NCBI GenBank assembly: GCA_046052625.1
Contig: JBJOMA010000294.1
Span: 1 to 33,226, forward strand
Source of the DNA: Bacteroidota bacterium
GTDB lineage: Bacteria > Bacteroidota > Bacteroidia > AKYH767-A > 2013-40CM-41-45
Direction: 5' to 3'
Length of the DNA stretch: 33,226 nt
Part shown: in pieces, positions 1 through 33,226 of the stretch
Layout: each line of letters starts with the position of its first letter
Position numbering within the stretch: position 1 is the stretch's first letter
The notes under the pieces: generated by a model
What the model was told of the DNA's origin: nothing
What the model saw: the letters and a program-made list of their open reading frames with translations, nothing else
Database searches by the model: none
Made by a program: the position numbers and the translations under genes

Positions 1-86
1 TCAATTTGCGCCTCAGTCGTAAATGACAGCAGGAACAAGGTTACTGCTAGGAAGCTACGGCAAGCGTGAAGTAAAGGTGATTTCAT
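1..86 (-). CDS. 5' end of an unidentified secreted protein (partial, runs off the left edge)
   Basis: ATG at 86..84 (minus strand) opens a frame that stays open to base 1. It reads MKSPLLHACRSFLAVTLFLLSFTTEAQI, a signal-peptide-like N-terminus. Only 28 codons are visible. Confidence 0.3.
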   Translation of the reverse strand, partial: MKSPLLHACRSFLAVTLFLLSFTTEAQI

Positions 87-111
87 GTAACAGTATGTGT
101 TTGGAATTCCG

Positions 112-151
112 CTAAAATAAAAAAATCGGGCGGTAGTTAATGCCGCCCGAT
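112..151 (-). terminator. Rho-independent terminator downstream of the 559-aa gene
   Basis: 9-bp GC-rich stem ATCGGGCGG (125..133) pairs with CCGCCCGAT (143..151). On the minus strand it is followed by a T-run (plus-strand AAAATAAAAAAA just upstream). Confidence 0.7.
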
Positions 152-168
152 CATTCAAATGAGTGTGT

Positions 169-1848
169 TTATTCTATCACCAGTTTCCCGGAACGAGCGA
201 CCCGGCTGCCCTTTTCGCGGAGCACGTAGAAATAGACACCATGTGACAATGAACGCAGATCCACTTCATCACCTGAATTCACCAGATCGATGTCATAGAC
301 CAGACGACCTGCAGGATCGGTGATCCGCAAATCAAAACTGGTCATGGATCTGCTCAGTATGCGGATCCGTCCGCTGGACGGATTCGGTACCACATGGACC
401 GGCGGAAGCGATGAGGGGTCTTGGATCCCGACGCCGTTGTCTACAACCGTGATGGTTTGGACCGCTGTATCCGAAAAGCAGGCTTCATCGCTGAAAACGA
501 CCATTGTGACGGTATAAACACCGGGGGTGGCATAGAAGTGGACGGTATCAAACAACGAGTACCCGGAAGTGCCGTCACCGAAATCCCAGAAGGTACTGGA
601 GCTGCCCAGACTGTAATTATCGAAGATGATTACGGTAGAAGTGTCGGGGGAACTGAAGAACTGGGCGGTCGGCGGACCGATGACGCGGATCGTCACATTG
701 GTACTGGTCGTCTGACTGGGAGTACCGTTATCCGTGCCCTGAAACTGGATGTTATGAAAGCCGGTGTTGTTTATGGTACCGTTTACATGGATCGACGCAG
801 AACCGATCGGTCCTGACACCTGGCTGGTAACCGTCACATCCTGCATGCTGCCGAAATTGACGGAAGGAGTGATCTGTTGGCTGGGTTCCGGACCGAGGAA
901 GGAGACGGAAACATCTGCTGAATCGCCCATGCAAAGAACAATGGTGTCGCAAGCAGACAAGGAGCTCACGACCGGTGCAATATTGAAGTTGCTGACACAG
1001 GTGTTGAAGAAGAAAGCCTGGTTGTCCAGAAAACTGACACCGTCCGGATTTCCACCAGGTCCGTCATAGGTCGAACCGGCCTGGTCGAACCGGCCCATCT
1101 GTATGTAATTGATGCCGTTTCCCTGATTCACACCGACCGTCGCGGGAATTCCACCGAAACCTCCTACTCCTTGGGAAGCGGAACCGGTGGTCCACTGCAT
1201 GTCCTTGTAACAGAAACCGACATTATATCCTGAAGGCAAAAGGGGATCCAGTCCGTCTGTGATGATCAACTGAAACGCGTTACGCTTGTCGTCCTGTGCA
1301 TTAAAATATCCCACCGAATCCCATTGAACGATCAGGTGGGAATTGGTCAGTTCGTAATAGACCAATCCGCTGTTCGGTCCGCGGGTATCGACATCCGCCC
1401 AGAACGGTGCAACCATCACGAAGTTGGTGTTAGGGAAAGAGTCTGCACTATAGGTGGAATAGGAAGTTCCGAAGGAGACATTTCCATTGTTATTGATGAA
1501 CAGCTTACGAAGATACGTACCGTAAAAACAGAAGGGCGAAATCAGACTGATCGTATCCGTCGAACCGTCATCGTTACGATATTCCGGAGGCGTACCATTG
1601 GTGAAGGGAGCTACTTGCCAGGCACGGTCACGTTCCACCCAGCAATCGCAGGAGGAGATGGTGCGCGTAGCGCCGGTAGGGCTGATGATGATTTCTGAAC
1701 GATCACCGTTCCGCTTGGGAAGCGACTCGTTCAGGTCTTTACCGTTGAATAGCGGTTGCTGACCGGTTCCGTCGACACTCTGTGCAACGGACACGACTGC
1801 GATGAACTCCAGCAATGAAAGGAGAATCAGGCGTAAGTTTTTCTTCAT
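169..1848 (-). CDS. T9SS-secreted protein: signal peptide, NIDO-like domain, Ig-like region, PKD domain, Por/T9SS C-terminal sorting domain
   Basis: - Signal peptide: MKKNLRLILLSLLEFIAVVSVAQS.
- NIDO-like segment: FCFYGTYLRKLFINNNGNVSFG...FVMVAPFWADVDTRG...GLVYYE...IVQWDSVGYF...RNAFQLIITDG.
- PKD signature: FWDFGDGTSG...TPGVYTVTMVV.
- CTD: VVPNPSSGRIRIL...HGVYFYVL.
- ATG start at 1848. Confidence 0.85.
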   Translation of the reverse strand: MKKNLRLILLSLLEFIAVVSVAQSVDGTGQQPLFNGKDLNESLPKRNGDRSEIIISPTGATRTISSCDCWVERDRAWQVAPFTNGTPPEYRNDDGSTDTISLISPFCFYGTYLRKLFINNNGNVSFGTSYSTYSADSFPNTNFVMVAPFWADVDTRGPNSGLVYYELTNSHLIVQWDSVGYFNAQDDKRNAFQLIITDGLDPLLPSGYNVGFCYKDMQWTTGSASQGVGGFGGIPATVGVNQGNGINYIQMGRFDQAGSTYDGPGGNPDGVSFLDNQAFFFNTCVSNFNIAPVVSSLSACDTIVLCMGDSADVSVSFLGPEPSQQITPSVNFGSMQDVTVTSQVSGPIGSASIHVNGTINNTGFHNIQFQGTDNGTPSQTTSTNVTIRVIGPPTAQFFSSPDTSTVIIFDNYSLGSSSTFWDFGDGTSGYSLFDTVHFYATPGVYTVTMVVFSDEACFSDTAVQTITVVDNGVGIQDPSSLPPVHVVPNPSSGRIRILSRSMTSFDLRITDPAGRLVYDIDLVNSGDEVDLRSLSHGVYFYVLREKGSRVARSGKLVIE

Positions 1849-1998
1849 AATAGGGGTGTGGTGTGAATGTGCTCTTCAAATATATGTAATAATTCTCCCC
1901 CCTGACGTTCCGCAAACAAGGACTCATCAACGGCTTATGACAGCAAAACGCCACGGATTGGCCGATCGTGTCGATATTTGCCCGACGATATCCTGTTC

Positions 1999-4479
1999 AT
2001 GGACAAATTGCCTATACATGATGTGATTCCTGCCCTTAAAAAGGCACTCGTGGAAGAGAACACCGCCGTTTTACAGGCACCACCGGGGGCGGGGAAAAGT
2101 ACTGTGCTTCCGTTACACCTGCTGGAGGAACCATGGCTGAATGGTAAAAAGATCCTGATGCTGGAGCCCAGACGTCTTGCGGCGAAAGCCGTAGCCTGGA
2201 GGTTGGCAGAGCAGCTCGGCGAAGAGCCCGGCGATACCGTCGGATACAGGATCCGTTTTGAAAACAGGATTGGTAAATCGACACGGATTGAAATCGTCAC
2301 GGAAGGTATCCTGACACGCATGTTGCAAGTCGATAACGCGCTGGAGGGTATCGGGCTGGTCATTTTCGATGAGTTCCACGAAAGAAGCATTCACTCGGAT
2401 CTCGCCTTTGCCCTTTCTCGCGAAGCGCAATCCGTACTCCGGAACGACCTGCGCTTATTGGTCATGTCTGCCACACTGGATACTGATGAGCTGATGCGCG
2501 TTTTAAACAACCCTCCGCTCATCGCGAGCGAAGGTCGCCAATTCCCGGTGACCTACAGGTACCATGAACCGGACAGGGACGCAACACTCGCCCAGAACGT
2601 CTGCCGATTGGTGTTGAAAGCGTTCCGGGAAGAACCGGAAGGCGACCTCCTCGCCTTTCTCCCCGGCAGCGGCGATATTCTTCGTGCTGCCGATCTTTTG
2701 GAAGAATCGGGTATCAATGCGGTCGTCCATCCGCTGTTCGGTGACCTGCCTCACGATGAGCAGCAAAATGCATTGCAGCCGGACCGGAACGGGCGAAGAA
2801 AAATCGTACTGGCCACTTCCATCGCTGAAACGAGTCTGACCATCGAAGGAATCCGGGTGGTCGTTGACAGCGGTTATTCCAGAATACCCCGCTTTGATCT
2901 GAATACCGGACTCTCCCGGTTGGAATCCGTACGATCGACTCGTGACACAGCTGACCAGCGGGCCGGCCGTGCAGGCCGTCTCGGCCCCGGCGTCTGCTAC
3001 CGCATGTGGCCGGAAAGCACACATCATCAACTTGGAGCACAGCGCAAACCGGAAATACTGCAAACAGATCTTGCAAGGCTCACCCTTGAATTGGCCGGAT
3101 GGGGACATGCCGATCCGGGTGGAATGATATGGGTCACTCCGCCACCCGCTTCCGCAATAGCTCAAGCGCGTGAATTGCTCGTGTCACTCGGAGCAGTTGC
3201 AGACGGACGTATCACTCCCGATGGCAAAGCGATGCTCGAACTTCCTACGCATCCGCGTATCGCACACCTGCTACTATACGGGAAAAACAACGGGCTCGGA
3301 GCGCTTGCAGCGGACACTGCCGCGCTCTTGGAAGAACGTGACCCCTTGAAACAGGAAGCCGGCAGCGACCTCGTCCTCCGCATCGAAGCGCTCCGTCGTT
3401 GGCGAAAAAAAGAACGTGTCAATGTCGACCGTGGAGCACTGGAACGGATCGACCGCATCGCCCGACAATGGCGGAAGTCGCTCGGTATCGTTTTCGATTC
3501 CGGCGAATCGGGTACCGACGAAACAGGAGCGCTGATCGCCGCTGCATATCCGGAGCGCATCGCACGCGACGAAGACGGTCGAGGGAGGTACCGAATGGCA
3601 AACGGTCGAGCAGCACGGTTGCAAGAACACGATCCGTTGACACATGCCGACTGGATCGCGATTGCACAGTTGGATGCCGGGACAAAAGAGGGAAGAGTCT
3701 TCCTCGCAGCATCCTATGACCCGCAGGCGCTGATCCGTAATACCTCCCCCGTGGAAACCATCAGTTGGGACAACAAGAACGGCACCGTGATCGCCCGTAA
3801 AGAATGGCGGATCGGCAGCCTGGTGGCACGTGAAGAGCCGATTCAAAAACCTTCGCAGGAGAAAGTGGCCGGCGTCGTGTGCGACTTCATCGCCGGCGAA
3901 GGACTTCATGTCTTCGACCGGACGGAATCGAGCGAGCAGCTGCAGGCACGCGTTGAGTCGCTGCGGAAATGGCGGCCGGAATCGGATTTCCCGAACTTCT
4001 CGGATGACGGCCTGAGCGCAACTGCTACACTGTGGGCTGCACCTTATTGTGGCAGCATCCGACGGAAAGAAGACCTGAAGAAAATCGACCTGTTCTCCGT
4101 GCTGCATTCATTCCTATCCTGGGAGCAACAACGGCAATTGGATGAGTGGCTTCCTGAGAAACTGGAAGTGCCCAGCGGTTCGAAAATAACCATCCGCTAT
4201 TCACCGGAAGGTGCAACGCCCATCCTTGCCGTCCGGCTGCAGGAAGTGTTCGGCATGACCGAATCACCGACAGTCAACGATGGACGCTCCCGGCTCATGC
4301 TTCATTTGCTGTCTCCGGGATACAAACCGGTTCAGGTCACACAAGACCTGAAAAGTTTCTGGCATAACACCTATCACGAAGTCCGCAAGGAACTGCGCAT
4401 CCGTTATCCGAAACACTCCTGGCCGGAAGACCCGTGGACAGCAGTTGCTGTCCGAGGCGCCGTGAAAAGGAGATCCTGA
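1999..4479 (+). CDS. hrpB: ATP-dependent RNA helicase HrpB (DEAH-box)
   Basis: Walker A LQAPPGAGKST, DEFH box VIFDEFHERS, SAT motif, QRAGRAGR motif VI, and a long HrpB-type C-terminal region. The track ORF opens at a TTG (1978). The ATG at 1999 (MDKLPIHDVIPAL...) fits HrpB N-termini better. Confidence 0.9.
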   Translation: MDKLPIHDVIPALKKALVEENTAVLQAPPGAGKSTVLPLHLLEEPWLNGKKILMLEPRRLAAKAVAWRLAEQLGEEPGDTVGYRIRFENRIGKSTRIEIVTEGILTRMLQVDNALEGIGLVIFDEFHERSIHSDLAFALSREAQSVLRNDLRLLVMSATLDTDELMRVLNNPPLIASEGRQFPVTYRYHEPDRDATLAQNVCRLVLKAFREEPEGDLLAFLPGSGDILRAADLLEESGINAVVHPLFGDLPHDEQQNALQPDRNGRRKIVLATSIAETSLTIEGIRVVVDSGYSRIPRFDLNTGLSRLESVRSTRDTADQRAGRAGRLGPGVCYRMWPESTHHQLGAQRKPEILQTDLARLTLELAGWGHADPGGMIWVTPPPASAIAQARELLVSLGAVADGRITPDGKAMLELPTHPRIAHLLLYGKNNGLGALAADTAALLEERDPLKQEAGSDLVLRIEALRRWRKKERVNVDRGALERIDRIARQWRKSLGIVFDSGESGTDETGALIAAAYPERIARDEDGRGRYRMANGRAARLQEHDPLTHADWIAIAQLDAGTKEGRVFLAASYDPQALIRNTSPVETISWDNKNGTVIARKEWRIGSLVAREEPIQKPSQEKVAGVVCDFIAGEGLHVFDRTESSEQLQARVESLRKWRPESDFPNFSDDGLSATATLWAAPYCGSIRRKEDLKKIDLFSVLHSFLSWEQQRQLDEWLPEKLEVPSGSKITIRYSPEGATPILAVRLQEVFGMTESPTVNDGRSRLMLHLLSPGYKPVQVTQDLKSFWHNTYHEVRKELRIRYPKHSWPEDPWTAVAVRGAVKRRS

Positions 4480-7400
4480 TCACTGAACGATGATCCGCTG
4501 AAGGCTGCGAACACCGGCTCCCTCTGCAGTCAGGAAATACAAACCGGGGGCGACTCCTTCCAGATCGATCATCAGAGAAGTTTCCGTTTGCAGAAGCTGC
4601 ACGGTTTCGCCGTACACCTGACGACCGGAAAGGTCTGTGACCATCAAGCGCATTTCAGAATGACGCTGTCCGCGGATGGCAACTGTGAAGCGACCCGGAT
4701 TCGGATTCGGGAACACAGTGATGCCCGGATGAACGGCCATCGGTCCGTCGACCGGCAACGAGAAGTTGACCGTGAACTGGTAGTTGATATTGTCACCGAA
4801 ATCGGGATTGAAGGTCTTCAGGATCGTGCCGGAAGATGCCGAACGAATCCGCAGATATCCGGTCCCTTGATTGGTATTGGCCCAGAAGCTCAAACCGTCA
4901 TCGCCTGAATCGTTCATGTACAACTTGTAACAACCCGCGGTCAGATTCAACGTGTCCCGGTAAATGACACCGCCGACCGTAGGAGCCCGGTTCAACAAAA
5001 CGTTGCCTTGCTCGTCACGGACAGAATAGGTGTTCTGTGTAATGAGGTTATTGGGACGGTATTCGAGGACAATCCTTCCATAATACGTATCAGGAATGAG
5101 AAAGTCGGTGGAAAGCGTATCGTTAGGTGCATACCCGTCGGCGCCTCCATTAGGATTGGAGACGCTGACCTGGAAGCGGTCGATACCGGAACCGATCCAG
5201 GCAGGCGCCGGAAGTACGACTTCTTCGGTCTGAAGAAACGTCAGGCTTCCAGTCCAGTGATAGCTGCTTAAAGTTCCACCTACTCTTCCGTAGGTGATGT
5301 CCAGCGATGTCAATGTATCTGAACCGGAATTGCGGATCACGATGACCGGATCGTCACAGATCGGATTGAAGCGCAGGTACTCGCTCCTTAAAGAAGGCGA
5401 CTTGATGACATGTACCGCCGCATCCGTCTGGAAATTGGGCGGTCCGTAACTGACGAGGGTGTTGTTAACGCGGTAATTGGAGGTGCCGGGATTGGCTATG
5501 AACGGCATCGTGTATTCGGCTGTTACGGTCTGACCGGGTGTCACATACGGCGTGAGCTCCAGCTCGGCGAGGTCGACGTTCTTTCCCGGGCACCAGCCGG
5601 CACGGTCATAGACCCACGTTCCGCCTTGTGGAAAGATCGGATTGGTAGCGCATTCCGTCCACACGCTTCGGGTGAAATCGATGATGCCTGCCAGAGAGAC
5701 CGTATGGTTACGCGCGATGAACTCTCCTTCCTGTCCGTGACCGCTGATCGAGGAGCGGATCTTATACATGGAAGAGCCCGGATCCAGGATGATATCGCGC
5801 GGCTCGAAATAAACGTTGTTATAGATCTGACTCCACGACGGTGACACCCATCCGCCGTTCGGCCAGATCTGCGTCACTGAACGCACGGTACGCGGCGGAA
5901 TCCCTTCGTAGAAAATGAACTTGATATCGTTCTCCTCGCTGTTACGACCGGCACCGTTCATGGACAGGTACTTTCCGCCTTTTAGGACAGGAGCGAAATC
6001 GGTGACGTCGAAATCCCAGTACTTGCCGTTCAATCCGTCCAGGTCAAGATTTATCCCATAGGGTGTAATGAAATCGATGAGCTCGAAATTCATCGGCCGC
6101 TTCTGGTAGTAATTCAATGTCTGCTGTACGAGGGAATCCGTGGCTGCAATCAAGGCTGAGTCGCTAACGGTACCGTCGTAAGCATAGGTGTAGGAATATC
6201 CGCCGGCCGGCCAGACCAGCAACGTATCGGTCGTCACCAGCGTATTGGCATTCACGTCGTATTCGATGACCCGTAGCGGTGAGCGCAAAAGGGAATCAGG
6301 AACATGATAAGTCTGGACGGTGGAGGTATATACGCCCTGAAGGAACGTCACATCCGGGCGATAAGTGGTTGCAGTGAAATCACTGAAAAGATCTTTTCCC
6401 TTTCGGGAGCGCCAGACCGGGTTGATGATATCCGCGGTTGCTGCGGAAGCACCCCGGTCGAAGGTGACAGTGCCGACGCCTTCATTGAAAGAATAGTATT
6501 GGACCAGCCGCGCATAATCGGGATGAGCAGGTGTGACGGTGCGGTACAAGAGCGCTGCAATCGCGGTCGAATCGAGCTCCTTGTTCCAAATTGAAAACTC
6601 ATCGATGCGGCCACGGTATTGCATGTTATTCGGTCCTGCACCGATGGTGTAGTTTTTCAGATTGACCGGGATGGTCTTGCCGGTACCGGATTGGATCACA
6701 TGACCGTCCATCCATATTTTCATCTCGCCGGTCGTCGTGTTCTTGGTGAACGTCCAATACGTCCAGCGGCCTTCGAAGTCGGCAGGAACCACCGATACGG
6801 AAATGCGATCGTAAGTACCACCGGCACCTCCGCAGTCCCAGTAGACCTTCGAATCGGACCAGGGAAGGTGAACGTTCAATTGCCGACCGTTGCCGTTGTC
6901 CGTGCCGTAGGCGATGCTGGTATTCGATGGTAGCAGGCTCGTATCCCCATATGCCCAGAAACCGACGGTGACCTGGTCGGAGATTTGCGAAAGCCCGTTG
7001 GTGTCCGGCAGTAGGACGGAGTTGGTGACTTCCAGATAACCGTTTGCTGAATCCGTGATCAGTCCGGCAACGAACCCGGCATCGTGCCCCTCGGTGGAAT
7101 CATTCGAAGAGCCGGAAGGAAGGGTATAGCTCAAATCCAGTAGGAGATTGGAGGTGCCGTTCCAGGTGAACGGCTGATGGAAGTTGAACTGCTTGGTTCC
7201 TGTCGTCGGAACCGGGGTGTCAAGGAAATAGACTTCCTGGAATCCGTCGGTCGAAGGTAATTCGGGAGAAAGTACACTGTCTGTGGCAGGACGCAGGCGG
7301 ATACGCAGATCCTGCAGGTCGTTGGATGCCGTTAATACTTCCAGCCGCAGACCGGTGATATCACCGGCGACCAAGCCGGAAGCGGTTAGTTCTGAAGCAG

Positions 7401-7932
7401 TCCAAAGGTATTGAGCACGTTGCACGGACGTGGATCCGCCAAGCGGATGTGCCACCGGCGTAGTACCGTTGGCCGGTTGTGCCGTCGTCTCGGAGATCAC
7501 GGAGGTATAGGTGACTTCCTGTTGAAGATTGTCAAACCGGTCGTAGACCGGCGCTGACGAATAGTAGAAGACAGACGACGTATTGCCGGCAATCGCGTAC
7601 TTGTTTTGTGATGCGGGCAAGGAATCTGTCTGGGAGGAATCGATGACAGAGGTATAGCAATTGTAATCCCATTCACCGCAACCGAGGTTACGGTTGGAAG
7701 TGGTGGAAATCAGTCCGCCTTTGCAGCGCATCCCGTAGCGCATGATGATCTTCTCGTAGGTTTTCGAAGAATCGTCCGGGAAGATGAAATACCCGGAGCG
7801 CAGGGTGGTATCATAGCGAAGTGTCTGGACGACGGTGGTATCGCCGACTCCGGCCAAGACCGACCGGGGACCGGGAAGAAAAAATCCAACGACAGTAAAG
7901 AGTACGAACAGGAAGGAAAGGAATCGGGTCAC
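4480..7932 (-). CDS. Large T9SS-secreted protein with PNGase F-like segments, a LamG/concanavalin-like domain and a T9SS C-terminal domain
   Basis: - GTG start followed by a signal peptide (MTRFLSFLFVLFTVVGFF).
- PNGase F-like strings: GCGEWDYNCYTSV, IDFITPYGINL...FDVTDF, SSISGHGQEGEF, GTWVYDRAGWCPG.
- LamG string: RWTYWTFTK...MKIWMDGHVI...YRGRIDEFSIWNKELDSTAI.
- CTD: VFPNPNPGRFTV...PGLYFLT. Confidence 0.85.
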   Translation of the reverse strand: MTRFLSFLFVLFTVVGFFLPGPRSVLAGVGDTTVVQTLRYDTTLRSGYFIFPDDSSKTYEKIIMRYGMRCKGGLISTTSNRNLGCGEWDYNCYTSVIDSSQTDSLPASQNKYAIAGNTSSVFYYSSAPVYDRFDNLQQEVTYTSVISETTAQPANGTTPVAHPLGGSTSVQRAQYLWTASELTASGLVAGDITGLRLEVLTASNDLQDLRIRLRPATDSVLSPELPSTDGFQEVYFLDTPVPTTGTKQFNFHQPFTWNGTSNLLLDLSYTLPSGSSNDSTEGHDAGFVAGLITDSANGYLEVTNSVLLPDTNGLSQISDQVTVGFWAYGDTSLLPSNTSIAYGTDNGNGRQLNVHLPWSDSKVYWDCGGAGGTYDRISVSVVPADFEGRWTYWTFTKNTTTGEMKIWMDGHVIQSGTGKTIPVNLKNYTIGAGPNNMQYRGRIDEFSIWNKELDSTAIAALLYRTVTPAHPDYARLVQYYSFNEGVGTVTFDRGASAATADIINPVWRSRKGKDLFSDFTATTYRPDVTFLQGVYTSTVQTYHVPDSLLRSPLRVIEYDVNANTLVTTDTLLVWPAGGYSYTYAYDGTVSDSALIAATDSLVQQTLNYYQKRPMNFELIDFITPYGINLDLDGLNGKYWDFDVTDFAPVLKGGKYLSMNGAGRNSEENDIKFIFYEGIPPRTVRSVTQIWPNGGWVSPSWSQIYNNVYFEPRDIILDPGSSMYKIRSSISGHGQEGEFIARNHTVSLAGIIDFTRSVWTECATNPIFPQGGTWVYDRAGWCPGKNVDLAELELTPYVTPGQTVTAEYTMPFIANPGTSNYRVNNTLVSYGPPNFQTDAAVHVIKSPSLRSEYLRFNPICDDPVIVIRNSGSDTLTSLDITYGRVGGTLSSYHWTGSLTFLQTEEVVLPAPAWIGSGIDRFQVSVSNPNGGADGYAPNDTLSTDFLIPDTYYGRIVLEYRPNNLITQNTYSVRDEQGNVLLNRAPTVGGVIYRDTLNLTAGCYKLYMNDSGDDGLSFWANTNQGTGYLRIRSASSGTILKTFNPDFGDNINYQFTVNFSLPVDGPMAVHPGITVFPNPNPGRFTVAIRGQRHSEMRLMVTDLSGRQVYGETVQLLQTETSLMIDLEGVAPGLYFLTAEGAGVRSLQRIIVQ

Positions 7933-8299
7933 GGGGTTGGTTTTACAGGGTCGATAAAGATAGCGGATGCCTTCGGTTGGGGGTTTATTCTTTAACCGGC
8001 CTTAAAGGACTTATTGAGCTGCCGGTCGGTCGGAAGGGCATCAATATGCCGTTACGAATTTGACTGATATTGTATTGTTTTCATTTACATGTCATTACAT
8101 TGATTTTCATAAAAAATGACCCTGCTGCCATCCCTGATTCAATCCATAAAATGATTAACATCATGAACCTGTGTCAAAAGGCTATTAATCAATGTGTTTA
8201 GGTGATTTTTGAACCGTTTAGGAGGCTTTTGTTGACCGAAGTAGTAACCAAGTTCGGAAAGTAATCGTTAGAATTGTACCAAACCAAAACCTTATTTGC

Positions 8300-9019
8300 A
8301 TGAAAAAGACCATTCTGATTGTTGCTGCTTCGGTAGCTACGCTTGTCGCTTCGGCGCAAATGACTTCTAAGAAAGGAAATGCAATTCTCCCCGAGTCCGG
8401 AGATTGGAGCATCGGTGTGGGTGCCAACTCCACGCTGAATTATTTCGGCAACCTGTTGAACGGAACCGCTGACAACAGCGCTCCCGGCTTCGACTGGGCA
8501 AATGACAACGTCATCACCGGTAAGATGATGAAGGACGCGAATACGGCTTACCGTGTGCGTGTGCGTATTGGCTACAACAGCGCTACCGATAACGATTACA
8601 GCGACCCTGCAACGGGCGGAGTATCTGTTGAGAGAAAAACCACTTCCATGGATATCAGCCTCGGAGCCGGCATCCAGAAGTACCGTGGCAAAGGCCGTCT
8701 GCAGGGCATCTATGGTGCTGAAGCATCCCTCGGCTTGAGCAGCGGAACTGAGTCTTGGGACTCTGATGCACTCAAGGCTGATGTAACGGTAGGTTCCACC
8801 TTCGGTTTCGGCGTACGCGGCTTCATCGGTGCTGAATATTTCTTCGCTCCGAAGATGTCTCTCGGCGGTGAATTCGGTTGGGGACTCGGCATCTCCAGCA
8901 CCGGAGAAACCGAAACTTCTGTTAACGGCGGAACGGCTGTTAAATCAGGTGGTGGCAGCTCCTTCGGTATCGACACCGACAACGTTGGTGGCAGCATCTC
9001 CATGAACCTGTACTTCTAA
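8300..9019 (+). CDS. Small outer-membrane beta-barrel protein
   Basis: Signal peptide MKKTILIVAASVATLVASAQ. Gly/Ser-rich alternating amphipathic strands. C-terminal aromatic residue (NLYF), typical of beta-barrel OMPs. Confidence 0.7.
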   Translation: MKKTILIVAASVATLVASAQMTSKKGNAILPESGDWSIGVGANSTLNYFGNLLNGTADNSAPGFDWANDNVITGKMMKDANTAYRVRVRIGYNSATDNDYSDPATGGVSVERKTTSMDISLGAGIQKYRGKGRLQGIYGAEASLGLSSGTESWDSDALKADVTVGSTFGFGVRGFIGAEYFFAPKMSLGGEFGWGLGISSTGETETSVNGGTAVKSGGGSSFGIDTDNVGGSISMNLYF

Positions 9020-9036
9020 TCGGAACATCCGATAAT

Positions 9037-9069
9037 AAAAAAGCCCCGCAGCATGCTGCGGGGCTTTTT
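9037..9069. terminator. Bidirectional rho-independent terminator shared by two convergent genes
   Basis: Perfect palindrome AAAAAGCCCCGCAGCA/TGCTGCGGGGCTTTTT with an A-run on one side and a T-run on the other. It lies between the stop at 9019 (+) and the stop at 9082 (-). Confidence 0.85.
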
Positions 9070-9081
9070 GCTTTTCATGCC

Positions 9082-10038
9082 TCACCAGTTGCGCTTCACA
9101 TCATTGACGATCGGCGGAACGGTACGCAGGTATTCATAGATGGCCGCAGCTTCACTGCTGTCCAGCATCACATATGGAGGCATCGGCAGCCGCAACTGCT
9201 TCCCGTCCGGACGCCGCCCCTGGGTCACCGCAAGTATGAATTGTTCCTGCGACCAGTTACCGATACCTGTCGTTGGATCGGGCGTGATATTCGCTGTGTG
9301 TACCACTTTACCGTCCGTTCCGATCATGGAATTTCCGCCCCCGAAAAAACCCAGCGAGTTCTCGGGAGCCAACGCATCCGATTTTGTAAAATCGGCGGAA
9401 TGGCAGCTGTAGCAGTCCACCACGGCACAGGCGAGGTAGCGGCCGTAGGCAGCAACCTGACTGACAGGCGGTGCAATGACAGGATATTCAGGATAAGGCA
9501 ACGGTTTGAAAGCGACTCTGCAGAGGAACTTCGTCAGGAAAGAAGGTTCACACGGCACGGAAGGCGCATCCACCGGTTGTACCAGCGGATCTTCGCTGCG
9601 TAGGAAAGCGATGATCGAAAACAGGTCCTCGTCCGACATGAGCGGCAGCTTCGGCATCCAAGGCGGTGCGTATTGACCGTTCTTCTTCACGCCTGTTCGA
9701 AGCAGGTAGATGATCTCTCCGTCGCTCCACTTACCGATTCCGGCATCCGGATGACCGGTGATGTTTGCGGAATATGCTTTGCCGAATTCAGGAGGCGCAT
9801 CATCCATCAACCGCCCGGTCAATGCGCCGGTCTTTCCGTTGTAATGACAGTGCTGGCACAGTAACCCGACGAGCTTTCGCCCCCGGTGGATACGCGCTTC
9901 GGTACGTTCTACACGGACTTCCACCTTTGCGGTATCATAGGAAGGAATTCCCGCTGTGGCGACATAGAGCAAGGCGGCGGCGGCAATCCCTACTACTGAC
10001 AATACCAAGTAACCGACAGGCTTCAAAAATTTTCTCAT
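9082..10038 (-). CDS. Membrane-anchored dihaem c-type cytochrome
   Basis: N-terminal TM helix (VGYLVLSVVGIAAAALLYVA). Two CxxCH haem-binding motifs (CQHCH and CYSCH), each followed by a cytochrome c-like fold segment. Confidence 0.8.
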   Translation of the reverse strand: MRKFLKPVGYLVLSVVGIAAAALLYVATAGIPSYDTAKVEVRVERTEARIHRGRKLVGLLCQHCHYNGKTGALTGRLMDDAPPEFGKAYSANITGHPDAGIGKWSDGEIIYLLRTGVKKNGQYAPPWMPKLPLMSDEDLFSIIAFLRSEDPLVQPVDAPSVPCEPSFLTKFLCRVAFKPLPYPEYPVIAPPVSQVAAYGRYLACAVVDCYSCHSADFTKSDALAPENSLGFFGGGNSMIGTDGKVVHTANITPDPTTGIGNWSQEQFILAVTQGRRPDGKQLRLPMPPYVMLDSSEAAAIYEYLRTVPPIVNDVKRNW

Positions 10039-10194
10039 AAGAAGTATCCTGTTTTTCGTGTTAGTCTAAAAATGATAAAAAAACTGAATCGTCGCTTTAT
10101 AACTCTATTTTGTCCATTTTTTTAAAAGAAAATTTCAATAGCGTACACCCTCAATTCAGCCTCGGCAACCGATTTGTCTACCTTTGCGCCGCAA

Positions 10195-10950
10195 ATGAAA
10201 AAACGAATTCTCCTTCTCTTATTGTATCCGATACAAATCGCTCTTGGGCAGGATTATCAGACCGGCATGGAAGCCATTTCGCCGCCGGAGCGCAGCCCCT
10301 TCTCTTTGCATGCCCGCGTAGGCGTCATGGTCAACAATCCGGACGTGCCTGCGAAGCTCTATCTCAAAGGTGACAGCTCGCAATACAAGATGATGAACCT
10401 GGGGGTGATGACGGCTTCAGAGGTCTTCTTCAACATCGACCTGATCCGTCGCAAAGCCGTCACCATCGGAATGCAGATCGGTGCGGTGATTGCTCAACCA
10501 GGAATTCACGTCACCAGCCGGTTCGACGATTACCTCGCCGGAGTCACGGATCTGGGCATGGCAAAGGGCACGATCTGGCTGGCCTATAATGCCAGCGGCG
10601 ACCCGTGGACGATGTTCAGTGTTCCTTATCACGGACAGGGCGAATCGATCATCGGGATTACAGGAGTCATCGCCGAGACGCGCGACATCCAGGGGAGTCC
10701 GCCGGGAAACGACACCTTGGATTTCAAACTGATCAACGGAAACACCTGCCGTTCCGTCGGCGCATATTTAGGATATAACCGGCGCCTCGGACAATCGGGC
10801 TGGGTATTCGGCATCCATGCCTCCATCCTTTGGACCCTGCCGAAGAACTACCTGATCAATTTCGAAACCAACGAAAGCTCCCGGTTCACTTCAGGCACCC
10901 TGCCGTTCGAGCCACGGATGATCACCGGCGGATTCGGATATCACTTTTGA
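10195..10950 (+). CDS. Secreted hypothetical protein, probably an outer-membrane beta-barrel
   Basis: The ATG at 10195 gives the signal peptide MKKRILLLLLYPIQIALGQ; the track ORF opens earlier at a TTG (10174). C-terminus GGFGYHF ends in an aromatic residue. No recognisable catalytic motif. Confidence 0.6.
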   Translation: MKKRILLLLLYPIQIALGQDYQTGMEAISPPERSPFSLHARVGVMVNNPDVPAKLYLKGDSSQYKMMNLGVMTASEVFFNIDLIRRKAVTIGMQIGAVIAQPGIHVTSRFDDYLAGVTDLGMAKGTIWLAYNASGDPWTMFSVPYHGQGESIIGITGVIAETRDIQGSPPGNDTLDFKLINGNTCRSVGAYLGYNRRLGQSGWVFGIHASILWTLPKNYLINFETNESSRFTSGTLPFEPRMITGGFGYHF

Positions 10951-10961
10951 AATAGAAATCG

Positions 10962-11351
10962 ATGTCGATGAAAAGAGAGCCCGCTTCTCTCGTTTCCGGT
11001 GTCATTTCCATGAAATGTCCGGCCTGCAGGATGCACGATGTGTTCAAGACGAAGAATCCGTATGACCTGAAACAGGTCGGTGCCATGCATGCGTATTGCC
11101 CTGCATGCGGCAGCAGCAACCGCGTTGAACCCGGCTTTTATTTCGGAGCCGCGTATGTGAGTTACATCCTGATGGTGGGGCTGTTGATGCTTTTGGTGAC
11201 CGTGTACTACCTGGTTTTCGGAGAGATCTTCGAAAACTTTTGGAGACTAATGATTACCGCCACTTCATTCGCGCTGATCATCACACCGGTCGTGTTCCGT
11301 TATTCGAGGATACTTTTCCTGTACATGTTCGTTCCCTTCAAAGGGAAATAG
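10962..11351 (+). CDS. DUF983-like small membrane protein with a zinc-ribbon N-terminus
   Basis: CPAC...x24...CPAC zinc-ribbon pattern followed by two hydrophobic helices (GFYFGAAYVSYILMVGLLMLLV...). This is the layout of DUF983 proteins. Confidence 0.6.
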   Translation: MSMKREPASLVSGVISMKCPACRMHDVFKTKNPYDLKQVGAMHAYCPACGSSNRVEPGFYFGAAYVSYILMVGLLMLLVTVYYLVFGEIFENFWRLMITATSFALIITPVVFRYSRILFLYMFVPFKGK

Positions 11352-11367
11352 CGGAAAAGGAAGCGGC

Positions 11368-12063
11368 TCAACGCTCCGCCATCGCGGATATCATCGAGGA
11401 GAAAAGTCCTGCCCCGTCCGTGTTCCCCAGCTCGGGATCGGCTGCGCGCTCCGGATGCGGCATCATTCCGAATACATTAAATCCGGCGTTACAGACACCT
11501 GCTATGTTCTCCAGCGATCCGTTCGGATTGGCAGACGCTGTTTCCTTGGCTGATGCATCACAATAACGGAAGAGGACCTGTCCGTTTTCGTTCATCGACT
11601 TCAACGTATCCGCATCAGCGTAAAAGCGGCCTTCTCCGTGAGCGACAGGAATGTTCAGCGCGACAGAGGTATCCAGCTGAGAAGTGATGATCGAATCCGT
11701 ATGCTGTGCCCGGATGAAAACATTCTTGCAGATGAAACGAGAATCGGTGTTGCGTAACAAGGCGCCCTGCAGAAGTCCGGCTTCGCAAAGGATCTGAAAA
11801 CCGTTGCACACACCGAAGACGAAGCCGCCTTTGCCGGCGAATTCGATCACCTCTTTCATGATCGGAGAGAAGCGGGCGATGGCTCCGGAACGAAGGTAGT
11901 CGCCGTAGGAGAATCCTCCCGGCAACACGATCACATCACACTGCTGTAGATCGTGGTCCTTGTGCCATAGCTTGACTACCTGCTGGCGCATGCGGTCGCG
12001 GAGGACGTAGACCATATCCTCGTCACAATTGGAACCGGGGAAAACGATGACTCCGAACTTCAT
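11368..12063 (-). CDS. purQ: Phosphoribosylformylglycinamidine synthase subunit PurQ (glutaminase)
   Basis: MKFGVIVFPGSNCDED N-terminus, nucleophile elbow GVCNGFQIL, and C-terminal catalytic HPER motif (MPHPERA). Confidence 0.9.
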   Translation of the reverse strand: MKFGVIVFPGSNCDEDMVYVLRDRMRQQVVKLWHKDHDLQQCDVIVLPGGFSYGDYLRSGAIARFSPIMKEVIEFAGKGGFVFGVCNGFQILCEAGLLQGALLRNTDSRFICKNVFIRAQHTDSIITSQLDTSVALNIPVAHGEGRFYADADTLKSMNENGQVLFRYCDASAKETASANPNGSLENIAGVCNAGFNVFGMMPHPERAADPELGNTDGAGLFSSMISAMAER

Positions 12064-12087
12064 GCGGCGAAGGTACGCATTAAAAGG

Positions 12088-12115
12088 AAAAGGCCGGAGG
12101 GAGGTCCGGCCTTTT
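12088..12115 (-). terminator. Rho-independent terminator of the sigma-factor gene
   Basis: AAAAGGCCGGA (12088..12098) pairs with TCCGGCCTTTT (12105..12115). On the minus strand the hairpin is followed by TTTTCCTTTT. Confidence 0.75.
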
Positions 12116-12139
12116 ATGGAAGTGCATTACCGAGATGGC

Positions 12140-12670
12140 TCAGTTCTCCGCGTAAGGACGGTATACCGAGAGCTTTCCGGAGAGCTCTTTACGTGCATTG
12201 TGGATACGAACTTTTACGGTACCCAGCGGCAGCTTGAGTTTGGAGGCGATTTCCTCATACTTGTAGCCGGTATAGCTCATCAGGAAAGGAGTGCGAAGGT
12301 TGTCGCTGATTTCTCCCAACGCCTTCTGGATATCCTCCATGATCAGGTTACCGTCGCCGTCATTGCGCTGCGAAGTATCCGTGTTGTTTATATAGAATTG
12401 TGATTCCGTATCGTCGTGAAAAATATTCGACTTCATGGCACGACGGTATTTGTTGATGAAGATGTTCTTCATGATGGTGTACAGCCATCCTTTGAGGTTG
12501 GTACCCTCGGCGAACTTCTCTTCATTCGTGAATGCCTTCAACATCGTATCCTGCACGAGATCGTCTGCATCTTCGGCGTCTTGCGTCAGTTTGAGCGCGT
12601 AGTTTCTAAGCGGTCTTGATTCAATGGTGACCAATGTTCGGAAATCGAATTTCTTTTTAGGAGCAGCCAT
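12140..12670 (-). CDS. ECF-type (group 4) sigma-70 family RNA polymerase sigma factor
   Basis: Region 2 string DAEDLVQDTMLKAF...WLYTIMKNIFINKYR. Region 4 HTH YKYEEIASKLKLPLGTVKVRIHNARKEL. No adjacent anti-sigma gene is visible. Confidence 0.85.
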   Translation of the reverse strand: MAAPKKKFDFRTLVTIESRPLRNYALKLTQDAEDADDLVQDTMLKAFTNEEKFAEGTNLKGWLYTIMKNIFINKYRRAMKSNIFHDDTESQFYINNTDTSQRNDGDGNLIMEDIQKALGEISDNLRTPFLMSYTGYKYEEIASKLKLPLGTVKVRIHNARKELSGKLSVYRPYAEN

Positions 12671-12709
12671 TTGTTTAGGTTTTTATGATTTTACCTACAC
12701 AAATATAAC

Positions 12710-12717
12710 CTTCATTT
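12710..12717 (-). promoter_or_regulatory. Candidate Bacteroidota -7 promoter box (TAnnTTTG) for the sigma-factor gene
   Basis: Plus-strand CAAATATA equals TATATTTG on the minus strand, about 40 nt upstream of the ATG at 12670. No convincing -33 TTG was found at the expected spacing. Confidence 0.3.
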
Positions 12718-12733
12718 TGAACCATTCATTGTT

Positions 12734-12765
12734 TTGTTTAATTTATTTTCATTTTTATTAAACAA
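12734..12765. promoter_or_regulatory. Candidate operator: 9-bp perfect inverted repeat TTGTTTAAT-N14-ATTAAACAA
   Basis: Read directly in the AT-rich divergent region between the sigma-factor gene and folE. AT-rich context raises the chance-match probability. Confidence 0.2.
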
Positions 12766-12850
12766 ATTTAACATTCATCGCATTTTTCGACCGATTTGGA
12801 ACCATTTGACCTGTTGCTTGTTTATTGATTAAAGAAAATACTTCAACAAA

Positions 12851-13540
12851 ATGCTGGAAAAACCATTGATTACTGAAAATCAAGCAGTTATAACAATAGA
12901 CGATCTGTTGGGGTACGACCACGTTTCGACCGGTACTGCCACCCCGATTCGTCCGGATGCCTTTGATTTGTCGAAAAAGGATAAAATCGCCCTGATTTCC
13001 TCAAAATTCAAAGACATCCTCCACATTCTTGGAATGGACCTGGAGGACGAGAGTATCAAAGGGACGCCTCAGCGAGTCGCCAAGATGTACGTGGAAGAAA
13101 TCTTCCGTGGTCTCGATCCTGCAGAGAAACCCGCCCCTACCCTCTTCGAAAACAGCTACAAATACAACCAGATGCTCGTGGAGAAGAACATCACCGTTCA
13201 CTCCACCTGCGAACATCACTTTGTCCCCATTTTCGGCAAAGCACATATCGCTTATATCGCCGCCGGAAAAGTGATCGGCCTTTCCAAGCTGAACCGGATC
13301 GTAGATTACTACGCGCGCCGTCCGCAGGTACAGGAACGACTGACAGTTCAGATAGCGGAGGAGTTGAAAGAGATGCTCGGTACCCGTGACGTAGCTGTCA
13401 TCATCGATGCCGAGCACATGTGTGTGCAATCACGCGGTATCAAAGACCAGCACAGCAGCACGGTCACCGCTTCGTATCACGGTAAATTCCTGAACGAATC
13501 GACGCGCATGGAACTGATGCGCTACGTCGAAATGAAATGA
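12851..13540 (+). CDS. folE: GTP cyclohydrolase I (FolE)
   Basis: GTPQRVAKMY, zinc/catalytic core HSTCEHHFVPIFGKAHIAY, and RPQVQERLT motifs. Confidence 0.9.
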   Translation: MLEKPLITENQAVITIDDLLGYDHVSTGTATPIRPDAFDLSKKDKIALISSKFKDILHILGMDLEDESIKGTPQRVAKMYVEEIFRGLDPAEKPAPTLFENSYKYNQMLVEKNITVHSTCEHHFVPIFGKAHIAYIAAGKVIGLSKLNRIVDYYARRPQVQERLTVQIAEELKEMLGTRDVAVIIDAEHMCVQSRGIKDQHSSTVTASYHGKFLNESTRMELMRYVEMK

Positions 13541-13561
13541 TTCTAGTGGTGTGGTTAAGTG

Positions 13562-13594
13562 AAAAAGCGCTTTCCGTAAGGAGGCGCTTTTTTT
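13562..13594. terminator. Bidirectional terminator between folE and the convergent MerR-family gene
   Basis: AAAAAGCGC...GCGCTTTTT hairpin with flanking A- and T-runs. It overlaps the TAA stop (13593..13595) of the minus-strand gene. Confidence 0.7.
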
Positions 13595-14468
13595 ATTCGA
13601 AGAACGCTTTCAGATCGTCCGGATGACGGATCACCGTGGCTCTCTCCGGCAAGTCATAGGTGTATTCCTGAAAATAACGGCCGGTCAGCAACAATCCGGC
13701 CGAAGGGAATTTGAAGCACAAACCGTCCACAAATGCTTTTACCTCCTCTACAGAGAAACCGGAGGTAAGTGAAATGAAAAGGTAATCCGGATCGAACTTG
13801 CCGGAGATATTCTCCAGATCCTGAGCCGGAAGATTCTGACCTAAATATAACACCTGGTGACCCGCAGAACGAATCAGGTACTGCGCAAACAACAATCCGA
13901 GTTCGTGATGCTCTCCTTCAGGAAGAAACAGCAGGAAGCGTTTCGCATCGCTCCTGGACACAGGCAATTGTCCGTCAATCGCCACCATCAGTTTCTGACG
14001 CAACAACGCTGATATGAAATGTTCATACGGCGGCATCAGCGAACCCGTCTGCCACATGACACCGATCAGCGACATGAACGGGAAAACGATGTCCATCATG
14101 GTCTTCTCAAGACCGTGTTGCAGCAATGCGGACGAAAGTACTTTATTGAATGCCGCCTCGTCCAGATCTATCATGGACGACAAGAGTGCATGGATATGGG
14201 CAGGTTGCGAATCGGATGCAGCCGAAAGGTCGATTGCCATGCGTGCAATCTCCGATCCGGTCAACTTACTGATTTTGGAAATCTTGTGTCCATGCCGGTT
14301 GAGCATGGAAATATTGAGCAACAGCTTCAGGTCCTCGTCGTCGTAATACCGTACGTTTCCCGGTGTCCGCTTGGGTTGCGGCAGATTATACCGTTGCTCC
14401 CAGATGCGAAGTGTGTGGGACCGGATGCCCGTCAGGTGTTCGATATCCCGTATGGTGAACTTGCTCAC
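13593..14468 (-). CDS. MerR-family transcriptional regulator with a cobalamin-binding domain (CarH/LitR-type candidate photoreceptor)
   Basis: - MerR HTH: FTIRDIEHLTGIRSHTLRIWEQRY...VRYYDDEDL.
- Wx9EH motif (WQTGSLMPPYEH) in the helical bundle.
- ExHxxG (EHHELG) in the Rossmann-like B12 domain.
- Start placed at GTG 14468 (MSKFTIRD...), because the longer track ORF (to 14615) would run through the upstream gene's terminator. Confidence 0.8.
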   Translation of the reverse strand: MSKFTIRDIEHLTGIRSHTLRIWEQRYNLPQPKRTPGNVRYYDDEDLKLLLNISMLNRHGHKISKISKLTGSEIARMAIDLSAASDSQPAHIHALLSSMIDLDEAAFNKVLSSALLQHGLEKTMMDIVFPFMSLIGVMWQTGSLMPPYEHFISALLRQKLMVAIDGQLPVSRSDAKRFLLFLPEGEHHELGLLFAQYLIRSAGHQVLYLGQNLPAQDLENISGKFDPDYLFISLTSGFSVEEVKAFVDGLCFKFPSAGLLLTGRYFQEYTYDLPERATVIRHPDDLKAFFE

Positions 14469-14568
14469 GTATTGGCAAACACCGTTAGGCTGAAATTGTT
14501 CAGGAAAAATGAATGCTTGTCGATTTTCAGGAGGATTTCGGCGATTTCCACCGTAACAACCGGGTATG

Positions 14569-14606
14569 AAAAATAAAAAACGGGCTGCCCATGCAGGGAC
14601 AGCCCG
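14569..14606 (-). terminator. Rho-independent terminator of the DUF4397-repeat gene
   Basis: CGGGCTGCCC...GGG(A)CAGCCCG hairpin. On the minus strand it is followed by TTTTTTATTTTT. Confidence 0.75.
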
Positions 14607-14627
14607 TTCAATCAAAATTCAGAGGTC

Positions 14628-17045
14628 TTATCGTGCGATCACGAAGGACGCACGTACCTGGCGGTCTTCGGCAGTCAGTGTCAGATGATAGACGCCGTTC
14701 GGAAGTCCTGATACGTCGATACGTCCGTTACGGCCGCGCAGTTCGATCGGGTTCATACTGACGATCCGACCGAAAGCATCGGATACGGTGCAAGTCGTTT
14801 TGCCGGTAAAGTCAGACATGGCGACTACGCGCAGTTCTCCGGAAGCAGGATTCGGGTAGACGGCTGAGAAGGTTTCAACCGTTGCATCCGAAACGCCGTT
14901 GATCAGCTGCTGGAAAGGTATCACGGTACCGTCTGTCAGGGCTGCATACAAACCGAAAGCGGAACCGTTCTGGTTTGCAGAAGGAGTGAGGAAGCCGGAA
15001 GCGAAAACGACAGCAGACTGTCCGCCGAGCGTGGTCAGATCAGCGGTATACTCCAGCAATACAGGTGTACCGGCAGCAGGCGTGATACCGATCGTATAAC
15101 TGGCTGCGGGTACGTTCAGGTAACCGGTCGCATCCGTGTAAGCTGCATTGTCAGCAAGGGTGATCGTATTGTTGGCAAGAACGTCTACCGTGGGCGCGTC
15201 CGTACATCCGTGAACAATGAAGAAGTCCACTTCACCGGCTACTGCAGCCTGCTCACGAACGTTCTCTTTCACGATGAACTGGAAAGCCGTTGAACGTCCG
15301 TCCGGATTCGCGGCATACTGCGCCGGATCCGTAACCCCGTTGGCAAGGATGATATAGGTCTGTCCGGGTGTGAGATTGAGCGTCGTGCCGAGACCTGCGA
15401 TGGTGTCTGCAGCGGAAGTGGAGTTCGCCAGCGCGATACCGATCTGGATGGGTTGACCGGCCGGAACTTCGACAAACGGTGTTGCGGTGCGATACGCGAA
15501 GCCGGGAATCAACAGGACAGCGCCTGCATAGACGTCTACTGAATCAGCGATGACATCGGCAGCATTGTGGATGACTTGAACACGTGCGGAGTTGTGAGCC
15601 GGAAGTTCGATGACACTGCCGTCAGCGAATGCGGCGAAGAGGCCGAATGCGGAACCACCGTTGTTAGCGGCCGGATTCAGGAATCCTGACGCGAACAGGA
15701 CGGCGGAAGCTCCGCCGGCAGCCGTAAGGTCCGCATCATAAGAAGCGAGGATTACGTTATTGAAGCTCGAAGGCGTGACGTTCAGGACATACGCATTGGC
15801 TCCTACGGTAAGCGTACTGCTGAATTCGCCATAGGTAAGACCGTCGATCAACGGGGTGGCGACGCTTTGTAGCAATACATCGACCGTCAACGCGTCGGTG
15901 GCTCCGTGCAGGGCGGTGAGGTCCACGGTTCCGGAGGAGGCGCTGGCCGTCGTCATACCGCTACGCAACCAAAGGTTGAAGGCGATGGATTGGCTGCTAG
16001 GGTTCACAGAGAATGCGGTGGTATCAAGGACACCGTTGGCGACCGCTACGTAGGTCTGTCCCGGCTGCAAAGTAACAGTGAAACTGGTGATGGTATCTGC
16101 TACCGAGGTGCTGGTCCCGGGAGCTACTGCGATGTTCAAAGGGGCACCGGCAGGCACTTCGATATATGGTGTGGCCTGACGGAAAACGAAATCGTCCAGC
16201 AAAAGGCTTCCGTCCGCATAGATGTCCACAGTATCGGCTGCAGGATCAGCAGCATTATGAATGACCTGCAATAATGCATTGGTGTTCTCCGGGAGCTGAA
16301 TGACTGCGCCACTCGGCAAGGCTGCAAAAAGACCGAATGCAGCGCCGTTCTGGTTTGTGGAAGGGTCCAGGAAGCCGCTGGCGAAAACTACTGCCGAGCC
16401 TCCGCCGAGACCTGTCAGGTCAGCGATGTAAGAAGCAAGGATGTTGCTGTTATCATTTCCGGGTGTGAGGTTGAGCGAAAGGCTGGTCGCAGGCAGATTG
16501 AGATACGCGGAAAAGTCGCGGAAGGCTGCATTATCGACAGCCGGCGTGCTGGTTCCGACAGGTACCACGTCAACGGTGGGTGCATCGGTGGAACCGTGCA
16601 TGACGATGATGTCGACATTGTTGGTGTCAGCCGAAGCGGGACTGATATTGTCCTGCACAACAAGGTCGAACGCGATGCTTCGTCCATCCGGATTGGCCGC
16701 ATAGCTGACAGTATCCAGTACGCCGGTGGCCATGACCACATAGCGGTGTCCGGACTGAAGTGTCAAGTTGAAGTTAGCGATGACATCCGCTACGCTCGTA
16801 CTGGTGGAGGGAGCGATACCGACCTGATATGGCAATGCTGCCGGTAGCGAAATGAAATTCGTCGCTGTACGGAATGCGAAATCATCGAGGGTGAGAGCGC
16901 CGTTGACATAAATGTCGACTAGCTGCGCATTGGTGTCCGCACAGTTATGGATGACCTGGACGTCGGCATTCTGGGCACGAAGCCGTGATGCTGTGGAGAC
17001 GAAAATCGCTCCGGCAATAAAAAAACTAAGTAGGATACGTTTCAT
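14628..17045 (-). CDS. T9SS-secreted protein built from repeated DUF4397-like domains
   Basis: - The ATG at 17045 gives signal peptide MKRILLSFFIAGAIFVSTASRLRAQ (track ORF opens 16 codons earlier).
- Repeated VQVIHNxAD...VDIYxxG and VDxxxxHGxTDAPTVDV modules.
- CTD: VYPNPASGELRVV...NGVYHLTL. Confidence 0.8.
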   Translation of the reverse strand: MKRILLSFFIAGAIFVSTASRLRAQNADVQVIHNCADTNAQLVDIYVNGALTLDDFAFRTATNFISLPAALPYQVGIAPSTSTSVADVIANFNLTLQSGHRYVVMATGVLDTVSYAANPDGRSIAFDLVVQDNISPASADTNNVDIIVMHGSTDAPTVDVVPVGTSTPAVDNAAFRDFSAYLNLPATSLSLNLTPGNDNSNILASYIADLTGLGGGSAVVFASGFLDPSTNQNGAAFGLFAALPSGAVIQLPENTNALLQVIHNAADPAADTVDIYADGSLLLDDFVFRQATPYIEVPAGAPLNIAVAPGTSTSVADTITSFTVTLQPGQTYVAVANGVLDTTAFSVNPSSQSIAFNLWLRSGMTTASASSGTVDLTALHGATDALTVDVLLQSVATPLIDGLTYGEFSSTLTVGANAYVLNVTPSSFNNVILASYDADLTAAGGASAVLFASGFLNPAANNGGSAFGLFAAFADGSVIELPAHNSARVQVIHNAADVIADSVDVYAGAVLLIPGFAYRTATPFVEVPAGQPIQIGIALANSTSAADTIAGLGTTLNLTPGQTYIILANGVTDPAQYAANPDGRSTAFQFIVKENVREQAAVAGEVDFFIVHGCTDAPTVDVLANNTITLADNAAYTDATGYLNVPAASYTIGITPAAGTPVLLEYTADLTTLGGQSAVVFASGFLTPSANQNGSAFGLYAALTDGTVIPFQQLINGVSDATVETFSAVYPNPASGELRVVAMSDFTGKTTCTVSDAFGRIVSMNPIELRGRNGRIDVSGLPNGVYHLTLTAEDRQVRASFVIAR
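14898..16967 (-). repeat. Three in-frame tandem copies of a 230-codon (690-bp) unit inside the DUF4397-repeat gene
   Basis: Unit starts at residues 43, 273 and 503 of the track ORF (ADVQVIHNCAD / ALLQVIHNAAD / ARVQVIHNAAD). Each unit ends in SGFLxPxxNxxGxAFGLxAA. The spacing is exactly 230 residues. Confidence 0.8.
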
Positions 17046-17169
17046 GGATATAGATGCGTTTGGTTTGTAGAAAGAACAAGATGGTCGACGCAAAGTTCAG
17101 ATTAGACGAAAAAAAACCTTTATTACGCCTTTTGCAGAACAATTAGCGAGCAAGTGTGTTAAATGACCT

Positions 17170-17538
17170 CTACGCGTTTTTATCCTTAAAAAAACGTCTT
17201 ATCAATACCTTTTTGAATTCACGACGGAGTACGGCATCGGTCAGCTGCCCGTAAAAGGAAGCTCCCTTCGAAAGCTGCAAAAACTCCTTCTCAGGAAGGT
17301 CAATACGATACAGCAACGCGTGAAACGCGGTCATGTCATTTTTATGCAGTTCTTTCAGCACCGGAAGCAGCTGTGACTTCAGTTCGTCATAAGCCGTCAG
17401 TTCATTGCCTGAAAAGCGGATTTCGATACCGAATACCTGAAGGTCTTTTATGACCTGTTCCGCGGTCTGACGAACGATTTCCAAATCGGTCCGGTATCGT
17501 TCGATCGCGTTTTCGTCCACGGATTCAGTCTTTATCAA
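17170..17538 (-). CDS. Hypothetical protein, tightly coupled to the upstream ferredoxin gene
   Basis: Open frame with a helical-looking sequence. The start is uncertain: either TTG at 17538 (14-nt overlap with the ferredoxin gene) or GTG at 17520 (4 nt after its stop). No motif recognised. Confidence 0.5.
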   Translation of the reverse strand: MIKTESVDENAIERYRTDLEIVRQTAEQVIKDLQVFGIEIRFSGNELTAYDELKSQLLPVLKELHKNDMTAFHALLYRIDLPEKEFLQLSKGASFYGQLTDAVLRREFKKVLIRRFFKDKNA

Positions 17539-17845
17539 ATTCTATGATCAGACGCTTAACAGGCTGACCGTTCACGAAGTGCTCCCGTACGATTTCAGAT
17601 ACGTCCTCTTTTTTCAAGCGTCCGTAAAAAACCCCTTCAGGATATACGACCATCGAGGGACCATGTTCACAGGCGTCCAGACAACCTGTGCGCTGTGCTC
17701 TGACTGATGCAGCGAGACCGCTGTCCTTGATCTCCTTTTTGAAGGCCGCTACCAGTTCCATACCGCAGGATTCGCCGCAAGAGGGTCGCGCCGCACCTTC
17801 TGCACGCTGGTTGGTACAGATGAATACATGTCGTTTGAATCGCAT
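17525..17845 (-). CDS. Thioredoxin-like [2Fe-2S] ferredoxin
   Basis: HVFICTNQR...PSCGESCG...GCLDACEHGPSMVVYPEGVFYG...EDVSEIVREH. This is the Cys pattern and layout of the thioredoxin-like 2Fe-2S ferredoxin family. Confidence 0.8.
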   Translation of the reverse strand: MRFKRHVFICTNQRAEGAARPSCGESCGMELVAAFKKEIKDSGLAASVRAQRTGCLDACEHGPSMVVYPEGVFYGRLKKEDVSEIVREHFVNGQPVKRLIIEFDKD

Positions 17846-17922
17846 GAACCAAAGATAGCCGGATGGATCATACGATGCGCTACGGGTTTTTGTTAAATTT
17901 CCGCGACAAAGCCACCATCCTC

Positions 17923-18426
17923 ATGCTTCAATTATCAGAAATAGTCTTGCGATCTGTATCGGTCTATCTGTTCGTCGTGATAGCATTACGCATCTTTGGA
18001 AAAAAGGAATTATCTCAACTGTCTGTGATCGATCTGGTTTTCATTCTGCTCATCAGTAATTCAGTGCAGAATGCGATGGTCGGTTCGAACGCAACGCTTG
18101 TAGGAGGCTTGACCGCGGCCGGCTCGCTCTTTCTGCTCAACTTCCTGCTGAAGAACCTGCTCTATCGCAGTCCGCGGATTTCACGCTTGCTGCAAGGCGA
18201 ACCGGTCCTGCTGGTTCATCAGGGGGAAATACTGGGGGCGAACCTGGACCGCGAAAAAATCTCGATGGATGAGTTACATACCGCCATTCGCGAACACGGG
18301 GTAGCGTCCGTCGAAGAAGTGGATCTCGCAGTGCTTGAACCTGACGGGAACATCAGCATCCTGTCACAGGACTACCGTAAAAAGAGTTCACGCAGACGCA
18401 GGTCACACAAGGTCGTATCCAAATGA
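17923..18426 (+). CDS. DUF421 (YetF-like) membrane protein
   Basis: IALRIFGKKELSQLSVIDLVFILLISNSVQNAMVG is typical of DUF421. The ATG at 17923 is preferred over the track start at 17863, which leaves only 17 nt to the divergent gene. Confidence 0.7.
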   Translation: MLQLSEIVLRSVSVYLFVVIALRIFGKKELSQLSVIDLVFILLISNSVQNAMVGSNATLVGGLTAAGSLFLLNFLLKNLLYRSPRISRLLQGEPVLLVHQGEILGANLDREKISMDELHTAIREHGVASVEEVDLAVLEPDGNISILSQDYRKKSSRRRRSHKVVSK

Positions 18427-18427
18427 A

Positions 18428-18452
18428 AAAGGGGGCTGATTAAGCCCCCTTT
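18428..18452. terminator. Bidirectional terminator between DUF421 and the convergent 1084-aa gene
   Basis: AAAGGGGGCT (18428..18437) pairs with AGCCCCCTTT (18443..18452). Confidence 0.75.
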
Positions 18453-18471
18453 CTATTTATTGACCAACTGA

Positions 18472-21400
18472 TCAGAACTTGACGATCTTCTGGACCGTGT
18501 GCTGACCGTCCACCGTCAGACGAACGGTATAGATACCTGCGTTCTTACCCTCGAAAGAATAAGTATGTGTACCGCCGTTCTGCTTTTCAGCGACTGCGAA
18601 CGATTGTACTTTCTCACCGAGCGCATTGAATACTTCCAGCGAAACGGTAGCGGAAGCGTTCAGACGATATTCGACACGAGTAGTAGAGGCAAAAGGATTC
18701 GGGAATACATTGAACGGAATATTCAATGAAGCCTCTTCCACTCCGACCGGCATGGAGACCAAGATGGAGTAATCCTCCACCTGTCCGTACTGGAGGTTCA
18801 GGCACGGAGCAGGGACCGGGTTGGCAGAATAATCCGATGCGATACGGAAACGGAGCGGCTGTCCGACGACTGCGTTGCCGGGAACGGTGATCGTTCCTGA
18901 GTGATACGTCAAAATCTGCTGGCCGACGTCTGAGAAGACCTGCTCGGTTGCAGGGTCAAGCTGGGTATCCGCGTTCCAGTCGATCCAGGCGATTACGTTC
19001 TCCGGATAGGTGAAGCCGGTTTCTGCAGTGAGCGAATAGCTCTGTCCGCGGACCAGTGTCGTCGTATCGGAACAGGTATAGTTCTGATAACCGTCGATGG
19101 CGTCATTGGAGGCGTTGTTGATGTTAGCGACCGTGACATTCGTAAGGCCGATACCGCAGCAATACTGAGAAGTAAGCGGGTAACAGGTGGTCGGCTGCGG
19201 GCCGGTGATAATGGCCTGCAGGGACTGGATCACGGTGTCACAACCGGCACCGTTACAGGCGATCAGGGTGACCGTGTAGTTGCCGTTCTGCGAATAGTAG
19301 TGCGTAGGGCTGGCAGAGGTCGCAGCAGCAGAACCGTCGCCGAAGTCCCAGGAATACGTGTTCGGAGTATTGATGGCCGTACTGGTGAAGTCGGTCTGAC
19401 CGGTACACGTATTCGACTGATAGGTGAAGTTCATACAGGGGTTCGTACCTACAATGAACGAAATGGCCACCTGGACCGACGGCGTGCGCGGGTCGTTGGA
19501 GACGACGTTTATGTTCGCAGTATAGGTACCGCCCGCCAAGGTTCCGCTGTTGAAGGTTAGCGTCACTGTCTGACTGCCCGCGGGGTTGACGGTGTCTCCG
19601 CTGGTTGTATAGGTGAGCCATGCAGGAAGACCGGTGACGGAATACGTCAGGTCGCTACCGCCGAGGTTCTCAACCAGGAAGGTCTGTGTAGCCGTATTGC
19701 CGCAGGCAGGTGTCGTGGCGGAAACAGTAGCAGGGTTGGCGTTCACATCCGGGGCGGGGAATACGTTGACGGAGAGGCAGACGCTGGTGTCGATATCACT
19801 GTTGTTCACCGAGATGGTGCCGCTGAAGGTACCGGTCGTATTGGAAACGAACGTGATATTCACGACGCCATGAGCACCGGGAACGAGGTAGGTGAACGGG
19901 GCGTTGACAACGAACTGCGGGTTGTTGGAGAGGATGCCGGTGACGAACAGGGTATCACAACCGTTGTTGATCACATCGAAAGAGCGGGTCTCCGGACGGT
20001 ACTGCATCACGCTGCCGAAGTCGACACAGGTGTCGGACAAGGCAACGATCGGATCGCCGGTGATGGTCAGCGTACAAGGGACGAGAACCACCGGGTTAGT
20101 CATGTCGTTATTGGCGACCGGGATGGCGGAGATGTAGGTTCCTGCAGGAAGGCCGGTGGTCTGGAAGGTGACCGTCACGTGAGAGGTATCGCCGGCATTC
20201 AGGGTGTCATTTGTCTGACTGAGTGAAATCCAGGTAGGCAGACCGTTGATTCCGCCCCATTGGATGGCATTCGCAAGGATCTGAGAAGATTCGTTGGTCG
20301 GGTCGAAATAGTCGAACGCGAGGAAGATGGCCTTGCCACTGCCGTAATCAAGCCAGGTGACGACATCCGTTCCCTGATCGGCAACGACTGTATGTTTGTT
20401 GGTATTCGTGATGTCCATCGTGTAGGTGGCGCTCGGTCCGGTAAACGTCGTAGGGACGTTCTGCGCGAGCGGATGAGCCGGGTCTACAACGGTCAGGTTA
20501 TTCTGGACCGCATCGGAATTGTATGTGCCGGAGAAGATGCCGACACTGGTAATGCAGGATACCTGCGAGGAGAAGGCGCCGCAGAAGATGACGGATCCGC
20601 CGTTGTTCACATAGTTCTGGATCACCGGAGCGAGGTTGGTCCAGACCGTGGGGCTGCCGAATTCCTGCTCAGGAATCAACAACACGTTAGTGCCGAAGAG
20701 CAAAGACGAGAGCGTCGCAGGATTGGTAGTGGACGTCTGTGTCAGCACATAGTTTGAGAAATACGGACCGAAGGCGTTGATGGTGCTGGGATATTCAGAG
20801 AACTGGTCCGTACCGTATTTCATCGAAAGGACGCGGACCGGGAGGCCGGTGCTTACGTCCACGTCACTGGTCCAGAAAAGTTCACCGCCCGCCAGGTTGG
20901 TCACATCCATCTGATAGGTGGCAGTATCTCCGCAATAGGCGTTAGCGACGATGGAATCCGGATCGACATTGATCTGCGGAGCAGCTTGTACGGTTACAGA
21001 AAGGTAGGCAGTATCCGACTCCGTGCATGAGAACGCTACGAACATGATGTTGTAGGTGCCGGGCGTGGAATACGCATGCAGCGGGTTCTGAGCACGGGAG
21101 GTGTCACCATCACCGAAATCCCACAACCATCCCGTCGGATTGCCGAGGCTGCTGTCAGAGAATTGGACATTGGTATTAAGCGGCGGTGTAACGTCGTTGA
21201 CAGCACAGGCAGCAGTAGGGGCTACAGAGGCGGCGATGACCGACGACCAGCTGCACTGGAATCCGTCGTTCACAATCGACACGTCAGAGCGCCAGATGAT
21301 CAGCATGGAACCGGAGGTACAGGTGACCGGACCGGGCAACGTGGTTCCGTTCGCATTCAGCAGCTGCGGAGCAGCGACAGTGGTACCGTCATAAACACGG

Positions 21401-21663
21401 AAGAAGTCGAAGTTGGCCTCCGTTGCGAAAGACTGGAACACGAGGGTGATGGAAACCGCGCAAGACGGCTGTACCAACAGCGTGCAGTTTTCGTTGTTCT
21501 GGTACTGACCGGTAGGACCGCCCGTATCGTACAGGGTTCCGGTCGAGTCGGTTGTCGCATTTCCGGGAATCGAACAGATCGTGTACGTCCCTTGTGCTTT
21601 TGCGGCTTGGCCGGCCAACAACAAGGTCACGACAGCCAATGCATTGAGTAATAATCTTTTCAT
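18472..21663 (-). CDS. Large T9SS-secreted multidomain protein: CUB-like, PKD x2, Ig-like/choice-of-anchor-D-like repeats, GEVED, T9SS CTD
   Basis: - The ATG at 21663 gives signal peptide MKRLLLNALAVVTLLLAGQAAKAQ.
- CUB-like: GTLYDTGGPTGQYQNNENCTLLV...ITLVFQSFATEANFDFFRVYDG...IIWRSDVSIVNDGFQCSW.
- PKD: WLWDFGDGDTS and YSWDFGDGSAA.
- GEVED: QYGQVEDYSILV.
- CTD: VFPNPFASTTRVEY...AGIYTVRL. Confidence 0.85.
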   Translation of the reverse strand: MKRLLLNALAVVTLLLAGQAAKAQGTYTICSIPGNATTDSTGTLYDTGGPTGQYQNNENCTLLVQPSCAVSITLVFQSFATEANFDFFRVYDGTTVAAPQLLNANGTTLPGPVTCTSGSMLIIWRSDVSIVNDGFQCSWSSVIAASVAPTAACAVNDVTPPLNTNVQFSDSSLGNPTGWLWDFGDGDTSRAQNPLHAYSTPGTYNIMFVAFSCTESDTAYLSVTVQAAPQINVDPDSIVANAYCGDTATYQMDVTNLAGGELFWTSDVDVSTGLPVRVLSMKYGTDQFSEYPSTINAFGPYFSNYVLTQTSTTNPATLSSLLFGTNVLLIPEQEFGSPTVWTNLAPVIQNYVNNGGSVIFCGAFSSQVSCITSVGIFSGTYNSDAVQNNLTVVDPAHPLAQNVPTTFTGPSATYTMDITNTNKHTVVADQGTDVVTWLDYGSGKAIFLAFDYFDPTNESSQILANAIQWGGINGLPTWISLSQTNDTLNAGDTSHVTVTFQTTGLPAGTYISAIPVANNDMTNPVVLVPCTLTITGDPIVALSDTCVDFGSVMQYRPETRSFDVINNGCDTLFVTGILSNNPQFVVNAPFTYLVPGAHGVVNITFVSNTTGTFSGTISVNNSDIDTSVCLSVNVFPAPDVNANPATVSATTPACGNTATQTFLVENLGGSDLTYSVTGLPAWLTYTTSGDTVNPAGSQTVTLTFNSGTLAGGTYTANINVVSNDPRTPSVQVAISFIVGTNPCMNFTYQSNTCTGQTDFTSTAINTPNTYSWDFGDGSAAATSASPTHYYSQNGNYTVTLIACNGAGCDTVIQSLQAIITGPQPTTCYPLTSQYCCGIGLTNVTVANINNASNDAIDGYQNYTCSDTTTLVRGQSYSLTAETGFTYPENVIAWIDWNADTQLDPATEQVFSDVGQQILTYHSGTITVPGNAVVGQPLRFRIASDYSANPVPAPCLNLQYGQVEDYSILVSMPVGVEEASLNIPFNVFPNPFASTTRVEYRLNASATVSLEVFNALGEKVQSFAVAEKQNGGTHTYSFEGKNAGIYTVRLTVDGQHTVQKIVKF

Positions 21664-21910
21664 GATAAACGGAATTTCTGGTGGTGGATACTGGTCAAAT
21701 TTAGGACTAAAATGGATATTAATCAATGAATGGGCAAGATAAGTGGGTGTTGATATAAAATACTGATTATCTATACTTTAAGTGTGTTTTCAACAGCAGA
21801 ATTCCTTTTTCGGGAAACGGCTTAAAAGAAATAAAAACGCATTTTTACTTCAGGTATGGATCTACCCAAACAACCCATCAGGGGTTCATTTTTTCATCTT
21901 CAATACAGAT

Positions 21911-21940
21911 TGTGGTCATCCGCCGCAACGGATGACCACA
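21911..21940 (-). terminator. 12-bp perfect stem-loop downstream of the M36 protease gene (possible terminator)
   Basis: TGTGGTCATCCG (21911..21922) pairs with CGGATGACCACA (21929..21940). No clear U-tail, so the function is uncertain. Confidence 0.45.
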
Positions 21941-21971
21941 ACGATAAAAATCCTGATCTGCCTGAAGTGGA

Positions 21972-24900
21972 TTACTGCATACGCAATGCACGACATACCG
22001 AAATAACCCCGTCGTGCTCGAGCCGGACTTGGAGCACGGAAGCTCCGGTATGCGGCAACGAAAGTGCAATGTAAGTTCCGCTGAACGACTTCGGTTCAAC
22101 GACCGTGCGTCCCAACGCATCGTAAACAGATACGGTAGTGAGACGTTGCGTACCGGGCGGAAGATATATGCTCAAAGCGCCTTCAGTCCATTGAATGATC
22201 GGCTGCAATACTTCCGGAGAAACAAATCCGGACACGGTGATAGTCACGTTTTGAGTCAGTACAGCTGTGCATCCCGAGGCAGTTGTGACGGTCAATGTCA
22301 CCGTATACGTGCCGGGCTGTGCGTAGACATGCAACGGCGATGCCTGGTTCGAGGAAGTTCCGTCACCGAAATCCCATACGTAGGATGTAACGGTTGTAAC
22401 AGACGGATAATCGAATTGCACGGAAAACCCGGATGTGATCGCCTGAAAAGCGACGGAAGGATCCGGTTCCACCTGCACCGTCGCGACGGCCGAGGAACTG
22501 AGACATGGCAATTCCTGCACCCTCCAATCATAGAGGTAATAATAGAACGTAGCAGGATTGCTGGTGGAGTTGGAAGCTGTTATGGTGAGCAGTCCGGCTG
22601 CGGTGTAAGGATACGTAGCACCTGCATTGTTGCGGTACAAGTTCGACCCCGCGGCCACTCCGATCTCGTAATTGCCTGCTACCGGTATGTCGAAATTCAG
22701 GGTGACACGACTTTGGCCGGCCGGCACATTGATGATCTGAGATTGGATCAGTGAGCCGGAACCGGAATAGAGATTAAATGTCCTTGCCGCTGTGCCGGAA
22801 GCGTCTACGAGTACGGACACGATCCGCACCGGAACCAAAGTGGTGAACAACAGCTTTCCTTCAAACGTAGTGTTGTGGTAGTTGCCCGTGCCGAAGGCGG
22901 TGTTAGCAGGCCCTACCGATGCGACCGGCGTCGGTGTATATTGTCGCGCCTGCAATGTCGCAGGCGCATTGAGCGGCGCAGTCGTGAATGTCGATCCGGT
23001 ACCGATTAATACGTTTCCGGTCGCGTCGTACCATTCCGTTGAATCGCCGGGTGCGACCACAGATGAAAATGTAACCGGACTGCCGATACATACGGAAGCC
23101 GGGGCGGAAATGACCGGTGCGGCAGGAGAGGTGACTGAAATGTAATTCGTCAGCACCAAGGTGTCGGAACCGATCGTATTGGAGACGACAAGTGTGACTG
23201 TGTACTGGCCGCCGTTGGTGTAAGTGTGAACCGGATTCTGCAGTTGTGATCCCGTTCCGTCTCCGAAATCCCAATCCCATGTCTGTGCGATATCGGTTGA
23301 CTGGTCCGTGAAGCGCACGGTTCCGTAACAGGTGGTGGTGACGTCTGCACTGAAGGCGGCAGTAGGTGCAACCGTAGGTGTCTGACAGAAAGAAGGCACG
23401 GTGAAATCAGCGGTCTCATCGCCCGCATTCGATGCGGAACCCTGCAATGCATTCGCTCCCATACCGCGACGCGCAAAGACTTCCCAGATCATGCACCGAT
23501 GCGCTCCGCCGTATAAGTTGTTGTCGGCAGCAAGAATCGCATCACGACCGTCCAGGAATCCGGGTCCGCAGGGCTGTAGTTTCATTCCTTCCATTACAAG
23601 TCGTAACGCGATGTTGTTTCCGCCGGTCCCGTTGATCCAATCGGGATCGAAGCCGGATTGGGCGATCAGCGCCCAGGTGAGGTCCCACAACGTCACACAC
23701 CAGATCTCTCCGATGTCATGCACTTCCTGACTTACCGCAAGATCGGCATACGTCTGCGGATTGACGGACATGTCCGTCGAATACGGATAGCGGCGGATAC
23801 CGCTGCCGGTGACGGGCTCCGAAACAGCATAGGTGCCGATTCCGCGGGCATCCGTACCGTTGTCGCCCGGCTCAATCGTATACATCAGGGAAAACCAGTC
23901 GCTCCAGCCTTCTCCGCCTTGTTCGCCGTTGTTCAGGCAATTGGAATTGTTCGGTCCGCCGGTCAGACGATTCGAAACACCATGTCCGTACTCGTGCGCA
24001 ACGATTCCGTTATCGAATGATCCGTCCAGGTCCTGTATGATGGTGACGGGCGGCTGAAGCGTGCCGTTGACGGCTCCTGCGGCGATCGCCGCTTTGATGA
24101 CTGCTCCGTCCGCCTGTGAAATCATCACGGCCGGAATCGAAGTCGTTCCGGTTCCGCCCATCGATATCGGCGATCCTGCCTGATTGTTGCAGACGATAAC
24201 GGCAATAGCCCCGGCGTTCTGGGCGGCTGTGACCTTACTGATGAAGGTACAAGTACCGCGGTCGATGACAGCAATCTTACCGGACAAGGCGGCGGCATTC
24301 TGGATCGGATCGCAAGCATCGGTAGCGGGAGCAACACCGTCATCCACGAGCACCAAGTCAGCAGTGATGGGCACAGTGATTCCGGGTCCGAAGCCCGCTT
24401 CGATGGCGGTATAATTGCCGGCGATACCGGCAGGCGAGTTGATCTGCAAGGTGGAAGCGGTGGCGCCGGACCAGAGATACATCTGCATACGACCGTTCAT
24501 GCCGTCGTCGGGCGTCGCGAAATTCGCGTTATTGGTTCCGCCCCCGTCCTGACATTCGGCTTCTACGTAATCGTTACCGGCACCCTGGCCGGTATAATTC
24601 GTCTGCTGGAAATTGCCGCCTGCTTCATCAAGACCATAATGATACAGGACGTCATGCACCCAATTGTTCACATAAAAAAGATTCGTGATAGACGCATTGA
24701 GATAGGTGGAAGGCGCCTGTGATAGGTTGACAGGGAAATTGAAATTCATCGAAGCGCCGCCGTCTGCGAATGTCCCCGGAGCGTTGTTGTTGGCGATGTC
24801 GTCGTAGGCATGGACATTATTCCCCTGTGTGGTGGTGAACTCGTCTCCCGGCTGACCGTTGGTATCGTGCCAGCCGTAAGGCGATGCAGCAGGATCCGCC

Positions 24901-25739
24901 GGGTTCGTCAGGATGGTCCTTGAACCGAAACTGGGGGCTTCGAGCGGGAACGCATAGACTTCATAGGTCGGCAGTGAGGAGCTGCTCCGGGCGGACGGCG
25001 TGGACGTTGCAACGCTGGTCATGGGTTGAGTCGCGGTCGTTGGATGTGGCGCACCGAAATCGCAACTCACCGTCCAGTCGTTCTTGTCCAGCAGTCGTCC
25101 GTCAACAGCATCGAATCGCAGGTTCCACCAATGCGTGGAATTCGGGGGAGCGATATTGACGTTCCACACCAGTCGGACTTCCTCTTCGACCGGCAACAGA
25201 AACAGGGTTACTTGGAGGTTCTCGGTGGAGAGATTGCCGGGTGCATAAATGTATTTCTCCAGGGAGGGAATATCGGTAAGCAGGATAAAAGAATCCGGCG
25301 GATCGATTCCGAAATATGCGGCTGCTTTCCGAATGGCATCCGTCGGAGACAGTACAGGCCGTGTCGTATTCACTTTACGCGCCAGATCTTGAACGAAACG
25401 GGAAGCGAATGAAAGGACCTCGCCATCGCGCAGTGAAAACGGACTGACCGCGTTGAATACACGAATGCCTGCATGAGTTTGTTGCACATAGACATAGGTA
25501 CACTGCGTACCCGCATTCGAAGAGATGTCACTGACCTCCCACTCCGTTATATCTTTCTTGCCGAGTCCGAGCGGCCCGCTTTGGACAGCAAGGTGTTGTT
25601 GCACAGAAGGCCGGAGTCGTTCAGCAAGCGTTCGCTGTTCATCGCTGAGCAGGCCGTAGGACGGCGTTCCGGCATAAGCAGAAGAGATGAAGGACAGAAG
25701 ACAAACTAGATTAAGAAATCGCAGTACCGTATTGACCAT
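21972..25739 (-). CDS. M36 (fungalysin-type) extracellular zinc metalloprotease with propeptide, PA-domain insertion, two PKD domains and a C-terminal sorting-like domain
   Basis: - Signal peptide: MVNTVLRFLNLVCLLSFISSAYA.
- FTP-type propeptide string: YVQQTHAGIRVFNA.
- Zinc site HEYGHGVSNRLTGGP plus GGEGWSDWF, as in fungalysins.
- PA-like: GKIAVIDRGTCTFISKVTAAQNAGAIAVIV.
- PKD: WDWDFGDGTGS and YVWDFGDGTSS.
- The C-terminal beta-domain lacks the usual PNP string. Confidence 0.85.
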   Translation of the reverse strand: MVNTVLRFLNLVCLLSFISSAYAGTPSYGLLSDEQRTLAERLRPSVQQHLAVQSGPLGLGKKDITEWEVSDISSNAGTQCTYVYVQQTHAGIRVFNAVSPFSLRDGEVLSFASRFVQDLARKVNTTRPVLSPTDAIRKAAAYFGIDPPDSFILLTDIPSLEKYIYAPGNLSTENLQVTLFLLPVEEEVRLVWNVNIAPPNSTHWWNLRFDAVDGRLLDKNDWTVSCDFGAPHPTTATQPMTSVATSTPSARSSSSLPTYEVYAFPLEAPSFGSRTILTNPADPAASPYGWHDTNGQPGDEFTTTQGNNVHAYDDIANNNAPGTFADGGASMNFNFPVNLSQAPSTYLNASITNLFYVNNWVHDVLYHYGLDEAGGNFQQTNYTGQGAGNDYVEAECQDGGGTNNANFATPDDGMNGRMQMYLWSGATASTLQINSPAGIAGNYTAIEAGFGPGITVPITADLVLVDDGVAPATDACDPIQNAAALSGKIAVIDRGTCTFISKVTAAQNAGAIAVIVCNNQAGSPISMGGTGTTSIPAVMISQADGAVIKAAIAAGAVNGTLQPPVTIIQDLDGSFDNGIVAHEYGHGVSNRLTGGPNNSNCLNNGEQGGEGWSDWFSLMYTIEPGDNGTDARGIGTYAVSEPVTGSGIRRYPYSTDMSVNPQTYADLAVSQEVHDIGEIWCVTLWDLTWALIAQSGFDPDWINGTGGNNIALRLVMEGMKLQPCGPGFLDGRDAILAADNNLYGGAHRCMIWEVFARRGMGANALQGSASNAGDETADFTVPSFCQTPTVAPTAAFSADVTTTCYGTVRFTDQSTDIAQTWDWDFGDGTGSQLQNPVHTYTNGGQYTVTLVVSNTIGSDTLVLTNYISVTSPAAPVISAPASVCIGSPVTFSSVVAPGDSTEWYDATGNVLIGTGSTFTTAPLNAPATLQARQYTPTPVASVGPANTAFGTGNYHNTTFEGKLLFTTLVPVRIVSVLVDASGTAARTFNLYSGSGSLIQSQIINVPAGQSRVTLNFDIPVAGNYEIGVAAGSNLYRNNAGATYPYTAAGLLTITASNSTSNPATFYYYLYDWRVQELPCLSSSAVATVQVEPDPSVAFQAITSGFSVQFDYPSVTTVTSYVWDFGDGTSSNQASPLHVYAQPGTYTVTLTVTTASGCTAVLTQNVTITVSGFVSPEVLQPIIQWTEGALSIYLPPGTQRLTTVSVYDALGRTVVEPKSFSGTYIALSLPHTGASVLQVRLEHDGVISVCRALRMQ

Positions 25740-25947
25740 GGCAGTTCAGGATTGGATTAGGATCCATAAAAATAACGGAACCGGAGATATGCAAGCAAGG
25801 TGATCACCATTAATTATCGGCCATCCGCCGAAAATCATCGAATGCACATGATTAAAAAACAGGTAAACAATACAGCCTTGCGTGATTCAAAATACCGAAC
25901 GGTTGATTCTGCCCTTTGTATCCATGGATGCATGAAGGATTCTCCCC

Positions 25948-26202
25948 TCAGTTCCCTTTATGCTTTTTGTAAATCATCTGACACACCTTGTCCATGGCTT
26001 TGAAAACTGCCGTATCAATCGCAGGTGCCCTGGAGATGCTGGTCAACGTGACAACGGCATTATATAATACATCATTTTGTTGTCGCGGTATGCGCTCGAT
26101 AAAATCGATCTTATTACTTCCCTTGGGCGAATCAGAAACGATCACCTCTTCGGTTTTAACGTCTATTGCAAAGAGCATGTTCTTAGTCGTCGCTTTGATC
26201 AT
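25948..26202 (-). CDS. Small hypothetical protein (84 aa) directly downstream of the HNH gene
   Basis: ATG start 15 nt after the HNH stop, on the same strand. No signal peptide and no recognisable motif. AT-richer codon usage than the flanking chromosome. Confidence 0.5.
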   Translation of the reverse strand: MIKATTKNMLFAIDVKTEEVIVSDSPKGSNKIDFIERIPRQQNDVLYNAVVTLTSISRAPAIDTAVFKAMDKVCQMIYKKHKGN

Positions 26203-26217
26203 TCAGTTCATGGGTTT

Positions 26218-26637
26218 TCAATGTAAATGGCATCGGCCGCTGGCATTATTCGTCTTGTTCCTGCATCGTGTCCCCTTTTTCGTCGTACCTGTACATTGGG
26301 TGGCAACAGATCCGGATTTCGTTCGTGTGGAATTGCCGTCGCAACAATCATGGCCCACCTTCCTATCATGCACTTTACAGAAACAGCTGTTCGACTTGCT
26401 TCGGTTGCACTTCATACAAAGCAACTGGACATTGGAAGCATCGCTGCTGCCGCCACAGGAAAAAGGCATTATATGATCATATTCCAGATTGTCTGAGCTA
26501 CCGCAACATTGACAGGCTCCTCCATCTCTTGAAAAGACGATGCTTTTTGTCGTTTGCGAGATGTGTCGGTTCTGCGAAAAACAACTGAGGCTGATTAAAC
26601 CCAGCGACAGAAACAATAACAATCCTTTCATTTTCAT
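26218..26637 (-). CDS. HNH endonuclease with an N-terminal signal peptide and a Cys/His-rich C-terminal tail
   Basis: - Signal peptide MKMKGLLLFLSLGLISLSCFSQ (possible lipoprotein Cys19, non-canonical lipobox).
- HNH core: CQCCGSSDNLEYDHIMPFSCGGSSDASNVQLLCMKCNRSK (CxxC...DH...N...CxxC-N).
- Tail: QCTGTTKKGTRCRNKTNNASGRCHLH. Confidence 0.75.
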   Translation of the reverse strand: MKMKGLLLFLSLGLISLSCFSQNRHISQTTKSIVFSRDGGACQCCGSSDNLEYDHIMPFSCGGSSDASNVQLLCMKCNRSKSNSCFCKVHDRKVGHDCCDGNSTRTKSGSVATQCTGTTKKGTRCRNKTNNASGRCHLH

Positions 26638-26821
26638 GACCGGCTCGATTACCGATGAAAAGCTACAAAATTGTGTGACTCAATGCTTACAGTGATTGAC
26701 TGTTTATTAAACTATTTGGCGATTGCCTGTTCAGCCGAGCGGGATCTGAGCCACCGAAAAAACATAAGAAGTACATCTCCCAAAAACTAGCATGAAAACT
26801 GTTTTCGCTTGTAATCATTTT

Positions 26822-27283
26822 CTATCGCAACAGGTCCCAACGCTCCAAATATTTTCCTGACTTGTCGCTAAATTGTCGCATCGCTGTATCCTTGTGCGCT
26901 TGTCCTTTTTTACCCGGTGTAGCAAGCCATTTTTGATGGCCGGCTTTTACATGTTTCGCAACTTCTTTGCTGGGCACAATAAAATACGATGGTCTTTCAT
27001 CTATTTTATTAAACGCCACAAAAACATAAAACATGTTTTCATGTTGTAAATTTTCTGCCTTTTGTCCGACCGGCCATTTCCGGCTTGAATATTGGCTTGT
27101 CTTTACTTGTATCGCGAATATTTTTTTGTCCACCAAGCTGGAAGCATGAATATCAATGCTTTCATTGTTCCTTAAAGTTATTGATGCCATATATCCTCTT
27201 CTTGACAATTCACCTGCAACAAAATATTCTCCGGCTATTCCTGTTATTCCTTTTGATAACTTACTCGCAATATTTTTTCTCAT
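26822..27283 (-). CDS. Minimal PD-(D/E)xK nuclease-fold protein (Hjc/Mrr-like core)
   Basis: GIAGEYFVAGELSRRGYMASI...ESIDIHAS...IFAIQVKTS matches the helix-Glu, Asp, then (E/Q)xK arrangement of restriction-endonuclease-like folds. Markedly AT-rich gene. No partner domain. Confidence 0.55.
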   Translation of the reverse strand: MRKNIASKLSKGITGIAGEYFVAGELSRRGYMASITLRNNESIDIHASSLVDKKIFAIQVKTSQYSSRKWPVGQKAENLQHENMFYVFVAFNKIDERPSYFIVPSKEVAKHVKAGHQKWLATPGKKGQAHKDTAMRQFSDKSGKYLERWDLLR

Positions 27284-27523
27284 GGCACTGTCTTATTAAC
27301 GTATTCCTGCTGCGCTGGATTTAAAATCCGACACAGCCCGCAGACTGTCAATTTTGAAAAATAAATAAATGGCCGTAAACATCGTAATCAGAGGGTCAGC
27401 AGTTCAGGAATCCACGTGTTAAATCGAAGCTAGCCGTCCGGTTTTTAAAAAACCAGAAAAAGGACAAGGGCCTCTATAATCCGGCCAAACTTCTTGACTG
27501 GCTTTCCATGTCAGGTTAGCGGG

Positions 27524-30037
27524 TCACTTGATATGAACAATCCTGCTTTTATACACGTTACGGCCGGACTTCAAAATGAGTAAATAGATTCCATCATCAA
27601 GCGATTCGCAGCTTAGCTGGACAGATTCCTTCCCTGCATCATCACAACACATGATGCCGTTTGTCGGCGATCCCGATCGTTCACAAGATGTGCTGCTACT
27701 TGTCGAGATATTCATCCTCTTTCCTTCCAGAGAGTAGACTTCCACTTCGACCGCCGATTGTTCTTTCAAGATATATGATACCGTGAGGGTATTCCTGAAA
27801 GGGTTCGGGGAAAGTGAGACATCATAAAAAACGATTTGTGATTCCGGATTGGTTGCGTCCAAAGGCCTTAACACAGGTCCGTTCTCACACGCCTTGGTGA
27901 CCAAATTTGATGAGGCGCTGTAGGTATAACCGGCATTTGTCACATTCGTCACTTCATAACACCACTGGACAGCCGGATTCTTTATAGAAGCTGAATTCAG
28001 GATCACTTGGCCGTTCGCATCTGTTGTTCCTGAAACTGTCCCTGTAGTGGGGCCCGTGAACAGTCCGGTAACAATTGCACCTGAAACAGCCGCACCGACA
28101 CCGTTTACTATCCTCACCGTTGCAACGCCCTTATACTTTCCTGCTCCGGCAGCGGCACGTGTAACAGTCAGACTGTTAACATACATTACATTACCTCCTG
28201 TTCCTCCTGACTGTGTGATGGCAGAAGCTACGTTAGACGGTGTCGAATTTCCACCTGTATTGAACGCGATGACACGGTAGTAATACGTCGTAGAAGCGCT
28301 GAGGCCGTTGTCCAAGTAGGTTACCGCATTTAGGCCCACAGAAGCCAGAGGGCTGAAGTGCATTCCATCGGCGGACCGCTCAATATTGAATCCGGTTTCA
28401 TTGGATGAGTTGTCAGTCCACGAAAGGCTGATCGAAGTGCTCGAAGCAGCTGTGGCCGTAAGACTTGTCGGAGCCGGAAGGGTGGCGCCGCCAGCGAGTA
28501 CATAGTAATCGGAATAAGGAGTCGCCAGGTCGCCATCAGCCGGGAACGAAGGAGGACCCTGACCCCCGATTACATTCATCCAACCCATGGCGCCTTGGTC
28601 TTCGTGGTCAAGAAGATGGCAATGCATCATGCCCATGCCTGAATAAGGAGTTGATGTGGCGACATTGAGATCGAAACGAGCGGTGCCTGTTGCTGTCAAC
28701 ACATCATAATATTCACCGGCCTCATAACTGCCGGAAGAAGTCTGTACCTGCAGATGAAATGTATGCAGATGGAAAGGATGGTTCGAGTTTCCGGATAAGT
28801 TCCATTCCTGGATCTGGTTCGCCTGCAACGTGAAATTAGGCGTACTCGGGTTGAATTTGTTCCCATTGATTGTGCGTGCGCCCATGGAAACCGATTCAAG
28901 ATGTACCGGGCCAACTCCTCGGAGGTCTCTTAGATAATTCGGACGTATTGCCGACCATGTAGAGACGCCGTCGGACGCAAAAGGATTGGGTCCCGTATTC
29001 GGTGTGCCCGACGCTATGATACCGGCCGCTACGCCCCCGTCAACACTGAAGGTTGAATTACCGGTTATACGTATGGCCACATCCACGCGGGAAGCTCCTG
29101 TAATAACGATGCTGTTGGATGTAAGGGCCTTGGGTGCGACCGTACGCCAGACCCCATCGCGAGCCAGAAGCATTACCTGGCAACCGGCACCCCAAGAAAG
29201 CGTGACAGAGCCGTCGCTGCGATTGGCTGCCAGGATGCGCCAATGCTGCCAGGTGTTGGCGGGCATGCAGATGTTTCCGTTCACAATACCGTTCACTGTC
29301 CAGGTAGGATTCAATGATCCGCTCAGCAGTACATCACCGCCGGTCCCCGCTGCTGCTTTATCCAGATACCCTACCACCAATTGCTTTTCGGGCATGGCAG
29401 CCACATTCGCCGGAATACCGTCATTGGCATCATCGACTATCAGCATCCCGAAAAGTCCTCCAGATATCTGTAGAAAACTGGACCCGTGGTGATGGGCGTG
29501 GTACCAGAATGTGCCTCCCATATGATTGGCAGGGATGTCCCAAACGAAATCCCCGCCGCGACCTCCTTCAAAAGCACGCATGGTATTGTCACCCGGTGTT
29601 TCACCTGAAATGTGCAATCCGTGTGTGTGAATGTTTGTGGCATTGGGGTCTTTGTAAACGTTCAGGCTTGTATTCAGTGCGGCGAAAGGCAGTGTGTTTT
29701 GCAGTTGAAGCACATACTTGTTGCCGGGTACCACTTTGATGGTCGGTCCCGGAATGCTGTAACTCCCACCCTGCTGACGATATGCTCTCGTGGTGAGTGT
29801 CTGACCGTTGTTCAGTGTGAACGTAGCCTGACCGACTTCCAGTACGCCACTGTAGTAGGCTACGGGATTGTTCGCCGTGACGGGATGATAGGTCCAGGTG
29901 AACTGTTGCGGATCTTGCACCGCATTAGGCCCGGTACATTGGCTATAAGCGTCCTCACAAAAAAGCGCCATTGCAATTAACACGGGAAATATTCTCCAAA
30001 CGGAGATGACAAGGATGGCACTTTGTTTTTTATTCAT
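27524..30037 (-). CDS. Three-domain multicopper oxidase (laccase-like) fused to FN3, a beta-sandwich domain and a T9SS C-terminal domain
   Basis: - Signal peptide.
- Four copper-ligand motifs: HTHGLH, WYHAHHH, HPFHLHTFH, HCHLLDHEDQGAM.
- FN3: SISLSWTDNSSNETGFNIERS...YYYRVIAFN.
- CTD: LSPNPFRNTLTVSY...DGIYLLIL. Confidence 0.9.
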   Translation of the reverse strand: MNKKQSAILVISVWRIFPVLIAMALFCEDAYSQCTGPNAVQDPQQFTWTYHPVTANNPVAYYSGVLEVGQATFTLNNGQTLTTRAYRQQGGSYSIPGPTIKVVPGNKYVLQLQNTLPFAALNTSLNVYKDPNATNIHTHGLHISGETPGDNTMRAFEGGRGGDFVWDIPANHMGGTFWYHAHHHGSSFLQISGGLFGMLIVDDANDGIPANVAAMPEKQLVVGYLDKAAAGTGGDVLLSGSLNPTWTVNGIVNGNICMPANTWQHWRILAANRSDGSVTLSWGAGCQVMLLARDGVWRTVAPKALTSNSIVITGASRVDVAIRITGNSTFSVDGGVAAGIIASGTPNTGPNPFASDGVSTWSAIRPNYLRDLRGVGPVHLESVSMGARTINGNKFNPSTPNFTLQANQIQEWNLSGNSNHPFHLHTFHLQVQTSSGSYEAGEYYDVLTATGTARFDLNVATSTPYSGMGMMHCHLLDHEDQGAMGWMNVIGGQGPPSFPADGDLATPYSDYYVLAGGATLPAPTSLTATAASSTSISLSWTDNSSNETGFNIERSADGMHFSPLASVGLNAVTYLDNGLSASTTYYYRVIAFNTGGNSTPSNVASAITQSGGTGGNVMYVNSLTVTRAAAGAGKYKGVATVRIVNGVGAAVSGAIVTGLFTGPTTGTVSGTTDANGQVILNSASIKNPAVQWCYEVTNVTNAGYTYSASSNLVTKACENGPVLRPLDATNPESQIVFYDVSLSPNPFRNTLTVSYILKEQSAVEVEVYSLEGKRMNISTSSSTSCERSGSPTNGIMCCDDAGKESVQLSCESLDDGIYLLILKSGRNVYKSRIVHIK

Positions 30038-31125
30038 TCAACTATCAATTTAGGTTCGTAAATCATCTGTCGAAACCCGGTCATGCTAAAGACATAGTAA
30101 CATGCTTTTCGAGTATTCCGGAGATCCGTACCGGGGTTAACTTTCATACGGATTGGGAATCTCGAAAAATCGGACATGGCTACTGGCCTGGCCGTACTTT
30201 TTACAAGACTTAATATAAACTGAACAGACTTAAAAGGCAATTGTTTGTATGTTTTTAGCCGATTTTAGTGGCATAATCAGTGGAAAATGGGAACATACCA
30301 CTAGACAGGCAACTCCGTCAGGCGGAAGAAAATACCGCATAGTGGAAAGTCAAAATTTCAACGAGTCGCTAATGCAATATTCTTTCAGGGCTGTTATTGA
30401 CTGCTGTGGGGGATTTGCAATTCTTCCTCTTTTCCCTTGCCGGCTGCTTCGGACCGCCGCATAAAGACTGGTGTATTTTAGTGTGAAAGATACAGCACAT
30501 TTCGTGAATTGATTTTTCCGCGACTTCTTTTGAAATTTCTGAAGTTCATCTCTTAGTCAATTCCGTTAAGGCTTCCACTTCTTACTCAATAAAACTAATA
30601 AGGAAATTTTAAAACATTCATTTTTGTTCCATTTTTGCCGGCGCTTTATACAACGGGCACGTCACTTTAACCTGATCGGTATTTGAAACGTGTGTATCCC
30701 GTATCGTTGTCTTTATGCTATGGCGACCTGACAACTTTGGGATACAATGTAATTCCGTTACGCATTACGTCTGCCGGCAAATGTTTTGAAAAATAATGTA
30801 TCAAGCCATGGAATGTAAACCGCTTCCGTATGAAGCGACACCGTACAGTTCGCTGATAAAATTAATGTACGCACTGTAGGATCTTTTTTCCAAAACAATG
30901 GAAAAACCTTTGGCCAAAAGAAAAACGAACGTAGTATTTGTGGAAATTACAAAGGAGCCCTTGCGAGCCTCCTTTGAATGCCTGTCGACACTAAACTTCT
31001 TACGAAGCACACAGCATCATAGAGACGCTGATCTGCAACTTTCGTGTAGGCACTGTCATGTGTAGTGCTGCAAGAATGCAATTCTGACATTCTAATATCA
31101 ATTGATTTCTTTAGGTGCAGGTAGA

Positions 31126-31218
31126 ATGTAACCCCTTCCTAAATCTCATTGTTTATACTGGTTCATTAAACTTAAGGGTTTTATTTTTTAGCAGTCCGAG
31201 ATTTAGGAGGGGTTACAT
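31126..31218. repeat. Long imperfect palindrome (about 21-bp arms, about 50-nt spacer)
   Basis: Left arm ATGTAACCCCTTCCTAAATCTC (31126..31147). Right arm GAGATTTAGGAGGGGTTACAT (31198..31218). The arms are reverse complements apart from one extra T in the left arm. Confidence 0.8.
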
Positions 31219-31219
31219 C

Positions 31220-31396
31220 TGGCAAAAGATTCATTACATCCATCAAAATCCCGTGAAGGCGAAATTTGTTCACCGGGAGGAGGATTATCTGTTCAGCTCA
31301 GCCAGGAATTATCACGGCTTACCATCGGTGATAGACGTGGAATGTATCACTCCACCTGTGATTACAGTGGGAAGTCCTGGCTTTTATAAGGGCTGA
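31220..31396 (+). pseudogene. C-terminal remnant of a REP-associated / IS200-like Y1 tyrosine transposase (RAYT family)
   Basis: WQKIHYIHQNPVKAKFVHREEDYLFSSARNYHG matches the conserved C-terminal YIHxNPVxAGxV...YxYSSA block of Bacteroidota Y1 transposase-like proteins. The catalytic N-terminal part (HUH and Tyr region) is absent. The track ORF (from GTG 31115) reads through the palindrome with no family resemblance. Confidence 0.6.
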
Positions 31397-31404
31397 ATGG
31401 GGTG

Positions 31405-31437
31405 CCGCTATGCGGTATTTAAAATCCCTCATAGCGG
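31405..31437. repeat. Stem-loop (8-bp stem)
   Basis: CCGCTATG (31405..31412) pairs with CATAGCGG (31430..31437). Confidence 0.6.
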
Positions 31438-31445
31438 TAAAATCA

Positions 31446-31472
31446 CTATTCAGGATTAAAAATCCTGAATAG
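31446..31472. repeat. Stem-loop (12-bp perfect stem, 3-nt loop)
   Basis: CTATTCAGGATT (31446..31457) pairs with AATCCTGAATAG (31461..31472). Confidence 0.7.
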
Positions 31473-31477
31473 CAAAA

Positions 31478-31500
31478 AAGGAGGCCTTTAGAGCCTCCTT
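31478..31500 (-). terminator. Rho-independent terminator of atpG (end of the atp operon segment)
   Basis: AAGGAGGC (31478..31485) pairs with GCCTCCTT (31493..31500). On the minus strand it is followed by TTTTTTGC. The plus strand also has an A/T-run arrangement. Confidence 0.75.
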
Positions 31501-31523
31501 CTAAAAAAAATATACGGTATCAA

Positions 31524-32411
31524 TTATCCGTTCAATGCCTCCGCACCGGCAACGATCTCCAGGATCTCTCCGGTGATGGCCGCCTGACGAGCCTTGTTGT
31601 ACGACAAGCGAAGATCGCGCAGCAGTACACCGGCATTGTCCGTTGCCTTGTTCATCGCCGTCATCCGAGCACCGTGCTCGGAAGCATTTGAATCGAGCAG
31701 CGCCTTGTATAACTGGACCTTGATGGATTTCGGGATGAGCTCCAACACGAGCTCTTCTTTGGCCGGCTCGAATACGTAATCGTTCGCAGTCTTCTTATCA
31801 CCTGCAGCAGCGGCCGGCGGAACGATCGGAAGCATCTGCTCCACCATCACGTTCTGTACCGCAGCATTCTTGAACTGGTTGTACACCAACACGACTTTAT
31901 CATACGCTCCACCCTTGAATTCGGCCATGATTTTCTCGGCAATGGCGGCGGCATTGTCGAACGTGAGCAGGGCATACACGTCGTTATGCTGACCTGCAAA
32001 CACATTGCCCTTTGCACGGGAGAAGAAGTCGGAAGCCTTCTTGCCGATGCACAACACCTTGACATTTCCGTTGGCAGCCTGCGATGCGTAATCCTCGCGC
32101 AGCAGACGGTTGACCGTACGGATGACGTTGGCATTGAATGCGCCGCACAAGCCACGGTTGGAGTTGATGGCGACCAACAGGACCTTCTGCACAGGACGAA
32201 CCTTGGCGAAGTCGCCGCCGGTGCTGCTGTCCAACGTACCGGAGATGTTCTCCATGATCTCACGGAGCTTGCCGGCATACGGACGCATCATCATGATCGC
32301 ATCCTGCGCACGGCGCAGCTTCGCTGCACTCACCATCTTCATCGCCTTGGTAATCTGTTGCGTGGAGATGACCGAGGAGATGCGGTTACGGACTTCTTTT
32401 AGATTTGCCAT
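31524..32411 (-). CDS. atpG: F1Fo ATP synthase gamma subunit
   Basis: MANLKEVRNRISSVISTQQITKAMKMVSAAKLRRAQ N-terminus and C-terminal LSYNKARQAAITGEILEIVAGAEAL, both diagnostic of AtpG. Confidence 0.95.
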   Translation of the reverse strand: MANLKEVRNRISSVISTQQITKAMKMVSAAKLRRAQDAIMMMRPYAGKLREIMENISGTLDSSTGGDFAKVRPVQKVLLVAINSNRGLCGAFNANVIRTVNRLLREDYASQAANGNVKVLCIGKKASDFFSRAKGNVFAGQHNDVYALLTFDNAAAIAEKIMAEFKGGAYDKVVLVYNQFKNAAVQNVMVEQMLPIVPPAAAAGDKKTANDYVFEPAKEELVLELIPKSIKVQLYKALLDSNASEHGARMTAMNKATDNAGVLLRDLRLSYNKARQAAITGEILEIVAGAEALNG

Positions 32412-32415
32412 GGCG

Positions 32416-32494
32416 TTTTAATTAAGAATGCAGATTTCAGAATGTAGAATGGAATGCGAAGTATTCTGCATTCTTCACTTTGCATTCTGCATTA
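32416..32494. repeat. Heptamer-phased palindromic repeat, copy L (between atpG start and the four-helix-bundle gene stop)
   Basis: - Starts TTTTAATTAAGAATGCAGA.
- Forward 7-mers: AGAATGC AGATTTC AGAATGT AGAATGG.
- Inverted 7-mers: TGCATTC ... TGCATTC TGCATTA, in the same 7-bp phase.
- The right arm overlaps the last 6 codons of the 127-aa ORF. Confidence 0.85.
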
Positions 32495-32858
32495 AATTAC
32501 CTGCTGATTGATTATTGTTTCGCTTTGCACTGTTGATGATCGACACCAGTAATCGTATCAATTCATCCAACCCCTCTATCATTCCCTGCGGAATTTTCTG
32601 GACTTTCCGGTCAATCAGCATAAACCAGTAGTCCGTCTCCTCCGCTTCCTTCAACGCGATATTCATTTTATGAATGAAATCGGCTTTGCTCTGTGCCCGC
32701 TGTGCCTCCCTGATGTTGGCACCGATACTCGTGCCGCTTCTGCAAACCTGGCCGGCAAGAACAAACTGCCTTGTTTCATTCAACTCCCTCACTACGTCCA
32801 GCACTTGCAATGCAAAACTGAACGACTTCTCCAGCACCGGGTTCTTTTCCTGCTTCAC
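32475..32858 (-). CDS. Four-helix-bundle protein (23S rRNA intervening-sequence protein / Avd-like family)
   Basis: QVCRSGTSIGANIREAQRAQSKADFIHKMNIALKEAEETDYWFMLI is the signature core of this family. GTG start at 32858 (an internal GTG eight codons later is also possible). Confidence 0.85.
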   Translation of the reverse strand: MKQEKNPVLEKSFSFALQVLDVVRELNETRQFVLAGQVCRSGTSIGANIREAQRAQSKADFIHKMNIALKEAEETDYWFMLIDRKVQKIPQGMIEGLDELIRLLVSIINSAKRNNNQSAGNLMQNAK

Positions 32859-32927
32859 TGGTCTTCTGTTTTTGAAGACCCTAACTTCTATCTATCATCC
32901 GGGATTCAGAACCCCTTAAATGCCGGA

Positions 32928-33021
32928 TTTTTAATTAAGAATTCAGAATGAAGAATGAAGAATTAATTAGTTAACATTCTGCATTCTGCACTCTGCATTC
33001 TACATTCTGCATTCCACATTA
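32928..33021. repeat. Heptamer-phased palindromic repeat, copy R (between the four-helix-bundle gene start and the atpA stop)
   Basis: - Starts TTTTTAATTAAGAATTCAGA.
- Forward 7-mers: AGAATTC AGAATGA AGAATGA AGAATTA.
- Centre: ATTAGTT.
- Inverted 7-mers: AACATTC TGCATTC TGCACTC TGCATTC TACATTC TGCATTC CACATTA.
- The 7-bp phase is unbroken, and the last unit overlaps the atpA stop codon. Confidence 0.85.
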
Positions 33022-33226
33022 CGCTTTATATTTCCCACTCAGCTCCTTCGCCACTTTCTCCAGCACCGAGGTCACGCTGTCGTCGATAACACCTTTGCGT
33101 AACGTATCCAACGTGGATTTGTGCTGCGCGTCCAACAGCGCCAGGTATTCGCCTTCGAATTCCCTTACGCGGTTGACCGGAACATCACGCAGCAAATTGC
33201 GCGTACCTAAGTAGATGATAGCGATT
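33019..33226 (-). CDS. atpA: F1Fo ATP synthase alpha subunit, C-terminal 68 codons (partial, runs off the right edge)
   Basis: Own translation of the minus strand: IAIIYLGTRNLLRDVPVNRVREFEGEYLALLDAQHKSTLDTLRKGVIDDSVTSVLEKVAKELSGKYKA, stop TAA at 33021..33019. This matches the AtpA C-terminal helical domain. It is absent from the ORF track because no start codon lies in the window. Confidence 0.85.
   Translation of the reverse strand, partial: IAIIYLGTRNLLRDVPVNRVREFEGEYLALLDAQHKSTLDTLRKGVIDDSVTSVLEKVAKELSGKYKA

What the first reader, a model, noticed from the sequence alone, without database searches (positions are those of the whole stretch)
4480..7932. PNGase F-like fold apparently split by a nested insertion of about 520 aa that includes a LamG domain
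**Comparison (from memory).** I compared against my memory of the Elizabethkingia PNGase F sequence. The protein matches the first strands of the N-domain: FIFPDD...KIIMRYGMRC...GCGEWDYNCYTSV versus FTFPAD...KMFIKNECP..CDEWDRYANVYV. This includes the catalytic Asp of EWD.

**Insertion.** The protein then diverges for about 520 residues (about 6088..7644). That stretch contains an unassigned beta-rich region and a LamG/concanavalin-like domain.

**Resumption.** Similarity resumes in register:
- NFELIDFITPYG...FDVTDF versus WYEIGRFITPYW...IDVTDF
- SSISGHGQEGEF versus TTISGWGH...CAEW, carrying the second catalytic Glu
- GTWVYDRAGWCPG versus GNWAPDRAGWCPG

**Interpretation.** A domain-in-loop architecture on a deglycosylating scaffold, exported by T9SS, would be unusual. 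It may re-target the enzyme to a particular glycoconjugate.
Basis: partly seen in the sequence, partly recalled or inferred. Interest (0 to 1): 0.6.

Follow-up and report, generated by a model that had tools for sequence, protein, structure and literature searches.

The report
PNGase F enzyme split by insertion
This gene encodes a secreted bacterial enzyme of the PNGase F family (which cuts N-linked sugars off proteins) whose catalytic fold is interrupted by a 516-residue stalk carrying a lectin-like lobe, an uncharacterised design shared by hundreds of uncultured Bacteroidota species.

Summary
Window 4480..7932 (minus strand) encodes a 1150-aa type IX secretion (T9SS) cargo protein. Residues 29-96 and 613-835 together form a PNGase F-like double jelly roll, and residues 97-612 are inserted in the beta4-beta5 hairpin of the N-terminal jelly roll.

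Evidence:
- A profile with the insert cut out aligns to PNGase F residues 50-300 in one stretch (E 4e-25).
- Relatives without the insert exist, including a paralogue in the same genome.
- The N-terminal piece is as conserved as the rest of the core.
- My own covariation analysis (242 sequences) pairs the N-terminal strands with the C-terminal strands as a jelly roll requires. It shows no coupling to the insert.

The insert has two tiers: a beta-ribbon stalk (97-151 and 528-612) carrying a rigid beta-sandwich plus LamG lobe (152-527). One marine lineage has secondarily lost residues 134-533.

Catalytic Asp60, Glu206 and Arg248 equivalents are invariant. The Glu118, Arg61 and Trp191 equivalents are not kept. 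Activity is inferred, not shown.

The family occurs in at least 572 species genomes, carries only generic names, and I found no paper describing the insert. This scan noted the same design before on other DNA (e1-1394805). I class it as a new variant of a known kind, of moderate interest.

The parts
4480..7932 (-). Whole gene, 1150 codons plus stop. GTG start at 7932.
7849..7932 (-). Residues 1-28: hydrophobic N-terminal signal-peptide-like segment.
   Evidence: Sequence. AF2 gives helix 2-18 followed by a low-pLDDT linker. The region is not conserved in the family. No signal-peptide predictor was run.
7645..7848 (-). Residues 29-96: first half of the N-terminal jelly roll (strands beta1-beta4, or B-E). 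Includes C70-C85 and the motif GCGEWDY.
7666..7668 (-). Codon of Asp89, the equivalent of the catalytic Asp60 of PNGase F.
   Evidence: Alignment. Invariant in 76 of 76 sequences. Codon checked.
7480..7644 (-). Residues 97-151: ascending half of the beta-ribbon stalk (long strands 91-110 and 130-151).
   Evidence: AF2 secondary structure. Covariation ladders 92-112 with 601-622 and 129-156 with 527-550.
7033..7479 (-). Residues 152-300: first domain of the distal lobe. An Ig-like beta-sandwich with no Pfam match.
6352..7032 (-). Residues 301-527: LamG/pentraxin-like jelly-roll domain of the distal lobe. The Pfam Laminin_G_3 match covers 303-459.
6097..6351 (-). Residues 528-612: descending half of the stalk (long strand 528-549, small beta-meander 553-602, start of strand 605-622).
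5893..6096 (-). Residues 613-680: second half of the N-terminal jelly roll (strands beta5-beta8, or F-I). Contains FITPYG and the invariant E666 and D669.
5428..5892 (-). Residues 681-835: C-terminal jelly roll of the PNGase F fold. Contains GHGQEGEF, DRAGWCPG and C761-C781.
5722..5724 (-). Codon of Glu737, the equivalent of the catalytic Glu206 of PNGase F.
5602..5604 (-). Codon of Arg777, the equivalent of Arg248 of PNGase F.
4729..5427 (-). Residues 836-1068: two further beta-sandwich domains. The insert-free sister groups P0141 and P0155 share them.
   Evidence: AF2 strands. Only a weak Big_9 hit. Alignment.
4483..4728 (-). Residues 1069-1150: T9SS type A C-terminal sorting domain.
   Evidence: PF18962 scores 37.4 bits. 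TIGR04183 scores 35.4 bits against a cut-off of 23.

Best explanation
**What it is.** The gene encodes a T9SS-exported enzyme of the PNGase F family, a peptide-N4-(N-acetyl-beta-glucosaminyl)asparagine amidase. Its catalytic double jelly roll is built from two pieces of chain that lie far apart, residues 29-96 and 613-835.

**The insert.** The beta4-beta5 hairpin of the N-terminal jelly roll has been drawn out into a two-tier antiparallel beta-ribbon stalk (97-151 going up, 528-612 coming down). The tip of the stalk carries a rigid two-domain lobe (152-527): an Ig-like beta-sandwich followed by a LamG/pentraxin-like domain.

**Geometry.** Asp89 sits at the start of beta4 and Tyr625 at the end of beta5. 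The insertion point is therefore at the pole of the barrel opposite the catalytic cleft. The lobe is a separate module held away from the active site.

**Most likely mechanism.** Asp89 and Glu737, with Arg777, hydrolyse the GlcNAc-Asn amide bond of N-glycoproteins in the environment. The lobe acts as a built-in binding module for a glycan or other ligand that tethers the enzyme to its substrate. The same genome exports many other T9SS cargoes, including an M36 protease.

**Shown here.** The split fold, the insertion point, the two-tier insert, the conservation of the catalytic residues, the T9SS tail and the family distribution.

**Inferred.** Catalytic activity (probability about 0.6), ligand binding by the lobe (about 0.5) and the geometry relative to the cleft.
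For: **Fold and insertion point**
- a profile of 26 family members with the insert removed aligns to PNGase F residues 50-300 as one stretch across the splice. The E-value is 4e-25 and there is a single one-residue gap at the junction.
- the N-terminal profile alone places PNGase F among the six best PDB hits, at residues 50-71.
- in relatives P0155, P0141/P0145/P0147, P0187 and P0122, in the own-genome paralogue on contig C140 and in PNGase F itself, CxEWD is separated from [FY]ITPY by 27-53 residues. In 117 family members the separation is 508-552 residues.
- the N-terminal piece is as conserved as the rest of the core (mean top-residue frequency 0.74 against 0.73). The insert scores 0.52-0.62.

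**Covariation**
- mean-field DCA on 242 sequences couples N-terminal strands to C-terminal strands on the pairs D-G, D-I, C-H, B-I and an E-F ladder.
- Of the top 30 such couplings, 22 are register-consistent. The null mean is 7.5 and the maximum in 5000 draws is 19.
- two antiparallel ladders define the stalk.
- in the top 100 couplings, pairs between the two core pieces number 17 against 6.7 expected. N-piece with LamG gives 0 against 6.8, and C-piece with LamG gives 2 against 23.

**Structure prediction**
- AF2 full-length model, mean pLDDT 87.9, with the strand order expected for the fold.
- Foldseek match to 1png, probability 1.00, TM-score 0.60 normalised to the target.
- the lobe alone gives pLDDT 94.8 and pTM 0.90. 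Its best match is 4dqa (a DUF1735 + LamG3 protein), followed by the PAPP-A LamG domain and pentraxins.

**Catalytic residues and export**
- D89, E737, R777, W88, W780 and Y625 are invariant in 76 sequences sharing 39-73% identity with the query.
[quoted passage not shown] Their equivalents are essential in zebrafish Ngly2, which also carries His at chitobiose-binding positions.
- the T9SS sorting domain scores above the curated cut-offs.
Against: - No activity data exist for any member of this clade.
- The position aligned to Glu118 is variable. Arg61 is replaced by an invariant Tyr90, Trp191 by an invariant His732 and Trp207 by Phe738. Trp120 and the Cys204-Cys208 disulphide are absent.
- The gene is not in a polysaccharide utilisation locus, and no neighbour is conserved.
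- I could not read model coordinates. The position of the lobe relative to the cleft rests on strand topology and on the absence of covariation, not on measured distances.
- The full-length model has pTM of only 0.62, so the arrangement between domains is uncertain.
- No ligand site in the LamG domain was identified.
Confidence: 0.6

Rival explanations
1. The PNGase F-like core is catalytically active on a different substrate, or is a non-catalytic binding scaffold. Under this reading the family would be an amidase or lectin for another glycoconjugate (for example bacterial, archaeal or algal glycopeptides), not a classical N-glycanase.
For: - Three of the residues that hold chitobiose in PNGase F are changed, and are invariant in their new form: Arg61 to Tyr90, Trp191 to His732 and Trp207 to Phe738.
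- The Glu118 position is variable and Trp120 is deleted.
- New invariant acidic residues E666 and D669 appear on the next strand.
- There is no N-glycan utilisation locus around the gene.
Against: - The Asp60, Glu206 and Arg248 equivalents are invariant across the family. That is hard to explain without catalysis.
- Zebrafish Ngly2 is an active PNGase although it has His at chitobiose-binding positions (PMC12753239).
- The same Tyr/His signature is already present in the insert-free sister groups.
Confidence: 0.25
2. The enzyme is an N-glycanase, but the insert is a structural spacer or cell-surface/partner-docking arm and not a substrate-binding module. This would resemble the spacer role proposed for DUF1735 and BACON domains.
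For: - The insertion point is at the pole opposite the cleft (topology).
- No conserved lobe-core interface is seen.
- The best structural match, 4dqa, begins with DUF1735, a domain proposed to be a spacer (PMC11216935).
- A marine lineage lost residues 134-533 and kept the core.
Against: - The LamG part contains a dense block of invariant residues (350-377, NxHLPWSDSxxYWDCG...YDRI). It has more columns at 90% identity or above (18%) than the stalk (8% and 19% for its two halves) or the first lobe domain (11%). This suggests a specific site, not mere bulk.
- LamG3 domains of PUL proteins such as BT3986 bind sugars (PMC11216935).
Confidence: 0.3
3. Residues 29-96 are an independent small domain unrelated to PNGase F, and the protein merely has an N-terminally truncated PNGase F fold after a run of tandem domains.
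For: - The N-terminal profile alone does not reach significance against PNGase F (E 2.5-4.5).
- Pfam N-glycanase_N does not hit the native sequence.
Against: - The alignment runs across the junction.
- Insert-free relatives share up to 48% identity over both pieces.
- N-glycanase_N hits 15 of 26 spliced sequences.
- The two pieces are equally conserved.
- Covariation reproduces the jelly-roll strand pairing.
Confidence: 0.02
4. The architecture is an assembly or gene-calling artefact of a metagenome-assembled genome.
For: The genome is a fragmented MAG: 338 contigs, 82% complete.
Against: - The same uninterrupted architecture of about 1150 aa occurs in at least 572 species-representative genomes, including complete chromosomes.
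- It was found in 25 of 397 high-quality genomes sampled across the phylum.
- It forms more than 100 clusters at 50% identity.
Confidence: 0.01

Closest known systems
PNGase F of Elizabethkingia meningoseptica (PDB 1PNG, 1PNF, 1PGS, 3PMS; Pfam PF09112 + PF09113)
   Same: - Two side-by-side eight-stranded jelly rolls.
- The motifs CxEWD, FITPY, DRAGWCPG and RxH.
- Equivalents of Asp60, Glu206, Arg248, Trp59, Trp251 and Tyr85.
- Two of the three disulphides.
   Different: - 516 residues are inserted in the beta4-beta5 hairpin.
- Arg61 is Tyr, Trp191 is His and Trp207 is Phe.
- The Glu118 position is not conserved, and Trp120 and Cys204-Cys208 are absent.
- Two extra C-terminal beta-sandwich domains and a T9SS tail are present.
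- Identity over the core is about 23-24%.
PNGase F type II (PDB 4R4X, 4R4Z), the Bacteroides fragilis putative PNGase F (3KS7) and the plant/insect-active PNGase 7ZGN
   Same: PNGase F cores decorated with extra structure. All are found by the spliced profile or by Foldseek.
   Different: - Type II carries its extra N-terminal bowl-like domain in tandem, before the core.
- 3KS7 has only a beta-hairpin of about 60 aa after strand F' (PMC8812541).
- Neither has a multi-domain insert inside the N-terminal jelly roll.
T9SS-secreted PNGases PNGaseL (Flavobacterium akiainvivens) and PNGaseDo (Draconibacterium orientale), bioRxiv 10.1101/2025.05.27.656428
   Same: Bacteroidota PNGase F-family enzymes with accessory beta-sheet modules and a C-terminal T9SS signal.
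   Different: - Their accessory modules are described as N- or C-terminal to the catalytic module, not nested in it.
- I could not compare sequences, because none were available to me.
Zebrafish Ngly2 (PDB 9LWG; PMC12753239)
   Same: - PNGase F-type core, found by the spliced profile (E 1.8e-9) and by Foldseek.
- Catalytic Asp and Glu are essential.
- His replaces chitobiose-binding residues, as His732 does here.
   Different: - A eukaryotic lysosomal enzyme.
- Its thioredoxin-like and protease-associated domains are arranged in tandem before the core.
- It has no insert.
DUF1735 + LamG3 surface glycan-binding proteins of Bacteroides PULs (BACOVA_03559, PDB 4DQA; BT3986 of the high-mannose N-glycan PUL), PMC11216935
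   Same: - An Ig-like beta-sandwich followed by a LamG3 domain, in the same order as the distal lobe.
- 4DQA is the best Foldseek match of the lobe: E 7e-11, 384 aligned columns, TM 0.44-0.47.
   Different: - 11% identity.
- Pfam DUF1735 does not hit the first lobe domain.
- The orientation between the two domains differs (rmsd 14 A).
- Those proteins are free-standing lipoproteins that work beside a separate GH18 endoglycosidase. Here the unit sits inside the deglycosylating enzyme.
Own-genome paralogue on contig C140 (L001 1021..3234)
   Same: A PNGase F core with a LamG domain and a T9SS tail, in the same organism.
   Different: The LamG and Ig-like domains lie in tandem before a contiguous core (CGPWDRVASIDAQAHDGRWFEIIRYITPYG). 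It is the conventional beads-on-a-string solution.

Membership tests
PNGase F family (Pfam PF09112/PF09113, clan CL0612) | Match to N-glycanase_C (PF09113) above the curated cut-off. | tested here: met
   37.6 bits against a cut-off of 25, residues 724-810. All 26 spliced family members match, best E 1.2e-16.
PNGase F family (Pfam PF09112/PF09113, clan CL0612) | Match to N-glycanase_N (PF09112). | tested here: inconclusive
   No hit on the native sequence. After removal of the insert, 15 of 26 members hit at E <= 1, best 7.8e-4. A profile search against PDB nevertheless aligns PNGase F 50-137 in register.
PNGase F family (Pfam PF09112/PF09113, clan CL0612) | Two eight-stranded antiparallel jelly rolls side by side. 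| tested here: met
   - AF2 strand order.
- Foldseek to 1png: probability 1.00, TM 0.60 normalised to the target, rmsd 3.8 A over 244 columns.
- Covariation reproduces the B-I, D-I, D-G, C-H and E-F pairings of the N-terminal roll.
- Model coordinates could not be inspected.
PNGase F family (Pfam PF09112/PF09113, clan CL0612) | Catalytic Asp60 and Glu206 (PMC12753239). | tested here: met
   Asp89 and Glu737 are invariant in 76 of 76 sequences.
PNGase F family (Pfam PF09112/PF09113, clan CL0612) | Glu118 (substrate-binding acid; from my own knowledge of the PNGase F literature). | tested here: not met
   The aligned position is a gap or Ala in the family. The neighbouring position 659 is E in 42 of 76 sequences and N in this protein. 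Invariant E666 and D669 lie on the adjacent strand and may substitute; that is an inference.
PNGase F family (Pfam PF09112/PF09113, clan CL0612) | Chitobiose-holding Trp59, Arg61 and Trp191 (PMC12753239). | tested here: inconclusive
   Trp88 is kept. Arg61 is an invariant Tyr90 and Trp191 an invariant His732. The active enzyme Ngly2 also carries His at such positions.
PNGase F family (Pfam PF09112/PF09113, clan CL0612) | N-glycan release from glycoproteins, with Asn converted to Asp. | not testable with these tools
   Needs recombinant protein and an assay.
T9SS type A cargo | C-terminal sorting domain (PF18962 / TIGR04183) plus an N-terminal signal peptide. | tested here: met
   PF18962 scores 37.4 bits against 27. 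TIGR04183 scores 35.4 against 23. The N-terminus is hydrophobic, but no signal-peptide predictor was run. Four other ORFs in the window have significant Por_Secre_tail matches, and a fifth, the multicopper oxidase, scores just below the cut-off (26 bits against 27).
LamG / concanavalin A-like lectin superfamily (PF13385) | Laminin_G_3 match above the cut-off, and a LamG-like fold. | tested here: met
   47.8 bits against 27.6. Foldseek matches to the PAPP-A LamG domain and to pentraxins, TM up to 0.67 normalised to the target.
DUF1735 + LamG3 PUL glycan-binding proteins | DUF1735 sequence match, a lipoprotein signal and a PUL location. | tested here: not met
   No DUF1735 hit at E <= 10. The unit is internal to the protein, not a lipoprotein. 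There is no SusC/SusD context. The resemblance is structural only.

The most novel reading that the evidence does not exclude
The stalk-borne beta-sandwich + LamG lobe is a built-in counterpart of the free-standing DUF1735-LamG3 N-glycan-binding proteins of Bacteroides PULs. This clade would then be a self-contained 'bind-and-cleave' deglycosylation machine. Its altered chitobiose pocket (Tyr90, His732, no Glu118 or Trp120) would give it a substrate range that PNGase F lacks, for example native glycoproteins or protist, algal or fungal N-glycans with core modifications.
Probability: 0.3. Interest if true: 0.65.

Novelty: new variant of a known kind. Interest (0 to 1): 0.5.

Why it matters
PNGase F is a workhorse of glycobiology, and new family members with other specificities are actively sought (bioRxiv 10.1101/2025.05.27.656428). 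This is a large, phylogenetically coherent and entirely uncharacterised clade. It was found in about 6% of the Bacteroidota genomes sampled and in at least 572 species genomes. Its substrate pocket is altered and it carries a built-in lectin-like lobe.

It is also a clean natural example of a two-tier nested insertion into a jelly-roll hairpin. Natural deletion variants mark the module boundaries, which gives ready-made construct designs for testing what the insert does. The PNGase F fold has also been discussed as a cellular double jelly roll related to viral capsid proteins (PMC8812541).

Tried and rejected
- **N-terminal profile alone against PDB.** PNGase F appears, but at E 2.5-4.5, so this is not sufficient on its own.
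- **Pfam on the first lobe domain, the lobe tail/stalk and the C-terminal domains.** Nothing significant.
- **phmmer of the lobe against PDB.** Only weak pentraxin hits (E 0.12).
- **Conserved neighbours.** None beyond close relatives. A LamG protein (13 of 80 loci), an ECF sigma factor (9 of 80) and an unidentified 477-aa ORF (7 of 80) occur upstream only in subsets of loci.
- **Direct check of 3D contacts.** The structure tools return no coordinates and Foldseek gives no alignment ranges. I replaced this check with my own DCA. A spliced sequence may not be submitted for folding, so I did not try.
- **'Mid' class as an evolutionary intermediate.** Rejected. It nests inside the full-insert clade, and the AU test rejects a full-only clade (p 1.6e-5). 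It is a secondary deletion. The group was named after I had seen the tree.
- **P0122 (345 aa, insert-free, 48% identical).** It comes from a single 1451-nt Logan contig. Its placement is unresolved (AU p 0.196), so I do not rely on it.
- **P0165 (L083).** The gene breaks off after 'QQIW' and is followed by a GH13-like ORF. This is a possible chimera or rearrangement, so I did not use it.
- **Lobe-core covariation.** No interface was found. This is negative evidence only, at Neff of about 200.

Full report
**1. The object**

Window 4480..7932 (minus strand) is a single ORF of 1150 codons with a GTG start. Pfam finds three domains above their curated cut-offs:
- Laminin_G_3, residues 303-459
- N-glycanase_C, residues 724-810
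- the T9SS sorting domain Por_Secre_tail, residues 1073-1149

NCBIfam confirms the T9SS type A tail.

**2. Similarity to PNGase F**

- *C-terminal part.* phmmer against all PDB sequences returns only PNGase F as a significant hit. Query 616-819 aligns to PNGase F 76-289 (E 1e-6). The match therefore starts in the middle of the N-terminal jelly roll, at strand beta5, and about 75 residues of that domain are missing in front of it.
- *N-terminal part alone.* A profile of residues 28-130 from 26 family members gives six PDB hits. Three are PNGase F entries, matched at residues 50-71 (ECPNKTCDEWDRYANVYVKNKT). The E-value is only 2.5-4.5.
- *Spliced profile.* I removed residues 100-611 from the same 26 sequences. 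The resulting profile aligns to PNGase F residues 50-300 in one uninterrupted stretch, with a single one-residue gap at the splice (E 4e-25, 91 bits).
- *Pfam on the spliced sequences.* N-glycanase_N, silent on the native protein, hits 15 of the 26 spliced sequences.

**3. Natural controls**

I searched 5.8 billion proteins with the spliced profile. This found relatives in which the two pieces are contiguous:
- P0155: 35% identity, 99% coverage
- P0141, P0145 and P0147
- P0187: carries both PF09112 and PF09113
- P0122: 48% identity, 99% coverage

In these proteins, and in PNGase F, the motif CxEWD is 27-53 residues from [FY]ITPY. In 117 members of the present family the distance is 508-552 residues.

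The same genome also holds a conventional paralogue on contig C140. Its LamG and Ig-like domains lie in tandem before an uninterrupted core.

**4. The two pieces belong to one domain**

- *Conservation.* In a 76-sequence alignment (39-73% identity to the query), residues 31-96 are as conserved as residues 613-680. Mean top-residue frequency is 0.74 against 0.73, and 41% against 40% of columns are at least 90% conserved. The insert scores 0.52-0.62.
- *Why I used covariation.* The structure tools give no coordinates, so I ran a mean-field direct-coupling analysis on 242 family sequences (Neff 135-210).
- *Strand pairing.* The 30 strongest couplings between residues 30-112 and 603-690 fall on these pairs:
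  - D-G: 63-640, 65-640, 67-638
  - D-I: 63-675, 65-671, 57-676
  - C-H: 50-653, 46-655
  - B-I: 34-673
  - an antiparallel E-F ladder: 91-622, 95-615, 99-613, 107-610, 109-608, 111-604
  - a cluster joining loop 77-83 to residues 627-628

  These are the BIDG and CHEF sheets of a jelly roll.
- *Statistics.* 22 of the 30 pairs are register-consistent. Random draws give a mean of 7.5 and a maximum of 19 in 5000.
- *Core plus lobe.* In a joint analysis, the top 100 couplings hold 17 pairs between the two core pieces (6.7 expected at random). N-piece with LamG gives 0 (6.8 expected) and C-piece with LamG gives 2 (23 expected).

The N-terminal piece therefore behaves as part of the distant core and is decoupled from the insert beside it.

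**5. Anatomy of the insert**

- *Full-length model.* AF2 gives mean pLDDT 87.9. It has four unusually long strands: 91-110, 130-151, 528-549 and 605-622.
- *Stalk.* Covariation shows two antiparallel ladders. One pairs 92-112 with 601-622 (i+j about 712-719). The other pairs 129-156 with 527-550 (i+j about 677-683). The two ends of the lobe, G156 and D527, are coupled. The stalk is thus a two-tier beta ribbon with a small meander at 553-602.
- *Lobe.* Modelled alone, residues 152-527 give pLDDT 94.8 and pTM 0.90, which indicates a rigid two-domain unit.
- *Structural matches of the lobe.*
  - Best match: 4DQA (BACOVA_03559), E 7e-11 over 384 columns, TM 0.44-0.47. This is a DUF1735 + LamG3 protein from a Bacteroides PUL (PMC11216935).
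  - Next: the LamG-like domain of PAPP-A, and pentraxins.
- *Sequence matches of the lobe.* The first lobe domain has no Pfam match. In a search of 1.84 billion representatives, the complete lobe occurs only inside this family, at about residues 145-525 of proteins of about 1150 aa. The LamG half alone matches repeats in giant multi-LamG proteins.

**6. Evolution**

- *Clade.* A maximum-likelihood tree of the core, with hairpin and insert excluded, puts all insert-bearing proteins in one clade (SH-aLRT 97). Insert-free groups (P0141-type, P0155, P0187) lie outside it.
- *'Mid' class.* P0123, P0125 and P0126 lack exactly residues 134-533 but keep the base of the stalk. The two contigs I retrieved for this class (P0123 and P0125) are low-GC, come from different samples and share synteny (DUF502 upstream, a rhodanese gene nearby) with L083, a third contig of the same lineage.
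- *Direction of change.* The mid class nests inside the full-insert clade. The AU test rejects a clade of full-length forms alone (p 1.6e-5). The simplest reading is one gain followed by a secondary deletion of the lobe. I named the group after seeing the tree.
- *P0122.* Whether it is an ancestral or a reduced form is unresolved (p 0.196). It rests on one short contig.

**7. Active site**

- *Kept, invariant in 76 of 76.*
  - D89 = Asp60
  - E737 = Glu206
  - R777 = Arg248
  - W88 = Trp59
  - W780 = Trp251
  - Y625 = Tyr85
  - H743, and the cysteines of two of the three PNGase F disulphides (C70-C85, C761-C781)
- *Changed.*
  - Arg61 is an invariant Tyr90.
  - Trp191 is an invariant His732.
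  - Trp207 is Phe738.
  - Trp120 and the Cys204-Cys208 loop are absent.
  - The position aligned to Glu118 is variable.
- *Possible substitute.* Invariant E666 and D669 sit on the neighbouring strand and may take over the role of Glu118. This is an inference.
- *Literature.* Asp60 and Glu206 are the accepted active site. Their equivalents are essential in zebrafish Ngly2, which is active although it has His at chitobiose-binding positions (PMC12753239).
- *Age of the signature.* The Tyr/His signature is already present in the insert-free sister groups, so it predates the insertion.

**8. Geometry and likely role (inference)**

Asp89 lies at the start of strand beta4 and Tyr625 at the end of strand beta5. 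The hairpin turn that received the insert is therefore at the far end of the barrel from the catalytic cleft. Together with the absence of lobe-core covariation, this argues that the lobe does not reshape the active site. It is a separate arm.

Its LamG domain carries a dense invariant patch at residues 350-377. The beta-sandwich then LamG3 order is that of free-standing PUL glycan-binding proteins such as BT3986, which works beside the GH18 endoglycosidase BT3987 on high-mannose N-glycans (PMC11216935).

I therefore favour a substrate-tethering module built into the deglycosylating enzyme. A pure spacer or docking role is the main alternative.

**9. Context and distribution**

- *Local context.* The gene is not in a PUL. 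It converges on hrpB with no intergenic base.
- *Other T9SS cargoes in the window.*
  - an M36 metallopeptidase
  - a multicopper oxidase
  - a CUB/PKD/GEVED protein
  - a DUF4397 protein
  - a NIDO/PKD protein
- *Synteny.* No neighbour is conserved across 80 related loci.
Most are MAGs labelled Saprospiraceae, Chitinophagaceae, Crocinitomicaceae, Flavobacteriales, Lentimicrobiaceae or Bacteroidales. It is also in 25 of 397 high-quality genomes and 16 of 180 genera sampled evenly across the phylum, including another class.
- *Annotation.* Source names are generic: 'peptide-N-glycosidase F-related protein', 'LamG-like jellyroll fold domain-containing protein' and 'T9SS type A sorting domain-containing protein'.

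**10. Literature and earlier notes**

Full-text searches found no description of an insert inside the PNGase F fold beyond the 60-aa hairpin of 3KS7 (PMC8812541). Recent work on diverse PNGases describes only N- or C-terminal accessory modules. The library is incomplete, so this is not proof of absence.

An earlier agent of this scan reported the same design on another genome (e1-1394805). My results agree with it. They add the two-tier anatomy, the covariation test, the secondary-deletion lineage and the tandem paralogue.

**11. Verdict**

- Function as an N-glycanase is probable (about 0.6) but unproven.
- The role of the lobe is inferred.
- This is a new architectural variant of a known enzyme family. 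It is widespread but uncharacterised, and of moderate interest.

Noticed in passing
L001 1021..3234 (G000 contig C140): A second PNGase F-family gene in the same genome. It has LamG and Ig-like domains in tandem, then an uninterrupted PNGase F core, then a T9SS tail. The ORF runs off the contig at its 5' end.
   Followed up: partly
window 21972..25739 (-): A 1255-aa M36 fungalysin metallopeptidase. A PA domain (residues 459-547) lies inside the peptidase domain (258-764), and PKD and Ig-like domains follow. This is another nested-domain secreted enzyme, 14 kb from the PNGase gene.
   Followed up: no
window 169..1848, 14628..17093, 18472..21726, 27524..30037 (all -): Four more ORFs with a T9SS sorting-domain match: NIDO/PKD, DUF4397 x5, CUB/PKD/GEVED and multicopper oxidase/fn3. 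The multicopper oxidase's match scores just below the cut-off (26 bits against 27). The region is unusually rich in T9SS substrates.
   Followed up: no
window 4477..4482: The hrpB stop (ORF ends at 4479) and the PNGase-gene stop (ORF ends at 4480) abut with no intergenic base.
   Followed up: partly
L083 5001..7255: In a low-GC (29%) marine assembly, the 'mid'-class gene breaks off after 'QQIW'. It is followed directly by a GH13-like ORF with a T9SS tail. This could be a chimeric contig, a rearrangement or a decaying gene.
   Followed up: partly
L007 367..5745 and 12 further loci: In 13 of 80 related loci, a separate secreted LamG protein of about 458 aa lies just upstream of the PNGase-like gene. 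An ECF sigma factor is also present upstream in 9 loci and an unidentified 477-aa ORF in 7.
   Followed up: no
G249:C5:277235-280354 and similar (families f35, f40): In another class of the phylum, the homologues are about 1260-1300 aa and match only residues 24-1056. Their C-terminal end therefore differs from the type A sorting domain found here.
   Followed up: no
PNGase F residues 204-224 against family residues 79-102: The N-terminal profile around GCGEWDY also aligns weakly to the Glu206 region (GCAEWCF) of PNGase F's second jelly roll. This echoes the internal duplication of the two rolls.
   Followed up: no

Follow-up and report, generated by a model that had tools for sequence, protein, structure and literature searches.

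Why should a small HNH endonuclease carry an export signal, and what is the function of the still smaller protein whose gene follows it almost immediately? These questions are raised by a two-gene locus in a stretch of DNA that we refer to as the window: one whole contig of 33,226 bases from a 2.5 Mb MAG that is 82% complete. The first-pass annotation of this DNA proposed that the two genes encode an exported nuclease toxin and its immunity protein. Exported nucleases with protective partners are already known, but our literature search found no description of this HNH/partner pair or of the small-protein family. Here, we ask what the two proteins are, how strictly their genes are linked, and which functions the pattern of conservation favours.

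Results

Two adjacent genes within an accessory block

Both genes lie on the minus strand, and the ORF list and the sequence itself confirm the arrangement first read from the window. The HNH pre-protein gene (26218..26637, with its stop codon at 26218-26220) encodes 139 aa: a signal peptide, an HNH core and a Cys/His-rich tail. The partner gene (25948..26202) encodes 84 aa without a signal peptide, and a spacer of 15 nt, read directly from the sequence (26203..26217), lies between the two. In the window, the two ORFs share a frame and are parted by TGA AAA CCC ATG AAC TGA. We considered a readthrough fusion of the two ORFs, and rejected it because the spacing among relatives is not frame-conserved.

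The pair had been described as AT-rich and as lying in an AT-richer accessory stretch. Its GC content is indeed 0.448, as against 0.518 for the window, and that of the block that contains it (25740..31520; context for the pair, and outside the two-gene module) is 0.458. The accessory location is borne out by a congener, G407, whose genome is 97% complete. In this genome the M36 protease gene is followed, after ~185 nt, by atpG, and the whole block is missing; because these two genes are adjacent in the congener, we regard the block as extra in the window. The block also holds a PD-(D/E)xK-like gene, a T9SS multicopper oxidase and an AT-rich stretch. A gene adjoining the pair (26822-27283, 153 aa) matches phrog_29029, a phage family of unknown function (E 8.6e-14); this gene is not found beside the pair at other loci.

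A zinc-finger HNH core with an invariant Cys/His-rich tail

The HNH (His-Me finger) core spans residues 42-84 (26386..26514, minus strand), as judged from a Pfam match over residues 42-83 and from invariant residues. The protein scores above the curated cut-offs for Pfam HNH (PF01844; E 2e-11, 44.3 bits against a cut-off of 21.4) and HNH_5 (PF14279; E 2.4e-8, 34.2 bits against 27.5). We found 821 clusters of homologues. All 48 of the homologues that we aligned match the HNH profiles, with a mean column identity of 68% across the alignment, and the zinc ligand pairs C42/C45 and C74/C77, together with D54-H55, N69 and N78, are invariant in all 48. The full zinc-finger HNH core recognised at the outset is thus upheld by both the profile scores and the invariance of its catalytic and zinc-binding residues. 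Among named proteins, the HNH domains of Cas9 and IscB come closest, together with McrA-like enzymes and the HNH endonucleases of phages; of solved structures, the closest are Cas9/IscB HNH domains and 4h9d. We also noted an HNH protein with an N-terminal membrane anchor encoded on a high-GC viral contig.

The extra Cys/His-rich tail that had been pointed out beyond the core is likewise a property of the family. Residues 85-139 (26221..26385, minus strand) hold two clusters, C85/C87/H90/C98/C99 and C115/C125/C136/H139, and each of these nine residues is invariant in the 48 homologues, making it likely that the tail binds metal, is stabilised by disulfides, or both. The second cluster resembles Pfam DUF5763 (PF19067, cut-off 26.3 bits), with weak matches in 13 of the 48 homologues (best E 7e-4). 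The window's HNH protein does not match this profile at E<=1; a genome search with the profile returned no match, though the controls were also silent, and a literature search found no mention of DUF5763. AlphaFold2 gave a poor model of the nuclease (pLDDT 66), including in the tail region. We do not rely on the fold search made with this low-confidence model, which returned only weak Cap5 HNH matches.

The HNH protein contains 13 Cys and, at ~118 aa in its mature form, is very basic (median net charge in the family of +13). We consider it probable that the enzyme is a nuclease without sequence specificity. Two established roles for HNH proteins were examined and set aside. A homing endonuclease was rejected because an exported enzyme cannot cut the genome that has to be cut for homing. 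Membership of a known anti-phage defence system was rejected on the outcome of a PADLOC-DB search, which gave only weak, generic HNH matches for the nuclease (best 1e-5, REase_II) and nothing for the partner.

A conserved signal peptide of the Bacteroidota type

An export signal at the N-terminus was central to the first-pass annotation, and it is recovered by a rule-based analysis combined with conservation over 70 family members. An n-region of M-K/R-K followed by a hydrophobic core of about 15 residues is present in 70/70 members (median Kyte-Doolittle 1.85), and the cleavage region consists of a small-x-small site and then Q-S-R-Y. Position -1 is Ser, Ala or Thr in 70/70 homologues, position -3 is Cys, Gly, Ser or Ala in 68/70, and position +1 is Gln in 70/70. 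For the window's protein, the predicted site of signal peptidase I cleavage is between S21 and Q22; the signal peptide is therefore residues 1-21 (MKMKGLLLFLSLGLISLSCFS; 26575..26637, minus strand), and the mature protein would begin with Gln. This is the pattern described as the "Q-rule" for signal peptidase I of Bacteroidota, in which cleavage exposes a Gln at +1 that is then cyclised (PMC5837995, PMC10653852). Hence, on rule-based analysis and conservation, the HNH protein carries a real signal peptide of the Bacteroidota type.

Two more specialised destinations were considered. A lipoprotein processed by signal peptidase II was rejected: Cys at -3 is kept in only 36/70 homologues, with Gly, Ser or Ala elsewhere, and because of this we do not regard the site as a lipobox. 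Cargo of type IX secretion was also rejected, since there is no C-terminal sorting domain (no match to Por_Secre_tail / TIGR04183 in Pfam and NCBIfam at E<=1) and the C-terminus is instead the Cys/His-rich tail. With neither a T9SS C-terminal domain nor a lipobox, the default destination is the periplasm, and the enzyme is most likely periplasmic, or released from there.

The partner is a real gene of a family without database matches

The downstream ORF had been described as lacking both a signal peptide and a recognisable family, and it does lack both: the N-terminus is not hydrophobic, and there is no match to the protein in Pfam, NCBIfam, PADLOC or PHROGs. The ORF is a real gene, as indicated by its 743 clusters of homologues at 60-80% identity, by a dN/dS of ~0.18 and by a confident AlphaFold2 model (pLDDT 90.1, pTM 0.78). 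Proteins of the family are 81-84 aa long. The model consists of three beta-strands followed by two helices, and has no close counterpart: there was no meaningful match to the PDB by sequence, and a fold search of the PDB and BFVD gave nothing below E 0.04, with a TM of at most 0.49. The immunity fold that had been anticipated for this protein was thus not found, since no known immunity protein was among the results from either database.

Nuclease inhibitors are typically acidic, DNA-mimicking proteins. The median pI of the partner family is 5.8, and that of the window's copy is 9.4. Both of these observations speak against an inhibitor: the partner is not of the acidic, DNA-mimicking type, and its fold is unlike those of known immunity proteins. 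An alternative possibility is that the partner is a cytoplasmic helper of the nuclease, acting either as a holdase or export chaperone for Sec, or as a factor for metal delivery or maturation. Sec substrates cross the membrane unfolded, and a 13-Cys zinc-finger protein is a plausible example of a difficult one; a partner that is compact, not acidic and without a fold match in the PDB or BFVD is compatible with such a role, as are the strict pairing and short spacing of the two genes described below. Moreover, and as a further point against an inhibitor, known periplasmic His-Me finger nucleases manage without one, Vvn and EndoI being inactive when reduced (PMC5714182), and by analogy the 13-Cys enzyme might be harmless in the cytoplasm as well. 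We nonetheless consider a helper function unlikely, on account of the exported homologues of the partner discussed below.

A strict two-gene module under purifying selection

Across prokaryotes, sampled at one genome for each species, we found 211 loci with a relative of the HNH gene, and we analysed the best 80. The partner gene is 3' of the HNH gene and on the same strand in 80/80 of these, and the gap between the matched regions has a median of 31 nt (range 2 to 106 nt), such that conservation of the pair across genomes, which the first-pass annotation had put forward as a check, is complete among the loci analysed. Conservation does not extend to the surroundings. Clustering of 817 neighbouring ORFs revealed only lineage-level synteny; 93 Pfam families are represented among the 103 immediate neighbours, each of them at most three times, and functions in defence, mobility, transport or nutrient uptake, which would have pointed to a role for the pair, are not enriched. 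The DNA upstream of the pair does not align among loci, and we found neither a conserved promoter nor flanking repeats around the pair. We conclude that the HNH gene and its partner are a strict, autonomous two-gene module.

Purifying selection acts on both genes. Among 202 unsaturated pairs, the median dN/dS is 0.135 for the HNH gene and 0.184 for the partner, the dN values of the two genes correlate (r = 0.51), and both genes are 60-75% identical across orders. For the pair, we saw neither polymorphism nor orphan immunity cassettes, and there was no gene-wide sign of diversifying selection. An exported nuclease, a strictly co-conserved partner without a signal peptide and an accessory location together make up the genetic signature expected for a nuclease with a self-protection partner.

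The same arrangement could be that of an interbacterial toxin, with a released HNH protein degrading the DNA of competitors and the small protein protecting the producer. An exported nuclease with a small cognate gene directly downstream suits this idea, and an accessory, patchy, horizontally mobile module is typical of bacteriocin-like loci. The closest parallel is with the DNase-Im pairs of colicin E-type and pyocin S-type bacteriocins, which are accessory and mobile, in which a His-Me finger DNase leaves the cytoplasm, and in which a signal-less protein of ~85 aa is encoded directly downstream of the nuclease. By contrast, the colicin-DNase/Im-like match that had been envisaged is absent, neither protein matching Colicin-DNase or Im (Colicin_Pyocin) in Pfam at E<=1. 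The HNH domain here is of the CxxC...CxxC zinc-finger type found in Cas9/IscB, McrA and phage HNH proteins, a Sec signal takes the place of the receptor and translocation domains, the modelled partner has three strands and two helices rather than the four-helix bundle of Im proteins, and the pair is without diversifying evolution. Polymorphic toxin systems with HNH-type tips offer a second parallel (Zhang et al., 2012; PMC3482391): these likewise have a small cognate gene after an HNH-fold nuclease, and both kinds of locus are common among Bacteroidota. Unlike these systems, however, the pair lacks variable tips and arrays of immunity cassettes, its single-domain nuclease is without a trafficking, RHS or filamentous region at the N-terminus, and its small protein falls into none of the described Imm or SUKH families.

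Delivery is a further difficulty for a toxin. Domains for receptor binding, translocation or trafficking are absent from the mature protein, as is a T9SS C-terminal domain, a Sec signal does not suit delivery by a T6SS, and there is no known route for the protein into the cytoplasm of a target cell. The partner has no match to a Pfam immunity family, and the low dN/dS values (0.13 and 0.18) are accompanied by none of the polymorphism, orphan cassettes or diversifying selection associated with toxin and immunity genes. An immunity protein has to work at the place that the incoming toxin reaches; a cytoplasmic partner does fit this, but self-protection from the producer's own pre-protein fits it equally. 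Of the original proposal of an exported nuclease/immunity pair, we thus keep the export and the strictly co-conserved partner, and not the bacteriocin or interbacterial toxin, which is poorly supported given the lack of a delivery domain, of an immunity-family match and of polymorphism, and which we now view as distinctly improbable. Type II toxin-antitoxin systems pair a cytoplasmic toxin with a labile antitoxin that is usually an upstream-encoded, DNA-binding autoregulator. We rejected a system of this type: the nuclease has a conserved export signal, and the partner is encoded downstream and matches no DNA-binding family.

Patchy distribution among freshwater Bacteroidota

Nearly all of the best 80 loci are in records titled Bacteroidota, most of them from lakes and rivers. 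Carriers include Crocinitomicaceae, Flavobacterium, Chitinophagaceae, Daejeonella and Saprospiraceae, and three of the records are cultured Flavobacterium strains, namely F. chungnamense JCM 17068, F. micromati DSM 17659 and F. fragile HXWNR69. Four of the best 80 records are labelled otherwise, three with names from Pseudomonadota and one as "uncultured bacterium". The contigs titled Rhizobium, Polynucleobacter and Alphaproteobacteria hold typical copies of the Bacteroidota pair; taxonomic titles of MAGs are unreliable, and these three contigs are probably mis-binned or mislabelled.

Within the phylum, the module is rare. It was found in none of 400 evenly drawn genomes and in none of 45 genomes from other genera of the window's family. 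Within the window's genus it is present in four of nine genomes; the three genomic contexts that can be read all differ, and the fourth copy lies at the end of its contig. In a tree built from the concatenated pair, some genera group together, but Crocinitomicaceae occupy three or more positions and Daejeonella two. Because the tree mixes families while grouping some genera, it fits a history of vertical descent within genera and transfer between families. The module is patchy and horizontally mobile among freshwater Bacteroidota. Searches for a mobile source gave little: in IMG/VR and INPHARED, examined for a phage origin, there were matches to the generic HNH core only and no homologue of the cytoplasmic partner, and a search for a plasmid origin likewise found only generic HNH matches.

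The habitat of the carriers raises the possibility that the nuclease serves nutrition, digesting DNA in the envelope for phosphorus or nucleotides in phosphorus-poor fresh water, with the partner as a safety device. Scavenging of extracellular DNA had been the alternative function suggested in the first-pass annotation. Consistent with this, the homologues come mostly from lake and river Bacteroidota, as judged from record titles, the enzyme is small, basic and exported and has no specificity domain, and an S1/P1 nuclease gene adjoins one related locus. On the other hand, the module is absent from the 400 sampled genomes, genes for SusC/D-type uptake, phosphatases or nucleotidases are never found linked to it, and feeding leaves the export of a partner homologue by phages (see below) unexplained. 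Overall, scavenging as the main function seems improbable to us.

Exported homologues of the partner in phage-like contigs

When we searched 1.84 billion representative proteins with the partner profile, most of the 85 matches were the family itself or fragments of it. The search also revealed a divergent subgroup of 92-129 aa, whose members have a signal peptide of their own, ending in A-x-A before a Gln, with the partner domain following directly. Three comparisons support homology between this subgroup and the partner: alignment of the two with hhalign gave a probability of 98% (E 1e-13, 37% identity over 76 columns), the profile of the exported subgroup finds the window's partner gene at E 4.8e-23, and the window's partner is 36-38% identical to the proteins at three exported-homologue loci. 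On this evidence, the fold of the partner is used outside the cytoplasm too.

We traced three exported homologues to their contigs. Two of these contigs, of 60.6 and 66.5 kb, both encode GroEL/GroES and M15 peptidases and both contain long runs of tiny ORFs. The 60.6-kb contig additionally encodes a glucosaminidase endolysin, a BT4734-type primase and an SNF2 helicase, and the 66.5-kb contig a PTL_trimer protein. The primase/helicase is 63% identical to the product of a gene in a 60.9-kb Caudoviricetes genome, and its first 314 residues are 40% identical to those encoded by genes of Flavobacterium phages with genomes of ~60 kb. The third contig, of ~20 kb, is also phage-like. No HNH gene of this family was present in the ~47 kb of phage DNA examined at the three loci. 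The exported type of homologue was absent from the 400 cellular genomes of the phylum, and also from IMG/VR and INPHARED.

These homologues bear directly on the possibility of a cytoplasmic helper, since a chaperone for export has no job in the periplasm, and since the phage homologues are exported with no HNH gene in the DNA examined. Binding of the mature enzyme, which would make sense in either compartment, therefore suits the partner better than does a role as export chaperone in the cytoplasm. The exported homologues also suggest, speculatively, that it benefits phages to neutralise a nuclease of this kind in the periplasm. Extended to its full form, this idea would make the HNH enzyme an envelope barrier to incoming DNA, which phages counter in the periplasm with a captured partner that has acquired a signal peptide; we offer this extension as a possible but rather unlikely account.

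Discussion

Our preferred explanation, to which we assign a probability of about 0.5 when taken as a whole, is that the locus encodes an exported HNH nuclease that destroys DNA in the envelope and a partner that protects the producer, and that the two genes move horizontally as a pair. In this explanation, the first gene would produce a small, basic HNH nuclease that is exported through Sec and cut by signal peptidase I before Gln22, with a Cys/His-rich tail that holds metal or forms disulfides and possibly helps to hold nucleic acid. The second gene, a few nucleotides downstream, would be co-transcribed with the first to give a cytoplasmic protein of 81-84 aa. We infer that this protein binds the nuclease and shields the DNA of the producer from whatever enzyme has folded prior to export. 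The pair would transfer between hosts as a unit and often be lost. Most likely, the pair serves to degrade DNA within the envelope, be it to keep out phage and other foreign DNA or to use DNA as food, rather than to kill neighbours.

The narrower proposal of an exported nuclease with a protective partner is plausible. NucA-NuiA of Anabaena and barnase-barstar of Bacillus each comprise a non-specific nuclease destined for secretion and a small cytoplasmic protein that neutralises the nuclease not yet exported. The proposed logic of the pair, a secreted nuclease with an intracellular inhibitor, is the same, and is also that of colicin DNase-Im. The components are unrelated in sequence and fold, with no match here to Endonuclease_NS, NuiA or barstar, and the inhibition is in our case a proposed one. 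For the nuclease itself, the most similar proteins in kind are those of the EndoI family (E. coli EndoI, Vibrio Vvn, Dns; Pfam Endonuclease_1), which are also small, Sec-exported, Cys-rich, non-specific His-Me finger nucleases of the Gram-negative envelope. The EndoI family represents another His-Me subgroup, and there is no Endonuclease_1 match here; its members have no inhibitor gene, depend on disulfides for activity, and are widespread and housekeeping-like, whereas the HNH gene described here is part of a rare, mobile pair. EndoI-type enzymes are thought to limit the uptake of foreign DNA (PMC5714182).

Several aspects set the locus apart from the known exported nucleases with protective partners. 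The nuclease is a minimal zinc-finger HNH protein of the Cas9/IscB/McrA type that is apparently sent through Sec. The partner family has no match in the databases searched, and its fold, although predicted with confidence, has no counterpart in the PDB or BFVD. The module is restricted to freshwater Bacteroidota, among which its occurrence is patchy and its movement horizontal, and phage-like contigs of this phylum code for exported relatives of the partner but, in the DNA examined, for no HNH protein of this family. Should the partner be an inhibitor, it and the HNH protein would be a very small, new nuclease/inhibitor pair, with potential for use as a tool akin to barnase-barstar. The three cultured Flavobacterium carriers make these ideas directly testable. 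If the interpretation of the phage homologues is also correct, they would be Sec-exported anti-defence proteins derived from an immunity gene and aimed at a periplasmic defence enzyme. The locus may also give a first indication of a nuclease barrier in the periplasm, one that phages have to overcome from within the envelope.

Genomic setting of the pair

The pair, formed by the HNH nuclease gene (26218-26637, minus strand) and its small partner gene (25948-26202, minus strand), lies in a block that is missing from a congener. In genome G407 (same genus, 97% complete), the M36 protease gene and atpG are separated by only ~185 nt (contig G407:C1, positions 3243-3428 of locus L149), which makes the whole 5.8-kb block at 25740-31520 of the window a lineage-specific insertion. 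This block contains the pair, a PD-(D/E)xK-like gene, a multicopper oxidase gene and an AT-rich stretch.

Directly upstream of the pair is a 153-aa gene (26822-27283, minus strand) with a GC content of 0.385, giving it the highest AT content among the genes here. The gene matches phrog_29029, a phage protein family of no known function (E 8.6e-14), and has no Pfam match; it adjoins the pair in none of the 80 related loci (the best 80 of 211 loci encoding HNH relatives, one genome per prokaryotic species).

The HNH and small ORFs share one frame in the window, with TGA AAA CCC ATG AAC TGA alone between them (26196-26225). We read this shared frame as coincidence, because the spacing between HNH and partner genes in relatives does not conserve it.

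Homologues and other carriers

Homologues of the small partner that have signal peptides are encoded on phage-like metagenomic contigs of 60.6, 66.5 and ~20 kb (L140, 10001-10288; L141, 10001-10288; L138, 4001-4312). In the 60.6- and 66.5-kb contigs, both of which carry GroEL and GroES genes, the exported-partner gene is just past a strand switch, inside a run of small ORFs. Separately, a high-GC viral contig from IMG/VR (L082) encodes a 155-aa HNH protein (5752-6219) whose N-terminus has two hydrophobic, membrane-spanning-like segments; this is another kind of HNH protein, one that would be tethered to the membrane.

Pairs are also found on contigs of metagenome-assembled genomes whose titles read Rhizobium sp., Alphaproteobacteria bacterium and Polynucleobacter meluiroseus (L010, L039 and L057). 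These pairs nest within Flavobacterium, Bacteroidia or Crocinitomicaceae clades, and the proteobacterial titles probably stem from contaminated bins or mistaken labelling, not from a move of the pair into Proteobacteria.

Follow-up and report, generated by a model that had tools for sequence, protein, structure and literature searches.

Our analysis showed that, within a window of 33,226 nucleotides from a Bacteroidota bacterium (the whole stretch of DNA that was analysed), the ATP synthase genes atpA and atpG are separated by a small four-helix-bundle (4HB) gene enclosed by arrays of short tandem repeats, the 5' array being complementary to the 3' one. The comparison of related loci indicates that this complementarity is kept while the repeat unit itself turns over. 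We give about even chances to the view that the insert is an element like the intervening sequences (IVSs) of rRNA, residing in this case in an mRNA operon, and that the stem formed by its flanks loops out or excises the cassette.

The geometry of the locus is as the earlier note on this DNA had described it. The atpA stop codon (TAA, 33019-33021, minus strand) and the atpG ATG at 32411 are 607 bp apart, in genes that are usually adjacent (55 of 70 related junctions have gaps of 0-76 nt), and the gap contains a gene of 127 aa on the operon strand whose product matches the PF05635 and TIGR02436 profiles. All the parts of the locus lie on this minus strand. Only the 3' end of atpA is present, from 33019 to the end of the contig at 33226 (PF00306, 1e-08; TIGR00962; 91% identity to the atpA of the related locus L001). 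The outer 5' array, S1 (32976-33015), begins 4 nt past its stop and has about 5.7 heptamers of the GAATGCA type; it is followed by a complementary array, AS1 (32933-32963, ATTCTTC and ATTCTGA units), which closes a first hairpin. Two small hairpins then occupy the leader of the 4HB gene: ATCCGG...CCGGAT at 32897-32928, which is conserved in L001 and paired in the fold of the full region, and GGGTCTTC...GAAGACC at 32860-32881, which ends 1 nt ahead of the GTG start. The 4HB gene (32475-32858) runs into an inner sense array, S2 (32463-32494, TAATGCAGAATGCAAAGTGAAGAATGCAGAAT), which codes for its last ~7 residues and its stop, and the second hairpin overlaps these final ~7 codons. The outer 3' complementary array, AS2 (32417-32450), ends ~6 nt ahead of the ATG of atpG (31524-32411, 295 aa, F1 gamma subunit; PF00231, 2.8e-98; TIGR01146). 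This is the last gene of the operon, and 21 nt past its stop there is a canonical intrinsic-terminator-like hairpin with a GC-rich stem and a T run (31476-31502), with equivalents 3' of atpG in L001, L002 and L006.

No terminator-like site was found within the window cassette, and weak scans for sigma-70-like and TAnnTTTG promoter motifs found none on its gene strand. Neither array hairpin was called as an intrinsic terminator; both are A/T-rich and are followed by AATTAAAA. An AT-rich segment resembling TTGACA-N17-TAATTT is common to L019, L026, L021 and L023 ahead of the ORF, and some cassettes may therefore have a promoter of their own. An E-value scan of positions 30000-33226 matched neither rRNA nor any other Rfam family, and 20 related loci scanned at the gathering threshold gave only tRNAs, leaving the arrays covered by no known RNA family.

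The flanks had been described as two copies of one palindromic repeat, a description that needs refining: they are degenerate heptamer arrays, with GAATGCA in the 5' arm and TGCATTC in the 3' arm. They do share a stretch of sequence, a 19-mer (TTTTAATTAAGAATKCAGA) that occurs exactly twice in the window and never in its shuffles, but its copies do not begin the flanks, as had been thought; in transcript orientation they are the 3' ends of the hairpins. On the plus strand one copy (32929-32947) overlaps AS1 and runs 4 nt past it, and the other (32416-32434) lies in AS2 and runs 1 nt past it. Twelve-mers resembling GAATGCAGAATG are present 18 times in the window for 3.45 expected, 14 of them within 32426-33014, and the only strict period-7 array of the 33-kb window is found at 32932-33020. 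The further repeat copies that the earlier note proposed to seek are absent from the 33-kb contig beyond the cassette. Chance or low sequence complexity as the source of the arrays is rejected by the shuffles, the excess of 12-mers, the period-7 flanks, and the matches between cognate flanks described below.

Both flanks form hairpins when folded, as had been predicted, with energies of -29.6 kcal/mol (z -4.25) and -21.8 kcal/mol (z -3.65). The minimum free energy (MFE) structure of the full 631-nt region (-204 kcal/mol, z -7.15) instead pairs the outer 5' array with the outer 3' array across the ORF, and AS1 with S2, in a long stem that closes the cassette; the predicted partner of S1 is AS1 in the local fold and AS2 in the full-length one. 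L006 has the same outer stem. In the window, folding during transcription would make the two local hairpins more likely than the long-range stem.

These features extend to the family, for which we assembled some 180 related loci and compared the flanks of 90 non-redundant 4HB loci. The best self-match lag was 7 in 69 of 94 upstream and 72 of 94 downstream flanks, and 8 in another 14 and 16, respectively. In 76 of the 90 loci the 5' flank had at least one 9-mer in common with the reverse-complemented 3' flank, against 24% of non-cognate pairs. Where arrays were strong on the two sides (57 loci, with 34 distinct, lineage-dependent units of 7 nt or sometimes 8 nt), the period never differed between them (57/57), and in 38 loci the 5' unit matched the reverse-complemented 3' unit with at most one mismatch. 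Within 200 nt of 4HB genes, the density of period-7 arrays is ~18 times that found elsewhere, and none lies within the ORFs. Typically the ORF is enclosed by a single arm on its 5' side and a single arm on its 3' side. The double-hairpin layout, in which a direct copy of the whole hairpin module stands on each side of the ORF, as in the window and L092, is derived and limited to few lineages. At all of the ~60 atp junctions the 4HB gene points the same way as both of its neighbours, as it does in 32 of the 36 other contexts where both neighbours were called. The arrays also have a polarity, since the 5' one is purine-rich in 50 of the 57 loci and the 3' one in only 12.

Orientation and polarity bear on a different reading, in which the insert is a mobile cassette at the level of DNA and the arrays are recombination substrates instead of RNA structures: a 4HB ORF with its sense and antisense arrays would recombine into resident array hairpins, acting as landing pads or non-autonomous copies, or a recombinase or HUH transposase would move it in trans, as in MITE or REP elements and integron attC cassettes. 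We take this to be possible but less probable than the RNA-level reading. Neither the near-constant operon orientation nor the purine/pyrimidine polarity is required of a purely DNA-level element. Yet the flank duplexes have no RNA-specific signature: mean energies are -45.2 kcal/mol for the sense and -45.4 kcal/mol for the antisense duplex, the sense duplex was favoured in 42 loci and the antisense one in 47, and G-U pairs number 599 and 605. This equal stability leaves room for a role of the arrays in DNA, as does the direct duplication of the hairpin module about the ORF. The cassette does have inverted arrays.

The history of the junction gives further evidence on this point. Beyond the closely spaced junctions, ten of the 70 had longer gaps (109-288 nt) lacking an ORF, in several cases array hairpins, and five contained a 4HB gene. 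The comparison of relatives that the earlier note had called for did reveal empty sites, and near relatives carry nothing, an ORF-less hairpin, or one of two unrelated types of cassette. In a clade whose atpG genes are 84-92% identical, L020 is empty, L019 and L026 have a type-1 cassette, and L021 and L023 have a type-2 cassette, with different arrays and a 4HB protein only 22% identical to type 1, at the same junction. That one junction can hold either type or none among near relatives suits a mobile element. The arrays also follow the type of ORF and not the host junction, as type-2 genes that are 72-80% identical bear the same TTGGCAG arrays at atpA-atpG, atpH-atpA and nuoK-nuoL. An ORF-less TTGGCAG hairpin occurs at atpA-atpG in L178, in the same operon, solo array hairpins without an ORF occur in L008 and L009, and arrays of the same unit recur within a few kb in L092, L031, L121 and L178. 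A weak fragment of a RAYT transposase (3e-5, below the cutoff) is found at 31115-31396, 1.1 kb from the window cassette, and a tyrosine recombinase gene adjoins atpG in L001. Against DNA-level mobility, no transposase or integrase is consistently linked to the cassettes: none was found in the large window ORFs scanned, and the neighbours differ among relatives. Moreover, no target-site duplication is visible when filled L019 and L021 are compared with empty L020, and sliding-window identity over five sequences gave no signal of a recombination tract in atpA or atpG beside type-1 and type-2 cassettes.

The long-term pattern also argues against such mobility. In dozens of Bacteroidota species the atpA-atpG junction is where the closest 4HB relatives of the window gene lie; cultured carriers of this arrangement include Aequorivita sinensis, Flagellimonas pacifica, Tenacibaculum sp. 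A30, Dokdonia sinensis and Kordia periserrulae. 4HB identity increases with atpG identity (Spearman 0.57), and in 91 of 96 cases the nearest neighbour has the same context. We conclude from these comparisons that the arrangement is old and mostly vertically inherited, and that the window cassette has probably not moved recently. The ORF and its arrays behave as one unit that is mostly transmitted vertically and occasionally replaced, moved to other junctions, or lost, in which case an ORF-less hairpin or a clean empty site is left. The earlier suggestion of a mobile cassette is thus partly supported: near relatives have empty, filled and replaced junctions, but the closest relatives of the window copy diverge in step with atpG.

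Could these be ordinary features of the operon? Generic intercistronic stems, acting as stabilisers or attenuators, might tune the alpha:gamma ratio (3:1), and the 4HB gene might be a lineage-specific accessory gene with no cassette character. Empty atpA-atpG junctions do have stable hairpins (-20.5 kcal/mol in L014, -20.2 in L012 and -27.1 in L022), the atpA-4HB-atpG arrangement is present in at least 44 of the 79 species-level genomes found with the 4HB profile, and the protein is under purifying selection (see below). We nevertheless consider this explanation quite improbable. A 4HB gene occupies only the five junctions mentioned above among the 70 relatives sampled by atpG, a family member that is 22% identical can fill the same site, copies are decaying by frameshift or stop in L071, L102 and L151, and the family and its flank rule are found in unrelated operons, as the same rule holds at hmgA-hppD, tgt-lptF/G, hsdM-hsdS, nuoK-nuoL, atpB-atpE and after a tRNA.

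The protein of the window is a clear member of the IVS/S23p family. It matches PF05635 over residues 5-109 (80.9 bits for a cutoff of 33.8; 9e-23) and TIGR02436 (94.3 bits for a cutoff of 24; 5e-27), aligns with PDB 2RLD over 110 residues (E 4.4e-27), and has the invariant G..S.GAN..E.QR and I.LKEA.ET..W columns; its pI is 9.2. An exact-sequence look-up of this protein returned no record. The ratio dN/dS is 0.04-0.13 across ten 4HB pairs, including 0.12 between the window and L001, which indicates strong purifying selection on the ORF and a protein that is, on this evidence, functional. Its long vertical inheritance, together with this strong selection, suits a domesticated function no less than a selfish element that is tolerated.

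PF05635 also takes in Avd-like proteins (PMC10053308), the accessory proteins of diversity-generating retroelements (DGRs), and type-2 relatives match the bAvd profile PF22296 just below threshold (38.9 bits for a cutoff of 40). This raised the question of whether the cassette is a remnant or component of a DGR, with the 4HB gene in the role of avd. That origin is very improbable and is effectively refuted at this locus: the neighbours are atpA and atpG, no reverse transcriptase domain was found among the ten largest window ORFs or at the atp loci, and the window protein matches PF05635 only (E <= 0.01), not PF22296. PADLOC gave no match either, which also leaves a reading as a defence system unsupported. 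The resemblance to Avd is instead one of homologous fold, in a small basic protein, and unlike Avd the cassette lies in a housekeeping operon, without a reverse transcriptase or evident template and variable repeats. The comparison is useful nevertheless, as Avd, a basic barrel of five subunits, binds RNA stem-loops (bioRxiv 10.1101/2023.10.23.563531), and sequences up- and downstream of the template form a duplex within its RNA substrate (10.1101/2023.10.23.563531; PMC10053308).

This oligomeric state suggests another function for the arrays, as a periodic platform in which each 7-8-nt unit, single-stranded or in duplex, is bound by one protein subunit. The reader could be the 4HB protein itself, as a putative pentamer, or an OB-fold protein reading heptamers (a cold-shock protein or S1), and its binding would control how the downstream gene or the 4HB gene is translated, in an autoregulatory ribonucleoprotein. 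Arrays average 29.5 nt, i.e. ~4 units, and there are hints of a homopentameric toroid in the family: besides the case of Avd, the 2RLD entry has five chains and the S23p protein of Xanthomonas is a pentamer (PMC4990558). There are precedents for heptamers near genes. TAACTGA direct repeats precede start codons in Beggiatoaceae, Cyanobacteria and some Bacteroidetes, in 2-6 or more intergenic copies, mostly in one orientation and few nt from the start, other heptamer repeats occur in intergenic regions of Gramella and Aequorivita, and CspB is cited as binding one protein per heptamer (PMC4679880). The arrays studied here are likewise tandem 7-nt intergenic direct repeats near a start codon: they begin a median of 4.5 nt past the atpA stop, and the 3' ones end a median of 6 nt ahead of the atpG ATG. 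The likeness is one of form, as the unit is not TAACTGA. The TAACTGA work concerned one unit and reported neither a matching reverse-complement array nor an association with 4HB genes (PMC4679880), whereas our arrays have lineage-specific units and are defined by their complementarity across the ORF that they enclose. The platform would explain the periodicity, which a plain RNase III-processed stem does not, as well as the constancy of the TTGGCAG unit of type-2 proteins at different junctions. We still regard it as unlikely. The conserved trait is two-sided complementarity, needless for a single-strand platform, and within the type-1 subfamily the unit varies widely (GAATGCA, GAGTTAT, CACAATG, 8-mers) while the protein motifs are invariant, which argues against sequence-specific reading.

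We return to the reading that we favour, an IVS-like element in an mRNA operon. The cassette would be a promoterless 4HB gene with its own complementary short-period arrays, transcribed with the atp operon. The arrays would pair in the transcript, either as two local hairpins or as a long imperfect stem (S1 with AS2 and AS1 with S2), and the latter would close off the whole 4HB cistron and bring the atpA stop and the atpG start together in space. Such a stem is the type of duplex that RNase III cuts in 23S rRNA IVSs, so the insert might be tolerated through looping-out or excision. The remaining halves of the stem could leave a protective structure at the 3' end of the atpA message and an A/U-rich leader on atpG, and processing of this kind may affect the stoichiometry of the alpha and gamma subunits. 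The 4HB protein would be made and, by analogy with its homologue Avd, would most likely bind the array RNA of its own cassette. The 7-8-nt make-up of the stems is left unexplained by this model.

The parallel with rRNA IVSs, which the earlier note had proposed, holds in form: an IVS/S23p-family gene, a predicted enclosing stem, and complementarity that has been kept at the borders. The IVS of Coxiella burnetii is 428 nt long, contains an S23p ORF, and is bordered by a 28-bp terminal stem that RNase III cuts (PMC4990558). Junction gaps here are of similar size (452-671 nt), the arrays average ~29 nt, the flanks are complementary and are predicted to fold into an extended enclosing stem, and the protein family (PF05635) is the same as in the 23S rRNA IVSs of Coxiella and Leptospira (PMC4990558). 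As in rRNA IVSs, the element would be part of the host transcript, ORF-bearing and ORF-less forms exist, and presence is sporadic among relatives, with vertical upkeep once acquired. The differences lie in the host sequence, which is a junction between protein-coding genes (here atpA and atpG) instead of a 23S or 16S rRNA helix, in the ORF, which is under strong purifying selection whereas the Coxiella one is degenerating and seems not to be translated, and perhaps in the stems, which are made of tandem 7-8-nt units. rRNA IVSs are known to be excised by RNase III, and the operon cassettes would be so by analogy. A second homology search for rRNA-borne relatives gave only Bacteroidota operon copies among the best 120 matches, and a full-text literature search, of incomplete coverage, returned no description of flanking arrays of 4HB genes.

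Other intercistronic elements resemble the cassette less. REP and BIME sequences are imperfect palindromes between co-transcribed genes, as in malEFG of E. coli, and can shield the upstream message and give rise to differential expression. RAYT transposases mobilise REPs, which form dispersed copies of one ~35-nt consensus per genome, without an ORF. The cassette shares with them the intercistronic imperfect palindromes, and the RAYT fragment lies close by, but it has no other copy in 33 kb, its stems are tandem arrays and its loop contains an ORF. The ATPC RNA motif sits between the a and c subunit genes. It is also a conserved RNA structure at an intercistronic junction of an ATP synthase operon, although in another phylum and at another junction, as a short structured RNA without ORF or arrays, and our Rfam scans did not match it. 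This motif is listed for cyanobacterial atp operons in PMC1950547.

These elements can be combined in a broader and more tentative model, which we consider rather doubtful as a whole. The 4HB genes would be the core of previously unrecognised elements that sit in the loops of their own array stems at housekeeping-operon junctions (atp, nuo, hmgA-hppD, tgt-lptFG, hsdMS) and in rRNA; the pentamer would read its own arrays of ~4-5 units, the stem would hide the insert by looping-out or RNase III cleavage, and ORF-less hairpins would be both non-autonomous derivatives and landing pads. If this is true, rRNA IVSs are a special case of a general "operon intervening sequence".

Finally, a 5' array with a reverse-complement 3' array is a rule that can be used to annotate such cassettes, and the arrays account for spurious repeat-encoded N- or C-terminal extensions in the gene calls of their neighbours. 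The function of S23p/IVS proteins and the origin of rRNA IVSs have been in question since the early 1990s. They now become testable, because the same family and anatomy are found, under strong selection, in mRNA operons of culturable Bacteroidota, where the empty, ORF-less and filled alleles that occur in nature provide controls. The cassettes point to an unrecognised post-transcriptional layer in those energy-metabolism operons that encode subunits required in different quantities.

The gene lodged between atpA and atpG in this Bacteroidota MAG is, judging by its profile matches, a clear member of the IVS/S23p family of four-helix-bundle (4HB) proteins. The window is the complete 33,226-bp contig, and on its minus strand 607 bp separate the atpA stop (TAA, 33021-33019, the 3' end of atpA) from the atpG start (ATG, 32411), exactly where the earlier note had placed them. 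Inside this gap, on the minus strand, lies a 127-aa ORF with a GTG start (32475-32858, locus tag RL021_1989) that scores 80.9 bits with PF05635 (cutoff 33.8) and 94.3 bits with TIGR02436 (cutoff 24), and that the solved Bacteroides structure 2RLD matches at 4e-27. The protein has a pI of 9.2. A remnant of a diversity-generating retroelement was excluded, because no reverse transcriptase was found among the ten largest ORFs of the window. As for the remaining contig, the 1.5-kb stretch that separates atpG from a multicopper oxidase gene has no long ORF but contains a 93-aa one (31115-31396, plus strand) that is similar to the C-terminal end of REP-associated tyrosine transposases (RAYT; sub-threshold match to NF047646, E 3e-5). 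This is perhaps a decayed RAYT, for which no link with the arrays was established. The region 169-30037 encodes many large, secreted proteins that have a Por_Secre_tail domain, the C-terminal sorting domain of type IX secretion, including M36 peptidase, CUB/PKD, DUF4397 and PNGase-like proteins; an HrpB helicase and an fn3-containing multicopper oxidase are encoded there as well.

The cassette, i.e., the ORF with its flanking arrays, had been described as bracketed by two copies of one palindromic repeat. The 19-mer shared by the flanks indeed has exactly two occurrences in the window, against none in shuffles, and both flanks fold into hairpins (-29.6 kcal/mol, z -4.25, and -21.8 kcal/mol, z -3.65), but the repeat is not a discrete palindrome: the flanks are arrays of degenerate heptamers, GAATGCA-like in the 5' arm and TGCATTC-like in the 3' arm. 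Matches to GAATGCAGAATG with at most 2 mismatches number 18 in the window against 3.45 expected, 14 of the 18 falling within 32426-33014, and the only strict period-7 array of the whole contig is at 32932-33020. Along the minus strand, the first sense array past the atpA stop (S1, 33015-32976) is followed by a loop, its complementary array (AS1, 32963-32933), two small hairpins and the ORF. The second sense array (S2, 32494-32463) forms the very end of the 4HB gene (~7 codons and the stop), and precedes a loop and the last array (AS2, complementary, 32450-32417), which ends ~6 nt ahead of the atpG ATG; the C-terminus of the protein (LMQNAK) is array-encoded. In the predicted fold of the whole 631-nt region (-204 kcal/mol, z -7.15), S1 pairs with AS2 and AS1 with S2, so that one long composite stem would shut off the whole 4HB cistron. 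These structures correspond to no Rfam family. Within the cassette, the gene strand gave no call for a promoter-like or terminator-like site, and a canonical intrinsic-terminator-like hairpin (GC-rich stem and T run, 31502..31476, minus strand) lies 21 nt past the atpG stop, with the same kind of terminator 3' of atpG in the related loci L001, L002 and L006. This argues that the array hairpins are not this organism's terminators, and that atpG closes the transcription unit, so that atpD and atpC must be located elsewhere.

A profile built from 26 homologues retrieved 80 loci in species-representative genomes, mostly from Flavobacteriales, Crocinitomicaceae, Fluviicola and other Bacteroidota, with a few contigs labelled Anaerolineales, Clostridia, Treponema or Verrucomicrobia. 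Flank statistics were computed on 94 4HB loci (90 non-redundant). In 130-nt flanks of the 94 loci, self-matching was best at a lag of 7 for 69 of the upstream and 72 of the downstream flanks, and at a lag of 8 for 14 and 16, respectively. The 5' flank shared at least one 9-mer with the reverse complement of the 3' flank in 76 of the 90 loci (mean 5.2), against 24% of non-cognate flank pairs (mean 0.86). We counted 51 period-7 arrays at no more than 200 nt from 4HB genes (70 kb in total) versus 20 in the remaining 493 kb; arrays of period 5, 6, 9 (outside this near zone) or 10 were absent. Strong arrays flanked the ORF on either side in 57 loci. All 57 had the same period on the two sides, and in 38 of them the 5' unit was the reverse complement of the 3' unit (at most one mismatch); there were 34 distinct units. 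These arrays average 29.5 nt and are purine-rich on the 5' side in 50/57 loci but on the 3' side in only 12/57. None was found within the 4HB ORFs of the loci surveyed. At atp junctions, they start a median of 4.5 nt past the atpA stop and end a median of 6 nt ahead of the atpG ATG. In L157 (3350-3470), the longest downstream hsdS ORF starts within the 3' array and would give HSPLSIP repeats, a case showing that arrays can produce spurious terminal extensions in gene calls.

The commonest architecture has the ORF between one 5' arm and one 3' arm; the double-hairpin layout occurs only in the window's own subclade and in the L090/L092 group. In that group, a direct duplication has put a complete array-plus-spacer module on either side of the ORF. 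The large 'double' cassettes of L092, L090 and L031 (atpA-atpG gap ~1.5 kb, 2700-3705 in L092) carry the sense array and a GC-rich spacer (GCCGCGGAGAGG...) as a direct duplication, one copy on each side of the gene; ahead of atpG, their antisense array appears twice in succession. In L092, the atpA reading frame apparently continues into the first array.

At least 44 of 79 genome loci place the 4HB gene between atpA and atpG, and it also occurs between atpB and atpE. Other contexts, assigned from the neighbouring proteins, are homogentisate dioxygenase/4-hydroxyphenylpyruvate dioxygenase (8-nt units, recurrent in many Flavobacteriaceae), tgt/lptF/G-like permease, hsdM/hsdS and carbamoylputrescine amidase/agmatine deiminase; independently, a table published for Flavobacterium columnare has a four-helix-bundle gene flanked by gmk and nadD (PMC5524665). 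Among non-atp loci having both neighbours called, 32 of 36 genes are co-directional with both. In L161 (2876-3351, contig labelled Clostridia), a tRNA-Arg(CCG) lies directly 5' of a cassette with CACAATG arrays, and the apparent host is a stable-RNA transcript, intermediate between rRNA and mRNA hosts. Given so many unrelated host operons, 4HB is unlikely to be an ordinary ATP-synthase accessory gene.

The close homologues, with 94%, 76% and 73% identity, are all found at the atpA-atpG junction, flanked by the same kind of units in another arrangement; L006 has only sense units in the 5' flank and only antisense units in the 3' flank. At atp junctions, the identities of 4HB and atpG increase together (Spearman 0.57, 1,653 pairs), and the context class was that of the nearest 4HB neighbour in 91/96 cases, which suggests that the arrangement is old and its inheritance mostly vertical. 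The dN/dS of 0.04-0.13 (ten pairs) indicates that the protein is made and constrained. Nevertheless, three atp junctions (L071, L102, L151) keep the arrays around a gene interrupted by a frameshift or in-frame stop, which suggests loss by decay, resembling that reported for the Coxiella S23p ORF. An atpG-based metagenome scan yielded 70 junctions with a measurable gap: 55 of 0-76 nt, 10 of 109-288 nt without ORF, and five with a 4HB gene. Several ORF-less junctions are themselves array hairpins (AGTGAAT/ATTACTA units in L008/L009, AATTGCG in L022), and most short junctions have a stable hairpin too.

Sequence comparisons further indicate that the element is not static, one junction being filled, replaced or empty within a single clade (atpG 84-92% identical). 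There, the cassettes of L019 and L026 consist of a type-1 gene and CACAATG arrays, those of L021 and L023 of a type-2 gene, only 22% identical to type-1, and TTGGCAG arrays; L020 has a clean, empty junction of 30 nt. An AT-rich TTGACA-N17-TAATTT-like segment between 5' array and ORF, common to the type-1 and type-2 cassettes of this clade (L019, ~2490-2560; L026, L021, L023), may be an internal promoter. Type-2 genes 72-80% identical to one another occupy three junctions, atpA-atpG (L176), atpH-atpA (L178, L013) and nuoK-nuoL (L168 2402-2924, TTGGCA arrays, NADH dehydrogenase operon), all with TTGGCAG-type arrays, so the arrays are a property of the cassette rather than of the host junction. 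The L168 protein occurs in identical form on 23 contigs. L176 has two different cassettes in a single atp operon (431-799, 2501-2875): a PF05635-only gene with ATGATTT arrays at atpH-atpA, and the type-2 gene with TTGGCAG arrays at atpA-atpG. In L178, an ORF-less hairpin at atpA-atpG (4537-4610) has the TTGCAG/TTGCCAACT units of the type-2 cassette, which is in the same operon, the hairpin being 2 kb upstream; it is possibly a landing pad or else a non-autonomous derivative. The atpA-atpG gap of L013 keeps a similar 3'-arm remnant (GCAAACTGCCAACT). The arrays could act at the DNA level, as recombination substrates with ORF-less hairpins as landing pads. That they travel together with the ORF favours this, but no recombinase is consistently linked to the cassette among the ten largest window ORFs and the relatives' neighbours, and a search for a recombination tract in the atpA and atpG of five sequences revealed none.

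The 4HB family, rRNA intervening sequences (IVSs) and isolated heptamer direct repeats are already known. In Rfam and the journals covered, which are not all, we found no description of paired reverse-complement arrays bracketing 4HB genes, no account of their systematic residence at intercistronic junctions, and no report of a filled, ORF-less, empty and replaced allelic series.

The best-supported reading is that the cassette is an IVS-like element within an mRNA operon. Its known comparator, the Coxiella 23S rRNA IVS, is a 428-nt element with an S23p ORF, closed by a 28-bp terminal stem and excised by RNase III, which was acquired horizontally and then retained vertically (PMC4990558). Flank complementarity kept through unit turnover, arrays adjoining the upstream stop and the downstream start, and strict co-orientation with the operon without own signals all point to a stem that neutralises the insert at the RNA level. 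This leaves the 7-8-nt periodicity without explanation, and a G-U asymmetry test gave no RNA-specific signal in the array stems. Periodicity and the ~4-unit array length would be accounted for if the arrays were a periodic binding platform, read by the presumed 4HB pentamer itself or, as has been suggested for TAACTGA repeats (PMC4679880), by heptamer-reading proteins of the cold-shock type, but a platform gives no reason why the two sides must be complementary. The putative role of the 4HB protein is deduced solely from homology with Avd, which shares the fold, forms a pentameric basic barrel and binds RNA stem-loops (10.1101/2023.10.23.563531). Under the IVS-like reading, the stem could loop the insert out and bring the two host cistrons side by side. 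It could also provide an RNase III site; once cut there, the atpA message would keep a 3' stem, and that of atpG would begin with an A/U-rich leader.
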